This document shows, one piece after another, positions 1-63,271 of a stretch of 63,271 nucleotides of DNA (positions are counted from its first letter, which is position 1; each line of letters starts with the position of its first letter). The DNA is from a virus. Its lineage: Duplodnaviria; Caudoviricetes. The position numbers and the translations under genes were made by a program. The stretch is from positions 1 to 63,271 of the IMG/VR virus record IMGVR_UViG_3300023174_000169; one strand, written 5' to 3'. The notes beneath the pieces were generated by a model. The model saw only the letters and a list, made by a program, of their open reading frames with translations, searched no databases and had not been told where the DNA came from.

Positions 1-57
1 AATGTCGAAAAAGACGATCAAACGAATGGCAAAAACAACATCCTGAAAGAACCAATC

Positions 58-255
58 ATGAAAAATACACAACCTAACTCTTGGACATTGACTGTCAAAG
101 ATGATCCCGAAACAGGTGACGCAATACTGATCTTCCCTCCAGACTTGCTAGAACAAGCAGGATGGAAAGAAGGTGATACTTTAAATTGGATCGACCAAAA
201 AGACGGTAGTTGGCGTTTGGAAAAGGTTGACAAGTCTGTTGAAAAGAGTGTATAA
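58..255 (+). CDS. AbrB/MazE/SpoVT-like small DNA-binding protein
   Basis: 65 aa with a swapped-hairpin-like pattern 'GDAILIFPPDLLEQAGWKEGDTLNW', typical of AbrB-like phage proteins. The frame is open to the window edge, so the start is uncertain. Confidence 0.55.
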   Translation: MKNTQPNSWTLTVKDDPETGDAILIFPPDLLEQAGWKEGDTLNWIDQKDGSWRLEKVDKSVEKSV

Positions 256-256
256 T
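227..256 (+). promoter_or_regulatory. sigma70-type promoter (TTGACA-18 nt-TATAAT)
   Basis: Exact consensus TTGACA at 227-232 and TATAAT at 251-256. The ATG of the next gene is at 262. Confidence 0.75.
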
Positions 257-261
257 ATACT

Positions 262-1116
262 ATGAGCAAAATTAAAATCGCAGAGCTGTTTTACAGTATA
301 CAAGGTGAAGGACGCTATATGGGTGTGCCTTCTGTTTTCTTACGCACATTTGGCTGTAACTTCAAGTGTGCTGGCTTTGGTATGCCACGTGGCGAACTAA
401 GCACAGAAGTTGAAGCCATTGCAGAACGTGTTGCAGAATTTAAAGATTACAATGAACTGCCATTAGTATCAACTGGCTGTGACAGTTATGCTAGTTGGGA
501 TCCTCGATTTAAAGACCTAAGTCCAATGCTTACAAGCGATGCTATTGCAGATCGCATTATGGAAATACTTCCATACAATGAATGGCTAGATGAACATTTA
601 GTTATCACAGGTGGAGAACCATTGTTAGGTTGGCAACGTGCTTATCCAGAGTTGTTAGATAATCCCAAGATGGCAGGCTTGAAAGAGATCACGTTTGAAA
701 CAAACGGTACTCAAAAATTATCACCAGAATTTAAAGATTATCTTGTACAATGGCAAATGCCTAACATAGATTTTGCTAGAGAAATTACATTTTCAGTAAG
801 TGCTAAACTTCCGTGTAGTGGTGAGAAGTGGGAAGAAGCTATCCTTCCAGAAGTTGTTTGTGAGTACGAAGAAGTTGGTACAGCCTACTTGAAGTTTGTT
901 ATTGCTACGGAAGAAGATCGTGATTATGCTCTTAAAGCCGCAAGCGAATATCGTGCCGCAGGATTTAAAGGGCATGTGTACCTAATGCCAGTGGGCGGCG
1001 TTGAAAGTGTCTACGCACTAAACAACAAGGCTGTGGCTATTATGGCTATGAAACACGGTTTAAGATATAGTGATAGACTGCAGGTGCCGTTATTTAAAAA
1101 TGAATGGGGAACCTAA
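262..1116 (+). CDS. queE: 7-carboxy-7-deazaguanine synthase-like radical SAM enzyme (QueE/NrdG family)
   Basis: N-terminal 'ELFYSIQGEG...PSVFLRTFGCNFKC', later 'GCDS', 'VITGGEPLL', 'FETNGT', 'SVSAKL', 'LKFVI', 'YLMP' and 'RYSDRLQ', all QueE-family motifs. Confidence 0.8.
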   Translation: MSKIKIAELFYSIQGEGRYMGVPSVFLRTFGCNFKCAGFGMPRGELSTEVEAIAERVAEFKDYNELPLVSTGCDSYASWDPRFKDLSPMLTSDAIADRIMEILPYNEWLDEHLVITGGEPLLGWQRAYPELLDNPKMAGLKEITFETNGTQKLSPEFKDYLVQWQMPNIDFAREITFSVSAKLPCSGEKWEEAILPEVVCEYEEVGTAYLKFVIATEEDRDYALKAASEYRAAGFKGHVYLMPVGGVESVYALNNKAVAIMAMKHGLRYSDRLQVPLFKNEWGT

Positions 1117-1556
1117 TGAAAAAATTTGTAGAAAAATTATTTGGCATTGACAAAATTAAAGCAGAAACTGCGGCTGCTGTAAAGCTAGCAGAGGAATCAA
1201 CAAAACTTGCTAAAGATGCTGTTGATGCCGCAGAACGTGCCAAGGCTGCTGAAGAACTTGCTCGAATGAATCCAAAAGATCGTGCAACCAAATTAAAAGA
1301 GCCGTGGGTTGGTGTACTTGAAACTCACGTAAACAAAGACAATATTCGCAACGGTTTTTTTGAGCTTGACTGGAACGACCTTTTTGTGTTAAAATTAAAA
1401 CAAGAAGGATATGGTTTTGATGGCGACAAAGATGAAGAAATTGTTGATCGTTGGTTCCGTGAACTTTGTGCCAATGTTGTAGTAGATGGTGATTTTGGCG
1501 GCCCTGTAAATACAGGTGTTATTGACATTAAAAGCGTAAAAAGAAATAATCAATGA
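1116..1556 (+). CDS. hypothetical protein (coiled-coil N-terminus)
   Basis: ORF track gives 1104-1556. ATG 1116 overlaps the queE stop (TAATG) and has GGGGA upstream, so it is the more likely start. Confidence 0.75.
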   Translation: MKKFVEKLFGIDKIKAETAAAVKLAEESTKLAKDAVDAAERAKAAEELARMNPKDRATKLKEPWVGVLETHVNKDNIRNGFFELDWNDLFVLKLKQEGYGFDGDKDEEIVDRWFRELCANVVVDGDFGGPVNTGVIDIKSVKRNNQ

Positions 1557-2563
1557 ACTATATTTTAGTAGATACAGCAAACACATTTTTTCGTGCTAGA
1601 CACGTTATCAACGGAGACGCTGATATCAAACTAGGCATGGCCTTTCATATCACGCTAAACAGTATTAAAAAAGCATGGCAGCAATTTAACGGCAGTCATG
1701 TCGTATTCTGCTTAGAAGGTCGCTCGTGGCGCAAAGACTACTACAAGCCCTACAAGGCGCAACGTGCCGCTAGTCGTGCCGCCCATACAGAGCGTGAAGC
1801 AGAAGAAGAAAAAGTGTTTTGGGAAGCATTTGACACTTTTAAAGATTTTATTACAGATAAAACAAACTGTACTGTGCTACAAAATCCACGACTAGAAGCA
1901 GACGATTTAATTGCTGGCTTTATTCAAAGCCATCCAAACGATAATCATATTATCATTAGCACAGACACAGATTTTGTACAATTGATTGCTCCAAATGTAA
2001 CGCAATACAACGGTGTTATGGAACATGTTATTACACATGAAGGAATCTTTGATGACAAGGGCAAGAGAATTATCGACAAGAAAACTAAAGAACCGAAAGC
2101 AATCCCAAATCCAGAATGGCTCTTGTTCGAAAAATGTATGCGTGGTGATACCAGTGATAATGTCTTCTCGGCGTATCCAGGTGTGCGTACTAAAGGCACA
2201 AGCAAAAAAGTGGGTCTTACTGAAGCGTTCGAAGACCGTAAAGGCCGCGGATATGCGTGGAACAATCTCATGCTTCAGAGATGGACTGACCATGAAGGTA
2301 AAGAACACAGAGTCTTAGAAGATTACGAACGCAATCGCCGTCTCATCGATCTAAATCATCAGCCCGACGACATTAAACAAATTATTTCTGATACCATTAC
2401 AACTGCAACTGGTGCAAATAAAAATGTTAGCCAGGTAGGCATTAGACTTATTAAATTTTGTAATCTTTATGATCTTAAAAAGATTGCCGATCAGGCACAG
2501 GCGTATGCTGAACCATTAAATGCAAGATATGTAAATGAAGTAACTGTTGGAGAAACCGTATGA
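1553..2563 (+). CDS. rnh: T4 RNase H-like 5'-3' exonuclease / flap endonuclease
   Basis: 'YILVDTAN', 'SWRKDYY..YK', 'LEADDLIA', 'IISTDTDFVQL' and 'GDTSDNV' are the acidic active-site motifs of the FEN/T4 RNase H family. Confidence 0.88.
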   Translation: MNYILVDTANTFFRARHVINGDADIKLGMAFHITLNSIKKAWQQFNGSHVVFCLEGRSWRKDYYKPYKAQRAASRAAHTEREAEEEKVFWEAFDTFKDFITDKTNCTVLQNPRLEADDLIAGFIQSHPNDNHIIISTDTDFVQLIAPNVTQYNGVMEHVITHEGIFDDKGKRIIDKKTKEPKAIPNPEWLLFEKCMRGDTSDNVFSAYPGVRTKGTSKKVGLTEAFEDRKGRGYAWNNLMLQRWTDHEGKEHRVLEDYERNRRLIDLNHQPDDIKQIISDTITTATGANKNVSQVGIRLIKFCNLYDLKKIADQAQAYAEPLNARYVNEVTVGETV

Positions 2564-3036
2564 CACACATACAAGCAAAACCAATCATTGAAAACAAATT
2601 CTGGATTGTCGAACAAGACGGCGAGAAGATTGCCACTCTAAGAAAAATTGAAGATGAAAAATTTGTTCTAAGCAATGTAACTGGTATTAAAATTTATGAT
2701 AACAAAGAAAGTCTTACAAAGCAATTTGGTAAAGATTTCTTTGTAGTTAAAATTCTTAAAGAAAGCAACGACTCGTTGCCAACTGAGGTACATGGATATC
2801 CGTGTTCGGTGATTCCTCATAACTCAATGTTTGATGTACAAAGAAAGTTACCACTGTTTACAAAGAGTGGTGATTCAAAAAGTTTATATTGTTCAGGTTA
2901 TTATGTAATTAGATTTGATAAAGGTTGGGTTAAATCATTTTGTCCTAAACTTATCACATTACAAAGATACGAATATAAAGGTCCGTTTAAAACAGAACTT
3001 GAAATGAAACAGGTACTTACTAATGTCTCAAAATAA
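2560..3036 (+). CDS. hypothetical protein
   Basis: 158-aa ORF with ATGA overlap on the upstream stop and GGAG upstream. Confidence 0.75.
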   Translation: MTHIQAKPIIENKFWIVEQDGEKIATLRKIEDEKFVLSNVTGIKIYDNKESLTKQFGKDFFVVKILKESNDSLPTEVHGYPCSVIPHNSMFDVQRKLPLFTKSGDSKSLYCSGYYVIRFDKGWVKSFCPKLITLQRYEYKGPFKTELEMKQVLTNVSK

Positions 3037-3271
3037 TCTACCGGCTAATTTGCCTAGTGTTGATAGACTAATACAAAGAGTAAATGTTGCTGAAAGAAGC
3101 CAACAAAAAGAAGTACGCATTACAATACAAGAAGCAAAAGAACTTACGCAAGAGTTAGCTATCATGACAGCTAAACTTGGCAAAACAGTTCAAGAAATAC
3201 ACGAAATGCTATCACAGATACGTGATAACACACAAAACGTTGAAGTAAAATTTGACGGTGGAAGCTTCTAA
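3023..3271 (+). CDS. hypothetical protein (helical)
   Basis: 82-aa ORF overlapping the upstream gene, in operon orientation. Confidence 0.7.
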   Translation: MSQNNLPANLPSVDRLIQRVNVAERSQQKEVRITIQEAKELTQELAIMTAKLGKTVQEIHEMLSQIRDNTQNVEVKFDGGSF

Positions 3272-3276
3272 AAAGG

Positions 3277-3284
3277 TATAAATA
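3277..3284 (+). promoter_or_regulatory. T4-type late promoter TATAAATA
   Basis: Exact T4 gp55 consensus in an intergenic gap; a gp55 homologue is encoded in this window. Confidence 0.7.
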
Positions 3285-3314
3285 TATACGTGGTTATTTG
3301 GAACACGTATATAT
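3282..3314 (+). promoter_or_regulatory. RNA hairpin sequestering the start codon of the downstream gene
   Basis: Perfect 11-bp inverted repeat ATATATACGTG (3282-3292) / CACGTATATAT (3304-3314). The right arm includes the AT of ATG 3313. Confidence 0.65.
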
Positions 3315-3597
3315 GAGCAGACCTAAACCTAAAGTGATACTTGAACATGCAAATAAGGAAACTTTCAAAATTGAACAAATTCTTGAAAGCGAAGCTATTT
3401 GGGCAGTGTTCTACAAAGAACAGCCTTTTAATCTTAAAAGCGGAAGTCTTGTGGCCAGCTATCCAGGACCAAAGTACAAGAAGGTTAGCTTTTCTAATCC
3501 CGGTCACGCACACAACTTGGCAAAGAAATTAAACAAACTTTTTAAGACAACGGATTTTGAAGTTTATAAATTATCACAAGGCGAAAAACTAAAATGA
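3313..3597 (+). CDS. hypothetical protein (basic, about 94 aa)
   Basis: The ORF track starts at TTG 3298. ATG 3313 (MSRPKP) is preferred, with GGA at 3300-3302 upstream. Confidence 0.75.
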   Translation: MSRPKPKVILEHANKETFKIEQILESEAIWAVFYKEQPFNLKSGSLVASYPGPKYKKVSFSNPGHAHNLAKKLNKLFKTTDFEVYKLSQGEKLK

Positions 3598-3998
3598 CCA
3601 ATATCAAGGATACCTATACCTTGGTATTCTTGAAAGCAGCTGGCGAAACTGCAGATACCAATGCTGTTGAAAAAGTAAAGAATCATTGGTGGTTAAACTT
3701 ACGCAATAAAGATGAAGGTGGACTACGACTCACTGATCTAGGTCTCAAGTTTATCAAAGAGCGAGCAGATATCAAAGCATACGATATCAAACTTCCAAAA
3801 GAAATAAAAATAACTCCACAAATTCTAGTATGGTTAGACCAATTTATCAATGCCCCTTGGCATCTTGATAAAGGTGTCATAACTGTTCTTTCAGAAAAAG
3901 CAGCTTTTGAATTGTATCTATTTTCAGGCGATGTTAGAAAAATGGGTCATGCAAAAGCAATGTCAAAACGTCTTAGCCAAGAATCCCACCCCCTGTAA
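3594..3998 (+). CDS. hypothetical protein
   Basis: 134-aa ORF with ATGA overlap on the upstream stop. Confidence 0.75.
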   Translation: MTNIKDTYTLVFLKAAGETADTNAVEKVKNHWWLNLRNKDEGGLRLTDLGLKFIKERADIKAYDIKLPKEIKITPQILVWLDQFINAPWHLDKGVITVLSEKAAFELYLFSGDVRKMGHAKAMSKRLSQESHPL

Positions 3999-4006
3999 TT
4001 TCACTT

Positions 4007-4014
4007 TATAAATA
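4007..4014 (+). promoter_or_regulatory. T4-type late promoter TATAAATA
   Basis: Exact consensus in a 23-nt intergenic gap, 7 nt before ATG 4022. Confidence 0.7.
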
Positions 4015-4021
4015 TCATACT

Positions 4022-4291
4022 ATGTTTGATTTAAACCCTCTTGATGTTTTAGAAAAAAGAAAGGTAGATCGTCTACCCGAGCACTTTTCCAAAATTTTTA
4101 TTTCTGATAGAGATTTTTTCTACAATGAAATGGAAGATTGGATTAGGAGTAAGTTACGTGGCAGATATGCTATTAAACAAATTCCTAATCTTGACAAAGA
4201 TGGTAAACTAAAAACTTCTACGTTTGTAGGGTTCGAAGATGAAAAAGAACTAACATTTTTTATGTTAGCATGTCCAAAATTTAGGAGATAA
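4022..4291 (+). CDS. hypothetical protein
   Basis: 89-aa ORF directly after a late promoter motif. Confidence 0.7.
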   Translation: MFDLNPLDVLEKRKVDRLPEHFSKIFISDRDFFYNEMEDWIRSKLRGRYAIKQIPNLDKDGKLKTSTFVGFEDEKELTFFMLACPKFRR

Positions 4292-4292
4292 C

Positions 4293-4514
4293 ATGACAGA
4301 AGAATTGAAACAAGAAGCTCCTGCTCAAGAAGCAGCACCCGCAACAGATGCTCCACAAGCACCCGATTTGAATATCAATGATTTAAATGCTCTCAAAAGC
4401 ATAATTGATGTTGCTACACAACGTGGCGCATTCAAAGCAGCCGAAATGGAAGCTGTTGGTAAAGTATATAACCGATTGAATACATTCCTCGATTCAGTCA
4501 CTAAAAAGGAATAA
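4293..4514 (+). CDS. hypothetical protein
   Basis: 73-aa ORF with a strong SD (AGGAG) upstream. Confidence 0.75.
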   Translation: MTEELKQEAPAQEAAPATDAPQAPDLNINDLNALKSIIDVATQRGAFKAAEMEAVGKVYNRLNTFLDSVTKKE

Positions 4515-4516
4515 AA

Positions 4517-5143
4517 ATGAAAACATTAAAGCACATTGGTAGAATTAAAAATACAGGGGCGAAAGTTGTTGTTGCGTTTAGAACACTTCCTGGAGATTCA
4601 GCATCCGCATTGGTACTAGGTGCCAATACCTTAAATGATTCCTATCATGATGCTTTGATGACTCTTCTTGAGACTGATCAAGCACAAGATGCATTTGAGT
4701 TTGGTGAAATGCTACATATCCGTATGTTCCCAGATGGTCGTCCAATGCTTAAAGCATTACAACAAGATGGCCGTTTACAAAAGGTAGCAACAGATAACGT
4801 TATTATGACTCCGTCAACTAATAGCGAAATTCAATTGTCCGAATTAAATGTATTGATTGCAGAACAACGCAACTGTTCAATTGACGACTTGTGTAATTTT
4901 GTTGCAGGAGCTCCGGCAAAAACTACAACAAAAAAATCAGAACCAGCTAAAGTAGAAAGTGAAGCTGCTGCCCCATTAGTTGCTACAGAAGGCGCAGTTC
5001 TTAGCGATACTGACATTGCTAAAAATTATCGTAGTCAAGCAGATGCTATGTATAAAGAAGCAGCAAGACTACGTAAACAAGCAGACGAGTTAGATCCACC
5101 TAAGAAGAAAGCAACTAAAGCAGCTGAAACTGAAAGTGCCTAA
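4517..5143 (+). CDS. hypothetical protein (Lys/Ala-rich C-terminal part)
   Basis: 208-aa ORF with SD AAGGA upstream. Confidence 0.8.
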   Translation: MKTLKHIGRIKNTGAKVVVAFRTLPGDSASALVLGANTLNDSYHDALMTLLETDQAQDAFEFGEMLHIRMFPDGRPMLKALQQDGRLQKVATDNVIMTPSTNSEIQLSELNVLIAEQRNCSIDDLCNFVAGAPAKTTTKKSEPAKVESEAAAPLVATEGAVLSDTDIAKNYRSQADAMYKEAARLRKQADELDPPKKKATKAAETESA

Positions 5144-5441
5144 AAAATTGTTTAAGCCGCCAACACACATTGTAAAGAAGTGGCCGGAGGTGTTCGAAGA
5201 TTTATACATGAACACCATGCCGGTCGCCTATCTCAATTCTATTAAATTAGAATTTAAAAATGGGCGAGTTTGGGAGATACGTGTTCCCGACCTGTTGGCC
5301 AAAGCAGAAGCTGATGATGTAGCTGATAAACTTCTAGATATATTTCAAGAATACAATGAAGAAATTAGTAAACTAGATTTTGAAATTGATGTTGAAAAAT
5401 TGAAAGAAGATATTGCAAAAGAAACCAAAAAGTTTTTATAA
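5136..5441 (+). CDS. hypothetical acidic protein
   Basis: 101-aa ORF with a GTG start overlapping the upstream gene; last gene of the + block. Confidence 0.7.
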   Translation: MPKKLFKPPTHIVKKWPEVFEDLYMNTMPVAYLNSIKLEFKNGRVWEIRVPDLLAKAEADDVADKLLDIFQEYNEEISKLDFEIDVEKLKEDIAKETKKFL

Positions 5442-6056
5442 TTTTATTTGGGGGTGAGCATTTATAAAATCGTCTTTATAAAACTCTACTCGTTTCATAA
5501 AGAATTTTAAATTTTTATAAAGGCTAATAGATTCATTGTATTCAATAATGTCAATTTCGCTACTCTTAGGAACCCCAATTTGAAACATTGGGGTTTCTTT
5601 TCTTTTTAATATCCACAATTTTTTAAACCCTTTGTTATAATCTATATTCCTTTTTGCTGTTTGGTATTCTAGATGTCCAGGATAGCCGTTTGATTTAGAA
5701 TAATTTACTGCTAGTTCTTGTTCAACTGATTCCCATGAGTATACATATTTAGAAATATTCGGTATGTCCTCAATAGGTAGTGTAGAAAACAAATAGGCAG
5801 TTATTGTTTGTTGTTTAGCGAAAACCGATGCATATAATCTATTATAGCCCGGATGTATTGAAAACTTATCTAGTTCAGGATAATAATTGACTGTTATAGG
5901 ATCTATATTATCTTGAGAAACAAATTTATAGATATTATAAAATTTATTTAAATTAGTTTTAGAAGATATAAAATCTTCTAATTTAATCCAAACATCTGGT
6001 AATATTTCTTTGTCCGATTCTGGAACTTTGAGAACAATCAAATAACTATAAATCAT
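5436..6056 (-). CDS. hypothetical protein (possible degenerate ParB/Srx-like fold)
   Basis: 206-aa AT-rich ORF. 'DPITV...FSIHPGYNRLYA' resembles the ParB/Srx G-x-x-R motif (weak). Last gene of the long minus-strand block. Confidence 0.6.
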   Translation of the reverse strand: MIYSYLIVLKVPESDKEILPDVWIKLEDFISSKTNLNKFYNIYKFVSQDNIDPITVNYYPELDKFSIHPGYNRLYASVFAKQQTITAYLFSTLPIEDIPNISKYVYSWESVEQELAVNYSKSNGYPGHLEYQTAKRNIDYNKGFKKLWILKRKETPMFQIGVPKSSEIDIIEYNESISLYKNLKFFMKRVEFYKDDFINAHPQIKL

Positions 6057-6765
6057 AATGTTCTTTAAGATAGGGCACCATTATTTCTGTTGTCCACTTT
6101 GCATGACCTGCTTCATTGTGATGCCCGGTCTCAGTTACAGTTTCTTTAGCAACATTATTCAACCATGAGGAAAATGCTTCACCAACATAATTTGAATTTT
6201 CTTCGATGTGTTTTATTAAAATTGGCATTTGGTCCAAAGAAATATTGTCCCATCTCTTTGAAAACAAAGATGTTGTTGCATCTTCAAACCAACAAAATTT
6301 ACACTTATGAGATTTTAATGTATATATTATTCCTGCCATATATCCAAGCCATGTTCGTGCCCAGTGTTCGTCTGAAGTAAGTTTACCGTAGAATAATTGT
6401 AATCCAGTGTGTGCCTTTCCGCCTTGATATTCAAGAGCATCTGGACTTTGGATATTGATTCTTTTAACTGCCGGCAGGCCAATATCTTGTAAAAGTACGA
6501 ATCGGTGAGTTATTGAACTAACCTGTACTATAACTATATCATCTTTTTGTTCTTTTGTTTTTGTGATACAATAATTTAGAACATTGTGATATATTTCATC
6601 TATTGGGCTACCGCAATGGGATCTATTTTCTACTTCAATTCCTAATTCTCTAGATACCAATGCAGGCCACGCATAGTTACTAGGTGTATCTATATCAACA
6701 GCTGACCAGTCGCTAAGTCCATGACCAACGCTATGACTGGTTCCAAATACTACAATCTTAGGCAT
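6046..6765 (-). CDS. SGNH/GDSL hydrolase-fold protein (esterase or O-acyltransferase-like)
   Basis: Block I-like 'IVVFGTSHSVG', block II-like 'NRSHCGS' and C-terminal 'TGHHNEAGHAKW' resembling the D-x-x-H-P-x-x-x-G-H block. Confidence 0.65.
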   Translation of the reverse strand: MPKIVVFGTSHSVGHGLSDWSAVDIDTPSNYAWPALVSRELGIEVENRSHCGSPIDEIYHNVLNYCITKTKEQKDDIVIVQVSSITHRFVLLQDIGLPAVKRINIQSPDALEYQGGKAHTGLQLFYGKLTSDEHWARTWLGYMAGIIYTLKSHKCKFCWFEDATTSLFSKRWDNISLDQMPILIKHIEENSNYVGEAFSSWLNNVAKETVTETGHHNEAGHAKWTTEIMVPYLKEHYDL

Positions 6766-7976
6766 TACAGATCCTTGTACTCGGGAAATATCTCATAAAA
6801 ATTTTCATTTCTAATTTTGTCAAGGCGATCGTTGACGTTACTCCATCTAACTATCCACCCTGTATTTCCTGGTTCTTTAAGTAAACTGATAGCACTTTCA
6901 TATCCTGCAATTACTCCATCACAATTTTTAAAAGTTTTTAGCCAATCAATATGACCTGTATACAATGCTGTTAGTGTTTCTTTATGATTAGATGGAAGAT
7001 TTTTTATATTATACCAGTCAGGCCCAAATAGCAAGTTGACTGTGAAATCTTGGGGTTGAATGAATCCCAATTCGACCCATTCTTTGTGCAACTCAACAAT
7101 ATTGTATGCATTTAAAATACTCAATGTACAACTTATGCTAAACGCTACATTAGGGCAATCTGTCATTAGAATTTTTCTGTTTTTAACAACTTCATGCCAA
7201 TCTATATTTTTTCTTATGTACTCGCCTTTTTCGTGACTGCCATCTAGACTTGCTGAAACAATAACTGTTTTAAATTTTTTCCAATAGTCAACGACATTAT
7301 GTTCTTTGTAGGTAAGTTTGCTAAAGTTTGTATTATAAGAAATATTTACATTGGTTCGATTGTTGTCAATCAACCATTGTAATACTTCATAATGCTGATC
7401 AGTAATTAGTGGTTCACCGCCGGCAAAATAGATATCGGTAACTGTTTGTAGAATAGGTTCTAATGAGGCTAGTGTAACATCACTATCTAGTTTTTTTTCT
7501 ATTGTAATCTTTGGATACATCTTTTGATGATCAGAGTACCATGATGAACTAAACTGAGGACTACAGGTTCTACATTTTAAATTGCATTTATTATTAAATC
7601 TTATATCAAGATATTTAATGTCTAGCTTTTCTAAATTATAATCGTCAGTTATATCTTTACGTATTTTTTTAAATTGATCTTCATAACGTTCATTTATGCC
7701 TTGTCGTAGGCTAGGCATACCAACTTTTTCAGCATTCCAACAATGATTACAACTGGCATGCTTTACGCCATTAGACAGATCTTTTCTAAGATCTATCATT
7801 TTTTGATCGTTGTAAAATTCTATAACAGATTCGTTAGAATTGTACTTTATACCTTCTAATTTGCTTATGCAACAGGGACGTACATCATTAGTTGTATCCA
7901 CATACAATGATAGGTAAGGTGCCATGCAAAATGTGTCTGCACTAGAAATATCTTTTTGTTTCTTGAATAAGTTCAT
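6765..7976 (-). CDS. radical SAM protein with N-terminal twitch (half-SPASM) domain
   Basis: N-terminal 'FCMAPY..DVRPCC...CNHCWNAE.VG..SLR', then CNLKCRTC and 'YFAGGEP'. Confidence 0.88.
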   Translation of the reverse strand: MNLFKKQKDISSADTFCMAPYLSLYVDTTNDVRPCCISKLEGIKYNSNESVIEFYNDQKMIDLRKDLSNGVKHASCNHCWNAEKVGMPSLRQGINERYEDQFKKIRKDITDDYNLEKLDIKYLDIRFNNKCNLKCRTCSPQFSSSWYSDHQKMYPKITIEKKLDSDVTLASLEPILQTVTDIYFAGGEPLITDQHYEVLQWLIDNNRTNVNISYNTNFSKLTYKEHNVVDYWKKFKTVIVSASLDGSHEKGEYIRKNIDWHEVVKNRKILMTDCPNVAFSISCTLSILNAYNIVELHKEWVELGFIQPQDFTVNLLFGPDWYNIKNLPSNHKETLTALYTGHIDWLKTFKNCDGVIAGYESAISLLKEPGNTGWIVRWSNVNDRLDKIRNENFYEIFPEYKDL

Positions 7977-9129
7977 CTGGTATTATATCTAAAATATTTT
8001 CATTTCTTACAGCATCGTATCTTTTGAATTCTTGATATGCTTGTGCAATTTCTTCATCGGAAGGTTGTTCGCTATACATGAAATTGATAATTCCATCTAT
8101 GTCATTTTTATAACGGCCCCAATCAAATGCTCTCCATTTATTTTTAATTTTTTGTTTTGCTTCTTTAGGAATCATAACAATGCTCATATGCCTTGGGCGA
8201 TGTATAATATTATTCCATATGGCAAATCTAGGAGTATTTTCTTTAGTCCACGTGTGAAACTCTGGAAGTTCCCAAGCGTTCAACCAACCGATAGTATGCG
8301 AATAAGAAAATCCCACATTTGGAATTTCATGATACTTTAACAAATTTTCTTTTACATCGTCCCAATTTCCAGGGTGGCGGAGATAGTTGTATGTTTTTCC
8401 TATACCATCTATACTTAAACCTACTCCAATACATTTAAAATTTGCCACTAATTTTTTAATTACATCGCCGGCATAGATAGTGGCATTGGAACTCATGTCC
8501 ATATGTATATGTTTACTCTGTCCGGACGCAATTAGTTCTTCCCACAACGTTTGCCATTGTGAAATATAAAACGGTTCACCGCCAACAATTTCTAGACGTT
8601 TTACATGCTGCAACCAATCACTTCTATTGTCCCACAGCACAGATTTTTTATCGCCTGATTGACCGTGAGGCATATCGTATCCAGTATGTCCCCAAACTAC
8701 CTTGTGTTCTACTTGCCAAGAATTACTATGACTAGGTGTGCAACTTCTACACTTTAAATTGCAGGCGTTGCTTAAAATCATTTGATATTCTACAGGATAT
8801 GTAGGTTCTAATGCATAGTTGATATTCTTACCAAGATCGCTGGTTAGATAGGATAGACGTTTGCTGGTGTAGTTGTTAGATTCATCTTTTATACAAACTT
8901 CACAGGCTTTTGGTTTTTGACCTTGGCGAAATTCGTTTCGCAAATCTTTCATATATTTGCTAGAAAAGATTTCCTCAACAGAATGTGTTTGTACGTAGTA
9001 GGGCGTACCATCTTCTTTTACAATGTGTTCTCTATACAAACAACACGGTCGTACTTTACCATCTGGATCATTGCTGAATCCAGTCCAAGGTAAACTACAA
9101 AACCATTCAGATTGATTGATACCAATCAT
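7942..9129 (-). CDS. radical SAM protein with N-terminal twitch domain
   Basis: 'FCSLPW..DPDGKVRPCC...CEVCIKDE..SKR', then CNLKCRSC and 'VGGEPF'. Confidence 0.88.
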   Translation of the reverse strand: MIGINQSEWFCSLPWTGFSNDPDGKVRPCCLYREHIVKEDGTPYYVQTHSVEEIFSSKYMKDLRNEFRQGQKPKACEVCIKDESNNYTSKRLSYLTSDLGKNINYALEPTYPVEYQMILSNACNLKCRSCTPSHSNSWQVEHKVVWGHTGYDMPHGQSGDKKSVLWDNRSDWLQHVKRLEIVGGEPFYISQWQTLWEELIASGQSKHIHMDMSSNATIYAGDVIKKLVANFKCIGVGLSIDGIGKTYNYLRHPGNWDDVKENLLKYHEIPNVGFSYSHTIGWLNAWELPEFHTWTKENTPRFAIWNNIIHRPRHMSIVMIPKEAKQKIKNKWRAFDWGRYKNDIDGIINFMYSEQPSDEEIAQAYQEFKRYDAVRNENILDIIPDELIQETKRYF

Positions 9130-10465
9130 TCATAACTCCTGGAAATGCTGCTGCAAAGTCTTTTCCTCGACGTTGATCATACTGAAGATAAAATTGTTTA
9201 AAATCTTTTTCAGCAGTTTCTCTATTAAAATTTTCACCATGCGGTGTTTTAACAATATCAAGATAGTCAATTAGACGTTCAACATGATTCTTTTCAAACT
9301 CATGTAGTGTTGAAACATTTTTATTTTTTTCAAACCAAGCTAACAGTTTTTCTCTATAATGATTTCTCAATTCCATTGGCAATACTACTGGGCCTTGAAA
9401 GTTAGGAAAACGCATGATATTTAAGCTGAACAGCATTTGATCTTTTCCGTACTTTGCTTTCCACTCTAACATTAAATCTAAGAAGTCAGTTAAAGTATCA
9501 AGACATAAAGCGTTGATAGTACACATGACATTTAGATTTTTTAATCTTCTAGATTCTAATAAAAATATCATGTTATCGTACCACTGATTCCAATTTAAGC
9601 CGTCTCTAATATATTCTGCTTGCATAAAAGTAGCTTCGTTACTTGTATATAATGTAACAGCATTGCCAGAAGTAGAATCTAACATTTTTTCTAAGACTGA
9701 TCTATCAAATCCCAAATTAGAATTTAATGCTAATTTAGTTTTACTTTTGTTTTTATTTTCTTTAAACCAATCAAACAATTTCCAGGTGTGACCGGACATT
9801 AGTGGTTCGCCGCCTGTTATTCTCAATTCGTCTAGTGTTCTGTGCAGGTCAGCTTCCCACCATTGAAAAAACGCTTCAATATAAGGATTGGTTTCATTAA
9901 AATCATACAGTTGATCTTGATTATGCTCGTGTGTAAAATGATTTCTACCGTCTGTAACCAAGTTTATGTAAGGACCATTCTTTTTAATATCTTTAGCCCA
10001 GGTTGTTGAAAATCCAGGATTGCAATAACTACAGGCAAACTGACAGGTGCGATCAAATGCAATCTCTAATGCTATCAGATCAATATCCTCTTCGTACGGA
10101 GTATGAAAGCCTTTGACTAAATCGTCTTCGTCATAGGTCATGCTTTTATAAGGGCGATCGCTAATTGCATCTGTGCCCATATCTTCAATCTTCCAGCAAT
10201 ACTCGCAGCCAGCAGGACGTTCACCTATTTGCATTTTTCTCCTATCATCTTTTTTCTCAGGAGTATTATGCAACATTTTATAATTTTTCTTTATAGACTC
10301 AACACTGATAAAATGTGCAGGTGGATGATGGCAACTGGTGGTTTTACCTGATCCAAGCCATATTGTGGCATTGTACCATTTAGCTCCGCAGAAGCTTGGC
10401 GATAGTGCATCAAGCACACGCTTTTTATATTCTAGATCAGTTTCGTTGTGTCTTTTATAAGCCAT
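9107..10465 (-). CDS. radical SAM protein with N-terminal twitch domain
   Basis: 'FCGAKW..SCHHP...CEYCWKIE..SDR', then CQFACSYC and 'ITGGEPL'. Confidence 0.88.
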   Translation of the reverse strand: MAYKRHNETDLEYKKRVLDALSPSFCGAKWYNATIWLGSGKTTSCHHPPAHFISVESIKKNYKMLHNTPEKKDDRRKMQIGERPAGCEYCWKIEDMGTDAISDRPYKSMTYDEDDLVKGFHTPYEEDIDLIALEIAFDRTCQFACSYCNPGFSTTWAKDIKKNGPYINLVTDGRNHFTHEHNQDQLYDFNETNPYIEAFFQWWEADLHRTLDELRITGGEPLMSGHTWKLFDWFKENKNKSKTKLALNSNLGFDRSVLEKMLDSTSGNAVTLYTSNEATFMQAEYIRDGLNWNQWYDNMIFLLESRRLKNLNVMCTINALCLDTLTDFLDLMLEWKAKYGKDQMLFSLNIMRFPNFQGPVVLPMELRNHYREKLLAWFEKNKNVSTLHEFEKNHVERLIDYLDIVKTPHGENFNRETAEKDFKQFYLQYDQRRGKDFAAAFPGVMNDWYQSI

Positions 10466-11885
10466 TTACAAGTCTCTCACATTCGTTCCAAAAGTCAACT
10501 AATGTTGGAAAAGTTTTACAGAAGTCAGTCCCTCTTCTGCGGTCGTGTTCGTTAAAGAACAAATAAAAATTCTTTTTAGCACGTTCAACATCAAAGTTAG
10601 TATCAGATCTTACCCAATCAATAAGGCGTTGTACTTTACTAATTTCAAAATCTTTAAATCCCATATACATATTAGAACGTCCTTCTTTGTTTTGCAACAT
10701 GAAGTCTCTGGTTTTTTCTAATTCAGTAACTAGACCGGGCATCATTTTAGGATTTAAAAATTCAGGATTTTCTAATTGAGGAATATCAAACCATATAAGT
10801 TGTCTTTGTTTGCTGTACTTACGTCTAAGTTTTAAAATATTCCTTACGTATTCTTCAATGCCTGTGTAACTTAAAGCATTAAATGTAATAATAAATGTCA
10901 AAGAATGTTTATTACTGTTGGCTAGATAGTCTTTGATGTTGGTGCGCAGTACTTCAAAATCCATTCCGTTACGAATATACTCCGCTTGCGCACCCCAACT
11001 GTCTAAACTGCAAAATAACATAAAATGATCTACTGCATCAGCATCTGTAATTTCTTTTAGGCCATCCATAAACTTGGACCACTGATTGCCTGGTGGACAG
11101 CAATTACTGGTAATTGCTAAATGCAGATCTTGTTTGGGATTTTGTTTAACATATTCAAACATCTTGAACGTATTCTTATCCATAAGAGGTTCACCGCCTG
11201 TCATGCGGAATGTTTTTAACGTTGGATATATTTGTGGAAGCCATTCCCAAAATGCTTTTAAATGCGGATTGTCTGGACCGTTATCAATTGGCATTTGATT
11301 TTGAATCCATGCAATGTCATTGTGTGTGCGGCCCTGAAGTTGGTACGGCCCTTCCCTTTCAATCTCTTGTTGCCAAGCAGTACTTAAATGAGGACTGCAA
11401 TAACTACATTTAAAATTACATGCTTGGTTAAAGTTTACCTCTACATAGCGAGGATTAGCATTGCCAGTTTCTTGCAAAGCTACCGCTTCTTCTATGATGC
11501 CAGGTTCCCACACATCCTTACTGCGATATGCACGATCACTAAGTTGATTACCGCTGTCTTCTATTTGCCAACAGAAACTACACTCAGGTGGTCGGATACC
11601 ATCGAGCATAAGTGCTCGTTGAGATTTTTTATATTTTGTGTTGTGTAATGCACTTACATCAATTTTAATTTCGTCTAGAGGAACGGCATGACTGCGTGGA
11701 TGATAGCAACTGTGAGTACGTCCTGTAGGAATATGTATACTGACATTAAACCATTTTGCCAGACAAAAGGTTGGGCTGACTTCATTTAATTTTTTAAAGA
11801 TAGTCTCAGCATCGTACATATAGAGAGATTCGTATCTCCCATCTACTGTACGTGTTTCGTTACCCTTTACGTTGGAAAATGTCAT
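10455..11885 (-). CDS. radical SAM protein with N-terminal twitch domain
   Basis: 'FCLAKW..SCYHP...CSFCWQIE..SDR', then CNFKCSYC and 'MTGGEPL'. Paralogue of 9107-10465. Confidence 0.88.
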   Translation of the reverse strand: MTFSNVKGNETRTVDGRYESLYMYDAETIFKKLNEVSPTFCLAKWFNVSIHIPTGRTHSCYHPRSHAVPLDEIKIDVSALHNTKYKKSQRALMLDGIRPPECSFCWQIEDSGNQLSDRAYRSKDVWEPGIIEEAVALQETGNANPRYVEVNFNQACNFKCSYCSPHLSTAWQQEIEREGPYQLQGRTHNDIAWIQNQMPIDNGPDNPHLKAFWEWLPQIYPTLKTFRMTGGEPLMDKNTFKMFEYVKQNPKQDLHLAITSNCCPPGNQWSKFMDGLKEITDADAVDHFMLFCSLDSWGAQAEYIRNGMDFEVLRTNIKDYLANSNKHSLTFIITFNALSYTGIEEYVRNILKLRRKYSKQRQLIWFDIPQLENPEFLNPKMMPGLVTELEKTRDFMLQNKEGRSNMYMGFKDFEISKVQRLIDWVRSDTNFDVERAKKNFYLFFNEHDRRRGTDFCKTFPTLVDFWNECERLVNGL

Positions 11886-14514
11886 ATTGTTCTTTTAACC
11901 AGTTAAAGTCATTTATCTTTCTTAGCATCTCGGGTCTATCTTTATTGGTTTCACCGTATTCTTTGCCGGCAATTGCTCCGGCAATTGCATACTCTCCATA
12001 CAGTCTATCTAAGCCTTTTGTACACCAAACTTCAAGACGTTCTAGTGTTTCAGTGTTATCTTGTCTTTCAATTATTCTACTTGACAACTTGACACATTCT
12101 CTAAACGCTGACTTCCATGTATTATACGGATCAGTGTTAAATGCAGTGACGTTAGAAATTTCTGGAACTGATTTAAAACGTTTACTAATTGATGTTGTCA
12201 TATCAGGACTACCAACGTCCATGTTTATGGTCAATGTTCTTGGTAATAGTTTTACTCCACCATAACCGTATATTAAATCATTGATAGGGTTACGGCTTCT
12301 CCACACATGTACTATATCTCTTTCATGGCGTGACACAGCGTATTCAAATTTAAAACTTCTTGTAATTTCAGCATCACCGTCAACTACCCAAAACATATCA
12401 GTAGTGGCTAATTCTGCTGCTGCAATATGAGCTTGGTGAATTCCTGTTATTCCATGCACCCTTTTAATTTTAGGAAATCTAGCCTGTAGGATTTCGTAGG
12501 TTTGATCTGCATTAGTTTCATTATAGCTTATGAATACAATGTCGTAGGGCTTTGCACCACTAATTAGTATGTCGTGTTCTTTTTTATCTATTGGAAATCT
12601 AAATTCAATTTCTTTTTCGCTAAGAACTTTTTGTGTAGGCACCAACATTAAACCGTTGTAAATTTCATCTTGTCGTACAAGGTGTTTGAACACATGGGTA
12701 ATCGACCGATCATAATCGTATTTTCCGTCTAGCGGATCAAAATACAAATCAAAAACTGACTCGTTTGTGATTTCAATTTCAGGCCAGATACACCAAAACA
12801 TCGGTTGTTTTTCTGTGCTACATATTTCAAGATAGTGCTGATACGAAGTTATATTGTATCTAGGATACCTATATCTTGATGGAGTACGATCGTGCTCTTT
12901 TTTATCTATTAGATATTTTCGTTCAAATTCTTTTTTAGAAATTTGTTTGTTCTTTGAAAACAATACTAGACCGTTAAAGTATGACCCTTGATCATTGCAC
13001 AAGTTTTTAAACATGTGATTTTCTGATCTATCATGATCATATTTGCCATCGTTAGGATCAAAATAAAAGTTAAAAATACTGCTGTCAATTATTTCTACAT
13101 TGTCCCATACACACCAAAACATTGGCTGATTAGCTGTGTTAAAAATATCTAGATATTCGTCATAGGTCTTGATACAATGTTTAGGATAGCTATACCGAGT
13201 CACTGTTCTATCGTGTTCTTTTTTTTCTATTAGATATCTTCTATCAAATTCACGTTTGCTAATTTGTTTTGAAGTTGAAAATAATATCAAGCCATTTAGA
13301 TAGGACTCTTGCTCATTACACAAGTTCCTAAACATGTGATTTTCTAATCTATCATGATCATATTTGCCATCATTGGGATCAAAATAAAAGTCAAAAATAG
13401 TATCATCAATTATTTCTACATTATCCCATACGCACCAGAACATTGGTTGTTTTTCTGTCTTACAAATATCAACATAGTGATCATAAGATTTTACAACATA
13501 TCTAGGATATCTATAACGAGTTGTCACATGGGCGTGTTCTTTTTTATCTATTAGATATTTTCGTTCAAATTCTTTTTTAGAAATTGGTTTTGATGTTGAC
13601 AACAATGCTAATCCATTTAGGTAGGACTCCTGATTGCCGCAGGCGTTTGGCCATACATGATTTTCTTGACGATCGTAATCATGTTGTCCCTGTTTAGGAT
13701 CGTAATATAAATTAAAAATATTATTGTCAATTATTTCTACATTATCCCACACACACCAAAACAGAGGTTGTTTTTCTGATTTTAATATTTCTTGATATTG
13801 TTCATAGGAAGTTATACTGTATCTAGGATAACTTAAACGTGTTACCGGGGCAGTGACATATTCTTTTTTAGTTATTAAATGTCTGTTATCGAATTCACGT
13901 TTACTAATTTGTTTATGTTTAGATAAAAGCCATACACCATTATCATAAGAAACTTTATCTTCTCGGATATTTAAAAAAGAATGATTTTCTCTAGTGTCAT
14001 AATTGTTGTGCCGGCTAAAATACATTTGAAAAACTGTATCGTCAATAATAGTAAGCTCGGGCCAGATACACCAAAATAAATCATACCTTACAGTTTCTAA
14101 AATTGTAAGGTATTCGTCGTAGGTGGATATTCTATATTGGGGATATTTTTGCGGCTGGCTAGCAACCACTTCTATTTCTTTTTTTGTTATATAATATCTA
14201 TTTTTAAATTCTCTGTCAGAGACTGTTGCAGATTTTGAAAAAAGAGTTATACCGTCCCAGGTATCACCGTTACGAAAAACATGAATATACATGTCGTCCC
14301 ACTTAGTGGCTGTGTAAGCATCTAAATCAAAAGTAGGCTCTAATACAACATCATCCCAAATTACCCAGAACATCTTAGTAAAGGATTTTTTTAGAATATC
14401 GTCATACGAATTGACGTTTTCAATCTTTTTTGCCCTAGGATATTTTTGTTTTATTTCTTCCCAATTTTTAGTGCAATACAGATTATCAGCGGACACATAA
14501 AATATATCATACAT
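11860..14514 (-). CDS. GT-A fold glycosyltransferase-like protein with six N-terminal degenerate repeats of about 107 aa
   Basis: C-terminal domain 'YDIVFISYNE...RVHG..GIHQAH...FWVVDGD' has a DxD motif. The upstream units echo the same segment as FWCVWDN or FWCIWPE. Confidence 0.75.
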   Translation of the reverse strand: MYDIFYVSADNLYCTKNWEEIKQKYPRAKKIENVNSYDDILKKSFTKMFWVIWDDVVLEPTFDLDAYTATKWDDMYIHVFRNGDTWDGITLFSKSATVSDREFKNRYYITKKEIEVVASQPQKYPQYRISTYDEYLTILETVRYDLFWCIWPELTIIDDTVFQMYFSRHNNYDTRENHSFLNIREDKVSYDNGVWLLSKHKQISKREFDNRHLITKKEYVTAPVTRLSYPRYSITSYEQYQEILKSEKQPLFWCVWDNVEIIDNNIFNLYYDPKQGQHDYDRQENHVWPNACGNQESYLNGLALLSTSKPISKKEFERKYLIDKKEHAHVTTRYRYPRYVVKSYDHYVDICKTEKQPMFWCVWDNVEIIDDTIFDFYFDPNDGKYDHDRLENHMFRNLCNEQESYLNGLILFSTSKQISKREFDRRYLIEKKEHDRTVTRYSYPKHCIKTYDEYLDIFNTANQPMFWCVWDNVEIIDSSIFNFYFDPNDGKYDHDRSENHMFKNLCNDQGSYFNGLVLFSKNKQISKKEFERKYLIDKKEHDRTPSRYRYPRYNITSYQHYLEICSTEKQPMFWCIWPEIEITNESVFDLYFDPLDGKYDYDRSITHVFKHLVRQDEIYNGLMLVPTQKVLSEKEIEFRFPIDKKEHDILISGAKPYDIVFISYNETNADQTYEILQARFPKIKRVHGITGIHQAHIAAAELATTDMFWVVDGDAEITRSFKFEYAVSRHERDIVHVWRSRNPINDLIYGYGGVKLLPRTLTINMDVGSPDMTTSISKRFKSVPEISNVTAFNTDPYNTWKSAFRECVKLSSRIIERQDNTETLERLEVWCTKGLDRLYGEYAIAGAIAGKEYGETNKDRPEMLRKINDFNWLKEQYDIFQRKG
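12550..14150 (-). repeat. intragenic tandem repeat, period about 321 nt (107 aa)
   Basis: TTTATCTATTAGATATTTTCGTTCAAATTCTTTTTTAGAAATT occurs at 12901 and 13543 (offset 642 = 2x321). ATCTATCATGATCATATTTGCCATC occurs near 13026 and 13347 (offset 321). Boundaries approximate. Confidence 0.85.
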
Positions 14515-15415
14515 TTTCTGGCATTCTATAATAGGTGTTGTTTAAATCTAATGCTTCATTATACAAATCAAGGGTGTATTTACTTTGTGCAGCATCAAGA
14601 TAGGGCCAGTGAAGACCTAAAGAAATTTTAATTTTTTCTCCAAGATCTTTTGTAGCTTCAACAAGGCCTTCTGGATCTGTTTCGTAAGATTTCACATGTT
14701 CATTATAGATGTCTCGTAAAATTTCAAAGTCACGTACATCAATATAATTCCAATCGGTACAATTGGCCATCCATGTACCCAGCCTTGCTCCCATTACTGC
14801 AAAGAGACCGTTTTCTTCGTGAGCTCCAACTGTTGACCACATGCGCAGTCTGTGAATATTATGCCACCAGATCTGTTGTTGGATTTCTCCAGGAGGAACT
14901 TTAACTCCATCTAATAGAGTCATTTTTACACCTTCACGGAATCCTGCTCTCCATGCTTGAAAAGGACTTCCGGTAATAATACTATCGCTGTAGCTTACAG
15001 GAAAATTTCGATATCCGTCTTCCCAGCAAAAATCTACTTGTCCACGATCACTATCGCTTGCTTCATGTGTTTTCATATTCAACACAAAATCTTTTTTCCA
15101 AATCTTTAAACCACCGTTGCCATATCGCAACCCGTTGATTACATTGCGGCCGCACCAACCGTAGACTTGTATTTTAGGATCTTCCATTTTGAGATCTAGA
15201 TTAAAAAACTTTGGATCTACAATGTTATCTGCATCCACAGTTATAAACCAATCAGAATCGGCAATCCTTGCTGCTTCTTTATGTGCTGCATCGCTACCTT
15301 TGACACCATGAACACGTTTGGCCCAAGGTACTTTATTACATAGGTCAGCGTAATGCACATCGGCATTAGGCTCGTCATAACTTAAAAAAACTACATCAAA
15401 TTCAATTACTTTCAT
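14507..15415 (-). CDS. GT-A fold glycosyltransferase-like protein
   Basis: 'FDVVFLSYDE...RVHGVKG..AH...FITVDADN' (DxD), 'N..NGL.YG.GG.K' and 'AW..GFRE.VK'. Paralogous to the C-terminal domain of 11860-14514. Confidence 0.75.
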   Translation of the reverse strand: MKVIEFDVVFLSYDEPNADVHYADLCNKVPWAKRVHGVKGSDAAHKEAARIADSDWFITVDADNIVDPKFFNLDLKMEDPKIQVYGWCGRNVINGLRYGNGGLKIWKKDFVLNMKTHEASDSDRGQVDFCWEDGYRNFPVSYSDSIITGSPFQAWRAGFREGVKMTLLDGVKVPPGEIQQQIWWHNIHRLRMWSTVGAHEENGLFAVMGARLGTWMANCTDWNYIDVRDFEILRDIYNEHVKSYETDPEGLVEATKDLGEKIKISLGLHWPYLDAAQSKYTLDLYNEALDLNNTYYRMPENV

Positions 15416-15995
15416 TTGTCTCTAATACGTAAAGTGGAAATAATCTTTTAGTGTATACACTAAATTTTTCTAGTTGGTCAACTTTTTTAACCTGAGGTGC
15501 GGATGCCAATTCATCAATACTAAATTTAATTACATTTCGTAAAAGATTAGGATCATTGTAATCCGTAATTAAAAATGTCATTGTTGTACTTCCGTCCCAA
15601 TGAATTTTTCTTGTTTTATATTTGTTAGATAATTCAAAAGACAATGTACTTGATTTAACATCATGTGTAATTGTTACATCTGGATTTGAAATATCAGCCC
15701 ATTCTTTAGCAACTACACGATGTAATACATCATCAATTTTAACAAGATTTTTAATTTCTGCAATTTCAAACGAGCCAGAACTCATATCAACAAAACAAGA
15801 ATTTAATTTTAATTTTCCTTCGTTGATAAGTTGCGCTGTCTCGTGATCTATCTCAACAGAATTTTTAGTTTCAGCCAATGCATGTTCTGGGTAGATGCCT
15901 GTAACTGCACCAGAGGTTGCGTCAAAAACTGCATAAAATTTTAGTTCAGGTGGTTTATAATTTGCCAACCATTCATCAAAGTCTATTTCTGCCAT
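15402..15995 (-). CDS. hypothetical protein within the glycosyltransferase cluster
   Basis: 197-aa ORF overlapping both neighbours. Confidence 0.75.
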   Translation of the reverse strand: MAEIDFDEWLANYKPPELKFYAVFDATSGAVTGIYPEHALAETKNSVEIDHETAQLINEGKLKLNSCFVDMSSGSFEIAEIKNLVKIDDVLHRVVAKEWADISNPDVTITHDVKSSTLSFELSNKYKTRKIHWDGSTTMTFLITDYNDPNLLRNVIKFSIDELASAPQVKKVDQLEKFSVYTKRLFPLYVLETNESN

Positions 15996-16822
15996 AGTTT
16001 GTGTTCCTGTATACTAATAATTTCATCTGTAATAATAGTTTTATCCACGTAATGAACAATATCATTTTGAATAAAATTTCCTATTTTTAATTCATTCTTG
16101 GTATTAAAATAAAAACCCACGTGGTCTGTCCAATCATCGGCAGGCCATGGCCAATTTTGTATCATTGGCTTCATATGTACTACTCTTGGAAATTCTAAAT
16201 CAAACGCAATTTCATCTTGAATGTCCAAGATCTTTGCAGACAATGCAAACGCTTCGTCTGTGCCGATAACCTTGGGTTTAAAATCAGGACAGAATGTATT
16301 TTTAAATTCTGTAGGATTTTTAATAATGTATCTTCCTAAGGTAAAAAACTCATCTGCTAGCTCTGAATCTTTCTTGAAGTAGGTAAAGAAAGAATATAAG
16401 TTAGGCAAATTGTTATTTACAAACGCCTTTCTATAAAAATCTCCAGTAACTACTTCACCTCTATATGTGTATGCTTTGTTTGCAACATATAACTCTGTGG
16501 TATCGATTAGGTGTTGTACCCAATGACTGTAATCTCTTAGGAATAACATGTCTGCATCGAGACAGACGGTGAATTCCCATGGGCTCAATTTGTCCATCCA
16601 GCTGCGGCCATCCCAACCAGTATGATCTGTGTTTTCAATTACTTTATCGAATACCCACGAACTTTTTAATTTACCCACAGCTTCAAGATCATCAGTTACT
16701 AATGCAACATTGTTATATCCCCACTTTTGAGTATTTTTAATACTCAACGCTAGAGAATAGGCAAGTTTTGTCCAATCTACTTTGTCGTCTTTGGCAATTA
16801 CAATTAGGTATCCAAAACTCAT
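15983..16822 (-). CDS. GT8-like (GT-A) glycosyltransferase
   Basis: 'AYSLALSIK', 'ALVTD', 'LSPWEFTVCLDADMLF' (DxD), 'TDEAFALS' and 'VHMK' follow the GT8-like layout. Confidence 0.7.
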   Translation of the reverse strand: MSFGYLIVIAKDDKVDWTKLAYSLALSIKNTQKWGYNNVALVTDDLEAVGKLKSSWVFDKVIENTDHTGWDGRSWMDKLSPWEFTVCLDADMLFLRDYSHWVQHLIDTTELYVANKAYTYRGEVVTGDFYRKAFVNNNLPNLYSFFTYFKKDSELADEFFTLGRYIIKNPTEFKNTFCPDFKPKVIGTDEAFALSAKILDIQDEIAFDLEFPRVVHMKPMIQNWPWPADDWTDHVGFYFNTKNELKIGNFIQNDIVHYVDKTIITDEIISIQEHKLWQK

Positions 16823-17673
16823 AGCAACTCCAATAGATTATCTTTTTGTCTAATAATACTTTGTTTATTCATAACATGAACGTCGGTATCTTTGATTGCA
16901 CAGGCAACAAAATTATCATTCTGGTCATTTATTAAAAATGTCAATTTATTACCTTCTACTTTAAACAGCATGTCTTTGTCGATGGTTGTTAGTAGCGACG
17001 GTAATGCTGTAGACAGGTCAGTGTTAAATCCATCCATTAGATGTTTAACTACACTAAACCCAATGTCATTTCTATATTGCTGAGGATTGAATCTAAAGAT
17101 GTCTGCATAAAGATCATAGTTATCACGAACCATTTTTGCAAAATCAAAAAAGATTTTGCTTTCTTGATTTTTCTTAAAAATTACTGTAGTTGCCCAAAAT
17201 AAATGTACACCTGTTTCAGACACATGTTTATCTAAGAATCCAGCACGTTGCCCTGTAATATCATTCATTGAACTGGCAATTAAAACGCTTTCGTCAATAT
17301 CCCAGTAATTGTTTAGCACATCTGAAAAAATTAAATAATCGCTGTCAAGCAACAGAGTTTGATCATATGGAGTAAGGTCCCATGCAGAAGCTCTATCTGC
17401 ATTGATAAATGGAATAACCTTTGATTCAACTCCGTCATTCAATCGACGAGTGTTGTCAGTTTTAGGACGATCGACTTCTAGTATTTTTTCAAATATAGAA
17501 TTGGCCTTATCCCAAAGATTTGATTCTTTCAACCAATCAATTGTTGCAATATCAGTTACAAGAGTTAGAGGAATACCTAGATGTTTTTTTGCTAGGCCAC
17601 CCGATATTACAGCCAACAAGCCGTAATCAACTTCTCGACTATTGTGAGCAAATATTAGGCCGCCACGTTTCAT
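16819..17673 (-). CDS. GT8-like (GT-A) glycosyltransferase
   Basis: 'TLVTD', 'LTPYDQTLLLDSDYLI' (DxD), 'RNDIGFS' and 'VHVMNK'. Paralogue of the adjacent gene. Confidence 0.7.
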   Translation of the reverse strand: MKRGGLIFAHNSREVDYGLLAVISGGLAKKHLGIPLTLVTDIATIDWLKESNLWDKANSIFEKILEVDRPKTDNTRRLNDGVESKVIPFINADRASAWDLTPYDQTLLLDSDYLIFSDVLNNYWDIDESVLIASSMNDITGQRAGFLDKHVSETGVHLFWATTVIFKKNQESKIFFDFAKMVRDNYDLYADIFRFNPQQYRNDIGFSVVKHLMDGFNTDLSTALPSLLTTIDKDMLFKVEGNKLTFLINDQNDNFVACAIKDTDVHVMNKQSIIRQKDNLLELL

Positions 17674-18020
17674 AGGTCTACCAATGATTGAACAGATCTA
17701 GATTTTTTTAATTTCTCGTACTGCTGATGATATTCGTATGTTGTTGAAAAATATCTATCTAAAATTTCATCTTTAAATTTAGCAATATCTTCAATCATGA
17801 TAGGATTATCATTAGTGTCTAGCAACACTATATTTTCGGTACGTTCTTGATCAATTAAAAATTGAACAAACGTGATTAAAGTTCTATCAATTTTGAAAAT
17901 TCCGCCACGATGGCCGTAGGTTAGTTTAGCATCAATTGTTTCTTTTAATGCTTTTCTTTGAATTGCTAGTGTTTGTTTGTAGTTAGAAAACTCGAGAGCT
18001 TTTTCTAAAAGAGCGTCCAT
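17670..18020 (-). CDS. hypothetical protein, first gene of the late glyco/radical-SAM operon
   Basis: 116 aa, strong SD GAGGAG, ATGA overlap with the next gene. Confidence 0.78.
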   Translation of the reverse strand: MDALLEKALEFSNYKQTLAIQRKALKETIDAKLTYGHRGGIFKIDRTLITFVQFLIDQERTENIVLLDTNDNPIMIEDIAKFKDEILDRYFSTTYEYHQQYEKLKKSRSVQSLVDL

Positions 18021-18046
18021 GTAAACTCCTCATTATAATAGTACAT

Positions 18047-18054
18047 TATTTATA
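18047..18054 (-). promoter_or_regulatory. T4-type late promoter TATAAATA
   Basis: TATTTATA on + equals TATAAATA on -, intergenic, 26 nt upstream of ATG 18020. Confidence 0.72.
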
Positions 18055-18078
18055 GAAGCTAAAGAACGTGAAGGGAAT

Positions 18079-18990
18079 TTATGAGCCAGTGATACTGCTG
18101 ATTGTTCCGTAAGTTGGTCTGGGCACTGCAAAGGATGCGGCAACTAATGCTGGATAAAGTGCTCCAACTGCTCTAATATGGTTTAGTGTCCAAACCATTG
18201 AACCCTGAACCAAATCTCCGGGTGGCGGATCGCCTGGGTCGGCGTAAGAATCTTGCCATGTTGATGTAAAGGTCACTTGATTGGCTGTGCCGCTGGAATT
18301 ATCGGCAACATTGCATCTAGCAAATAATCTCCAAGAATTTGAAGAATAAGGAGAACTATTTTGTACAGAATAAAATTGCTGATCGGACGTTGTAAGATTA
18401 TAAAAGTTTCGTGACGGAGTCTGTCCTCCAAACACTGGCGGGCTTGCACTAGCACTGGTCAATGTTGATTGCCATGTGGTATTTTGTGAGTTTATAAGCG
18501 TTGGTGTGAACGAGCTAGTAAAGCGAATTTTTCCGCCTGAATTAAAAAAGTATCTAGCATCGTTGGCGGTAGCAAATGTTATTGTAACTGAACAAGAAAC
18601 ACTGTTACTAAATGAAACTGTTTGTCCAGAATTGGTAACACCGGCTTCAGTGGCAAACTGTCCTGCTCCTAGATCAAACCTATTTGTGTTGGCTAAGTTT
18701 GCTAGGGTGTTATATTGAAAGTTTGGCTGATCCGATGCGTATCGAATTGTGTCGCCTTCGGCAATTGTTGTAATAGTGGGTAGCGCACCAGTTTGATGAA
18801 CTATGGCATTTACAATATCAAAACGTAAATTATCCCATTGCGTTTTAGTAACAAAGTCATAATCAGCAATAGGGCCGCTTGATAAACTTTGTCCATAACC
18901 TTGGGTGGCGGAGCCAGTACTCATCACCGAAACTATTGTGTTACGGATATTGTTGTAATCTGGTGTCCGAATAAAATCATCAACTGCCAT
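18079..18990 (-). CDS. putative virion structural protein (tail/baseplate-associated), paralogue A
   Basis: Ser/Thr/Gly-rich. Shares 'YNNIRN.I..VM..GS...GYGQ', 'QWDNLRFDI', 'ARYFFNSGGKIRF' and 'DPG.PPPGD' with the neighbouring gene. Confidence 0.7.
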   Translation of the reverse strand: MAVDDFIRTPDYNNIRNTIVSVMSTGSATQGYGQSLSSGPIADYDFVTKTQWDNLRFDIVNAIVHQTGALPTITTIAEGDTIRYASDQPNFQYNTLANLANTNRFDLGAGQFATEAGVTNSGQTVSFSNSVSCSVTITFATANDARYFFNSGGKIRFTSSFTPTLINSQNTTWQSTLTSASASPPVFGGQTPSRNFYNLTTSDQQFYSVQNSSPYSSNSWRLFARCNVADNSSGTANQVTFTSTWQDSYADPGDPPPGDLVQGSMVWTLNHIRAVGALYPALVAASFAVPRPTYGTISSITGS

Positions 18991-19009
18991 CGTTTTCCTC
19001 TAACTGGGA

Positions 19010-19017
19010 TATTTAAG
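19010..19017 (-). promoter_or_regulatory. late promoter variant CTTAAATA
   Basis: TAAATA core in the intergenic gap upstream of SD GAGGA and ATG 18990. Confidence 0.45.
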
Positions 19018-19020
19018 CTC

Positions 19021-19905
19021 TTAGGAGCCTGTAATACTTGATATTGAATACGAAGGACTAGTGATTGAAAAAGTTCCTGTTGGAAGTAAAGGACCTACTG
19101 CTTTAACTTCGTCAACAGTAAGTGTCAGTAGTCCATCTACTTCATCGCCCGGAGGCGGTGATCCTGGATCAGTGTAAGCATCGCTGTATGTTATTTGAAA
19201 AGTAACAACAGTTGCGGTGCCTCCTGAATTGTCAGCAACATTTGATTTAGCTTCAATTGTATACCTATTATTACTATAAGGTGACGAGCTAGTGGATGTA
19301 TAAAATGTTTGATAAGAATTAGTAAGGCCGTAAAAACCTAATAATGAGGTTACTGATCCAAAATCTTGTGCGCCACTTGCACTCAATAAACTGGACCATG
19401 CTGTATTTTGCTGCGATGCTGCACCAGCACCTCTGGAGCTAGAGAATCTAATTTTTCCTCCAGAATTAAAGAAATATCTTGCTTGATCACTTGTTGAAAA
19501 AGTAACTATTACTGTTGCAGTTAAAGAGTTTGCCCATGCAGAATTTCTAGTTGTTGACCCTGCCGAAACCGTTGCTGACTGGCCAGCACCTAATAACATG
19601 CGGTCAACTCTAGCTTGTTCAGCAATAGTTAGATATTGATAGTTTGGCTGACTAGCACCTTTACTAATTACGTTGGTAGTTTGAATCACAATAATGTCTG
19701 GATTCAATCCTGTTTGATGCAATCTTGCGTTGTAGATATCGAAACGAAGATTATCCCATTGCTGTTTAGTTACTTTTTGAGTTGCAACTACACCAGTGCT
19801 AGCCAATGTCTGGCCATATCCGTAGTCTCCCGATCCTACGTTCATTACTTCAGTAATTTTGTTTCTTATTGTGTTATAATCTACATTTGATATAATATCA
19901 GCCAT
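19021..19905 (-). CDS. putative virion structural protein, paralogue B
   Basis: Tandem paralogue of 18079-18990. ATG 19905 with AAGGA upstream is preferred over the TTG 19911 of the ORF track. Confidence 0.7.
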   Translation of the reverse strand: MADIISNVDYNTIRNKITEVMNVGSGDYGYGQTLASTGVVATQKVTKQQWDNLRFDIYNARLHQTGLNPDIIVIQTTNVISKGASQPNYQYLTIAEQARVDRMLLGAGQSATVSAGSTTRNSAWANSLTATVIVTFSTSDQARYFFNSGGKIRFSSSRGAGAASQQNTAWSSLLSASGAQDFGSVTSLLGFYGLTNSYQTFYTSTSSSPYSNNRYTIEAKSNVADNSGGTATVVTFQITYSDAYTDPGSPPPGDEVDGLLTLTVDEVKAVGPLLPTGTFSITSPSYSISSITGS

Positions 19906-19914
19906 TGTCAATCC

Positions 19915-21735
19915 TTACAGTATTACAGCTTCAATTAGTTTTTCTTCTACGCTGTCATTAGACTCTAACGCAATAGCAAAAACATCGTTGGCATGAGGAA
20001 CCGCTGGGGATGCTGTTCCGTTATTTGAAGCAATCAATCTTTGTCCTTTTCTTACAGCACCTAATACTCGAACAGGCACTCGACCTTTTAATGCAATGTA
20101 TGTTCCGCCTTCTAGATCTTTATTCATCATAAATGCTGGATTTGTACTTACAACACCGATAGCTCTGTCACCGTAAGAAGAGGCTGTAACTTCTTTTTCA
20201 CCGCCTATTGCAACCACAGTACCGGGTGCATATTCTTTATCTGCTAGATATTTTTCTGCTAGGTCGGCATAACGAGCTGCTGTAGCAGTACCATCAAATA
20301 GTACAGCAACTAGGTTTCCAGAACCGTCTCTAGCTGCAATTGTATCGGCTGTGGCAGTAGTTTTAGCAGATTTGTAATTAGGATCAAGATCCACTGCCGC
20401 GTTGTCAATTTTTAATCTGTTTGTAGTTGATGCTGTACCTAAAAATGCCGTTGCTGCAAGATTTCCACTTGAATCTCTTACTGCAACTGTTTCTCCAGCT
20501 GTAATAATGCTAGGTGCATAAGTTCCTAGTCTTGTAGCAGATGTTGCTGATCCAGTAACTTCGCCTACTAGGTCACCATAGACTAATGAACGCTGACCTG
20601 TTGTACCTAATTGTCCATAGAAAATTTTTGTGGAAGCATCAAATGCTGTGGAAGCATCAGCTGCTTTTACATTACCGTTGTGTATTCCTGTTACATTACC
20701 TGTTACATTACCTGTTAAATTACCAATGAATGTAGTAGCAGTAACTGATAAGAAAGACTTAGATGCATTTCCTAGAACAGTAACTCCGGTAACACCTGGG
20801 AATATCCCTGCTGGTTTAATTTTCAACACGTTTTGTCTTTCAACGTCGTTGATTTTCATCCTAATTGTAATAGGTTGATTTACAGAGTTTTGATAGAATA
20901 CCGTTTGATCATCATCTCGTAACGGATCGCCAGTAACATCTTGATAAAATGGATCTTGTGTTTCATGAAAAACATATAGATCGTTATTATCGCCTAGTAT
21001 AAAACCAGAGTCTTTAAATTTAATTTGCGTATCAAAAGATGTACTGCCTTTTGTTAGGAACTGATCAGCAGCGATTCCGCCTAATTTTAATGCGTTACTT
21101 GCAGTTCCCCAAAAATAATGTTGAGATCCAGTTGATGTAACTCCAGATGTTGCATCAGTGTTGATTAGAGTGATACCTTTTTTAATTCTACTAAATCCAG
21201 TAATTGGATTTACAGAACCAAGGATGAATTCTTCTTTACTAACAATAGCAACAGTGTCGCCACCAGATACCATTTTAACAATAGTTTTAGGACTACCTGT
21301 TGAATCTTGAACTACCTGCCCGACTGCTGCCGATGTGCCAAATTCTGGCGCTGCTTGTGGGCCAACTAGAATGAATTCAGTACCGGACCATGCATATAAT
21401 TGATTGGCGTTTTCGTCGAACCAAAAATCACCTTTGGCTAACCCCGATGGAGCAGTCTTACTAACTTCTGCACCGCTGGCTACTTTAAATCTAGAACCAT
21501 CATAAAATTTTAACTTCTTAGATGCAGTATCAAACCAAATTTGTCCTGGAACTACTCTAGGTGGTGCTGTGGTATTTGCAAAACTTTCGAGCAAATGTAA
21601 GAAATTTTCATTCTGAATTTCGCCGTATCCGGCATAGTTTTTACCAACAAACCTAAGGTCTGTAGTGGTATCAATGGTACCGTCATCGACAGTTACCAAA
21701 AAAGCTCCATTAAATTTGTTGACTTGATACGCCAT
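19915..21735 (-). CDS. tail fibre protein with C-terminal autocleaving intramolecular chaperone (peptidase G2/IMC-like)
   Basis: Shared fibre N-terminus 'FVGKNYAGYGEIQNENFLHLLESFA...GQIWFD', GNVTG repeats, and C-terminal 'YADLAEKY...GVVSTNPAFMMN...IALKGRVPV'. Confidence 0.78.
   Translation of the reverse strand: MAYQVNKFNGAFLVTVDDGTIDTTTDLRFVGKNYAGYGEIQNENFLHLLESFANTTAPPRVVPGQIWFDTASKKLKFYDGSRFKVASGAEVSKTAPSGLAKGDFWFDENANQLYAWSGTEFILVGPQAAPEFGTSAAVGQVVQDSTGSPKTIVKMVSGGDTVAIVSKEEFILGSVNPITGFSRIKKGITLINTDATSGVTSTGSQHYFWGTASNALKLGGIAADQFLTKGSTSFDTQIKFKDSGFILGDNNDLYVFHETQDPFYQDVTGDPLRDDDQTVFYQNSVNQPITIRMKINDVERQNVLKIKPAGIFPGVTGVTVLGNASKSFLSVTATTFIGNLTGNVTGNVTGIHNGNVKAADASTAFDASTKIFYGQLGTTGQRSLVYGDLVGEVTGSATSATRLGTYAPSIITAGETVAVRDSSGNLAATAFLGTASTTNRLKIDNAAVDLDPNYKSAKTTATADTIAARDGSGNLVAVLFDGTATAARYADLAEKYLADKEYAPGTVVAIGGEKEVTASSYGDRAIGVVSTNPAFMMNKDLEGGTYIALKGRVPVRVLGAVRKGQRLIASNNGTASPAVPHANDVFAIALESNDSVEEKLIEAVIL
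20687..20722 (-). repeat. 3 x 12-nt coding tandem repeat (GN[L/V]T fibre repeat)
   Basis: CCTGTTACATTA CCTGTTACATTA CCTGTTAAATTA on +. Confidence 0.8.
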
Positions 21736-21759
21736 TTACATTGCTCCGTTATCTTCTAA

Positions 21760-21767
21760 TATTTATC
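21760..21767 (-). promoter_or_regulatory. late promoter variant GATAAATA
   Basis: Intergenic, upstream of SD GGAG and ATG 21735. Confidence 0.55.
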
Positions 21768-21777
21768 TACAGTGTTT

Positions 21778-23925
21778 TTAAAGTCTACCAACGGCAACTT
21801 CTATAACGCCTTCTATACCGTCAAAATCCTCTAGGGCTTTACCGATAATTGTTCCTAATTTAGGGTCTGTTGTAGGTCTTGCATAACCTGCACCACCGCT
21901 TGTTAGCATATCGCCCTTTTTAATTTTACCACGAACTCTACAAGGAACACGCCCTTGTAATGCTATTGAAACTACATACAGTCCAGTCAATTCACTGTTC
22001 ATTAAATAGGCTGGATTTGTAGAAACTACTCCAGCAACCCTGCGAGTTTCATCTTCGGCCAGCGTAACTTCAAATGTGCCGCCAAATTCTAAAACTGTAC
22101 CAGGTGGATAATCAGCATCTGCTTGATAGTTTTCAGCTAGATCAGCGTATTGGGCTGCGGTAGCTGTTCCCACAAAATGCCCTGTAGTGATAATATCGTT
22201 ATCGCCGGCATCTAATCGCTTGTTGATGTTCCACTTGTTGCCTGTAGCAGAGTAATAGAATAATGCATTTGCACCTTCTACTGTAATGCCACCACCGTCT
22301 GCGGCCACTTGATTTGCTGCACCTTTGGCCAATGTAATATTCACATCTCTAATATCAACTGTGTTAGAGTTTACTGTGGTAGTTGTACCAGTAACTGTTA
22401 GATCGCCGTTGATAATTGTATTGTCACCGATAGTGATTGTGCCTGATGTAGTTTTTGCACGAATAAAATCAGTGTCTACTTGATTAGAAATAAAAGTAGC
22501 AGCGTATACTCTACGGAAATAAGAAAAATCTCCCCCCAAATCTACTCTAAAAGACGGAGTTGGAACAATCGCCGACATAGGAGAATCAGTGACATAATTT
22601 ATGCTGTTAAAATCTTTTATAGGAACGAATCGTAAACCGAACTCACCGCTAACAACGTCGTCGTCACGTTGTTTTAATAATAGTGTATCTCCACTACTTT
22701 TTAACGTAGTACCGCCGGTTACAGAATACAACGCCCCTGTAGTAGTGTTAGAATTATTTTTAAATTCAATTGTAGGGTTTACGCTTTCTGCATCTATAGT
22801 TAAATGTGTTAGTTTTCCTAGAGATTGTAAATTAGATGCTATTACATTATTGTTTATTGCTGTGCCAGATAAATTTTCGGCGGCGACCGAGATTGTAATA
22901 TCCTGATCACCAGCAAATTGTATTCCGTTGATTCTGGGTGGTGTTTGTAATCTTGTAGCAGTTAGCGCATTACCTGATAGTTGTGCGCCAATAAATGTCC
23001 CTGCTGATATTTCAGAAGCTGAAATATAGCCTGCTTGGATATCACGGACTGTTAGTAAATTAGTAAGAAGAGCGTCATGTCCTGTAATATCATATGCTGC
23101 AATACTACCCGTACTATCACGTGCTACAATTTTTCCAGGACTTGCTGTTTCTGATGCATCAACTTCCCATGTACGTGCAATTGCACCATCAAAGTTGTTG
23201 CCTTTTAAATATGTTCCTCGAATCAATGGCTGAGTAGTAGCTGCTCTAATAGAAACATCTTGTGTGCCATCAAATACAATTCCGTTGATGGTTTTACCTT
23301 GTATCAAGGAACTAGCCGATGCTGCGTTACCAACTAAATTACCTTTGAAATTGAATCCTTCTGCAAGAGTAATCCCGTTGGTAAGATTTAAAAAACCAGG
23401 AATAGCAGGATTACCAACTGTAAAAGCCGCTTTAGTAATTGTGCCTACTACAATATCATCTACTTTTATTTCTAGTGCAGGACGAGCAAGACCACTATCA
23501 TCATTTATTGCAATGCCTGCTACTTTAGTTTCTCCAAAACCTTTAATGGCTTCGGGGCCAACTAAGACCCACTTGTTATGGTATACAAACAATTGATTAC
23601 TATCAGATTTGAACCATAAAGATCCCGGCGTTCCGACTGGTTGATCAACCCCAACATCTGCCGATGCCGCAGTTTTCCACTCAGTGCCATCATATAATTT
23701 CAATGACTGGGTATTGGTGTTATACCAGAGCTGGCCAGTTATAGGACGAGTAGGTGGGTTGCCGTTGGCAAAATTTTCCAATAGCCATACAAAATTTTCA
23801 TTTTGTGATTCGCCGTATCCTACATAATTTCTTCCTACCAATCCAAGGCTAGTCGATGTATCTAAGACAGCATCATCTAAGACTAGTAATTGTGACCCGT
23901 TGGATCGATTGATAACGTATGGCAT
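21778..23925 (-). CDS. tail fibre protein with C-terminal peptidase G2/IMC-like chaperone
   Basis: Shared N-terminal anchor, two 'INGI.F.G.QD..I' fibre repeats, and C-terminal 'YADLAENY...GVVSTNPAYLMN...IALQGRVPC'. Confidence 0.78.
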   Translation of the reverse strand: MPYVINRSNGSQLLVLDDAVLDTSTSLGLVGRNYVGYGESQNENFVWLLENFANGNPPTRPITGQLWYNTNTQSLKLYDGTEWKTAASADVGVDQPVGTPGSLWFKSDSNQLFVYHNKWVLVGPEAIKGFGETKVAGIAINDDSGLARPALEIKVDDIVVGTITKAAFTVGNPAIPGFLNLTNGITLAEGFNFKGNLVGNAASASSLIQGKTINGIVFDGTQDVSIRAATTQPLIRGTYLKGNNFDGAIARTWEVDASETASPGKIVARDSTGSIAAYDITGHDALLTNLLTVRDIQAGYISASEISAGTFIGAQLSGNALTATRLQTPPRINGIQFAGDQDITISVAAENLSGTAINNNVIASNLQSLGKLTHLTIDAESVNPTIEFKNNSNTTTGALYSVTGGTTLKSSGDTLLLKQRDDDVVSGEFGLRFVPIKDFNSINYVTDSPMSAIVPTPSFRVDLGGDFSYFRRVYAATFISNQVDTDFIRAKTTSGTITIGDNTIINGDLTVTGTTTTVNSNTVDIRDVNITLAKGAANQVAADGGGITVEGANALFYYSATGNKWNINKRLDAGDNDIITTGHFVGTATAAQYADLAENYQADADYPPGTVLEFGGTFEVTLAEDETRRVAGVVSTNPAYLMNSELTGLYVVSIALQGRVPCRVRGKIKKGDMLTSGGAGYARPTTDPKLGTIIGKALEDFDGIEGVIEVAVGRL

Positions 23926-23943
23926 TGATTCGCTCCTAATTCA

Positions 23944-25770
23944 TTATGATATGTATGTCCAGACGCCTGCTACGATCTGGAACGTTTTTACTACTCGTAG
24001 AACAGCAATTGTTTGTGCAGGAACTGTTGCCGTTGTAAATGCTACGTTAGATACTCCAAATCCTGTACCTCCTGGTACGATAGAACTTGGTGCATCCGGT
24101 GTGATAAATTCTGTGGTACTAGTTGACAGGTATGTGTTTATATTCAAATTACTTGTACCGTTACTCAAAGACGTGCATAATATTCGAGCAATTGTACCAT
24201 TTCTATATTCTGAGGTTGGTGCTAGTTGTGCAATATATGCCGCAATACTTGTATTTGAAATACCGTCGGAAATGTCCATGCTAAAAACTAAACTTCTTGT
24301 TTGAATAGTATTGTCAACATATTCTTTTGTTGCAGCATCTTGGGCCAACGCAGGATCAGCCATTCCTCTAATTTTAGGAGATCCGATCAATACAACGTTG
24401 CCGGTACCTTGTGGCTCAATCTCTAAGTCTTGGTTTGTTTGTAGTGTAGAAATTCTGTTATCTAAGAATTGCATGTACGGTGTAGGTGCATTTCCTGATC
24501 CAGGTGGCAGTTCTGGTCCTACTGTCAATAGTGTTTGAGTACCAAAACTAGTAACACCTGGAATACTAGTAATACCGGCCCCTAGAGCGGTTGCTGATAT
24601 AACGTCAACTCCGTTGATCTTAAATGCTTTACCCGAAACAAGATTTATGTGTTCTGAACTGTTCCATGCAGAACTTGATTGTGTCCAAGTTAAAGTGTGA
24701 TCTGTTGTTCCTTTTAGGGTAATACCGCCGCCACTTGCTAGTGCATCTGACGGAGTAGCTACTTTACCCAATTCAATATTTTTATCTTCAACTGTCAATG
24801 TTGCGGTGTTTACTGTAGTAGTATTACCTTCAATTGTGATATTCCCTCTTACTGTAAGATCGCCTCCAACAATTGTTTCACTTCCCGGATTACTATAATA
24901 CAGTTTTAATTTTTGATTGATGGTATCTACATCAATCACAGTGTCAACCGCTGCACCTCGTTTGACTTTAAACACAAAGTTTTTATTTTCAGCATCGTTT
25001 AGGATTTGTACGTTGCCGTCATCGATACGAATTTGGCCTTGCTGAGCATCACCGATCAATAATCCACGATTACTTGTAATGGTAAGCTGACCGTTGATAA
25101 TATTATCAGTGTCTCGTCTAAGATACGATGCCGCTGGTTGGTTACCTAGTTTTTCTGCGTTGGCCGCAGTTACATTAAATTTAATACCAGACAATGTACC
25201 AGCACTAAATCCAGGGTAGATAATTCCGTCAAATCCTGGGATAGCAATCTTTGGTGTAAATTGATCTTTACTAAAAATTCCAATTAGTACACCGTTATCA
25301 TATAAGAATGTGACCACACGATTTAAGTTTTGTGAGTCTAGGATGTTAGAAACTTTTAGACCGCTCAATCCCTGGCTTGCAGAATATGAAGGTCCTAATA
25401 ACAAAGTATTAGTACCATCATAGAAATACAGTTGACGATCTACATCGTTGAACCATAAATCTCCTTGGCCTAAAGTCAACGGCTGTGTGCTGGAAATAGT
25501 AGCCGAACTAACTGGTTGAAAACTTACACCGTTGTAGACTTTTAATTTTAATTCTGCTGAATCAAACCAAATTTGTCCTTTAACTGGATGAGATGGCGCA
25601 CTTGTATTTGAAAAATTTTCTAGTATTTTTACAAAGTTTTCGTTAAACGCTTCTCCATAGCCGCTGTAATTTTTACCAATCAATGTGATATCTGAAGATA
25701 GGGAGTCTATCTGACCATCTGCTACTGTTGCTAAAATACTTCCGTCGGTTTTATTGATTGTGTAAGACAT
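23944..25770 (-). CDS. tail fibre protein
   Basis: Shared N-terminal anchor. The 'GDLTV.G.....TTVN...GGGIT..G' module is shared with 21778-23925. Also has an 'ADPALAQDAATKEYVD' fibre knob motif. Confidence 0.78.
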   Translation of the reverse strand: MSYTINKTDGSILATVADGQIDSLSSDITLIGKNYSGYGEAFNENFVKILENFSNTSAPSHPVKGQIWFDSAELKLKVYNGVSFQPVSSATISSTQPLTLGQGDLWFNDVDRQLYFYDGTNTLLLGPSYSASQGLSGLKVSNILDSQNLNRVVTFLYDNGVLIGIFSKDQFTPKIAIPGFDGIIYPGFSAGTLSGIKFNVTAANAEKLGNQPAASYLRRDTDNIINGQLTITSNRGLLIGDAQQGQIRIDDGNVQILNDAENKNFVFKVKRGAAVDTVIDVDTINQKLKLYYSNPGSETIVGGDLTVRGNITIEGNTTTVNTATLTVEDKNIELGKVATPSDALASGGGITLKGTTDHTLTWTQSSSAWNSSEHINLVSGKAFKINGVDVISATALGAGITSIPGVTSFGTQTLLTVGPELPPGSGNAPTPYMQFLDNRISTLQTNQDLEIEPQGTGNVVLIGSPKIRGMADPALAQDAATKEYVDNTIQTRSLVFSMDISDGISNTSIAAYIAQLAPTSEYRNGTIARILCTSLSNGTSNLNINTYLSTSTTEFITPDAPSSIVPGGTGFGVSNVAFTTATVPAQTIAVLRVVKTFQIVAGVWTYIS

Positions 25771-25785
25771 GTGTTATTTCCAATT

Positions 25786-27861
25786 TTAGAATGCTGGTGG
25801 TCCAGATCTGATAATGTAATTGATTGTCAAATATGGATTTAAAACGCTAAATGGTGTTGCCAATGTTGCTGATGTTTTAACACCGCCTGAAGAGTTCAAG
25901 TATTGTGCTTGTCCAGGTGCAGTTGGTCCAAACCCCGGTCCGGGCGATACGCCAGGTACCACTGCACTGTCAACTTTTACTGCGGCAAACTGAACTGTTG
26001 TACCAGGTGGTCTCATGCTGTGTTCATGATCAGGTAAATTTCTAACTTCGAGAGTGTTATCAGGAGAACCTGCTGAACCGCCAAGTGTTCCTGCTTCAGT
26101 ACCTGGAATTCTACTTGCTGCTCCGCCGCCTGCGTCAACGAATCCGCCATTGCTGTTAGGAACTGTACTTCCGTTATCCATGTTATCTCGACCTAACGGG
26201 AATCTTCCTCTAAGGTCTGGAAGTTTAAATGTGTTTACACCTAGCGTTGGAACACCGTATGTATTACCTAAAATATCATAAAGATCGCTATACTTGCTTC
26301 TTTCAACTTCGGCTCCATCGCAATACAAATATCCATCTGGGACGTTTAGTCCTGCGAACGGCAAAATAGTTCCAATAGGAACTCCTAGGTCGGCAACGAA
26401 TACATCTCTGCTTTGGCGTAGTAATCCAGATCCGCTTCTGAATACTAAAATTTCATCTGAATATTTAGATTTATTTGGAAACGGTTCTGGTTTACTTTCA
26501 ATAATGTTGCTGGTCAGTGTCGTTTCAAACTCTTTTAAATTGCCGCCATATGATCCGTCAAAATCAATATTTTGAGATGTAATGTCGCCTTTAATTCTAA
26601 ATGTAGTTCTTGTTCTTAAATTAGTTGCGGATCTTGCATTACCAGCAACGTCGCCCTGCAATACTCCATTTAAAAAATCAGCCTGTATTGTTTTAGCATA
26701 AACAGTATCCCATCTTTTTAGGGCGGTACCTAAATCGTAATCATTAGTGGTCTTAGGTACAGTGTTGTGTAACGTAGTTGTACCTTCTACTGTTAGGTCT
26801 TGTCCAATTAAAAGATTCTTACCAATTGCGGCGCCACCGGCTGTTCTAATACTGCCATTATTAAAATTGGTGCTCGAGTCAGTATTTGTAACAATTAGAC
26901 TTCCATTTGTTCGAACGTTTCCGTCAACATCTAGTGCTTCTTGCGGACTTTGTGCATTGATACCTACTCGATTATCAATAATTCTAACAATGGTACTTGC
27001 TTCTCCATCTCTATTAGTCTGTAGATCTAAACTACTTCCAGGATTAGCATTATAAATTTTAGATGCAGTCACTGATGTAGATAGTTTAAATGTTCCATCA
27101 ACACCAAGTGTAAGGCCACTGTTATTTCTAACGTTGATACCGTACTCTGTAGTGTTTGTTGTGTCTGTTCTTAAAAATCTTGCAGACGGAATTTCAACTC
27201 CGCCTATATTTAAAGCGTCGGCATTTTGTGCAGTACCGTATAACTTAGGAAGATTTGATCCGTCACCGATTGATAAAGAAGTAATGTTGATACCAGATTT
27301 AATAGAAATGTAACCTGGAATACTAATCTTTGGAACAAAACTATCTTTACTGATAATCGAAACCGGAACATCCTCTACTAAGAATTTAATAACACTTCGT
27401 TGAACGTTATCCGAATCATCAATGGTTTCAATTACAGGTCCTGTACGTAATCCATTTGCAGAACTAAATTGTGGCCCTACTAGAACCCAAGTTTGTCCGC
27501 TCCAAATATACAATTGTTGTTTAACTGTATCTACCCAAATTTCGCCAACTTTATCTTCTGCCACTTCGGGTGCGACTGAACTTTTTTGAATACTACCAGC
27601 TGCTTTCCAACTGTTGTTATCAAAAATCATTAGTGTGCCTGTTGAAGTTTTATACCATAACTGTCCTTCAACAGGGTTGACTGGCTCCGTAGAGCTGGCA
27701 AAATTTTCTAGTAGGTGTAGAAAGTTTTCAGCGATAGTGGTTCCGTAGCCTGTTACATTTCTTCCTGGAAATGTTAAACTTGTATCATCATTATTTCTGC
27801 TGTCGCCTACTAGTATCGGTGACTTTGTGTTTTTATCAGTAAAATTTACGCTATATGGCAT
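25786..27861 (-). CDS. tail fibre protein with phage tail-collar domain (T4 gp12-like short fibre)
   Basis: Shared N-terminal anchor, collar signature 'VPIGTILPFAG..VPDGYLYCDG.EV.R..Y.DL...G...F.LPDLRGRFPLG' and terminal 'NPYLTINYII'. Confidence 0.82.
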   Translation of the reverse strand: MPYSVNFTDKNTKSPILVGDSRNNDDTSLTFPGRNVTGYGTTIAENFLHLLENFASSTEPVNPVEGQLWYKTSTGTLMIFDNNSWKAAGSIQKSSVAPEVAEDKVGEIWVDTVKQQLYIWSGQTWVLVGPQFSSANGLRTGPVIETIDDSDNVQRSVIKFLVEDVPVSIISKDSFVPKISIPGYISIKSGINITSLSIGDGSNLPKLYGTAQNADALNIGGVEIPSARFLRTDTTNTTEYGINVRNNSGLTLGVDGTFKLSTSVTASKIYNANPGSSLDLQTNRDGEASTIVRIIDNRVGINAQSPQEALDVDGNVRTNGSLIVTNTDSSTNFNNGSIRTAGGAAIGKNLLIGQDLTVEGTTTLHNTVPKTTNDYDLGTALKRWDTVYAKTIQADFLNGVLQGDVAGNARSATNLRTRTTFRIKGDITSQNIDFDGSYGGNLKEFETTLTSNIIESKPEPFPNKSKYSDEILVFRSGSGLLRQSRDVFVADLGVPIGTILPFAGLNVPDGYLYCDGAEVERSKYSDLYDILGNTYGVPTLGVNTFKLPDLRGRFPLGRDNMDNGSTVPNSNGGFVDAGGGAASRIPGTEAGTLGGSAGSPDNTLEVRNLPDHEHSMRPPGTTVQFAAVKVDSAVVPGVSPGPGFGPTAPGQAQYLNSSGGVKTSATLATPFSVLNPYLTINYIIRSGPPAF

Positions 27862-27863
27862 GA

Positions 27864-28532
27864 TTAGACCTCAGTGAATCCAGTTAAACTTTGTACTCGA
27901 ATTGTATAATCAATTTGTAACAATCTGTTTAACGATTTTTGTACTGGGTGAAAAACAACGTGTGTCAGTAGCTTGCCCTCGCCTGATGGGTTATATCCTT
28001 TAAGGCCTAACTCGTCAAACACAAAACTGCTATTCATATCTTGGCTGTTATCAAATGCTTGTTGGCCGTCTGGTTCGCCGTAATCTAATAAACAACTAAC
28101 AATAATATCACTGTATGTTGCACCGCTAACATGACGAATTTCCATCTTGTTTCTTACTGGGTCTGTATTTGCACTGGCATTTTGATCAACAATTTTTTGA
28201 TATGTTTGATTATATAAACTAGAGTTTACGCCAATTGTGTTTGGAGTTAGATATGATATCAGCCCTGTCGGATCAACAATAGTTCCTCCTGTGCCAAATG
28301 CCATTTGATATATAGTACCCTGTCCTTGGTTACTTAAACTCTGTACCATTGCAACACTCATATTTTCATAGTGAATGGCATTTCTTTTATCAACAAAAAT
28401 TTCCTTAGTTTCAGGATCAAAAATTTTGATGTGGCCTTCGAAATGGAAGCCTCCTGTTTCGTGTGGTTTTTGTTCGGGATTTTCCGATTTTAGATTTTGA
28501 TCTTGTGGCATGTTAGACTCTTTATTCTCCAT
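27864..28532 (-). CDS. putative baseplate/tail-fibre attachment structural protein
   Basis: Located between the giant wedge gene and the fibres. ATG 28532 (MENKE) or a slightly later ATG is more plausible than the ORF-track start 28556, which lies inside the upstream gene. Confidence 0.68.
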   Translation of the reverse strand: MENKESNMPQDQNLKSENPEQKPHETGGFHFEGHIKIFDPETKEIFVDKRNAIHYENMSVAMVQSLSNQGQGTIYQMAFGTGGTIVDPTGLISYLTPNTIGVNSSLYNQTYQKIVDQNASANTDPVRNKMEIRHVSGATYSDIIVSCLLDYGEPDGQQAFDNSQDMNSSFVFDELGLKGYNPSGEGKLLTHVVFHPVQKSLNRLLQIDYTIRVQSLTGFTEV

Positions 28533-28536
28533 AACG

Positions 28537-28544
28537 TATTTATT
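28537..28544 (-). promoter_or_regulatory. late promoter variant AATAAATA
   Basis: Overlaps the stop of the 4567-aa gene, 4 nt before ATG 28532. Confidence 0.45.
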
Positions 28545-31500
28545 CGGGCAATTCACTTGCTTTTTGATCTATGAATTTAGCAATAGCTGTTTCATTATTC
28601 AGTAATGTAATGCCTTTGCTAGCGGTTGTTTCGGCTCTATCGTACCATACACGGCCCACTTTTCTAATTATTAAAACTTGTAGTCCTTCTTTTACAGGCT
28701 TAGTTAAACGAACATAAGGCGTTGTTCCATCAACTGTAAACTCTGCTTCAATAACTGTATCTGCGGTAGGGCTTGATGCACCTAATGTTTCGTCATACAC
28801 TCTTAGGTGATCTTTCAATAATCTGCGACCGCCAACAAATATTTCAAGTTGATCACAAGGACCGTATTCATTAGGTATAGTAACTCTAGCAAAGCTGTCA
28901 TTTCTTGAAGATAGCACAGGAACGTAAGGTAGTGGTCCTATCAGTAAGGTGCTGCCGTCACTCACAAACGATTCTTTTTCCTGTGTATCAATATACGGTA
29001 TAGTATCTTCTTTTCCTGAGCTGACTACTTTTGTTCCGGCACGGGCTAATTCGCTAATTGCAGTACCCAAACAACCTCTTCTCAATTGTTTCAATACATT
29101 ACCTTCTTTAACCATATATTCAATCTTTTCATTGTCAATGGTTACAGTACCTGGAATGTTTCTATTTCTAATAGGCTCAGCAAGATTAGACGCATCTGAT
29201 ACTTCAATTTCAGTATCATAGTATCTTAAATCTTTTGTCAATACTGCTTTTGTAATTGCAAATCGAGTGTAATGAGTAATGTTTAACATGTCCTTATGAA
29301 TCTCAAATGCTCTAGGATCTTTGTAAATTTGATTTCCAAATTGTACAATTTCAACTCTGTCATTTAAGGTTGAAGGAACATTTAGGTATACAATATTTCT
29401 AGGCACAATAACAGTGTAATCTCTTCCGGATACTAATCGAGTACCGTTCTGATATACCCAGACATACGATAAATCTAAAGGCTGTCTGGCTAGTTGGTAA
29501 TTTACTTTTCCGCCAGTGTACACATCTGATACAATGTCAAATGTTGGATACTCTCCAAACCAAGTAATATCTAAAGTATCATTTACAACAAGTGCCACAG
29601 TTGCATCAATAATAATATTGTTATTTGCCACTGAGTATTCTGCATCATTTAAAATTTCAACTTTGATAACATCTTGTAATTCTAAGAAGGCAGTATTGAC
29701 GATAACTTTATTTGTTGTTCCATCAAATACATACGCAGTAACAAACGGTTGAGCAATCCCGTTGATATACACTTTTACATCAACTGATGTAACGTTGGCT
29801 TTTGGATCTTGACCAACAATTATTTCGTTATTGGAACCATCATAGATTCTGTAATATGTGTCTGGGCCTTTTAATTTTTTGTTATTCAACAATACTATCA
29901 TAGATGATGTTGCTGAATTTCTATCTAGATCAATAAATCTATCTAACTCATACGATCTAGTACTTCCGTCGTGTTTAATAGTTTGTTTGTTTACTCGTAT
30001 CAACGATAGCCCAGAACTATCTGTATTAGCCGATGTTCCTAATGCAATAATTTTAATGACCTGATTTGCATCAGGAGTCATTGCAAAATCAATAATAGCA
30101 TAATCAGGAGCAATGGCTGCGCCTGTTTCTTCGCTAACTACAGTGCTGTTTCTAAATCCGGTATCAACTTCAATACCGTCAACTGACACAAATACTGACT
30201 GTGTTGCAGAATACAACGACTTAGTCAAGAATAGATGTGTTTGCCCATCAGCTACAAATTCTTGATAATCAAGTAGATTTATACCACCGCGGCCAACTGC
30301 AATAATTTCAATTAAAGAACCTGTTGCAGGTATAGTATTAAAAACAACTTTGTTAGTAACATAATTTATAAAATAGTTTGTTGTTTTTTCATACAATACT
30401 TTATCAACATAAACTAATATAGAATTATCATCAGGTACCGTAATTCCAATGTCATATGAGTTAGTTACTCCGTCCGATGTTAGCACATAGTTTTGCAACG
30501 GCGCGGCGCCAGAAACTGTTGTTTGGAAAACTTTGATACTTAAAGTATCAAGTACCTGTCCAGGCACATTTTCTTCTGGTGCAGGAACTTGATTTGGATC
30601 AATAAATTTTCCGCCATCAACTAATAATTCTTCGGCTGTTTTTCCTGTGGCTGTTATATAGGCACCGCTCATCTGCGCTAGGGTTCCGCCTGTGATATTA
30701 GTATCTAATAAATTAGGATCATTGATAACAACAGAACCATCGCTATCAAATGCTCTAAAAATCAAAGTATCACCCGGATACGTGTTAAAGTACTCGTCAA
30801 TTGCATAGGTTACTGTGCTACCGTCACCTATAATAGTAGGCATTAGTGCATTTGGATTTATAACCATTGCAGAATCTCCTGCAATATTAAAATGCGGGTC
30901 ATCTATTCTCATGGCCTTTGTGTTGCCGGCACGTTGTAAATATACCGAAATACGCTCGTTAGGAGCCGGTGGTGTTGGCAAAGTCACTGTGGTAGTGCTG
31001 CCGTCAACTTGTATATAAACATCGTTGTTTGATTCAACACTATCCCAACTGTCTGTAAACCAAGGTAAAGCATCCCATCCACCTGTTACTTCAAATGTAT
31101 TCCCCTGAACCTGAACTCCACCAAAGTCAACACCTGTCATAAGTTGGCCTAAATCTTCACCGGCCATGCCTTCTGAAGGAGCATAATACTTGTGTATTCT
31201 GTTTACTGCGTCTAATAACTCATCGTTCTTTTCATAGGTTATTTCAATCACATCTGCAGATCTACCGATAGTAGGATCGGCTCCGAGTGGTGCTTGGGCA
31301 AATATTATTTTTCCTCGTAGTTGCTGATATGCATCAGTATCTAAACGATACAACGAAATATCATATTCGCTGTTCAGCACCAATTGATTATTTTTTGTTA
31401 TTGAAATTTTGTTCTTATCAATTGTAGGAGCAAAATGTAATTCAAATACTGAAGTTCTTCCAGAAGCCACTAATGTTTGTGTATGCTTGAAATTTTTGTA

Positions 31501-34500
31501 TAGTCCTGTCTTGGTAAGTCTATCAAACTTCATGCCAACGTTAAACATTCTGGCCTTAGTCTCACCTAAAATTGCAACAGCTTTGGCAATTTGGGTTGAG
31601 GATCCGTTGCCTCCAATAACATATACCCTAGGACTTAGAGTATACCCTTTTCCTGAATTTGTTACTTTAATTCCAGACACTTTACCGTTAGAAATATATG
31701 CTTTAGCAGTTGCGCCTGTACCATTTCCTTCAATTCTAATTTGAGGAACACTGGTATATTCTGCTCCTGCATCTGCAATTTTAATATCAACTACTGCATA
31801 TCCAAGTTCCTCAGCCCAGAATTTCCAAGGATACTGATCTAGTAAATTATATGCACCGTCAATTGGAACGATCCTTCCTTCTCTAGCAGAGTAGATTGGA
31901 GGTAAGTCAAAATCAATTGCTGTAGATTCTGTGTTATCAAGATTTGTGTATCTGCTTGTGTATTCTCTAATTGTGGTTTTATAAGGTTTTATTTCTTCTA
32001 GATATTTTTGGTACGCTGGAAGATTATCATTTTTAAATGTTACACGTTGTTCTAGTGGGCCTACATTATGCACTGCATTTACAAAACTAGTTTTGAACGC
32101 CCAGTAGAGATTCTCTTGCTCAGAAAATGCATAGCGTATGCTAGTGAAGAATAAATTATTCCACCCTGCTCCATTACCATATATATTGATATTTTGTTTT
32201 ACAGCTTTTAAAATGTTTCGTAATTCTGTTGACGGCTCTAAGTCATATAGTGCGGCATCATAATATGCAACATTGTCAAATCCTATAGGAGTTGTTATTT
32301 TATTAAACAGAGAATCCTTTGCGTAGATTGTTCCGTTTTCTCTACCAATCATTAAATAGTTTTTTAAAATTTCTCCTTGACCATCAGCTGTTCTTAAAAG
32401 TACTGCCCAGCCTCCTGTACCAAACTCTTTAACTTTAATTAAATCGCCTTCTTTAGTAGATAGTGTTGGCTCTAAATACAATGCAGGTATTTCAAAGATA
32501 ATTCTTGAACTTGCACTATATCCTTCTGCCCACCAATCAATATATTCCCAATATTTGGTAGTGTCGTATCCTTGAGATTTGCTTCGATAAAATAATTGTC
32601 TATCTTGATCCCATGAATAGATGCCCCAGAAATTATTGAGATTCTTATCTTGTCGTACCAATACAGAATATGCTCTAATTTTTACAATTGCAGAACTATA
32701 TTTTTTACCTCTTGATAAAATTTTAATAGAATCTACTCTACCCTGTAGATCAATTGTTATGCTTGCAGTTGCACCTTTACCTGTGCCTTCAATTTGAATA
32801 TACGGCGCTTTCTTATATCCAAATCCAGCATCAATAATATCAATCGTGTCAATTTCGCCGTTTACAATGTTTGCATGGAACACAGCTTGGCGTACTCTAA
32901 TTGTTCCAATTTGTTCAAGGTCAACTAGTGTGTCAACTGCAATATCATATTCGTTTAGTTTTTCAGAAGGAAGAGGATCTGCTAATTTTAAATATTCAAA
33001 GTCAATAAGATCCGCTGCTGGTATAGAGGTTAAAAATCCGTTTATGTTGTCTATAATAATTTTTAAAATTTTTGCCTTATCTTTAAACATTGACTGTCTT
33101 GGTCTAAAACTTAAACCATATTTTTCTTTATCAGATAATTTTGGATCAGGAATTGTGTTACCTGCTTGGTCAAATCCAATCAAACTGTCAATCCATTTTT
33201 GTTCTAGAGTTTCGTTTGGAACACTATCTGCAACGTTTTCAGACATCAACAAATATTCTCTATGTACAGGATTAGTTACAGCAGAATCTCTGTAAAATTC
33301 AATATTGACTGATGCATTTTCAGATGTTATTGCAGAATTAAAATTGTATGCTAACAATTTATTACTATCTAATACTGCAATTATCGGTAGACCGCTGCCT
33401 GCTGGATTTGAAATCAAAGATTGGATTCCTGCCGCTGATAGCGATCTATTTGGCATATCAGTAGGAATAATAGTTGATGCTTTTACCCAATAGTAATATA
33501 GAGTTTTTGTAAGTTGCTGTGTTGCAGAATTATATAACTGCTTTACAGAATATACATCGTTGTTTGGATGTAATGGTTGTCCGGAGATTCCGTTAGCAAG
33601 CCCTGTGGCTGTATCTGCCAACGCACTCCATTCGGAAGGTTGTAATATTGTTTCTACCCATTCGTAAACATCGATACTAGCTCCCTGGGCTAACTTATTC
33701 CAGTTACCAGTACGATAGGAAATATCTCCTTGCTCGTAATCAACCCACTTTGCTGTTCCTAGATTCCACCAAATTTTTCCAACTTGTTTTTCAAACCATG
33801 CAGTTGTTGAGTCAACAACTTGCTCGTCGGAACCAATTGTGTAAGTTGCAGGATCGTATGGTGTCTTATAATTGATCTCAGCATCTGCAATTCCAAGAAT
33901 CTTTAATCTAGCGTGATCAATAAAATCTACATCGGCAATTTTAATATTTTTAACTGTGTCAACTAAAATAATATTTTTAATTTTTTCAATGTCAGTAACT
34001 GCATCTTGTTGTGCAATTATACCAAGAGAATTTACGTCATTAGCTTTCTTGAATAATCGAACTGTTCCTACTGGAACTCCTAACTCTTTGTAAGCCGGTG
34101 AGCCAACTGCAATCACTGATGTTGAAACATCAATACTGTAGCCAAAAGATTCGTCTGTTTGTAGGTCTGCTTGCAATTTTTCTGCAAGGAAATATTTTCC
34201 ATCAAGTCTTTCATAAGAATATACCTGACCAGTGTAACCTTTATCTTCTGAGAACGTTGTAGAGTTTCTATCAAATGTTGTGTTATCCATGAAATAGGTA
34301 GAAGCTTTATACGGAGCATTCTTAGCCCCTACTACTACTCTATCTGCACCTGGACTAATACTAACACTGAAACCAAACAGTATGTTAGAGTATTCTTCAT
34401 AGCTTTCAATTTTTTGTTTTAGACGCCACTCGGGAGCAGCCAATGATGCTGCACTAAAGAAGTATACCGAACCTTGGTTCTGTAAATTGATATCTGCTAA

Positions 34501-37500
34501 CGGACTACTTATAACAATATTCAATCCAGTTGCATCAATGTCAACACTAAATCCAAACTGATCGCCTACATTGATCGGCTCTGACTTATCTAGGTCGCTA
34601 AAGTTTGCAATTGACTGAGATGTAATTGTTTGTTTTAATCTATAGATGCTGTATTGATCTTTTTGGTAAATGTATACTTTACCTGTAGCGTAAAAAGAAC
34701 TATCACCTACGCTTATCCACGGAAGTCCTGCAGGGTCTTCTGCAATACTAAAATCAGAAGTTAGTTTTCTATATACTCCGGCTACTTTAACTACATCATC
34801 TTTTGTGTATTCAATATAAGGTGAATACATCCCTTTGTAATTTTCAAAATAGACACCGTCACTGTTAGGGGATCCTATTACTAAAATTGAGCCGTCTCTG
34901 CTCAATGCCATGCTTGAGCCAAATGCATCATCTTGTTTAACTAATTCGGCCAGTGTTGTTGAACCTGTTGGCCCTTCAGTTAGAGTTGATCCATCGATAA
35001 GACTTGAGCCGTCGGTGTTGACTGCTAGGTGTGTTGGTAGGTCGGGCTGTGTTGGTACTGGGTCAATTTTTGTCCATGCACCAGTAGCATCTTCGTCCAC
35101 GCCAATAGTACTACCATCGCCTACAAAATCAACAGTTGCTTGCCAGAAACGATTATCGTACCACACAATTGATCCTGTGGGATAACGTTTATGAGCATCA
35201 AAAATACCTCTGTAGTTAGAGTCTTCGTTCTGTGCCCACTGTGTTCCATTAAATTTATAAATGTATACTCTACCAGTATTATCAAGAGAGCCTGGAGCAG
35301 ACACAGTCATATAATATTCTGTTCCAGATTTACCAATCGCTATAGAACTTCCAAATAATTCACCAGTGGCAGGACGTGGGCTAACAAATGACGAATATAT
35401 GTTCCACGTTTGGTTGGCCCATTGGTATATTGATATTAAACCTTGTTTGTAAAGATTCTGCCCTGTTCCAAGGACAGGATCATAGTCAATAATAGTTGCC
35501 GGAACCCAGTCGCCATTGGTAATGTCAATGGTACTGTCGCCATGCTTGTCTGTTACTGCTTGCCATAGTTTGCCAGCATACAATACAATGTCACCAACAT
35601 TATAATTTGTAACTGCATCTAATGCTCCCTTAAATCTTGTAGGGATATTTGATGCAAATGGTGTTCCTATTACTAGCCATCTATTATCTGGACTAACTGC
35701 TACTGATGCACCAAACGACGAATTAGATAATGGATACAATGTAAGGTCTGGACTGATAACTTGTTTTGATCCTAATCCTGTTACTCCTTCTACTAGTGCT
35801 ACCACAAGATTTCTTGTAGGGAGTCCAGTTATTGTCTGGCGTAGATTTTCAACATAGACTACTGAAGATCCTGCGTTTAACGGAATAGTTGTTCCGTAAT
35901 CAGTAATTTCCTTAGGCAGGAATACGTTATTTTTTTCTAGTACTTGCCATTTTCCGGTGTCATCTTGATCAATCCATAATTTTGCACCAGCTGATAATAA
36001 TGCAGCCGAGTCAGGTGATAGAGCCGATGCTCTAGCAAATCTTGATTCTGTTAGCCCATATATTTTAATCAATGTACTTAGATCTGCAACTGGATCAATT
36101 GCTGTTTTGCTTACCTGCACCGAAATTGTATACGTTGAAACAGATACAATCTTAAAGAATCCTGTTAGATTAGTAACATCAACAATACCAATAACATCAT
36201 CGACTGCAAAAGTATGACGGCGATCAAAAGTAATTTCAACGGTACTTGTTGGTTTGATAACTTTAGAAATTGCAGTAATGTGTAATAACGGTTTAATGTT
36301 TACTCTAAAGACAGTCCATGAATGTTTATAGAACGTGACCCATATATGATCATTATCTGCAACTGAAGTAATATCAATATTAGAAATATCATCAATTGTT
36401 GCCACTGCATAATCAATTTGATCAAACTTTACATACCCTGCTGTTTGTAACTCAACATCAGTGGTTGTTGGAATAATGTTTACTGTAAAAGGAGTATCGG
36501 CTTTGGTAAACTGAGAAGCAGGTATTCTTAGATACTGATCTAATATAACGGAACTAGGGATAGAAGTTACAATTAAAATAGGCTGTGGATTTATTTGAAT
36601 ATCATTTCTAGTGATAGCAAATTCAATTTCTTTCAACTGATCTTTACCGCCAAACTCTCCTACGTTAAACGCCCACTCTTCGTTTAGTACAATACTATCT
36701 TCTGTACTTCTACTGATTTTATCAAAGATCTTTACCGCTGCATTTTTTGTGCCTTTTTCTCTGATGAATCCTTGATATAATTGAAATTGTGTTACATCGT
36801 CTTCTGCAAGATTTTGTAAGTAATCTCTTGTTTGATATGCAATTGCATGTCTACCTAAATCTCGCTGACTTGTACTCAAGCCGTCTGAATCAAGATTATA
36901 ATAATCTTCAAACTGATTGATTCTATAATCAAAGTTTGGTACTAGTCTCTTTTCAGGTAATGAATCTAATTTTGACCAATGCGAATCATTAAAGAATTCT
37001 GCACCTGTTTGATTGATCTGACTTACCCAATTATATGCTTTATAAGAAACTATATCGCCTAACTTGTAATCAACAAATGGTTGCCAAGGAGCTATACTTA
37101 CATTGTCAAACAAAAAGCCAGGACTTGTGTAATCTCCGTCCCAGTCAACTGTACGGAAACCTCTACTCTTGATACGTTCTTGTCGATAGCCAGTGGTCTT
37201 ATCATAGATAACATCATTGAACACTGTGCGATCTGAAAAAATTGCAACGTGTTCTTTTAGGACCAAATATCCTTTAAAGAAATAAATGCCTTCGTTTGTG
37301 TTTGTAGTTTCAATTGTTACATTTTGAAATCCGCGTTTAATATTCAAGAAATTAGGAACTAGCGGATTTCCATCACCACGATATACCTGATAATCATAAA
37401 AACTATCTAATAAATTATCTAACACACCTACAGAAAAATCAATATCTAGTTTTTCAGCAGACGGGCTTAGAGTAAGCAGAGAACCAACTGCCCAATTGTG

Positions 37501-40500
37501 TTGAGTCCAATACATAAACTCTTTAGCACTGGTAGTCCAGTCTTGAGTGACTTTATTTTCAGAATCGTATCGACCAAATTTAAATCCCTGAGATATTAGA
37601 TATTGCTCATATCCAATTAAAAAGTCAACAACTTCTTGTACGGTGCCTAGGACCGTGCCATAGCTCATTTTTAAAACTGATTGGTAATCAAACGAGCTCT
37701 TTTTAAATGCATCAGTTGATCCAATTTTAGGCAATCCTGGTAATAGTTTCCACCTAGTGATATCAAAGGTTGATCCGCTGTCATGACTTGCAAGACTACG
37801 ATAATATCTATTACTGTATTCTATAATAACACCATTGCCATAAAACTTATTAGGAGACCATTGAAGGTAATTTTCACTTATTCCGCCTACAGAGATAGTA
37901 GGATTCCCTACGCTTGAAATAGCGAAGAAATATGGAAAATATGGAAACTGTTTATCGTACCCTTCTAGCTTCCATCCGTTTTCTAATTTTTCAATAATAA
38001 CACCGCTATAAGTTATGCTGTTTATAGGTGCGCTAACGTTAAAAAAGATTTCCTGATTTTCAAAAGGAATAAAAATATTACTTGACGTGGAGTTAGGGCT
38101 ACGACTGTCAAGTACAAATTTCTGTTGCTGAGGATCAACAAATCCACTTAGTCGATAGGTTAGACCAACATCAATTGATTCTAATCTAGTTTGTAATTGT
38201 GTGCTTGGTAAACTTTGACTCAATAAAAAATCAACAATATAAGATGCTAGTCCGGATACTTTAGATCCTCCGGTCGCTGATAACACTAAGTTATCTACAT
38301 TGATAAATTTATTTGTGGTAGAACTTACCAACTGATTTAAAATGTTTCTTTTAATTGTGGCTCTATCAAAGGTCTGTCCAATAAATTCAAAAGGTCGTAG
38401 CAGACACAATGCTATTACAACAGCAAACGGATACTCGCTGGTAATTCTCCATGCATATTCTGCGGGAGACGAATCTCCAAATTTAAAATCTCCTTGATTG
38501 TTTATCAAAGAAAAACCACGTGCTAAATTGGAATCTAATGGACTAATTAGTTTTCCATTAGCATCTACTGGAATACATTCTAATAGGCCGGGTCGTTGAT
38601 ATCTTGAATCTACTCCAGCAGTTGGGCCTTGTCTGATGACGCCATTTGCAAGATCTTCCCACAAAATTAAATTGTTAGAAGTATACGGTGCTGGGCCGTA
38701 TTCGCTTTCCCACCATGTTGGTTTTTCACTGAATCCTAACATTTCCCAAGGACACATATGAGGGCGAGTGGTATCAAAGAACCACTGGTACACTCCTCTC
38801 CACCAGCCAGGCAGCACCTGCGTAGAAGTGGGATCTAACATGTTTGAATATGTGTACGTGAAACTATTTTCTGAATCAAAATATCTGTTGCTTGTATAGT
38901 CAACAGTTGTATCAGAAATCCAAGTTAGAAATTCAGTTGATATAATTTCGTCGACTTGAGATTTTGAAAAAATTCCAGATTTATAATATCCGCCTAGTAC
39001 ACGGTCTATATCAAATAAACTTTCAGTGTAAGGTTCTTTAAGATTATTATAGATTCGTAATTCTAATTCAAGTAGTATGTCATCTCGATAGTCTTCAAAT
39101 GCTGGTACTAGGCTACCGTCATGGCCCTGGATCATCCAGCGAGGTTCTAGATAAGTATCATCTAAAAACTTATAGGGTAGGTACTTTTTATAGATACCTA
39201 ATTTTGTAGGAGTTGGTGGAATATGGTTAAATGCTGTTGAGCCGTATTCTACTATTCTAATTTCATCTCCTTCAACTAGACTTACGTTTAATTGAACAAA
39301 AGGAAAAGATTCATTAAACTGATAATCTTTAGAATTTATAAGTTGACGGCCGTTGATATAAACATAAACTGCTCTAGTACTTTGAGTTTTTAAATCAAAA
39401 TGCTGAGATAACGAAAATGTTTTAATTCCTACATCCTCGACTGTATATTCAATAACACTATATGCACCAGTGCCTACCATATCGGAATCATTAAACGGTG
39501 ATATAGATGTTTTAGTCTTAGACAATGCTGATAAGATATTGTCGACTGTAGACGGAACATCATCGTTATATTCGAACTCGCCTGATAATTTTAAAAAATT
39601 ATTCTTAAATTCACTATATGCTTTTTTAGCATACTTTATAGATTTTACTATATTGAGTTTTTTATCAACTAATAATGCAATAGATGCAGGCGCTAAACTA
39701 GAATGTTTTAAAAAACGTTTGTTATGATTTTGGTAGCCGACAAGATCTCTTAAATTGCTTGCTCCTGGAAAGACTCCAGAAAATTCTGTTGAAAATTCAA
39801 TTCCAGTAGACACATGGTCAGTTGCCTGTCCAAATGTAAAAGTTGTTAAAATTTCGTTCAACGGATTTTTTTCTAGCCCTACTGGAACTTCGTAGTATCC
39901 TGTGTTAGGCACTAGATCAGAAAATATTTTAATTACCAATACATCTTTAGCAGAGAATGTGTGGGAAAATGTAAATGTCCCTGCAACCTGTTCCCAGGCA
40001 CTAGTAAGTTTTTTACCGTTTAAATAAAAATATATTTCAACAGACATATCATCGGTAATGTCCTGCCAATTCAATGTTGTGAAAGATACAGTATTAGTTG
40101 GATTTTCAACTATCACAGAATCGATAATTGGCTGCAGATATGTATTGTTTGTCTCTACCCAATTGTTACCAAATTCTCCGGTATCGTTGAATTTAAAAAA
40201 TCCTGTGGAGATGTCAACACTGTAACTTTCTCTATCAATTTCATAGGTTACTGTTTGAGTATCCCAGTCAAAGTTAAATTCAATATCGCCTACATTATCA
40301 AGGTTTAGATAGCTGAGAGGAAAACCTAGTTCAGTATCAGCAACACCAGAACCAATTTTGTAACTAACAATTTTTGTGCCTGCAAAAGTAGATACTGGAT
40401 ATTTGTCAATGTCGCCAAAACTAATTCCCTGCTCATCAAACGAATCAAACATTGGGGGCTGGTTTACTTTGGTTTTTTCTTGTCCTAATTTCCAATCAGA

Positions 40501-42243
40501 TCCGTTGTAATAAAACATCTTGCCTTGATTGATTTTACCTCTACGAATTAAAACTGTTTCTCCAAGTATAGAGTCAGTGTCGTTGACTGCTTTCAATGTA
40601 ATCTGTCTGTTGGCATTTTGTGTTATAAATTCAACTTGATAAATTTTATTATTTGCCAAACTGTCTGTATCAGCTACTACTAAAATTCTTGCTCCGTCGA
40701 ATACTGGTTCACCGTCAATACTATAGCCCGAGCTTCCCTCAATTTTAGAAAATACATCAGTGGTGTATGTGTCGATGTAATCAACAGTTGTTTTAGCAAT
40801 TGCACCAAATTGAAACAATTTTAAATTTGAAACAAATTCAATAATTGGTCGTTTGGCTCTAGTTGTTTCCACTGCGCTAAAATCGCTGCCTGACAATTTA
40901 TGAGACTGTTCAAGTATTGATCGGTGGAACCAACGATTGTATCGGCTCCACGGATTTAAATCTTTACTGCTTTTTGCAATTGTAATATAATCTTTGTATG
41001 CAGGATATGCGGATGCATCATCAAACGGGATGGTATCAAATCCATCGTTGTCAAACAATACCTCTGGTACATCTGACACAATTTTAGGAACCACTAGATC
41101 GTCAAAATTTGTTAGAGTAATTTTATCGCCAACACCTTCAATTAGCCAAGAACCAGACGCATATTTTTCAGGAGTAACTGCTCCTTCAAATTTAACAACC
41201 ATGCTGTTACTAAATGCAATTCCATTTCCGCTGGTGTAATTGGCTTTTCCTAAAACTTCTTTGTCAATGTTTATAGATGTTGCGTTTTCAATATCAGCAA
41301 TAACAAATCGGCCAAATCTGTTTGGATCTGTATTACTTTGATAAAATAACACATCCGGAGCATCATAGGGTACTTCAAAGGTCAACGTGCCGTTTTCAAT
41401 GCCGTTATTTTTTACACCCTTTGTATAATCTAATATTGTCGACACGGTTGCAGCTTCAACAAACTCCCAATCTTGAGAATCAATATCAATGGTGCTGCCG
41501 TCTGCTGAAGACACAGGAACTTTTGCTCTCCATAATGCACTGTTGAATATTGCTAATTCCCCTGCTGCATAATCTCTGTCAGGATAAAAAGTTAAAGATC
41601 CTTTGTCGTAAGAAGTTTTTATTACCATGCCGCTGCCAGGAGCATTCATAATAAACTTATAAACTTGTCCTCGATACAACGTCAATGTAGGATTGTTAGA
41701 GTACCCGTCTGGTGAAAATATGTAGGTAGAGCCTACACCTAATTTAACTCTATATGTACTGGTAATACCTACAGCTTGTCCTAAAATTTTAATTGCTGGC
41801 GGTCCACTTGGAACCCAGTAATATTCTCTGTAATTTAAAAACTTGTCCCAGTCAATAGGAGGTTTCCACGAATAGTGCTGTTGATAGTCAGTTAGGTGAT
41901 CTCTTTCTTCTGTGCTACCAAAGAATTTTAAAATATTTTTTAAATCAAGAAAATCATAAAAGTCATGGGTAACACCGTTTTGTCGAAATAACACACCGGG
42001 TTCTAATTGATATCTGCTACGCAATGTTTCGTCGGTATCTAGATAAACATCAGATCCGTTGTATGTTTTGCCGTATCTACGACCAACATACCCAACTGTT
42101 TTTTCTAAAGTACCTGGCTGAATTAGAGGATCAAATACTCCCGACAAAAATTTATCGTTGGCTTCTGTTTGAAAAACTGTAGGTAAAAACTCTACACTTC
42201 TTCTAATTGGTAATTGACTTTTAGGATATACGTTATCTGCCAT
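28540..42243 (-). CDS. giant (4567 aa) baseplate wedge / virion structural protein (positional T4 gp7 analogue)
   Basis: Directly follows the gp6-like gene. Contains FG-GAP-like blades, CBM5/12-like aromatic repeats, 'G.GY...P.I.I.G.G.GATA' repeats and 'VY.NG' Ig-like repeats. Confidence 0.75.
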   Translation of the reverse strand: MADNVYPKSQLPIRRSVEFLPTVFQTEANDKFLSGVFDPLIQPGTLEKTVGYVGRRYGKTYNGSDVYLDTDETLRSRYQLEPGVLFRQNGVTHDFYDFLDLKNILKFFGSTEERDHLTDYQQHYSWKPPIDWDKFLNYREYYWVPSGPPAIKILGQAVGITSTYRVKLGVGSTYIFSPDGYSNNPTLTLYRGQVYKFIMNAPGSGMVIKTSYDKGSLTFYPDRDYAAGELAIFNSALWRAKVPVSSADGSTIDIDSQDWEFVEAATVSTILDYTKGVKNNGIENGTLTFEVPYDAPDVLFYQSNTDPNRFGRFVIADIENATSINIDKEVLGKANYTSGNGIAFSNSMVVKFEGAVTPEKYASGSWLIEGVGDKITLTNFDDLVVPKIVSDVPEVLFDNDGFDTIPFDDASAYPAYKDYITIAKSSKDLNPWSRYNRWFHRSILEQSHKLSGSDFSAVETTRAKRPIIEFVSNLKLFQFGAIAKTTVDYIDTYTTDVFSKIEGSSGYSIDGEPVFDGARILVVADTDSLANNKIYQVEFITQNANRQITLKAVNDTDSILGETVLIRRGKINQGKMFYYNGSDWKLGQEKTKVNQPPMFDSFDEQGISFGDIDKYPVSTFAGTKIVSYKIGSGVADTELGFPLSYLNLDNVGDIEFNFDWDTQTVTYEIDRESYSVDISTGFFKFNDTGEFGNNWVETNNTYLQPIIDSVIVENPTNTVSFTTLNWQDITDDMSVEIYFYLNGKKLTSAWEQVAGTFTFSHTFSAKDVLVIKIFSDLVPNTGYYEVPVGLEKNPLNEILTTFTFGQATDHVSTGIEFSTEFSGVFPGASNLRDLVGYQNHNKRFLKHSSLAPASIALLVDKKLNIVKSIKYAKKAYSEFKNNFLKLSGEFEYNDDVPSTVDNILSALSKTKTSISPFNDSDMVGTGAYSVIEYTVEDVGIKTFSLSQHFDLKTQSTRAVYVYINGRQLINSKDYQFNESFPFVQLNVSLVEGDEIRIVEYGSTAFNHIPPTPTKLGIYKKYLPYKFLDDTYLEPRWMIQGHDGSLVPAFEDYRDDILLELELRIYNNLKEPYTESLFDIDRVLGGYYKSGIFSKSQVDEIISTEFLTWISDTTVDYTSNRYFDSENSFTYTYSNMLDPTSTQVLPGWWRGVYQWFFDTTRPHMCPWEMLGFSEKPTWWESEYGPAPYTSNNLILWEDLANGVIRQGPTAGVDSRYQRPGLLECIPVDANGKLISPLDSNLARGFSLINNQGDFKFGDSSPAEYAWRITSEYPFAVVIALCLLRPFEFIGQTFDRATIKRNILNQLVSSTTNKFINVDNLVLSATGGSKVSGLASYIVDFLLSQSLPSTQLQTRLESIDVGLTYRLSGFVDPQQQKFVLDSRSPNSTSSNIFIPFENQEIFFNVSAPINSITYSGVIIEKLENGWKLEGYDKQFPYFPYFFAISSVGNPTISVGGISENYLQWSPNKFYGNGVIIEYSNRYYRSLASHDSGSTFDITRWKLLPGLPKIGSTDAFKKSSFDYQSVLKMSYGTVLGTVQEVVDFLIGYEQYLISQGFKFGRYDSENKVTQDWTTSAKEFMYWTQHNWAVGSLLTLSPSAEKLDIDFSVGVLDNLLDSFYDYQVYRGDGNPLVPNFLNIKRGFQNVTIETTNTNEGIYFFKGYLVLKEHVAIFSDRTVFNDVIYDKTTGYRQERIKSRGFRTVDWDGDYTSPGFLFDNVSIAPWQPFVDYKLGDIVSYKAYNWVSQINQTGAEFFNDSHWSKLDSLPEKRLVPNFDYRINQFEDYYNLDSDGLSTSQRDLGRHAIAYQTRDYLQNLAEDDVTQFQLYQGFIREKGTKNAAVKIFDKISRSTEDSIVLNEEWAFNVGEFGGKDQLKEIEFAITRNDIQINPQPILIVTSIPSSVILDQYLRIPASQFTKADTPFTVNIIPTTTDVELQTAGYVKFDQIDYAVATIDDISNIDITSVADNDHIWVTFYKHSWTVFRVNIKPLLHITAISKVIKPTSTVEITFDRRHTFAVDDVIGIVDVTNLTGFFKIVSVSTYTISVQVSKTAIDPVADLSTLIKIYGLTESRFARASALSPDSAALLSAGAKLWIDQDDTGKWQVLEKNNVFLPKEITDYGTTIPLNAGSSVVYVENLRQTITGLPTRNLVVALVEGVTGLGSKQVISPDLTLYPLSNSSFGASVAVSPDNRWLVIGTPFASNIPTRFKGALDAVTNYNVGDIVLYAGKLWQAVTDKHGDSTIDITNGDWVPATIIDYDPVLGTGQNLYKQGLISIYQWANQTWNIYSSFVSPRPATGELFGSSIAIGKSGTEYYMTVSAPGSLDNTGRVYIYKFNGTQWAQNEDSNYRGIFDAHKRYPTGSIVWYDNRFWQATVDFVGDGSTIGVDEDATGAWTKIDPVPTQPDLPTHLAVNTDGSSLIDGSTLTEGPTGSTTLAELVKQDDAFGSSMALSRDGSILVIGSPNSDGVYFENYKGMYSPYIEYTKDDVVKVAGVYRKLTSDFSIAEDPAGLPWISVGDSSFYATGKVYIYQKDQYSIYRLKQTITSQSIANFSDLDKSEPINVGDQFGFSVDIDATGLNIVISSPLADINLQNQGSVYFFSAASLAAPEWRLKQKIESYEEYSNILFGFSVSISPGADRVVVGAKNAPYKASTYFMDNTTFDRNSTTFSEDKGYTGQVYSYERLDGKYFLAEKLQADLQTDESFGYSIDVSTSVIAVGSPAYKELGVPVGTVRLFKKANDVNSLGIIAQQDAVTDIEKIKNIILVDTVKNIKIADVDFIDHARLKILGIADAEINYKTPYDPATYTIGSDEQVVDSTTAWFEKQVGKIWWNLGTAKWVDYEQGDISYRTGNWNKLAQGASIDVYEWVETILQPSEWSALADTATGLANGISGQPLHPNNDVYSVKQLYNSATQQLTKTLYYYWVKASTIIPTDMPNRSLSAAGIQSLISNPAGSGLPIIAVLDSNKLLAYNFNSAITSENASVNIEFYRDSAVTNPVHREYLLMSENVADSVPNETLEQKWIDSLIGFDQAGNTIPDPKLSDKEKYGLSFRPRQSMFKDKAKILKIIIDNINGFLTSIPAADLIDFEYLKLADPLPSEKLNEYDIAVDTLVDLEQIGTIRVRQAVFHANIVNGEIDTIDIIDAGFGYKKAPYIQIEGTGKGATASITIDLQGRVDSIKILSRGKKYSSAIVKIRAYSVLVRQDKNLNNFWGIYSWDQDRQLFYRSKSQGYDTTKYWEYIDWWAEGYSASSRIIFEIPALYLEPTLSTKEGDLIKVKEFGTGGWAVLLRTADGQGEILKNYLMIGRENGTIYAKDSLFNKITTPIGFDNVAYYDAALYDLEPSTELRNILKAVKQNINIYGNGAGWNNLFFTSIRYAFSEQENLYWAFKTSFVNAVHNVGPLEQRVTFKNDNLPAYQKYLEEIKPYKTTIREYTSRYTNLDNTESTAIDFDLPPIYSAREGRIVPIDGAYNLLDQYPWKFWAEELGYAVVDIKIADAGAEYTSVPQIRIEGNGTGATAKAYISNGKVSGIKVTNSGKGYTLSPRVYVIGGNGSSTQIAKAVAILGETKARMFNVGMKFDRLTKTGLYKNFKHTQTLVASGRTSVFELHFAPTIDKNKISITKNNQLVLNSEYDISLYRLDTDAYQQLRGKIIFAQAPLGADPTIGRSADVIEITYEKNDELLDAVNRIHKYYAPSEGMAGEDLGQLMTGVDFGGVQVQGNTFEVTGGWDALPWFTDSWDSVESNNDVYIQVDGSTTTVTLPTPPAPNERISVYLQRAGNTKAMRIDDPHFNIAGDSAMVINPNALMPTIIGDGSTVTYAIDEYFNTYPGDTLIFRAFDSDGSVVINDPNLLDTNITGGTLAQMSGAYITATGKTAEELLVDGGKFIDPNQVPAPEENVPGQVLDTLSIKVFQTTVSGAAPLQNYVLTSDGVTNSYDIGITVPDDNSILVYVDKVLYEKTTNYFINYVTNKVVFNTIPATGSLIEIIAVGRGGINLLDYQEFVADGQTHLFLTKSLYSATQSVFVSVDGIEVDTGFRNSTVVSEETGAAIAPDYAIIDFAMTPDANQVIKIIALGTSANTDSSGLSLIRVNKQTIKHDGSTRSYELDRFIDLDRNSATSSMIVLLNNKKLKGPDTYYRIYDGSNNEIIVGQDPKANVTSVDVKVYINGIAQPFVTAYVFDGTTNKVIVNTAFLELQDVIKVEILNDAEYSVANNNIIIDATVALVVNDTLDITWFGEYPTFDIVSDVYTGGKVNYQLARQPLDLSYVWVYQNGTRLVSGRDYTVIVPRNIVYLNVPSTLNDRVEIVQFGNQIYKDPRAFEIHKDMLNITHYTRFAITKAVLTKDLRYYDTEIEVSDASNLAEPIRNRNIPGTVTIDNEKIEYMVKEGNVLKQLRRGCLGTAISELARAGTKVVSSGKEDTIPYIDTQEKESFVSDGSTLLIGPLPYVPVLSSRNDSFARVTIPNEYGPCDQLEIFVGGRRLLKDHLRVYDETLGASSPTADTVIEAEFTVDGTTPYVRLTKPVKEGLQVLIIRKVGRVWYDRAETTASKGITLLNNETAIAKFIDQKASELPE

Positions 42244-42245
42244 TT

Positions 42246-45200
42246 TTACATGCTCGTAGATGTTATAATTGAAGTTGGATTAGCTCCAATTTCTGATGCG
42301 TTGATGCTTGAAACTATTACAATATCATCAACTGTTGCCCCGCTAACAAAAATTTCGTCTGCTCTACTTTGTATTTCAAACAAACTACCAAACGATTGGC
42401 TGGCCTGTCTAGGAACAATTACCATATTGGAAATATCAGGTGCAGTTGCATTTATTACATAGGTTATCATTTCTGAAAGATAAAACTTATCACCAAAATC
42501 CCAATTGCTTACATCAAAGAATTCGTTGATTGCAGAAATAACCCTAACTTTTAAATCATTTGTGTTTATTGTTTTATTTGAATTTTTAACTATTTTAAAT
42601 TGTGCTTGAAGTTTTTCGTCTGCTTTTGAACCAAACAAAATTTTGTATGATACTGGATGATAAATGATATCATCACTAATTGATTTTATTAAATCTAGAT
42701 TTTGTCCAAACTTGATCAATAGACTATCTGAATTAGGAGGCTCAGGCAATGTAGTTGTTATTCCGCTTAGATAATTTCTAAATGTGGTATCGTATGATCT
42801 TGTTAGCAAGTACACATCCATGATATTACTTACACTTGGATCAATTCTGCGATCAACGTTAGCATTGTGAATGTATTGGAATTTTAATCCTGCACGGCCA
42901 ATATTAGCTCTATAACTACTTTCAATATTCAATGTGTTTGTTGTTCTATCAACACTTTTTACAACGTCCTCTGCACTATCATAAAAATATAATAGCTGTC
43001 CGTTTGCATAATCACCGATGACTGCTAGACTTTCTTTTTGTAAAGAAATGATAGTGTCATTGCTATTATCGATATACTCGTAGACTAGTGTACCTGTTAT
43101 ATCAACAGTTTGTTTAAAGAACAAAAATTTAAGATCTAGATCTTCGCCAACAATTTTTAAAAACTCATCTGGATCGTCAATTACACCGTCGTCATTAGAA
43201 TCAGCAAAGGCAATTTTAATTTCTTTTGTGCTTTGATACCCGTCTTCATATTTTATACTATCACTTACTTCAAATATAACATCTTGTTTTAAAGAGTCTA
43301 TCAATCCGCTATTTGTGTTGATACCTAACACTTTAATTTGATCTTTAATTACAGTATTGTTTAAGCTGTCATAGATTTTTTGATTTGAATCAAAATAAAA
43401 TCTATTTTTTTGTAAGCTGCCGAATACATATTCCATTGAACGGATACGAACAATATATCTATCAGGTTCTTTAACAAATGCAATGATCCACGAACTATCA
43501 ATGTTGGTACTGGTCAAATCTCCAGTCTTACCTAAACTAAAATCGCTGAGTAAGTCTAAATTTGCAGCAGTAATAATTTTCCAAGCTGCTTCAGTAACAT
43601 CATAACGAAGACCAAAATTTAAATTTGAAAATGCTAGGTTGACCATTTCTGCTTCTAATGCACTAGGCAATCTTGAAATAAATTTAGGCACGATTCTACT
43701 GGCAATTGCTCCCGATGGAACTGTTACATTTAAACTTACAGGGCCTTTACCAGATGTTAGAATTCCTCGTCCAGCGTTAGTTCCATCGCCTACTACTTTG
43801 ACAACTTTTGCCCAAATATAAGATACTTGAGTAGGGTCTGATAAATTTGCTGTTACTTTCTTTCCTTTCTTAAATGCATATCCCGTAGGTGCTATAAATT
43901 TAATTAAAGAATCTGGTTCTAGATATTTTAAAGTATTGTTGGTATAGACACCAGTCTTTAACAATGTAGTACCATCTGATTTTTCAAAATATCCTGTAGT
44001 TTCGTTGGTAACAGATGTGGTTTGATTCCAAACTGAAGTATTATCAATAAAGGAAATTTTTGTATATTTTGTTAGATAAAAATTATAAACATCGGTTCCT
44101 GAAATAATAGGATCAATGCTGTTTCTAATAAAATTATAAATGTCAATCTTGTTAGTGAATTTAAAATTTAGTGCAGTTTCAATTTGATTCTTATAAATCA
44201 GCCCATCGTCGGCAAATACGTCAACACTGGAATATTTTCCAGATGCGTCAATAATATCAAAGTTTCTAGAAATTCCGCTACTGGTTCTATTGATAGCTTT
44301 AACTTTTAAAATGTCTTGACTGCTAGCCAAAGGAGCAAGATTGTAGTCCTCTCCAGTGACCATTCTGTTTTGTGTGTAATATACCGCAGGAGCATTTGCT
44401 CGGATGCTGGTTATTGATTCAGTTGGTGCTGAAGTTGAAACTGTATATTTTAAACTCATACTGATAGACAATGTATGAGAAGCTCCTTGACTATTCACAT
44501 ACGGAATAGAGATACTGATTCCTCGCAAATCACTTGGAGCAATAGCATAACTTAGACCATTACTTACTCTATAATAAACTCTAAATGAGCCTTGTGGTAG
44601 ATTGCCGTATACGCCATCGGAAAACTGTAAATCAACTTTATCGTTTTCTCGTGTAATTACAGAATAGATGTTTTTTACGCTGTTCACTAAACTGTTATAA
44701 GCAATGTTATTTCCTGTCAATGCAGGAACTTGAGACCATAATGATTGCTGACTACCTGCGGCGCTTAAAGCGTACAACCATATGTCGTCATTGTTGATGC
44801 CTTCAGCATCAATCGATACTTTTTCATTTACTGTAGGAACAGCAATTGTAAAATCTGCTAGCTCTAAGCTGCCTTGTTTGAATAATAAAAAGAAACCGTT
44901 GTTGGCACTAGCTGGACCTTTTCCGTCATTCTTGTAAACAAATCCCAATTGATTTGCTGGCATAGGATCTTCTTCGTAGATATAATCCTTGCCTTTGAAC
45001 GAAGTACTTACTAATTCAAATGCCATTTTTCTGCCGGCCACTGTCTTTGAGAATGTGAAGATTGGAACATCTCTGTTGGCTGTTCTGAATCTATATTGCT
45101 CCGTTGGTATTCCGCTGATAGAGGCAGCGCCTTGGCTGCGGCCAAATTCAGTGTTGTCACTCATTGCGGCATTTAAAACTGTTAGGAACTGTTCGCTCCA

Positions 45201-45653
45201 ATTTGAATTTGTTGGATCGTTCCAAATAATAATTTGTTGCGCTAGATTTTTACCATTACTGTCCACAAGATTTTCTGTGGTACGCACAGTGTCAAATTTT
45301 AAAAGACCTTCTGAAGAGATATTTCTTTTTGCATTGTAGCTCAGCATACGTGCTAGACGTAGGACACTTTCTTTTCTTTCTGCTAATTCAATGAAATTTT
45401 CTCGGCTGGCTAAATCAATGCGGAAACTTAAACTTTGACCAAGGAACGCAATGGCGTCGATGAGGGCCATATACTCAGAACTTTCAATGTAATCATTGAA
45501 ATCTTCTGGATAATTTTCTCTAATATAATCAATCATCACACGACGAAGATTTTCAAAATCGTATGATTTAAAATCTGCGTTCTTGAATGTCTGGTAGATT
45601 CTAGTCCAGTCTTCGTTTAGTATTAGATTGTTTTGTCTTGTAGTGGCTGTCAT
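42246..45653 (-). CDS. gp6: baseplate wedge subunit, T4 gp6-like (long form)
   Basis: 'DFENLR..MIDY.....PEDFNDY.ESS...LID..A.......F......ENF..LA....SV..LA..LSY' and 'ESITSIRANAP..Y.TQNRMVT.EDY' are gp6/baseplate-J motifs. Confidence 0.85.
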   Translation of the reverse strand: MTATTRQNNLILNEDWTRIYQTFKNADFKSYDFENLRRVMIDYIRENYPEDFNDYIESSEYMALIDAIAFLGQSLSFRIDLASRENFIELAERKESVLRLARMLSYNAKRNISSEGLLKFDTVRTTENLVDSNGKNLAQQIIIWNDPTNSNWSEQFLTVLNAAMSDNTEFGRSQGAASISGIPTEQYRFRTANRDVPIFTFSKTVAGRKMAFELVSTSFKGKDYIYEEDPMPANQLGFVYKNDGKGPASANNGFFLLFKQGSLELADFTIAVPTVNEKVSIDAEGINNDDIWLYALSAAGSQQSLWSQVPALTGNNIAYNSLVNSVKNIYSVITRENDKVDLQFSDGVYGNLPQGSFRVYYRVSNGLSYAIAPSDLRGISISIPYVNSQGASHTLSISMSLKYTVSTSAPTESITSIRANAPAVYYTQNRMVTGEDYNLAPLASSQDILKVKAINRTSSGISRNFDIIDASGKYSSVDVFADDGLIYKNQIETALNFKFTNKIDIYNFIRNSIDPIISGTDVYNFYLTKYTKISFIDNTSVWNQTTSVTNETTGYFEKSDGTTLLKTGVYTNNTLKYLEPDSLIKFIAPTGYAFKKGKKVTANLSDPTQVSYIWAKVVKVVGDGTNAGRGILTSGKGPVSLNVTVPSGAIASRIVPKFISRLPSALEAEMVNLAFSNLNFGLRYDVTEAAWKIITAANLDLLSDFSLGKTGDLTSTNIDSSWIIAFVKEPDRYIVRIRSMEYVFGSLQKNRFYFDSNQKIYDSLNNTVIKDQIKVLGINTNSGLIDSLKQDVIFEVSDSIKYEDGYQSTKEIKIAFADSNDDGVIDDPDEFLKIVGEDLDLKFLFFKQTVDITGTLVYEYIDNSNDTIISLQKESLAVIGDYANGQLLYFYDSAEDVVKSVDRTTNTLNIESSYRANIGRAGLKFQYIHNANVDRRIDPSVSNIMDVYLLTRSYDTTFRNYLSGITTTLPEPPNSDSLLIKFGQNLDLIKSISDDIIYHPVSYKILFGSKADEKLQAQFKIVKNSNKTINTNDLKVRVISAINEFFDVSNWDFGDKFYLSEMITYVINATAPDISNMVIVPRQASQSFGSLFEIQSRADEIFVSGATVDDIVIVSSINASEIGANPTSIITSTSM

Positions 45654-45671
45654 TTTAGTTTCCTATCTTGA

Positions 45672-45679
45672 TATTTATC
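45672..45679 (-). promoter_or_regulatory. late promoter variant GATAAATA
   Basis: Intergenic, upstream of SD AGGA and ATG 45653. Confidence 0.55.
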
Positions 45680-45695
45680 GCCTAAAATAAACTGG

Positions 45696-46133
45696 TTAGT
45701 TTACTGAAAGATTACGTCTATCAAAGCCTAGCTGCATACGCTCGCTGATGTTAAACGGTAGATAAACTATCTCTGCTTCAATTCTTATTCCTTGGTCTGT
45801 GCTATCAACAATTACTGAATTTACAGCGATACGTGGATCATAATTTATAATCCTTTCAACATCTTCTGCAATTAGTTTTTTAACCTCGGGAGTAAAATTT
45901 TCAAATAATAAATCCCAAATAACAGTTCCAAAATCTGGGTTTTCAAGTTTTTCACCTTTTCGAATATGGAAGTGATTGACGATATCTTGTTTTACTAAAT
46001 CAATATCGTATTGTTTAAAACCTGTTTTTTGTTGGTTACTGTTGAAACCTTTATAGGTAAACGCAGTTACACTTTGATTTCCAACAGAAGCTGTATTTGT
46101 TGCTACGCTTTTTTGATTATATAATTTTGCCAT
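45696..46133 (-). CDS. gp25: baseplate wedge subunit, T4 gp25-like
   Basis: 'DIDLVKQDIVN.F..RKGEK...PDFG..IWDLLFE......I...V..II.YDPRI' is the gp25/GPW signature. Confidence 0.88.
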   Translation of the reverse strand: MAKLYNQKSVATNTASVGNQSVTAFTYKGFNSNQQKTGFKQYDIDLVKQDIVNHFHIRKGEKLENPDFGTVIWDLLFENFTPEVKKLIAEDVERIINYDPRIAVNSVIVDSTDQGIRIEAEIVYLPFNISERMQLGFDRRNLSVN

Positions 46134-47681
46134 TTAAACCTCTCTATCTGTTTGGTCAGGAGTAACAAAAGTTGGCACCATGTTTTCATGCAACGCCCAA
46201 GGTTCGTGCATTGGAATACGTTTCATGATGCTAGATACAGCATTGTCAGATTGATATTTTGTATCAGCCCATACTAAGGTGCCGTCTGTTGCAATATTGT
46301 CAATTACATCTAACGGTGTTACTAATAACGCTTTTGCTGCGGCAGCACTATTCATTTGAATTTTGCCTGCTGTTTCTCTATGTTCACCTGCACTGTTGAT
46401 ATGCGAAGTGCCTTTGGTAGTAAGTTTAATATCTCCTACTGCATTGGTATCTAACTTTCCTAATGTTGTAATTCGACCATCTTTACCTATATGTAAATTA
46501 AAATTAAATTTGCTTTCAATTTGTACTCTGCCGGCAGGTGATCCATTTGCATCAGTTTCTGCGGTGGCGCTGGCTTTGATGTTTACGTTGCGGCCTGCTT
46601 CTATGTTTACATCTCTATTAGCATAAAAATTAAAATCTTGTTGGGTGTGAATACTCACACTATCTTCCGCATAGATATCTATTTTGCCATTGCTGGTCAA
46701 TTCTATCCAAGATGTACCTTTAGCATTGCCGATGTAAATCAAATCTTCGCTGTTATGTAAGAGTATTTGATGTCCTGTTCTTGTTCTCAATCTAGCATAT
46801 TCATTGTAAGGAATATTTGGATCACCCGTTTCACCATTTAGAATATCTGCATACTCAACAGGGCCTTCGCCGGCAGGAGTTTTACGTTGATACTGATCAT
46901 CACCGTCGTCAAACACCAGTTGGGTACCGCCTAAACGGCTGACAAATACTGGCGAAGAAGATAGACTATTTTTTCTGCCCACGTAAGATTTTTTAGCACC
47001 ATCACGCTTGTCAAGAGGGCCAGGTGTTAAAATACCAAACACCATGCTAGGAACTTCTCTTCTAACTGTAGTAGTTGCTGGTCCCCTAACATCGTCTTCT
47101 AATGTTCCTGATTCTAGGAATCTATCAGCTATAGGATGTACTGGTCTTTTAATTTTATCTATGTCACCGCCTGTGGCAGAATCATTTATTTGACGATTTA
47201 CTTCTGCTACTGGCAAGGGTTGGCTTGTTGCATACTTGGCTTTGTCATCAGGCGAAATATCATTTACAGTAGTTGCACCAATCGCTGGAATCATGTTATT
47301 GGCAAATCTACTTGGGATACAGCCTATCCAGTAGCCTTGACTTGGATCTCCATCAATGAACATTACCATTACAGTAACACCAATGTCCGGTGGGCAGAAC
47401 CACATGCCATAGCTTTTTTGTGTGTCATTGAAAGCATCGGCATTGCCTTTATTAGAACCCATAAACTCGTATGCTGTGCTTCCATAGAAAGGCGTCATGT
47501 ATCTTACAGTATAAGTTTCTGTATCGTTACCTTGTTCGTTGGCTTGATCGCGAAGGATAGTCACTTCTAGGCCGCCCATGAAAGCAGGATCCAAGTGACT
47601 TATGACTTTTGCTAGAAACGGGCCAGCACCTATACCTTGCTGACCCTTTTGATTCTCTGGTGACCGTGATTCTGATGCCAT
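46134..47681 (-). CDS. baseplate central spike, gp5/VgrG-like (OB fold plus beta-helix, no lysozyme domain evident)
   Basis: 'GMWFCPPDIGVTVMVMFIDGDPSQGYWIG' OB-fold motif, 'RTRTGHQILL' and beta-helix-like C-terminal repeats; adjacent to gp25. Confidence 0.75.
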   Translation of the reverse strand: MASESRSPENQKGQQGIGAGPFLAKVISHLDPAFMGGLEVTILRDQANEQGNDTETYTVRYMTPFYGSTAYEFMGSNKGNADAFNDTQKSYGMWFCPPDIGVTVMVMFIDGDPSQGYWIGCIPSRFANNMIPAIGATTVNDISPDDKAKYATSQPLPVAEVNRQINDSATGGDIDKIKRPVHPIADRFLESGTLEDDVRGPATTTVRREVPSMVFGILTPGPLDKRDGAKKSYVGRKNSLSSSPVFVSRLGGTQLVFDDGDDQYQRKTPAGEGPVEYADILNGETGDPNIPYNEYARLRTRTGHQILLHNSEDLIYIGNAKGTSWIELTSNGKIDIYAEDSVSIHTQQDFNFYANRDVNIEAGRNVNIKASATAETDANGSPAGRVQIESKFNFNLHIGKDGRITTLGKLDTNAVGDIKLTTKGTSHINSAGEHRETAGKIQMNSAAAAKALLVTPLDVIDNIATDGTLVWADTKYQSDNAVSSIMKRIPMHEPWALHENMVPTFVTPDQTDREV

Positions 47682-47692
47682 TTATTTTCCTG

Positions 47693-50392
47693 TTATGCGT
47701 ATTGTGATTGTTCTGGATCGCCCGATCCTGGCTCGTCTTCTCCAGCATAGGCGGTGTCTTCTTCCCAAGGAACTGCACTTGGTTTGATTGGCTTTGTTTG
47801 TTTGTACATGAGTGATCCGGCCTTCTTCGGTACAACCTTGCCTCTGAAGTCATTTGCCTGCATTGGCATTCTCACACAGTCTAGTGTTTGTTTAAATGTG
47901 CCGTCACTAAATTTACTTTCAACTTTAATAACCTTGTAAATGCCACTAAAAGGACTGTCAGAACTGTCTACAAACAAATAGTCGCCTGCTGCTTCTTTTG
48001 GCTCTATTGGAGTTCTAAATCTTATGTAAATGTATGTGTCCCCTGCTTCATAATTACACGAGTTATCGGCTGTGATTTGATCACTGACTCCTGCGGCAGC
48101 AAAGTAGCCGCCCATGCCGCTATCAACTAACCAGTAGGGATCTCCCATGATCTCAGCATTGATTTTAACCATCTCGGTTGATGCTGTTTGTAGAAAGGCC
48201 TGATGAAAGTTGTTGGCCACAAATTGTTCCGGCGTTAAATTTCCAGAACCGCCAAAAGGCAATTTTGCCATAGCTGGATCTGGTTTTACTGTTCGACCAC
48301 CGCTCGATGCTCCAAGGCCATCTGAGACGTTGGCGCCTTCTTGAATTTCAACTCCACTATTATCTTGTATACCAGAAGATGCTTGGTCGTTGTTTTGAAT
48401 ACGACCTGCTTTATCTGGTGGCGTTGGGCTAATCGCTGTGAAAAAGCTGTTATTGATTTGAATATCAAACTTTAACAGGTCATTGTTAGAACCAGTGTAG
48501 ATGTAATTGTATTGTTTAATAATATCACCTTCAAGCTCGTCGTAGCCTGTAGGAACAGCGTTTGGGTTAGTGAACACACTACTATGAATTTTATAAGGTA
48601 GTACTCTAAAAATCACTCGCTTGGCATAATCCTTTCGTGTTTCGTCCCAGTCTAATAATTGAATTTGAACATCCACTCTAAACCAATTTACTCTACCTTT
48701 ATCTAGGTATTCTTCTTGTAATGCTTTTCTAGCGTAATCGGATTCTTCAATTGCCTGTGTAATGATTTGAACAACAGTTTGATCTTTACCGTATTGAAAA
48801 GTTCTTTTTTTAGAATCGTTGGTAACCTTGTCTCTGTTTACTTTTCCTGTACCTTCATCGTGGACATCTGATGCCTTGGGTGCAACATAGTTTCCGCCTG
48901 AGTCTGTTTGAAAATCAAATACAGCTGATCCAATAGGATTGTCTCCAAACTCTTCTGAGTTTAATGCGTTAGAAGCACTCTTAGTTACCACCACTTGATT
49001 ACTTTGATTTACTGTAGCAGTATTAGTTCCAGCATCAGGAGTTACTCCTGGAATAGGAGTATCTGAAGTTTCTGGAAAATGTATTTCATATTTGTCAGGA
49101 ATAGATTTACCTTGATTTGCACCTGGGCGGGCTGCACGTTCTTCTTTTTCATTTAATACTGTTTGCAAACTTCTTTCGCCAGTGGTTAGTAGTTCTTTAA
49201 CATTTTCGCCTGTTATAGATATGTCTTGATTGATTGCATTGTTTACTTTACTAAATCCATTTAGGTTAAAAGGAATAGCTTCAAACGTGTATGTGCTACC
49301 ACCTTCGTTGACTGTGAATGTTGTTTTCTTTAATTGTACAGTGAAATATTTAGGATAGGGAACCCAAGCCGATGTTCCTTTTTCATCAAATCCCATAAAT
49401 TCTAATTTTAAAACATAGATGGCGTTTGTTAGATAGTTGTCATACCCTGCGGCTTCTGCTGCCACTTCTAGAGATTGCAAAAACAATCCCATAGAATACG
49501 GTTCCCATATTGTAAAATTAAAGCTGATAGAATTTGTAGTACCAGCAGTTTCTGTTCCTGTGATAATAGACTGCATACTAAAACTTTGAACATAATATTC
49601 TGGACTACCATAAGCTGTTCCTGCACGTTCAGCATCAAATCTTCCCGCAGATGCAAACACAACCTGTTTTGAAGACCATGCAGAATTTCTATATAGATAT
49701 GGGTTATTTGCTTCTTGTGGTTTTAAACAGGCAAAAGTAAACAAAGAATTATATGTTGCAAAATTATCAAGTACATTTGGCAATCCACGTTGTACATTAT
49801 TTGCTGTTGCTTTGTTTACTGCAACTGTTGCGGCGTTGGCAGCAGTGGCCACTGCTACATTTCCTTGTGCTGCTTGTTCGGCGTCCTGTTGAGTTAGTGC
49901 TGCGCCTCTAGTGATATTAGTGGGTTGAGCATCTCCGTCTACTGGAGTTCCGTCGGGTTTAACTCCGTCTGTAGTTCCTCCGGCTGCTGCTCCTGTAACT
50001 TCTGGAGCATCACCTCCAACTGTTTCTCTTACCGTTTTTGTAGCTTGCGATTCAGATGCTTCTGCACTTTGAGCAGCAGATAATTGTTTTTCTAAATCAT
50101 CTTTAACTGGAAATAAGGCATTAAATTCTTCTGCTAATTGTTTTCTATAGGCGGCTTTAGCAGTAAAGTCTGCTTGGGCTGCGGCGTACAATGCATTTGG
50201 GTCTGAGAATGTTTGCCCGTTAAACGACCCTGACCAACTGTCGCTGTAACTTTTTCCTGCCGGATTAAAAAACGAAGCAGTATTATATGCCTGCTGAGCA
50301 GCATCAGTGGCTGGTCCTAGCTTTGCTGCTAATGACTCTCGCTGTGCGGCATTTCTATCTAACTGTGTTTGTATTTCTGCTGATGTTGCCAT
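47693..50392 (-). CDS. baseplate hub protein (gp27/VgrG N-terminal-like) with Ala-rich N-terminal extension
   Basis: C-terminal 'I.GDPYW...FSGIYKVIKVESKFSDGTFKQTL...R' hub motif; position between the gp53-like and gp5-like genes. Confidence 0.65.
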   Translation of the reverse strand: MATSAEIQTQLDRNAAQRESLAAKLGPATDAAQQAYNTASFFNPAGKSYSDSWSGSFNGQTFSDPNALYAAAQADFTAKAAYRKQLAEEFNALFPVKDDLEKQLSAAQSAEASESQATKTVRETVGGDAPEVTGAAAGGTTDGVKPDGTPVDGDAQPTNITRGAALTQQDAEQAAQGNVAVATAANAATVAVNKATANNVQRGLPNVLDNFATYNSLFTFACLKPQEANNPYLYRNSAWSSKQVVFASAGRFDAERAGTAYGSPEYYVQSFSMQSIITGTETAGTTNSISFNFTIWEPYSMGLFLQSLEVAAEAAGYDNYLTNAIYVLKLEFMGFDEKGTSAWVPYPKYFTVQLKKTTFTVNEGGSTYTFEAIPFNLNGFSKVNNAINQDISITGENVKELLTTGERSLQTVLNEKEERAARPGANQGKSIPDKYEIHFPETSDTPIPGVTPDAGTNTATVNQSNQVVVTKSASNALNSEEFGDNPIGSAVFDFQTDSGGNYVAPKASDVHDEGTGKVNRDKVTNDSKKRTFQYGKDQTVVQIITQAIEESDYARKALQEEYLDKGRVNWFRVDVQIQLLDWDETRKDYAKRVIFRVLPYKIHSSVFTNPNAVPTGYDELEGDIIKQYNYIYTGSNNDLLKFDIQINNSFFTAISPTPPDKAGRIQNNDQASSGIQDNSGVEIQEGANVSDGLGASSGGRTVKPDPAMAKLPFGGSGNLTPEQFVANNFHQAFLQTASTEMVKINAEIMGDPYWLVDSGMGGYFAAAGVSDQITADNSCNYEAGDTYIYIRFRTPIEPKEAAGDYLFVDSSDSPFSGIYKVIKVESKFSDGTFKQTLDCVRMPMQANDFRGKVVPKKAGSLMYKQTKPIKPSAVPWEEDTAYAGEDEPGSGDPEQSQYA

Positions 50393-50395
50393 ATG

Positions 50396-50695
50396 TTATA
50401 CGCCTAGGTACTTTTCTAAACTAGATTTCTTAGGTATGTATATAGATGTGCCTGGGACAAAATCAAATATAGGATCTTTAATTACATTCATGTTTCGTTG
50501 TACAAACACCCACCAAAGTTTAGGTGTACCGTACAAGTCATAGGCCAATAGATCTGGTCGGTGCTTGTATTGATTTTCAATCACATATTTGAAATCATCT
50601 GATTCAGCAGGAACTGGTCTAATTTGTAATAGATTTAGATATAACTTATTTTGTTTAGTAAAAAAATAAGGCGAAGATTTTTTGTACGTTGCCAT
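50396..50695 (-). CDS. gp53: baseplate wedge subunit, T4 gp53-like (LysM-like)
   Basis: 'RPDLLAYDLYGTPKLWWVF..RN.....DP..DF..G..IYIP'. Confidence 0.82.
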   Translation of the reverse strand: MATYKKSSPYFFTKQNKLYLNLLQIRPVPAESDDFKYVIENQYKHRPDLLAYDLYGTPKLWWVFVQRNMNVIKDPIFDFVPGTSIYIPKKSSLEKYLGV

Positions 50696-50696
50696 A

Positions 50697-51848
50697 TTAT
50701 AAGAATCCTACTGTATTACCGCTTGCAAAATCTTCTAGACTAAACTGTCTCAATCTTGCTCTGTTATAGATTGGAGTAACTGTTACACTTATTGTGCTCA
50801 TGATAGGAACCCATGTTGGGCTTCCAAGTTTACTAACTTTGATATATTGGCAGTCGTCTTTCATGTCAAAACTGGTTGCCTTGATTACCACAGGGACTGA
50901 ATTAAAAACGTTGCTACCGTAGCCTGTCAATCGACATACAATCGGAGGGTTACCAACGTTTGGTCCTGTACCGTAAAACATTTTAGTTACTGCTCTCAAG
51001 AAAGTTGTAGCACCAATCCAATAGTATGCATCATCTTCAGTTTCGCAACTAAATTCTCCAGAAATTTGAATATCATCTATCATACTATTTTTATACGCCT
51101 GGAATGGGAAGTTATTATGAACAGGATCAATTTGTGTATAGTTTGCTTTTGTAGCAACAGTGATGCTTGGCAGATATGGCCACACTAGTCCGCCGGTTGG
51201 TTTTAAGGTGTTGTTGAACAACGGCGAATCAAATAGTTCCCAATTACAATCAAGTCTAACTCTCCAATCTTCTCCCGGAATTGGACTTACCTGAGCTACC
51301 GCTCCTCTAGTTTGAAACAGTTCTCCGTTTGATGGTAAGTTGACTGCTCTTCCAAGACTTAAAAGATTATTCAACATGCCCGCGGCCTTAGATACGCTTG
51401 TTGCAGCACCCATTAGGCCGCCCGCAATATTTCCTGCACCTAGTTTGTCAATGGTGCTTGCAATGTCGGCGCCAACGTTACTGATAGATCCTACTGTAGT
51501 TCCAACTTTTGAAACCAAAGACTGTGCCTGTGATGCAATGCCGCCTAATGCTCCGCCACCGACTACTCCGTTTAACGCCGAGGATAGCCCACCGGCACCT
51601 GAAATGCCGCCGCCAAGCCCTTTAACCGCTGCCATACCTTGATCAAAACTATTGCCCAACGATGCTGTTGCACCGTTTAATCCGCTTCCTACTTCTCCTG
51701 CTAATCGTGAAACTGTGGCATTTAAACTGGTCTTATCTATACTAGCAACCACGGTATTAAACGTGCCGCCTGCTTGTGCGGCAGCGGCGCCTAGGCTTTG
51801 TGATAAAGAGGCTGTTAGTTTGGAAAGAGGGTTTGGCGATAATGGCAT
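50697..51848 (-). CDS. tail tube initiator / baseplate-tube junction protein (gp48/gp54-like) with Gly/Ala-rich N-terminus
   Basis: C-terminal tube-fold-like domain 'GLVWPYLPSI...ANY...H.N......Y.NS....I.ISGEF...G.PP..C.L.GYG...F..VPVVI'; first gene of the baseplate operon. Confidence 0.65.
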   Translation of the reverse strand: MPLSPNPLSKLTASLSQSLGAAAAQAGGTFNTVVASIDKTSLNATVSRLAGEVGSGLNGATASLGNSFDQGMAAVKGLGGGISGAGGLSSALNGVVGGGALGGIASQAQSLVSKVGTTVGSISNVGADIASTIDKLGAGNIAGGLMGAATSVSKAAGMLNNLLSLGRAVNLPSNGELFQTRGAVAQVSPIPGEDWRVRLDCNWELFDSPLFNNTLKPTGGLVWPYLPSITVATKANYTQIDPVHNNFPFQAYKNSMIDDIQISGEFSCETEDDAYYWIGATTFLRAVTKMFYGTGPNVGNPPIVCRLTGYGSNVFNSVPVVIKATSFDMKDDCQYIKVSKLGSPTWVPIMSTISVTVTPIYNRARLRQFSLEDFASGNTVGFL

Positions 51849-51867
51849 AAAAAAACTCCGTATAGTC

Positions 51868-51896
51868 TATTTATTCTTGACAAAATGTGCTATTAT
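51868..51896. promoter_or_regulatory. divergent promoter region: late AATAAATA (-) and extended -10 TGcTATTAT (+)
   Basis: TATTTATT at 51868-51875 faces the baseplate operon. TG-C-TATTAT at 51888-51896 faces gp55. A TTGACA at 51877-51882 is too close to this -10 for canonical spacing. Confidence 0.5.
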
Positions 51897-51922
51897 ATAA
51901 GTAACAGGAGAATCCTATAACT

Positions 51923-52783
51923 ATGACTTTAATACCAACAGTACCTAAAATAAAGTATCTAACAAACAAAGATTTATTAAAAGAAATACACAAAAGCAAG
52001 AATACATATTGTTCGTACACACAGCCCGAATACGGAGATTATGATTTAATTTTACCTAGTGTGGCTAAAATCAACATCCGCACAGTGGCCGAAGCTAAAC
52101 GCAATCGTGCTATCAGACTAGCTAAATTAAATCACGAGGCCGCTGTACTTGCAGGTGGTAAAAAACTACCAGCAAAAGAATTTGAAATAGATTATAAAAA
52201 AATTCCTAAAAACGATGTAGTGTTCCGCATCATGACTTTTGAACACATTCCGCTTGCTCCTGGTAGAAAAAAGACTCTTAAAAATGTTGGTGACAGTCAC
52301 GAAAAAGTAAACTTTCCTCCTTTCCAGCATTGGAAATATGATGACAATGATAATTTAATTTTAGTGGGTAAGAGTCACTGGAAGGGAGATTTACAAACAG
52401 GACACTTTGATAAAGAATACGGACAAATGACCAACAATCTTGCTCGTATGTTTTTAAAATTGTGCGAAAGATATGCTACTAGGAGTAACGTTCGTGGATA
52501 TACTTACAATGATGAAATGCGCGGCCAAGCAATTCTTCAGCTTACCCAAATTGGCCTACAGTTTGATGAGAGCAAGTCTGATAATCCTTTTGCTTATTAT
52601 ACCGCTGCTGTTACTAACTCATTTGTTAGAATCATCAATATCGAAAAGCGCAACCAAAATATTCGAGACGATATACTTGAAATGAATGGAATGAATCCAA
52701 GTTGGACTAGACAAAATAGCGGAACAGGAAATGCAGTTGCTCCGGTTACTTCAGTTGGAAGTGTTGACGGGGATTCTGATTGA
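51923..52783 (+). CDS. gp55: late-transcription sigma factor, T4 gp55-like
   Basis: 'YLTNKDLL.EI' and 'N.RGYTYNDEM...A........FD..KS.NPFAY.T....NSF.R.I..EK.....RD'. Immediately upstream of gp47-gp46, as in T4-like genomes. Confidence 0.88.
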   Translation: MTLIPTVPKIKYLTNKDLLKEIHKSKNTYCSYTQPEYGDYDLILPSVAKINIRTVAEAKRNRAIRLAKLNHEAAVLAGGKKLPAKEFEIDYKKIPKNDVVFRIMTFEHIPLAPGRKKTLKNVGDSHEKVNFPPFQHWKYDDNDNLILVGKSHWKGDLQTGHFDKEYGQMTNNLARMFLKLCERYATRSNVRGYTYNDEMRGQAILQLTQIGLQFDESKSDNPFAYYTAAVTNSFVRIINIEKRNQNIRDDILEMNGMNPSWTRQNSGTGNAVAPVTSVGSVDGDSD

Positions 52784-52809
52784 CCTTGAAGTTGTAAATG
52801 TGTTACAAT
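52780..52809 (+). promoter_or_regulatory. sigma70-type promoter TTGACC-18 nt-TACAAT with extended TG
   Basis: TTGACC at 52780-52785, TG at 52801-52802 and TACAAT at 52804-52809; SD AAGGAG before ATG 52826. Confidence 0.6.
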
Positions 52810-52825
52810 AACAAAGGAGATCAAA

Positions 52826-53836
52826 ATGTCATTATTTAAAAAAGTAGCGTGTTTTACCGATATACATTTCGGATTAAAATCTGGTAGCAGAACTCACAAT
52901 CAAGATTGTGAAGACTTTGTGTCTTGGTTCTGTGAAACTGCCAAGGCAGAAGGTTGTGAAACTGCAATCTTTCTAGGTGACTGGCATCATAATCGTAGTA
53001 CCACTGACGTGAGTACTATGAACTATACTGTTTCCAATTTAGAGAAACTGAGTTCCTCGTTTGAAAAAGTATATTTCATTCTAGGTAATCACGATCTATT
53101 CTACAAAGATAAACGTGAAATCAACTCTGTTGAATTCATGCGATTGTTTCCTAATATTGTTCCAATCAAAGATACACTAACCGAAGGCGATGTAACCATC
53201 ATGCCTTGGCTAGTGGGCGACGAATGGAAGGCTATTCCTAAAATGAAGAGCCGTTATATCTTTGGACACCTAGAACTTCCGTTGTTTTACATGAACGCTA
53301 TGGTACAGATGCCGGACCATGGTCAGTTACAAGCTGATCACTTTGGCAATCAAGAGTATGTGTTCAGTGGACACTTCCATAAACGTCAAAGCAAGGGCAA
53401 TGTAACTTACATTGGTAATGCTTTCCCGCACAACTATGCAGATGCAGGAGACGATGATCGTGGAATGATGATCTTAGAGTGGGGCGGCAAGCCAGAATAC
53501 AAAACTTGGCCTGGTCAACCTATCTATCGTACATTTAAACTCAGTCAAATTGTTGAAGCTCCTGAAAAACTATTACATGAAAAAATGCATGCCAGGGTAA
53601 CAATTGATTTACCAATTAGTTTTGAAGAAGCAAACTTTATTCGTGAAACATTTATTCCGCAATTTGATCTGCGAGAACTGATGTTGATTCCAGAGAAGGT
53701 TGAAGTTGATTCAACTTCAACTCCAATCGATATCAATTTTGAATCCGTTGATACTATTGTGATGAATCAAATCAATGCTATTGAAAGCGACACATATAAT
53801 CGTGGACTGCTTTTGGAGATCTACAAAGACCTATGA
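52826..53836 (+). CDS. gp47: recombination endonuclease subunit, T4 gp47 / Mre11 / SbcD-like
   Basis: Metallophosphoesterase motifs 'DIHFG', 'GDWHH', 'GNHD', 'GHLE' and 'SGHFH'. Confidence 0.93.
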   Translation: MSLFKKVACFTDIHFGLKSGSRTHNQDCEDFVSWFCETAKAEGCETAIFLGDWHHNRSTTDVSTMNYTVSNLEKLSSSFEKVYFILGNHDLFYKDKREINSVEFMRLFPNIVPIKDTLTEGDVTIMPWLVGDEWKAIPKMKSRYIFGHLELPLFYMNAMVQMPDHGQLQADHFGNQEYVFSGHFHKRQSKGNVTYIGNAFPHNYADAGDDDRGMMILEWGGKPEYKTWPGQPIYRTFKLSQIVEAPEKLLHEKMHARVTIDLPISFEEANFIRETFIPQFDLRELMLIPEKVEVDSTSTPIDINFESVDTIVMNQINAIESDTYNRGLLLEIYKDL

Positions 53837-55611
53837 TAAAGATTAAAAATTTAACTGTTAGAAATTTCATGAGTGTGGGCAATCAGACTCAAGCAATTGA
53901 CTTTGATCGAGGTCAACTGACGTTAGTACTAGGTGAGAACTTAGATCTAGGCGGTGACGATAGCGGGGCACGTAACGGTACTGGTAAAACTACCATTATC
54001 AACGGACTTAGCTATGCTATCTATGGGCAAGCACTTACAAACATCAAACGTGATAATTTGATCAACAAGATCAACAGCAAAGGCATGCTGTGTACTGTGA
54101 CATTTGAAAAGAATGGGCAAGAATATCATATTGAACGTGGACGTAAGCCTAACCTATTGAAGTTTAGTATCAACGGACAAGAACAAGATCTAGAAGATAC
54201 TGACGAAAGCCAAGGCGACAGCAGAGAAACACAAAAAGCAATTGAAGAATTGTTTGGTATGAGCCACGATATGTTCAAACATATCCTAGCATTAAACACT
54301 TATACTGAGCCGTTCCTTTCTATGAAGGCATCAGACCAACGTGCAGTTATAGAACAGTTGCTGGGTATAACGTTACTGAGTGAAAAAGCAGAAAAACTTA
54401 AAGAACAAATTAAAATTTCTAAAGATGCTATTGTTTTTGAAAACACTAGAATTGAAACTATCAAAGTAAGCAACGAAAGAATACAACAAAGTATCGATTC
54501 TCTAGAGCGTAAACAACGCATGTGGGACGAAACTAAAGAAAAAAATATAGAAAATATTTTAAAAAGTATTGATCAACTAAGCCATCTTGATGCAGAAGCA
54601 GAAATTGCTGCTCACAGAGCGTTGACTGAATACAATACCAAAAAGAAAGATATTGCAGATCTAACTAAAGCCATAAGTCGTGCAGAAGCAGACATGGGTC
54701 GAGAAGAAAAGACTTCAGACAAACTAAAGAAAGAAATTGCAGACCTAGAAGATCACAAGTGTTATGCTTGCGGTCAAGAACTGCACGACAGTAAACATGA
54801 AGAAGTGTTAGCAGGAAAAAAGAAAGCACTACAAGAATCATCATTGCAGTATTTGTCAACAAACACACAATGGATGGAACTAACTGATGCTGTTAAAGAA
54901 TTAGGTGAACTAGGCACTATGCCTAATGTATTTTATGATACATTAGAACAGGCATTGAATCACAAGAACACTTTAACCAGCTTGGAAAAAGATCTAGAAA
55001 TTAAAGATGCAGAAACTAACCCCTATCAAGAACAAATTGACGAATTAAAGAATACTGCTGTACAGGAAATTGACTGGACTAAAGTCAATGATCTTACATC
55101 TGTGAAAGATCATCAGGAATTCTTGCACAAATTGTTGACTAACAAAGACAGTTTTGTACGCAAACGTATTATTGATCAAAACTTAGCGTTCTTAAATCAA
55201 CGTTTGACCTACTATCTTGATAAGATCGGTCTGCCGCACATTGTAGAATTCCAGAATGATCTAAGTGTAATCATTACACAGCTAGGTCAAGACTTGGACT
55301 TTGACAATTTAAGTCGTGGCGAACGCAATAGATTGATCCTAAGTCTAAGTTGGGCCTTCCGTGACGTGTGGGAAAACTTGTATCATCCTATCAACTTGTT
55401 GTTTATTGATGAATTAGTAGATAGTGGCATGGATGCAAGCGGTGTTGAATCTAGTATTGCTGTGTTAAAACGAATGACTAGAGAACGCAACAAGAATGTA
55501 TTCCTAATTTCGCACAGAGACGATCTAACAAGTCGAGTAAATCATGTGTTAAAAGTTATTAAAGAAAATGGTTTCACTAGTTACAGCAATGATGTGGAGA
55601 TTGTTGCGTGA
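53833..55611 (+). CDS. gp46: recombination ATPase subunit, T4 gp46 / Rad50 / SbcC-like
   Basis: Walker A 'NGTGKT', coiled coils with zinc hook 'CYAC', signature 'LSRGE', Walker B 'LLFIDE' and H-loop 'ISH'. Confidence 0.94.
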   Translation: MIKIKNLTVRNFMSVGNQTQAIDFDRGQLTLVLGENLDLGGDDSGARNGTGKTTIINGLSYAIYGQALTNIKRDNLINKINSKGMLCTVTFEKNGQEYHIERGRKPNLLKFSINGQEQDLEDTDESQGDSRETQKAIEELFGMSHDMFKHILALNTYTEPFLSMKASDQRAVIEQLLGITLLSEKAEKLKEQIKISKDAIVFENTRIETIKVSNERIQQSIDSLERKQRMWDETKEKNIENILKSIDQLSHLDAEAEIAAHRALTEYNTKKKDIADLTKAISRAEADMGREEKTSDKLKKEIADLEDHKCYACGQELHDSKHEEVLAGKKKALQESSLQYLSTNTQWMELTDAVKELGELGTMPNVFYDTLEQALNHKNTLTSLEKDLEIKDAETNPYQEQIDELKNTAVQEIDWTKVNDLTSVKDHQEFLHKLLTNKDSFVRKRIIDQNLAFLNQRLTYYLDKIGLPHIVEFQNDLSVIITQLGQDLDFDNLSRGERNRLILSLSWAFRDVWENLYHPINLLFIDELVDSGMDASGVESSIAVLKRMTRERNKNVFLISHRDDLTSRVNHVLKVIKENGFTSYSNDVEIVA

Positions 55612-55838
55612 CCACTGAAGCTCACGATCGCATGATCAAAGCGTTCCAAGAATATTTTAAATGGCAGGAACGCTTTGAATATAAAGGCTCAGATGAAGCA
55701 GGCATAAAGGCACGATATTGGCTATCAGAAATACGCAATGAGGCAAGTACTAGGCGTGTAGAAATACAAGAAAAACGAGTAAATCGTAAAGAATCCAGAA
55801 AAGGCAAATTAGGCAGACCCCCCAAGATAACTAGTTGA
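55608..55838 (+). CDS. small basic protein, possibly histone-H1-like (Hc1-type helix pair) with a C-terminal AT-hook-like motif
   Basis: 'FEYKG...AGIKAR..L.EI....R.EIQEK' and terminal 'KGKLGRPPK'; GTGA overlap with the gp46 stop. Confidence 0.55.
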   Translation: MTTEAHDRMIKAFQEYFKWQERFEYKGSDEAGIKARYWLSEIRNEASTRRVEIQEKRVNRKESRKGKLGRPPKITS

Positions 55839-56266
55839 TGTCATGGTTTTATCAAGATCAACTAGTTACTGAGTTACCAGAAGATTGTGTTGGATTTGTT
55901 TATCTTATTACTAACACAACAACTGGGCGCAAATACATAGGCAAAAAACTTGCAAAGTTCGCAAAAACATCATACAAAGTAGTAAAACTCAAAAACGGCA
56001 CTAAAAAGAAGAAGAAAATTCGTAGCAAAATTGACTCAGATTGGCAAACATACTATGGCTCAAATACAGAACTTAGCAAAGACGTTGTAGAACTAGGCGC
56101 AGAAAACTTCCGAAGAGAAATACTTTACTATTGCAAATCCAAATCAGAATGCAGCTATATTGAGGCTCGCGAACAATTTAATCACAAAGTTTTAGAATCA
56201 AAAGACTATTATAACGGACAGATTTCTGTGCGTGTACATGGTTCACATATACTCAAGGCTCAATAA
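55838..56266 (+). CDS. small stand-alone GIY-YIG family nuclease (Seg-like)
   Basis: 'GFVYLITN...GRKYIGKK', 'Y.GS', 'F.REIL', 'E' and 'YYN' motifs of the GIY-YIG fold. TGATG coupling to the upstream gene. No C-terminal DNA-binding repeats are visible. Confidence 0.82.
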   Translation: MSWFYQDQLVTELPEDCVGFVYLITNTTTGRKYIGKKLAKFAKTSYKVVKLKNGTKKKKKIRSKIDSDWQTYYGSNTELSKDVVELGAENFRREILYYCKSKSECSYIEAREQFNHKVLESKDYYNGQISVRVHGSHILKAQ

Positions 56267-56756
56267 TTTAGGCAATTTAACTGCCAAATAAGCCCGCACC
56301 GGCGTTGTTACGGTGCCCTTAAAGCTGGATCTCGGATCACAGTCAATGGAATTCCCTACTTGGTAGAGGGGTTGTAAATCAGTATCCTTTACAGGACCAC
56401 GATGGAATATGCCTTTAATCCGTTTGATTTATAAGAAAAAGTTTAAAATAGGCTAAAAGAGGGAGAAACACCCACGGCTTTGTATGTGTTAGCGTATGTA
56501 CAAAGGCCCGCCGTCGTATAAAGACGCAGCTAAAGGTACCGGACGACCGCCTTGGTAATGCTGTAACGCTAATGTGTACTGTGCAACTCGCATAATGTTA
56601 CATATTTTTGCCCGCAAGGGCAAAGTGTGACTGAACAATCTGCATAATATTTAAAATGCTTCGCATTTAATAATACTTCACAACTTAAACATTATCTCTA
56701 AGAAAGAAAAATGCGTTGAGCGGAAGCGAAAACGCAAGCGAGCATTGCTCGCTTTT
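56267..56756 (+). ncRNA. candidate large structured non-coding RNA (unidentified class); origin-type ssDNA structure is the alternative
   Basis: The only long ORF-free gap in the window (522 nt), with about a dozen consecutive hand-identified helices, repeated G.U pairs on the + strand, a 3-way junction (56372-56434) and GNRA loops (GCAA 56614-56617, GGAA 56722-56725). Confidence 0.55.
56736..56756 (+). terminator. possible intrinsic terminator closing the structured region
   Basis: AAGCGAGC-ATT-GCTCGCTT followed by only a short T run. Confidence 0.4.
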
Positions 56757-56760
56757 AAAT

Positions 56761-56768
56761 AATAAATA
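56761..56768 (+). promoter_or_regulatory. late promoter variant AATAAATA
   Basis: 20 nt upstream of ATG 56789. Confidence 0.5.
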
Positions 56769-56788
56769 ACATATACTTCGGATCAAGA

Positions 56789-58252
56789 ATGAAATTAGAT
56801 CATATTCTCAAAGAGCAACAGCTAATAGCAAACAAAAAGATTCTAGCAGAATCGTGTGATGGGCTGACTGCTGAACAAAGACGCATTGTAGAAGGTATCT
56901 ACAATGAATTATCACCTCTTGTAGAAGCCAGTATCAATCCTGCAACAATACAAAAGATATTTGGCAACATTGAGCAAGCGGTAACAGCAGGTGGCGGTAA
57001 TCGCACCATGTTAGGCAAAGGAGTAGATGTTGCCAAACAAGTAGATGCTATGGTCAACAAGGTTGGCGTATGGCTACAGAATACAACTCCAGTTAAAGCA
57101 TTTGATCAAAAGTTTGAACAACTAAAGAACAAGATCAATACCAAGTTCCCAGACAGCAAGATCCTGGATGCCATTTCTGAAATGGGCATGTGGGCCAAAG
57201 AGAATCCTGGAAAGACAGCAGCAATCATTGGTGTACTAACCACACTGGCTGCTCTAGCTGGCGGCCCCGTGGGCGGTGCAATTGCTGGACAAGTGCTACG
57301 TGGCAGTTTAGAATTGCTCAAAGGCGAAAAACTTTCCACAGCCATTGGCAAAGGTATTAAAACAGCAGCCTACGGTTGGCTAACAGGCAAAGCAGTAGAG
57401 CTTGTTGGAGACTTACTTAGCAAGCCAATTGAAATTGTTGCCAGCAAAATAAATCCCAATGTGGTTACAGCAAATTACACTCGAACCATTCAAGAAATCA
57501 ATGGCGAGTTTGGTGATCGCTTTGGCACATTTAAAACAGGATCTCTGTTTGGTCGTCCTGAAGATGTACAAGATGCCAAAACATTCTTTGATGACGCAGT
57601 GGGCGCATGGAAAGCAGGTGACTACAATCAAGCTAGACTAAACTTTGAAGCAATGGATCAAGCCATTGAAAAGATGAGCAGCCTAGAATATCTCACACAA
57701 ATTGGTGCTGAACAGGCCAAAGCAGCCAAGTGGTCAGCAGCCGCAGAGAATGTACAGGCATTTGCACAAGGCATGGCCAAGGCCGCGCAGGGCGCAGTCA
57801 CCGCAGCAGGTGCAATGGAAAAGAAACCCAAGCAAGAAAGTTTTGAAAATAAAACAAGACCTTTAAGTGAAGGGCAGGTTTATCTAGTATTCAACAGAGT
57901 TGAACAGTTGCAAGAAGGTCCAATGGATGCTATCAAGGGTGCAGTGGGCAAGGCAGCAGGATGGGTAAACACCAAAGCAGGTAATCTTACCACACGGGTT
58001 ACCGCAGACAAGTTAAACAGTGCTTGGCAAAAAGCTGGCAGTCCTACGGACAGCACAGAATTGGCAAACTTTTTAAAGGCACAAGGCATTGATGATGCAG
58101 TCACATCACAGGTATTCAAAGCATTGAAGATACCCGCAGGTGGCAGCGCAACATCGTTATACGCACAGGTCAAGGCAGACCTTGCTAAATTAGATAGCAA
58201 AGGCAAAAAACGTCTGGCTGCTTACTTACAAAAACAATTAGGAACCGCTTGA
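56789..58252 (+). CDS. hypothetical protein, probable internal/ejected virion protein with a glycine-zipper hydrophobic segment
   Basis: 487 aa, helical. Hydrophobic stretch 'AAIIGVLTTLAALAGGPVGGAIAGQVL' and several (L/I)-x-E sites near the N-terminus and before the C-terminal module. Confidence 0.7.
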   Translation: MKLDHILKEQQLIANKKILAESCDGLTAEQRRIVEGIYNELSPLVEASINPATIQKIFGNIEQAVTAGGGNRTMLGKGVDVAKQVDAMVNKVGVWLQNTTPVKAFDQKFEQLKNKINTKFPDSKILDAISEMGMWAKENPGKTAAIIGVLTTLAALAGGPVGGAIAGQVLRGSLELLKGEKLSTAIGKGIKTAAYGWLTGKAVELVGDLLSKPIEIVASKINPNVVTANYTRTIQEINGEFGDRFGTFKTGSLFGRPEDVQDAKTFFDDAVGAWKAGDYNQARLNFEAMDQAIEKMSSLEYLTQIGAEQAKAAKWSAAAENVQAFAQGMAKAAQGAVTAAGAMEKKPKQESFENKTRPLSEGQVYLVFNRVEQLQEGPMDAIKGAVGKAAGWVNTKAGNLTTRVTADKLNSAWQKAGSPTDSTELANFLKAQGIDDAVTSQVFKALKIPAGGSATSLYAQVKADLAKLDSKGKKRLAAYLQKQLGTA

Positions 58253-58253
58253 A

Positions 58254-59414
58254 ATGAGAATACAAGACATATTGGTTGAAAGCCAACAACTAGACGAAGG
58301 CCCGTTAGCCAACAAGATTGGCACAGCAATTGGTAAAGGTGTAGGCACACTGGCCAAAGGTGTAGGCGCAGTAGCAGGCGGTGTAGCAGGACTAGGATCA
58401 GCAGTCAAGAAAGGCTTTGCTGCCGGTAAACAAACTGTCGCAGGTGCAGGCGACGATGAAGATCCAGCAGCAGCGCCAGCAGCAGGTGGCGCAGCAGCAC
58501 CATCAGCACCAGGCAGATTAGCCACAGCATTTAAAGCAGGTAATCAATATGCCAAAGGTGCAATGGCAGCAGGTCAAAAGCCAAGCATGGCAGCGGCAGC
58601 AGATGCAGGAGTTGATTCTGCTCCTGCAGCACCGGCAAGAAAGGCAGCGCCGGCAGCAGGTGGAAGTGCTCCGGCCGCTACGCCGGCAGCAGGTGGTGCA
58701 GCACCAGCAGGAGCACCAACAGCTCCGGGAGCAGCTCCTAGCGGAACAATGTATGCTCAGGTAAAAGCTAACATTGACAAGCTAGACAAAAAAGGCAAGC
58801 AAAGAATTTTACAGGCATTACAAAAAGAAGTTGGAGCAGCACCAGCAGCTAAACCAGCAGCAGGTGCACCGGCAGCACCAGGCGCAGCGCCAGCTGCACA
58901 ACCAAACACAATGGCCAATGCTCCTGTTAGCAAAACAAATACAGCAAAGCCAGGTAATCCTAATGCAACAGCAGCGGCCAAACCAGCAGCAGGTGCAAAT
59001 CCAGGCGCGGCAGCATTTGGGCAAATGGCTAAAGATCTAACACAGAAGCCAGAACCACAACAACAAAAAGTACCTCCTAAGAAAGTGGTAGCTAAACCTG
59101 CGGCAGCACCTGCGGCTGAGCCAGCAGCTGAGCCAGCGGCAGCGCCAAGTGGTGAAAAGACTATTGCAAATCCTGTAGCCACAGTTGGCACTAAACGTGC
59201 TTCTAATATTGGCCAGCAGACATTTGACACTCAGACTGGTAAAGCATTACCAGGACAGTCTATCAATGCTATTCGTAAGAAAGCAGAATACGGTACAGGT
59301 GCATTAGGTGCAGCAAGAAAGAGAATTAAAGCAGGCGCAGCAGCGCCCGCTGAAAGCAAAACTAATACTAGACCAGCGTTAGCAGAAGGTTTTAGTTTGT
59401 TTAGAAAGAAGTAA
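58254..59414 (+). CDS. Ala/Pro/Gly-rich low-complexity protein, probable internal virion protein
   Basis: 386 aa, starts 'MRIQDILVESQQLDEGP', with long PAAG/APAA tracts. Confidence 0.7.
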   Translation: MRIQDILVESQQLDEGPLANKIGTAIGKGVGTLAKGVGAVAGGVAGLGSAVKKGFAAGKQTVAGAGDDEDPAAAPAAGGAAAPSAPGRLATAFKAGNQYAKGAMAAGQKPSMAAAADAGVDSAPAAPARKAAPAAGGSAPAATPAAGGAAPAGAPTAPGAAPSGTMYAQVKANIDKLDKKGKQRILQALQKEVGAAPAAKPAAGAPAAPGAAPAAQPNTMANAPVSKTNTAKPGNPNATAAAKPAAGANPGAAAFGQMAKDLTQKPEPQQQKVPPKKVVAKPAAAPAAEPAAEPAAAPSGEKTIANPVATVGTKRASNIGQQTFDTQTGKALPGQSINAIRKKAEYGTGALGAARKRIKAGAAAPAESKTNTRPALAEGFSLFRKK

Positions 59415-59416
59415 TC

Positions 59417-59450
59417 AAAATAAAAGGACTCTTAGGAGTCCTTTTTTATT
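59417..59450. terminator. bidirectional intrinsic terminator
   Basis: AAAAGGACTC-TTAG-GAGTCCTTTT hairpin (59422-59445) with A and T tracts on both sides, between convergent genes. Confidence 0.85.
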
Positions 59451-59676
59451 AGAAGAACGGTAATCCGCTTTTCTTTGTTGTTTCTAAATTGTCTTTGATA
59501 ATCTCTCCAACAATCTGTCTTTCTTCATGACTCAACATTATGGCTTCTTCATATGAGAGCCCACGCATGTACCAACAAATTTTAAGTACATCTTTTTTAA
59601 GCTCCCTAGCCTCTTTTTCTAGTTGTTGAACGTACAGTAAGATCTCCGGCCTTGGGAGATTTAAGACCTTACTGCG
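59449..59676 (-). CDS. unannotated -1-frame extension of the gp26-like gene (T-like / gp51-like segment)
   Basis: 75 open codons, RSKVLNLPRPEILLYVQQLEKEARELKKDVLKICWYMRGLSYEEAIMLSHEERQIVGEIIKDNLETTKKSGLPFF*, fill the gap to the terminator. The first in-frame ATG (59568) lacks a clear SD and would give just 39 aa. Confidence 0.7.
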   Translation of the reverse strand, partial: RSKVLNLPRPEILLYVQQLEKEARELKKDVLKICWYMRGLSYEEAIMLSHEERQIVGEIIKDNLETTKKSGLPFF

Positions 59677-59685
59677 AAAAAATTT
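59634..59685 (-). promoter_or_regulatory. candidate -1 programmed ribosomal frameshift signal (slippery site plus 3' stem-loop)
   Basis: In-frame A-AAU-UUU-UUC (59676-59685), followed by GCAGUAAG...CUUACUGU enclosing AUCUCC/GGAGAU. Confidence 0.68.
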
Positions 59686-60527
59686 GTCTGATCCATTACG
59701 ATGGTAATTTTAAACTCATGCTTACATTCTTCGCAAGCAACAGCTTGAGCTTCTAGATCCAATTGATTTTTCATTGAAGTAACATGTTCGTTGATTTTAT
59801 TGAATACATCAGTTGGTGCATTGTTGATAAAATCTTTGATCATGTTCTGATCTGTAACAATACCGTCTGGGCTTTCAATACTAACGATACATCCTGCAAT
59901 AACATCAATAGTCAATTCAGTAAGTTTGATAAAGCTACTGCCAAATCTTTCTAATTTTTCTTCGTCGCTCATGTCGTCATCGTTGACAATAGAAATGATC
60001 TTTTGCTGTTCCATATTTTTAATTGCGGTCTTGGTAATTTCTTGATAAGAATAAGGACGAATTTTTACCAGCAATGGATCAACATCAACTGCATCAGTAT
60101 ATTGGAACTGATTGCATTTTTCAAGATACTGTAATAAATTTACATCATACATGTTTCTATGATTACAGCTAGGGCAATCACTGTTTACTTCCATGTTTTC
60201 ACCGTAGGTGGCAATACGAATAGCAATAAGAACTGCATCAAGATCAATAGTAGGCATCCTCCAAGGATCTTTGATAGCTGGTACACAGCTTTTGATCAAC
60301 TCTACTGTGGCGGCACCGTTCAATAGTGCATCGGGAGTTTTAAACATCAACTCGTCTTTGGCCGTCATGGCATATACTGGGTACTCATCGTTAGCACTCC
60401 GGTCGATAGCACCGTTAGTATAGAATTTTCCGCCACTAGGCAAACGCATATACAATTTAGGTTGTCTAAAATAATTAGCAAGCGGATTATGCTTTGCTGG
60501 TGTCTGTAACATGGTTTGTTCTGCCAT
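59661..60527 (-). CDS. gp26: baseplate hub assembly protein / tail assembly chaperone, T4 gp26-like
   Basis: 'LPS.G.FY', 'MTAKDE', 'IDLDAVLIAIRIATYGE......CP.C' and C-terminal 'C..C......I.MD..NFF'; divergent from the tape-measure gene. Confidence 0.78.
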   Translation of the reverse strand: MAEQTMLQTPAKHNPLANYFRQPKLYMRLPSGGKFYTNGAIDRSANDEYPVYAMTAKDELMFKTPDALLNGAATVELIKSCVPAIKDPWRMPTIDLDAVLIAIRIATYGENMEVNSDCPSCNHRNMYDVNLLQYLEKCNQFQYTDAVDVDPLLVKIRPYSYQEITKTAIKNMEQQKIISIVNDDDMSDEEKLERFGSSFIKLTELTIDVIAGCIVSIESPDGIVTDQNMIKDFINNAPTDVFNKINEHVTSMKNQLDLEAQAVACEECKHEFKITIVMDQTNFFAVRS

Positions 60528-60537
60528 TTGTACCCCC

Positions 60538-60567
60538 GATAAATAAATGTATGACAGTCTATTTATA
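60538..60567. promoter_or_regulatory. face-to-face late promoters GATAAATA (+, 60538-60545) and TATAAATA (-, 60560-60567)
   Basis: Both motifs lie in the 67-nt gap between divergent genes, each pointing across the other. Confidence 0.6.
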
Positions 60568-60594
60568 TGCGCATTTTTCTGGGATTAAATTATA

Positions 60595-63271
60595 ATGGCA
60601 GAAGTTACAGGTGATATTGGCGGGCAACCGGTCCAATTAAACAATGCAGCCACTGAAGCTACACTAAGACAGCTCTTAGCCGTTATGGCCAAGATGGGTG
60701 CTAAGGGCGGAGGTGCGGGCGGCGATGCAGAACTTCAAAAGCTCTATGAAAAGGTTAAAAAATCCAACAAGGCCTACGACGACGAACTTAAAAAGCGTGA
60801 AAAGGCCGCCAAGAATTTAGATGATCAAATCAAGCGCGAAGAAAAAAAGAAAAAAGCAGACGAAGAAGCAGAAGCAGCAGATGCTAAAAGACAAAAACAA
60901 ATTCAAGCAGGAGCCAACGAGCTTACTAATCTAGGAAAGACTGCTGATAAGTTAGGTCAAGGATTCTTTAGCCTATTAGGTGACCTTTCTAAAATGGGCA
61001 ACGATGTTACCGCAGTAGGGGGCATCTTTGCAAAGATTCCAATTGTTGGTGGACTAGTTTCGTCTGCATTTGGTGCAGTTGCCGGAGCGGCACAATCAAC
61101 ATACAAAGCATTTAATACCGCAGCATCAGTTGGCGCAAACTTTGGCGGCAGCATACAAGAAATGCAACGTACTGTTGCCGGCACAGGACTAACACTTGAT
61201 CAATTTACAGGCATAGTTGCCAAGAACGGAGAGAACCTTGCGCTGTTTGCAGGAAGTACTGCCGAAGGCGCTAAGAGACTATCTAACATGGCTAAGTCAG
61301 TGCGTAACAGTGGACTTGGAGACGACCTTGCTAGACTAGGATATACTACTGAAGATATCAATAATGGATTTGCACGATACAGTGCTATTATGGCTAAGAG
61401 TGGTGCTGACCGTGGCAAGACAGATGCACAGTTAGCAGCCGACACAGGTCAATACTTAAAAAATCTAGATGCTGTTTCAAAACTTACTGGTAAGAGCAAA
61501 GAAGCTTTAGAGAAGGAAGAAGAAGCACGACGCAATGATGCACAGTTTAGAATTGCTGAAATGAAACTCAAAGAAGGTGATAGAAAAAACCTTGACATGT
61601 TTATGAATAGCATGGGAGAAACTGAGAAAGAAGCATTTAAAAACATGCTGGCCACAGGTGCAATGACCGGTGAAGCTGCACAAGAACTTGCAGTTGCTAA
61701 TCCTGCGGCTGCAAAAATATTATTAGATACCGCTATAAGAGCAAGACAAACTGGGGAACTTAGCAGACAATCAGTATTTGATGCGGACAAACAATTAAAT
61801 GTTGCAGCTAAAGCAAATTTAGGTAGTGCAAGACAATCTACATTAGCTGCTAACATGGCAGCAACTCATGGTAAAGCAGTTGTTGGAGATATGGATCGTG
61901 CTCAACGCAAAGCATCTCTTGAAGAAAATGCTATGAAGCAGACTGCCGAACTAGCAGAGCAACAAAAGAAAGCCAAAGACGGATTAGATCCGGCCGGTAT
62001 GAAAGCCAACATGGAAAAGCTAGCTGATGTATCAAATAAATTTATGGCAGCATTGGCTAACAGTGGTATCATGGAACAGTTGTTGGATATTTTTAACAAC
62101 GGTATGGAAACAATGACTCCTATACTATTAGATGCTCTAGATACTATTGCTGCTGGTATTTCATTTGTTAGTGAAAACTTTGGCGCTATTTCAACTATAC
62201 TAACTATTGGTGCAGGATTATATCTAGCATACAACGCTGTGGTTGCCGCAGCAACTCTGGCCACATCGTTACAGGCATTAGGAATAACAGCAATGTTGCC
62301 GGCGTTGGCAGGTATGGCAGGAGCAGTATGGGCAGTGATAAGTCCACTGATTCCGTTTGCAGTAGCAGCCGCGGCACTAGTATATGCATTTAAGAAAATG
62401 TATGATTCAGGTTGGACATTTGGTTCAGCTATTCAAGCAGTAGCAGATAATCTAAAAGGCTTTTGGCTGACATTAAAAGATTTAATGAACAGCATGTTGA
62501 GTTTATTACCAAGTTGGGCAGGCGGTATTAGTAAATCAGAAGCAGAAAGAAGAAAAGCAGTAAATGACGACGAAAGAAAAACACTTGAAGCTAATGAAAA
62601 AGCACGTGATGCTACAAGAGCAGGAGTGGCTGCCGAACGTGCAGATGCAACAGCAGCCACTAAAACAGAAACACAAACTCGTGGTGAACGTTGGAAAGCT
62701 GAACGTGCTAACACCAAAGCAACAGCAGAAAATACCAAAGCCAAAGAAGACGAAAAGAAAGCCGCAGATGCTGTAGTTGAGTCTAACAAAAACTTAGACG
62801 GTACTAATCCTGTAGAAACATTTAAAGATTTCCGCAAGAGAATGTTAGGTGAGAAAGGTGCAGAGGAACGCAAGACTATGGCTCCTGCAACTCCAGCAGG
62901 TGCTGCACCACCAGTAAGCCAAGACGCTGCAAAAAATCTTGACATGGTCGAAGCAGCTCTGAAGAAACAGGGCATTACTGATCCTAAGTACATTGCTGCC
63001 GTAAAAGGCAACATCATGAAAGAGTCTGGTGGCAAAGCAGTTTCTGAGAACATGAATTATGCTAACACTAGTAATGATAGAATTAAATCAATCTTTGGAT
63101 CAAGAGCCACTGGCAAATCAGATGCAGAACTAGATGCAATCAAAAAAGATCCTCAACAGATGGGCGAAATGATGTATGGCTCAAATACAAAAATGGGCAA
63201 GTCATTAGGCAACAACGAGCCAGGTGACGGATTCAAATACCGTGGTCGTGGATTTATTCAGCTTACTAGAT
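60595..63271 (+). CDS. tape-measure-like protein with GH19 (chitinase-class lysozyme) domain; 3'-truncated by the window edge
   Basis: Missing from the ORF track because it has no stop in the window. Starts MAEVTGDIGGQPVQLNNAATEATL, is Ala-rich and helical with a hydrophobic stretch near 62180-62390, and ends 'KESGG...ENMNY...LGNNEPGDGFKYRGRGFIQLT', a GH19 signature. Confidence 0.85.
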   Translation, partial: MAEVTGDIGGQPVQLNNAATEATLRQLLAVMAKMGAKGGGAGGDAELQKLYEKVKKSNKAYDDELKKREKAAKNLDDQIKREEKKKKADEEAEAADAKRQKQIQAGANELTNLGKTADKLGQGFFSLLGDLSKMGNDVTAVGGIFAKIPIVGGLVSSAFGAVAGAAQSTYKAFNTAASVGANFGGSIQEMQRTVAGTGLTLDQFTGIVAKNGENLALFAGSTAEGAKRLSNMAKSVRNSGLGDDLARLGYTTEDINNGFARYSAIMAKSGADRGKTDAQLAADTGQYLKNLDAVSKLTGKSKEALEKEEEARRNDAQFRIAEMKLKEGDRKNLDMFMNSMGETEKEAFKNMLATGAMTGEAAQELAVANPAAAKILLDTAIRARQTGELSRQSVFDADKQLNVAAKANLGSARQSTLAANMAATHGKAVVGDMDRAQRKASLEENAMKQTAELAEQQKKAKDGLDPAGMKANMEKLADVSNKFMAALANSGIMEQLLDIFNNGMETMTPILLDALDTIAAGISFVSENFGAISTILTIGAGLYLAYNAVVAAATLATSLQALGITAMLPALAGMAGAVWAVISPLIPFAVAAAALVYAFKKMYDSGWTFGSAIQAVADNLKGFWLTLKDLMNSMLSLLPSWAGGISKSEAERRKAVNDDERKTLEANEKARDATRAGVAAERADATAATKTETQTRGERWKAERANTKATAENTKAKEDEKKAADAVVESNKNLDGTNPVETFKDFRKRMLGEKGAEERKTMAPATPAGAAPPVSQDAAKNLDMVEAALKKQGITDPKYIAAVKGNIMKESGGKAVSENMNYANTSNDRIKSIFGSRATGKSDAELDAIKKDPQQMGEMMYGSNTKMGKSLGNNEPGDGFKYRGRGFIQLTR

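Follow-up and report, generated by a model that had tools for sequence, protein, structure and literature searches.

The window analysed here, a stretch of 63,271 nt from a virus of the class Caudoviricetes (IMG/VR record IMGVR_UViG_3300023174_000169), carries a gene order common to a clade of related phages, in which a gp55-type late sigma factor (encoded at 51923-52783 in the window) is followed by gp47, gp46, a 76-aa gene, a GIY-YIG nuclease and then the element described below. The nuclease gene (55838-56266, plus strand) encodes 142 aa from an ATG at 55838, and its start overlaps the stop codon of the 76-aa gene upstream; the ORF list opens the same frame at a TTG at 55835 (143 aa). Between the nuclease stop (56266) and the next start (56789) there is no ORF of at least 60 aa, which agrees with a sequence-only reading of the same DNA that had pointed to a gene-free gap behind the nuclease. 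Two short minus-strand frames of 49 and 33 aa lie within the gap (56267-56788); the 49-aa frame is open in just 26 of 102 relatives, and its length is out of frame in 78 of the 102. The entire gap retains 70-85% identity across more than 100 related viral contigs. The gene that follows (56789-58252, plus strand) lies outside the element and encodes a fast-evolving protein of 487 aa with no assigned function and no Pfam family, whose relatives share 30-71% identity with it; the downstream protein in most related contigs reaches only 30-59% (71% at best), and a homologue of the 487-aa gene lies downstream of the element in only 17 of 80 contigs picked by motif. Within the phage clade the neighbouring genes are all syntenic.

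On comparative sequence evidence, 56291-56757 encodes a structured non-coding RNA of about 467 nt on the plus strand. The sequence-only reading had proposed a folded plus-strand element from helices drawn by hand, and most of those helices show compensatory changes in 102 distinct relatives. When 95 proposed pairs were scored in a MAFFT alignment of these 102 sequences (A1), standard pairs accounted for 83.1% of observations against 69.6% in shuffles, 1269 cells had changed on both sides against 416, and covariation stood at 0.380 against 0.148, a level reached by none of 500 shuffles and falling to 0.064-0.097 when partners were slid by 1-3 columns. A loose covariation screen had returned 2400 pairs, mostly with one-sided variation, and a strict screen was used instead. 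Four helices score low in A1 (32-71% paired), which we put down to misalignment, a fault demonstrated independently for the central hairpin and the terminator only. Single-sequence folding energy was discarded as evidence, as it does not discriminate (z = -1.9 on the plus strand and -2.0 on the minus strand). The strand is instead indicated by wobble pairing: over 70 well-aligned pairs, G.U or U.G occupies 510 cells and A.C or C.A only 91, so that pairing keeps G.U but not A.C, which is the signature of an RNA on one strand and bears out the argument previously made from G.U pairs in the hand-drawn fold. ARAGORN reported no tRNA or tmRNA gene in the window and no Rfam match of either kind was found, consistent with an earlier comparison by eye. 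No Rfam family besides RF01718 reached its cut-off in the window or an E-value below 1 in the gap, and blastn of the locus against cultured phages returned no match.

The first 144 nt of the RNA, here termed domain A (56291-56434, plus strand), correspond to the catalogued Polynucleobacter-1 motif (RF01718), with a plus-strand match over model positions 1-141 of 141 at 91.7 bits against a cut-off of 37 (E 2.6e-18). The sequence-only reading, which implied that the element was uncatalogued and named a match to a known Rfam family as an outcome that would speak against its proposal, is overturned in this respect. Covariation is seen in the domain A helices 56296-300/56312-316, 56376-381/56425-430 and 56401-406/56419-424. 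The hand-drawn helix GCACCG/CGGTGC (56296-56316) is 96.5% paired, with 5/5 pairs changing on both sides. A 10-bp stem drawn at 56372-56434 stands in its inner six pairs (56376-56381 with 56425-56430), which are essentially always paired and five of which change on both sides; the next pair out (56375-56431) forms in only 37 of 102 sequences. The 3' hairpin of the domain is 99.8% paired; its second and third hairpins are 38% and 60% paired in a stretch that MAFFT misaligns. In the table of Weinberg et al. 2010 (Genome Biol 11:R31, PMC2864571) the motif is assigned to Burkholderiales and to fresh water/estuary, taxa and a habitat that fit the copies reported here. Literature searches on Polynucleobacter-1/RF01718 returned nothing beyond that paper and genome reports, and among the papers listed by a search on structured or noncoding RNAs of jumbo phages we found nothing on the Polynucleobacter-1 RNA.

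The approximately 320 nt after domain A match no Rfam family, and in the domain B region an Rfam search at E-values up to 10 gave chance-level matches only. In the core of domain B (56447-56570, plus strand) stacked covarying pairs were found de novo. The core comprises two hairpins (56461-463/56471-473 and 56476-487/56496-508), two nested stems (56527-530/56560-563 and 56533-536/56550-553) and two pseudoknots, PK1 (56492-495 with 56566-569; 100% paired, 4/4 pairs changing on both sides) and PK2 (56513-517 with 56543-547; 99% and 92% paired). Both pseudoknots are thus 92-100% paired with changes on both sides; the pair 56515-56545, for example, is CG in 54 sequences and UA in 48. Among the helices proposed by hand, the 13-bp wobble-rich stem at 56476-56508 is 93% paired with 12/12 pairs changing on both sides, and CAGC/GCTG enclosing AAGG/CCTT are 97% and 98% paired. 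The hand-drawn CGTC/GACG helix is better taken as a pseudoknot strand, with 56513-56517 pairing with the loop 56543-56547. Domain B also contains many invariant unpaired bases. RF01718 was present in 20/20 contigs in which blastn had shown only domain B, so domains A and B go together.

Two repeat units follow on the plus strand, R1 (56572-56597) and R2 (56625-56649). R1 ends in a first twin word, AACTC + GCATAAT (56585-56596), which is predicted to be single-stranded, and R2 in a second, AATCT + GCATAAT (56637-56648). Between both words stands a central GCAA-capped hairpin (56606-56625, plus strand), whose stem is at least 5 bp long in 101/107 sequences and occurs in 29 variants, including the compensatory UUUGCCC/GGGCAAA, UUAGCCC/GGGCUAA and UUAACCC/GGGUUAA; this conserved core of 7-8 bp forms part of the longer GCAA-capped stem recognised by hand. 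The variable positions of R1 carry the same letters as those of R2 in 107/107 distinct sequences, which fall into 6 haplotypes. The twin words match each other in 102/102 aligned sequences, and this identity persists through no fewer than 24 switches on a tree from which the twin-word columns had been left out. The spacing between R1 and R2 ranges from 47 to 59 nt. The alignment holds no columns complementary to the words inside the RNA: the best Watson-Crick fit to the word dinucleotide is 0.67-0.69, and the third position reaches 0.89 without stacking. No reverse complement lies within 3 kb, and the window contains neither further copies nor an exact complement. Exact complements of 13-14 nt were likewise found nowhere outside the RNA gene in 3 near-complete related phage genomes and 5 Polynucleobacter genomes, searches that required 13-14 matching bases and would therefore miss short seeds. 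Moreover, no column of the GIY-YIG, p76 or gp46 proteins tracks the words beyond background, the best GIY-YIG column leaving a conditional entropy of 1.63 of 2.29 bits, while gp46, taken as the control, does better (1.15 of 2.19).

The 3' part of the RNA contains three further hairpins on the plus strand. A small one, AAUGC UUC GCAUU (56655-56667), is moderately supported, being 83.5% paired with 4/5 pairs changing on both sides. The 3' hairpin proper (56713-56735) has covarying pairs, an internal loop and a GGAA tetraloop, and its core UGAGCG-AAGCGAAA is common to phage and Polynucleobacter copies. A putative terminator (56737-56757) consists of a covarying hairpin (56737-743/56747-753), whose 7 pairs are 98-100% standard with 3-5 pair types each, and a U tract that reads 4 U and then AAAU in the window and 7 U in the consensus of relatives; a pattern scanner reported the hairpin 56737-56753 on the minus strand only. 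Immediately beyond lies ATAAATA (56762-56768, plus strand), a late promoter box of T4 type 20 nt upstream of the next gene, and of the 10 copies of this box in the window 8 lie 7-32 nt upstream of a same-strand gene; the late-promoter 9-mer TAATAAATA has one copy only in the window and is uninformative. The putative terminator and the box together set the RNA apart from the gene that follows. Every copy examined consists of domain A followed by the B domain with its two pseudoknots, the twin words, a GNRA hairpin and a terminator, over some 470 nt. We take the element to be a complete Polynucleobacter-1 RNA; the Rfam model of this orphan family stops after 141 positions and covers the 5' third only.

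The RNA is not confined to phages. It is found in 17/151 Polynucleobacter genomes, where it occupies chromosomal islands, and in a few other proteobacterial genomes: RF01718 occurs in 4/151 genomes of an order-wide sample, with the centre genome counted, and in 1/151 of a class-wide sample around a Methylomonas assembly, this being the centre genome only. A first scan of bacterial genomes with a 14-base motif was rejected, as it hit 120 places in G+C-rich genomes by chance and recovered no genuine copy, and a scan with a longer motif gave 48 places, 8 of them with real similarity to domain B. Each of the bacterial copies combines domain A, a diverged domain B and twin words with the 3' hairpin known from the phage copies and with a terminator; where both words are readable, they differ by 1-2 bases in 4/21. 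A divergent gene of 145-171 aa adjoins the 5' end of the RNA in 10/10 bacterial regions examined and belongs to DUF6641 in 3/3 scanned, a family on which we found no literature. On the other side stand 0-1 variable genes on either strand and, in 9/10 regions, a gene of 188-198 aa that encodes a tyrosine recombinase in 2/2 scanned. We detected no GIY-YIG match in the bacterial islands examined. Conversely, 5 related phage records, including 3 that are 98-100% complete, gave no tyrosine recombinase (PF00589), and DUF6641 was not seen in the window, where the controls were silent too.

The nuclease itself matches SegE_GIY-YIG (PF19835) over residues 4-130 (E 1e-32; 113.4 bits against a cut-off of 25) and contains no further domain, and it matches phrog_447 (E 4.5e-38), a family that databases label 'NAD synthetase'. 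The earlier description of a protein of 142 aa with a basic insert, reduced to its catalytic domain, is therefore confirmed, the insert being a feature of the nuclease family that is six residues longer in the phage clade. Across 9 sequences GFVY (20-23) and KYIG (33-36), together forming GFVY...KYIGKK, as well as R94, E110 and N127 are invariant, and we presume these residues to have the catalytic roles of their counterparts in I-TevI. No solved structure related to the nuclease by sequence or profile was found. The enzyme resembles the Seg-type GIY-YIG homing endonucleases of T4 in its PF19835 catalytic domain and in the placement of its gene between conserved T4-like genes, but differs from them in having no C-terminal DNA-binding region and in being syntenic over hundreds of contigs rather than sporadic, holding a fixed position at 71-86% identity in 80/80 best contigs. 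An identity as a free-standing Seg-type homing endonuclease was rejected on these grounds, as neither the DNA-binding module nor the sporadic distribution of a mobile gene is present.

We propose that mobile DNA carries the RNA as a module complete in itself. Giant T4-like freshwater phages have it at the end of an early operon, where it would stop at its own terminator before a late promoter. In Polynucleobacter and a few other proteobacterial genomes it stands alone, flanked by a divergent DUF6641 gene on one side and by a small tyrosine recombinase on the other. Co-transcription with the nuclease operon is plausible: the RNA comes next after the nuclease gene on a shared strand, and in the stretch from the nuclease stop to 56291 no promoter was recognised and no ATAAATA found. 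The two domains, A and the B domain with its two pseudoknots, may build a rigid scaffold on which the twin words, identical, unpaired and about 13 nt long, are presented to either side of the hairpin. They would be bound by a reader from outside that has two equivalent sites, in the simplest case a complementary nucleic-acid word present twice, alternatively a protein dimer. On this view the GIY-YIG enzyme would be a phage nuclease that is conserved in its own right and merely lies nearby, rather than the dedicated partner of the RNA. We assign a probability of roughly 0.6 to this statement as a whole, comprising the full-length Polynucleobacter-1 RNA, the self-contained mobile module, the scaffold with its two displayed words and the independent nuclease. 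That the locus encodes a real RNA of the Polynucleobacter-1 family that is not tied to the nuclease is, in our judgement, very probable, whereas the mechanism of display to a reader is put forward tentatively.

A potential alternative, favoured by the sequence-only reading, is a nuclease-RNA system in which the RNA binds the GIY-YIG enzyme and supplies target recognition, as omegaRNA/HEARO does for IscB, with the twin words as guides. Such a role would suit an enzyme without a DNA-binding domain and short, variable, single-stranded words for which the RNA itself offers no pairing partner. The two genes are also close neighbours: among 103 contigs picked by the RNA motif alone and with at least 800 nt of upstream sequence, a GIY-YIG gene lies upstream of the RNA in 99, at a distance of 156-327 nt in 96 of them, and two contigs (L299, L308) have a different nuclease fold, PD-(D/E)XK, in front of the RNA in the GIY-YIG slot. 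Given this tight adjacency a functional link is conceivable; however, all neighbours are syntenic in the clade, so that adjacency by itself counts for little. Each partner also occurs without the other. The phrog_447 family is found in 499 cultured phage records, and in the three examined (Melnitz, S-SRM01 and phiN3) the gaps behind the nuclease measure 148, 87 and 28 nt and yield no RF01718 or blastn match, while the bacterial RNAs examined have no adjoining nuclease and one contig (L330) has the RNA behind an amidoligase-like gene. Nor does any nuclease column follow the words or any complementary target appear in the three near-complete phage genomes, as described above. The claimed linkage thus survives only as near-constant proximity within the phage clade, and the claim that the RNA is the partner of the nuclease is not supported. 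Nor is the analogy with HEARO/omegaRNA, RNA and nuclease being separable and HEARO giving no match in the gap at E-values up to 10. We consider a nuclease-RNA system unlikely; the adjacent nuclease probably does not belong to it, which corrects the earlier reading of the locus.

A further hypothesis is that the RNA is a cis-regulatory leader, a 5' UTR controlling the downstream gene and perhaps a riboswitch, as in the tentative catalogue call of 2010: in the table of Weinberg et al. (PMC2864571) the entry for the motif reads 'y' under cis-regulatory and '?' under switch. A same-strand gene does lie downstream in the window, and the many invariant unpaired bases of domain B are reminiscent of aptamers. 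Against this, a covarying terminator hairpin and a late-promoter box stand between RNA and gene, the downstream gene is conserved in only 17/80 contigs, the bacterial copies are followed by genes that vary between islands and that in a number of cases (among them L483, L485, L422 and L434) are encoded on the other strand, and the upstream gene of bacterial copies is divergent. A leader function therefore appears improbable, and the label of cis-regulatory 5' UTR does not suit the contexts examined, in which we find no consistent set of co-oriented downstream genes.

The locus might alternatively act as DNA, either as a replication origin, which the sequence-only reading gave as its main alternative, or with the twin words as iterons or operators bound by a DNA-binding protein and the folds as incidental. 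Concerted change of direct repeats is commonly seen where an initiator binds iterons, and genes for replication and recombination lie close by (gp46/gp47 and, in L299, one for RNase H). Nevertheless, the folded part tolerates G.U and not A.C, and its pseudoknots and long-range pairs covary, making an origin an unlikely explanation of that part; in addition, there are two repeats only, and their variable spacing of 47-59 nt does not keep helical phasing. We regard a DNA-level element as highly improbable. That the words belong to hidden small protein genes is barely credible: although two mini-frames in the window terminate at the words, one of 7 codons then UAA and one of 6 codons then UAA, and the words of the six phage haplotypes read NNA followed by UAA or UGA, the words of Polynucleobacter (AGCGAAA, ATCAAAA and others) contain no stop and are preceded by earlier in-frame stops, identity is held at the nucleotide and not the synonymous level, and the longest minus-strand frame is not conserved.

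Few structured RNAs of bacteria and phages exceed 400 nt and contain several pseudoknots, and the large structured RNAs that have been solved are ribozymes, ribonucleoprotein scaffolds or cages. Like GOLLD, ROOL, HEARO and OLE, the full-length Polynucleobacter-1 RNA is an orphan of more than 400 nt that has multiple pseudoknots or long-range pairs and is carried by phages and mobile elements, yet it belongs to none of these families at the Rfam thresholds given above, and to our knowledge a concertedly changing pair of identical words is no described feature of any of them. Since 2010 Rfam has listed only a 141-nt fragment of the RNA, under a questionable 'cis-regulatory' label, and seeing it whole, with a 5' domain, a doubly knotted core, two exposed words and its own terminator, changes which experiments make sense; the twin words in particular provide a direct experimental handle on its binding partner. 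Polynucleobacter is an abundant lake bacterium, and the presence of one RNA in both uncultured giant freshwater phages and Polynucleobacter islands suggests that the RNA acts in exchanges between mobile elements and their hosts.

Similarities also exist with omegaRNA/HEARO of IscB and with the bridge RNA of IS110, structured RNAs that stand beside a DNA-cutting or DNA-joining enzyme without a DNA-binding domain and contain short variable single-stranded segments. The RNA described here differs in that its neighbouring enzymes vary (GIY-YIG, PD-(D/E)XK, tyrosine recombinase or none) and are separable from it, and in that its words have no exact 13-14 nt complementary target in the 3 phage and 5 Polynucleobacter genomes searched. 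Moreover, the two loops of the IS110 bridge RNA share a core but are fitted to two different partners, whereas the two words are identical. One very unlikely reading is nonetheless that the RNA is a programmable two-site adaptor, whose knotted scaffold with two copies of a 13-nt word would capture the same complementary sequence twice, be it at a pair of DNA or RNA sites or at the two ends of a single element, and draw the sites together for enzymes without a DNA-binding domain of their own: GIY-YIG or PD-(D/E)XK nucleases in phages, and the tyrosine recombinase, as a catalytic domain only, in islands. The words have an identical core of 7 nt in common, as the two partner sites of a tyrosine recombinase must. 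If true, such an adaptor would represent a new class of RNA-guided DNA manipulation, in lytic jumbo phages and genomic islands alike. Unpaired words that change quickly and always together would fit an adaptor of this kind.

The 522-nt gap directly 3' of the GIY-YIG gene (55838-56266) encodes, with a probability of roughly 0.85, an autonomous + strand RNA of ~470 nt that belongs to a mobile element, adopts a conserved knotted fold and exposes two identical words under strong identity selection. Its 5' part (56291-56434, domain A) matches the full Rfam model of Polynucleobacter-1 (RF01718, 91.7 bits), a family which originates in Weinberg et al. 2010 (PMC2864571) and is entered in a table of that study as probably an RNA and probably cis-regulatory, with Burkholderiales and fresh water/estuary as its sources. 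The family is already catalogued, and the element clearly falls within it rather than forming a new class. The sequence-only reading could not match the element to tRNA, tmRNA, RNase P or group I/II intron cores; besides RF01718, no Rfam match was found in the gap at E <1, and neither a tRNA nor a tmRNA was detected by search. The stretch best conserved across the widest set of relatives lies 3' of the Rfam match. Domain B (56447-56570, + strand) comprises two hairpins, one short and the other covarying over 12 bp, as well as two nested stems and two pseudoknots. The first pseudoknot joins loop 56492-56495 of the long hairpin to 56566-56569 and is 100% paired, with 4/4 pairs changing on both sides, and the second joins 56513-56517 to the loop at 56543-56547, where pair 56515-56545 is CG in 54 sequences and UA in 48. 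Two repeat units of ~25 nt each, R1 and R2, flank a GCAA-capped central hairpin and are followed by a small hairpin, a GGAA-loop hairpin (56713-56735, + strand) and, as the last element, a putative terminator hairpin (56737-56753, + strand). In all 20 of the 20 contigs where blastn detected domain B alone, RF01718 lies just upstream, indicating that the two domains form one unit. In several relatives (L047, L065, L025, L077, L055, L121) the loop of the nested domain B stems is enlarged by an insertion of 12-60 nt (columns 424-490 of A1, our MAFFT alignment of 102 distinct gap sequences; between window 56556 and 56557), which in a number of cases consists of short TATAGTCAAC-like tandem repeats and resembles an expansion segment where extra sequence is tolerated. 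Neither the architecture of the complete RNA nor its two pseudoknots, the twin words that end the repeat units or the double habitat in phages and bacteria is described in the literature searched.

The ORF listing contains none of at least 60 aa in the gap, and a 49-aa minus-strand frame there is open in just 26 of 102 relatives. Folding energy does not separate it from shuffled sequence on either strand. Across more than 100 related contigs the whole gap is 70-85% identical (blastn), its length is 440-600 nt in 102 of 107 distinct copies, and the protein that follows it is mostly just 30-59% identical in relatives. A set of 102 distinct copies was aligned with L-INS-i, and RNAalifold together with a screen for stacked pairs changing on both sides yielded the structure, which was then counted on A1 against shuffles and against slid partners. 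Over its 95 pairs, standard pairs fill 83.1% of cells (69.6% shuffled), double changes number 1269 (416 shuffled), and the covariation score is 0.380 (0.148 shuffled, with 0 of 500 shuffles reaching the observed value), falling to 0.064-0.097 once partners are slid by 1-3 columns. Four helices appear weak in A1, namely hairpins two and three of domain A together with the central and terminator hairpins, and we attribute this to misplaced MAFFT gaps; the central hairpin is recovered in 101 of 107 sequences folded singly, with 29 different stems, and the L-INS-i alignment shows 98-100% standard pairs in the terminator. Cells with G.U or U.G number 510, versus 91 with A.C or C.A, and the selected molecule is thus the + strand RNA, in agreement with the earlier argument from G.U excess. 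Most of the helices originally drawn by hand are upheld by the covariation, while three need correcting: in the 10-bp stem the six inner pairs hold and the next pair out does not (paired in just 37 of 102), support for the supposedly long GCAA stem covers a core of 7-8 bp, and CGTC/GACG is better explained by a pseudoknot strand than as a helix.

The two words read AACTC-GCATAAT in R1 (56585-56596, + strand) and AATCT-GCATAAT in R2 (56637-56648, + strand), and their spacing across phage copies is 47-59 nt. At the word's three variable positions R1 equals R2 in 107 of 107 distinct phage copies. Six haplotypes occur. A tree built without the word columns implies 24 or more haplotype switches, each of them in both words; this number may be inflated by the use of a quick tree, and its floor is five changes. 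For the two variable dinucleotide positions the RNA offers no complementary column (highest Watson-Crick fit 0.67-0.69), and the third is fitted best (0.89) by an unstacked column beyond the folded part, close to the candidate late-promoter box. Identity to the sister word is 1.00, the next best values being 0.72, 0.67 and 0.91 for the three positions. Furthermore, exact complements of the words were found neither within 3 kb of the RNA nor in the window, three near-complete phage genomes or five Polynucleobacter genomes.

Related RNAs also reside in bacteria. A longer motif scan of species-representative genomes returned eight contigs similar to domain B, five of them with RF01718, and the family is above cut-off in 17 of 151 Polynucleobacter genomes (many copies being located on complete chromosomes, and three genomes having two each), in 4 of 151 genomes of an order-wide sample, centre genome counted, and in the centre genome alone of a class-wide sample around a Methylomonas assembly. 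Bacterial copies are ~480 nt long, consist of domain A, a diverged domain B with the same ACCGCC core as in the window, twin words and a terminator, and have a UGAGCG-AAGCGAAA hairpin in common with the window RNA. Their words differ from those of the phage copies but are laid out alike (GAACTC-x5-AAAG and GAATCT-x5-AAAG); where both are readable, the same word stands twice in 17 of 21 copies and a difference of 1-2 bases separates them in 4. In ten 12-kb regions examined for context, a gene of 145-171 aa always diverges from the RNA 5' end (10/10; DUF6641 in 3/3 scanned), and the terminator is followed by 0-1 variable gene on either strand and then, in 9/10 regions, by a gene of 188-198 aa (a tyrosine recombinase with little beyond the catalytic domain in 2/2 scanned), beyond which lie ordinary metabolic genes. 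A Pseudomonadota assembly (L422) has the same gene order with a Fic/DOC gene as cargo. Behind the RNA of a Methylomonas contig (L434) lie an integrase of 495 aa, a tRNA gene and htpG. The slot between terminator and small recombinase looks like a cargo slot; in L422 and the bacterial copies L481-L486 it holds 0-1 unrelated gene, with no Pfam match besides that in L422. One Polynucleobacter chromosome (G115:C1) bears two RNA copies (L474, L462; 401229-401366 and 419563-419698) on the same strand, 18 kb apart, with different twin words (AGCGA, AGAGA) and with DUF6641 and small-recombinase-sized neighbours at each.

The sequence-only reading had joined the RNA to the nuclease as a nuclease-RNA system. 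Its picture of a domain-poor enzyme is correct, the Pfam domain (residues 4-130 of 143) being the catalytic domain alone, with the GIY-YIG motifs, R94, E110 and N127 invariant; no solved structure related by sequence was found. The family, phrog_447, which databases mislabel 'NAD synthetase', occurs in 499 cultured phage records, mostly of cyanophages (tblastn; best cultured match Methylophilales phage Melnitz, 50% identity), and the gene is fixed in position, not sporadic. In the phage clade the RNA is tied to it positionally: in a sample picked solely by the domain-B motif, and hence unbiased as to flanks, 99 of the 103 contigs that extend 800 nt or more to the 5' side have the nuclease upstream, in 96 cases 156-327 nt away. 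However, this link is offset by the neighbourhood, since the genes around nuclease and RNA are all syntenic in the clade, and the exceptions are telling. In phage contigs L299 and L308 (L308:3963-4484) a PD-(D/E)XK nuclease (PF24608; labelled RusA-like by PHROGs) occupies the GIY-YIG slot, L330 has an amidoligase-like gene there and L316 an unassigned 175-aa ORF, and RF01718 is kept in 3/3 exceptions scanned (L299, L308, L330). In L299 and L308 one nuclease fold has been swapped for another at the identical spot (4421-4942 in L299, oriented coordinates, followed by an RNase H at 4972-5391), and ~4 kb upstream of the RNA L330 has genes for a permuted tmRNA (RF04321, 92.5 bits) and a tRNA (3911-4304, 5169-5240). 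Conversely, no RNA follows the nuclease in Melnitz, S-SRM01 or phiN3, where 148, 87 and 28 nt come next. Twelve close nuclease relatives, 11 without a blastn match to domain B, were scanned with Rfam; RF01718 is present in four and absent from eight. Of these eight, three retain twin words ~300 nt downstream of the nuclease, indicating a diverged version of the RNA; a gap of 0.9-1.4 kb follows in three more, one contig stops at the gene, and in L022 the nuclease leads directly into the next ORF. As a predictor of the word haplotype, no residue of the nuclease outperforms a gp46 control, which argues against the enzyme as the RNA's partner. We detected no GIY-YIG match in the surroundings examined of the bacterial copies, no tyrosine recombinase in three near-complete phage relatives and no DUF6641 in the window; consequently, no single protein accompanies the RNA everywhere. 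The headline of the sequence-only reading, a nuclease-RNA system, is not supported. A reading of the phage words as a sense codon plus UAA or UGA carries little weight, as Polynucleobacter words do not fit it.

For the autonomous RNA of a mobile element, the fold may be a scaffold that presents both words to an external reader possessing two equivalent sites. A complementary word in two copies, joined to them by base-pairing, would be the simplest way for such a reader to match the 24 or more switches. That the RNA works by this display is a tentative proposal, which we hold to be somewhat doubtful. R1 carries CUC at the place of UCU in R2, and with wobble either could pair to GGG, which would fit an RNA or DNA partner. 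The molecule is a large orphan RNA, already partly catalogued, with a testable oddity.

The 63-kb viral contig is 18% complete (CheckV), which makes it a piece of a ~350-kb phage; near-complete related phages of 345-355 kb exist. Gene order at the locus is T4-like, with a gp55-type late sigma factor (51923-52783, + strand; phrog_12791), gp47 (Mre11-like, 52826-53836) and gp46 (Rad50-like, 53833-55611), then a 76-aa gene (55608-55838), the nuclease and the gap. Downstream lie a very fast-evolving 487-aa gene (56789-58252, + strand) with a glycine-zipper-like hydrophobic stretch and no Pfam family, and a 386-aa gene (58254-59414, + strand), largely Ala/Pro/Gly-rich low complexity, with no Pfam or PHROG match. 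ATAAATA occurs ten times in the window, and eight copies (3278, 4008, 18047, 21760, 45672, 51868, 56762, 60560) sit 7-32 nt upstream of same-strand genes, providing a ready map of late promoters. The box at 56762-56768 precedes the 487-aa gene, and this placement, together with the gp55 homologue, points to a late promoter 3' of the terminator, so that the RNA would close a transcription unit rather than lead one. In the phage it is probably made as the tail of an early recombination operon. Elsewhere in the window, a single ORF of 4567 aa (28540-42243, - strand), very large even for a jumbo phage, adjoins an ORF of 1135 aa (42246-45653, - strand).
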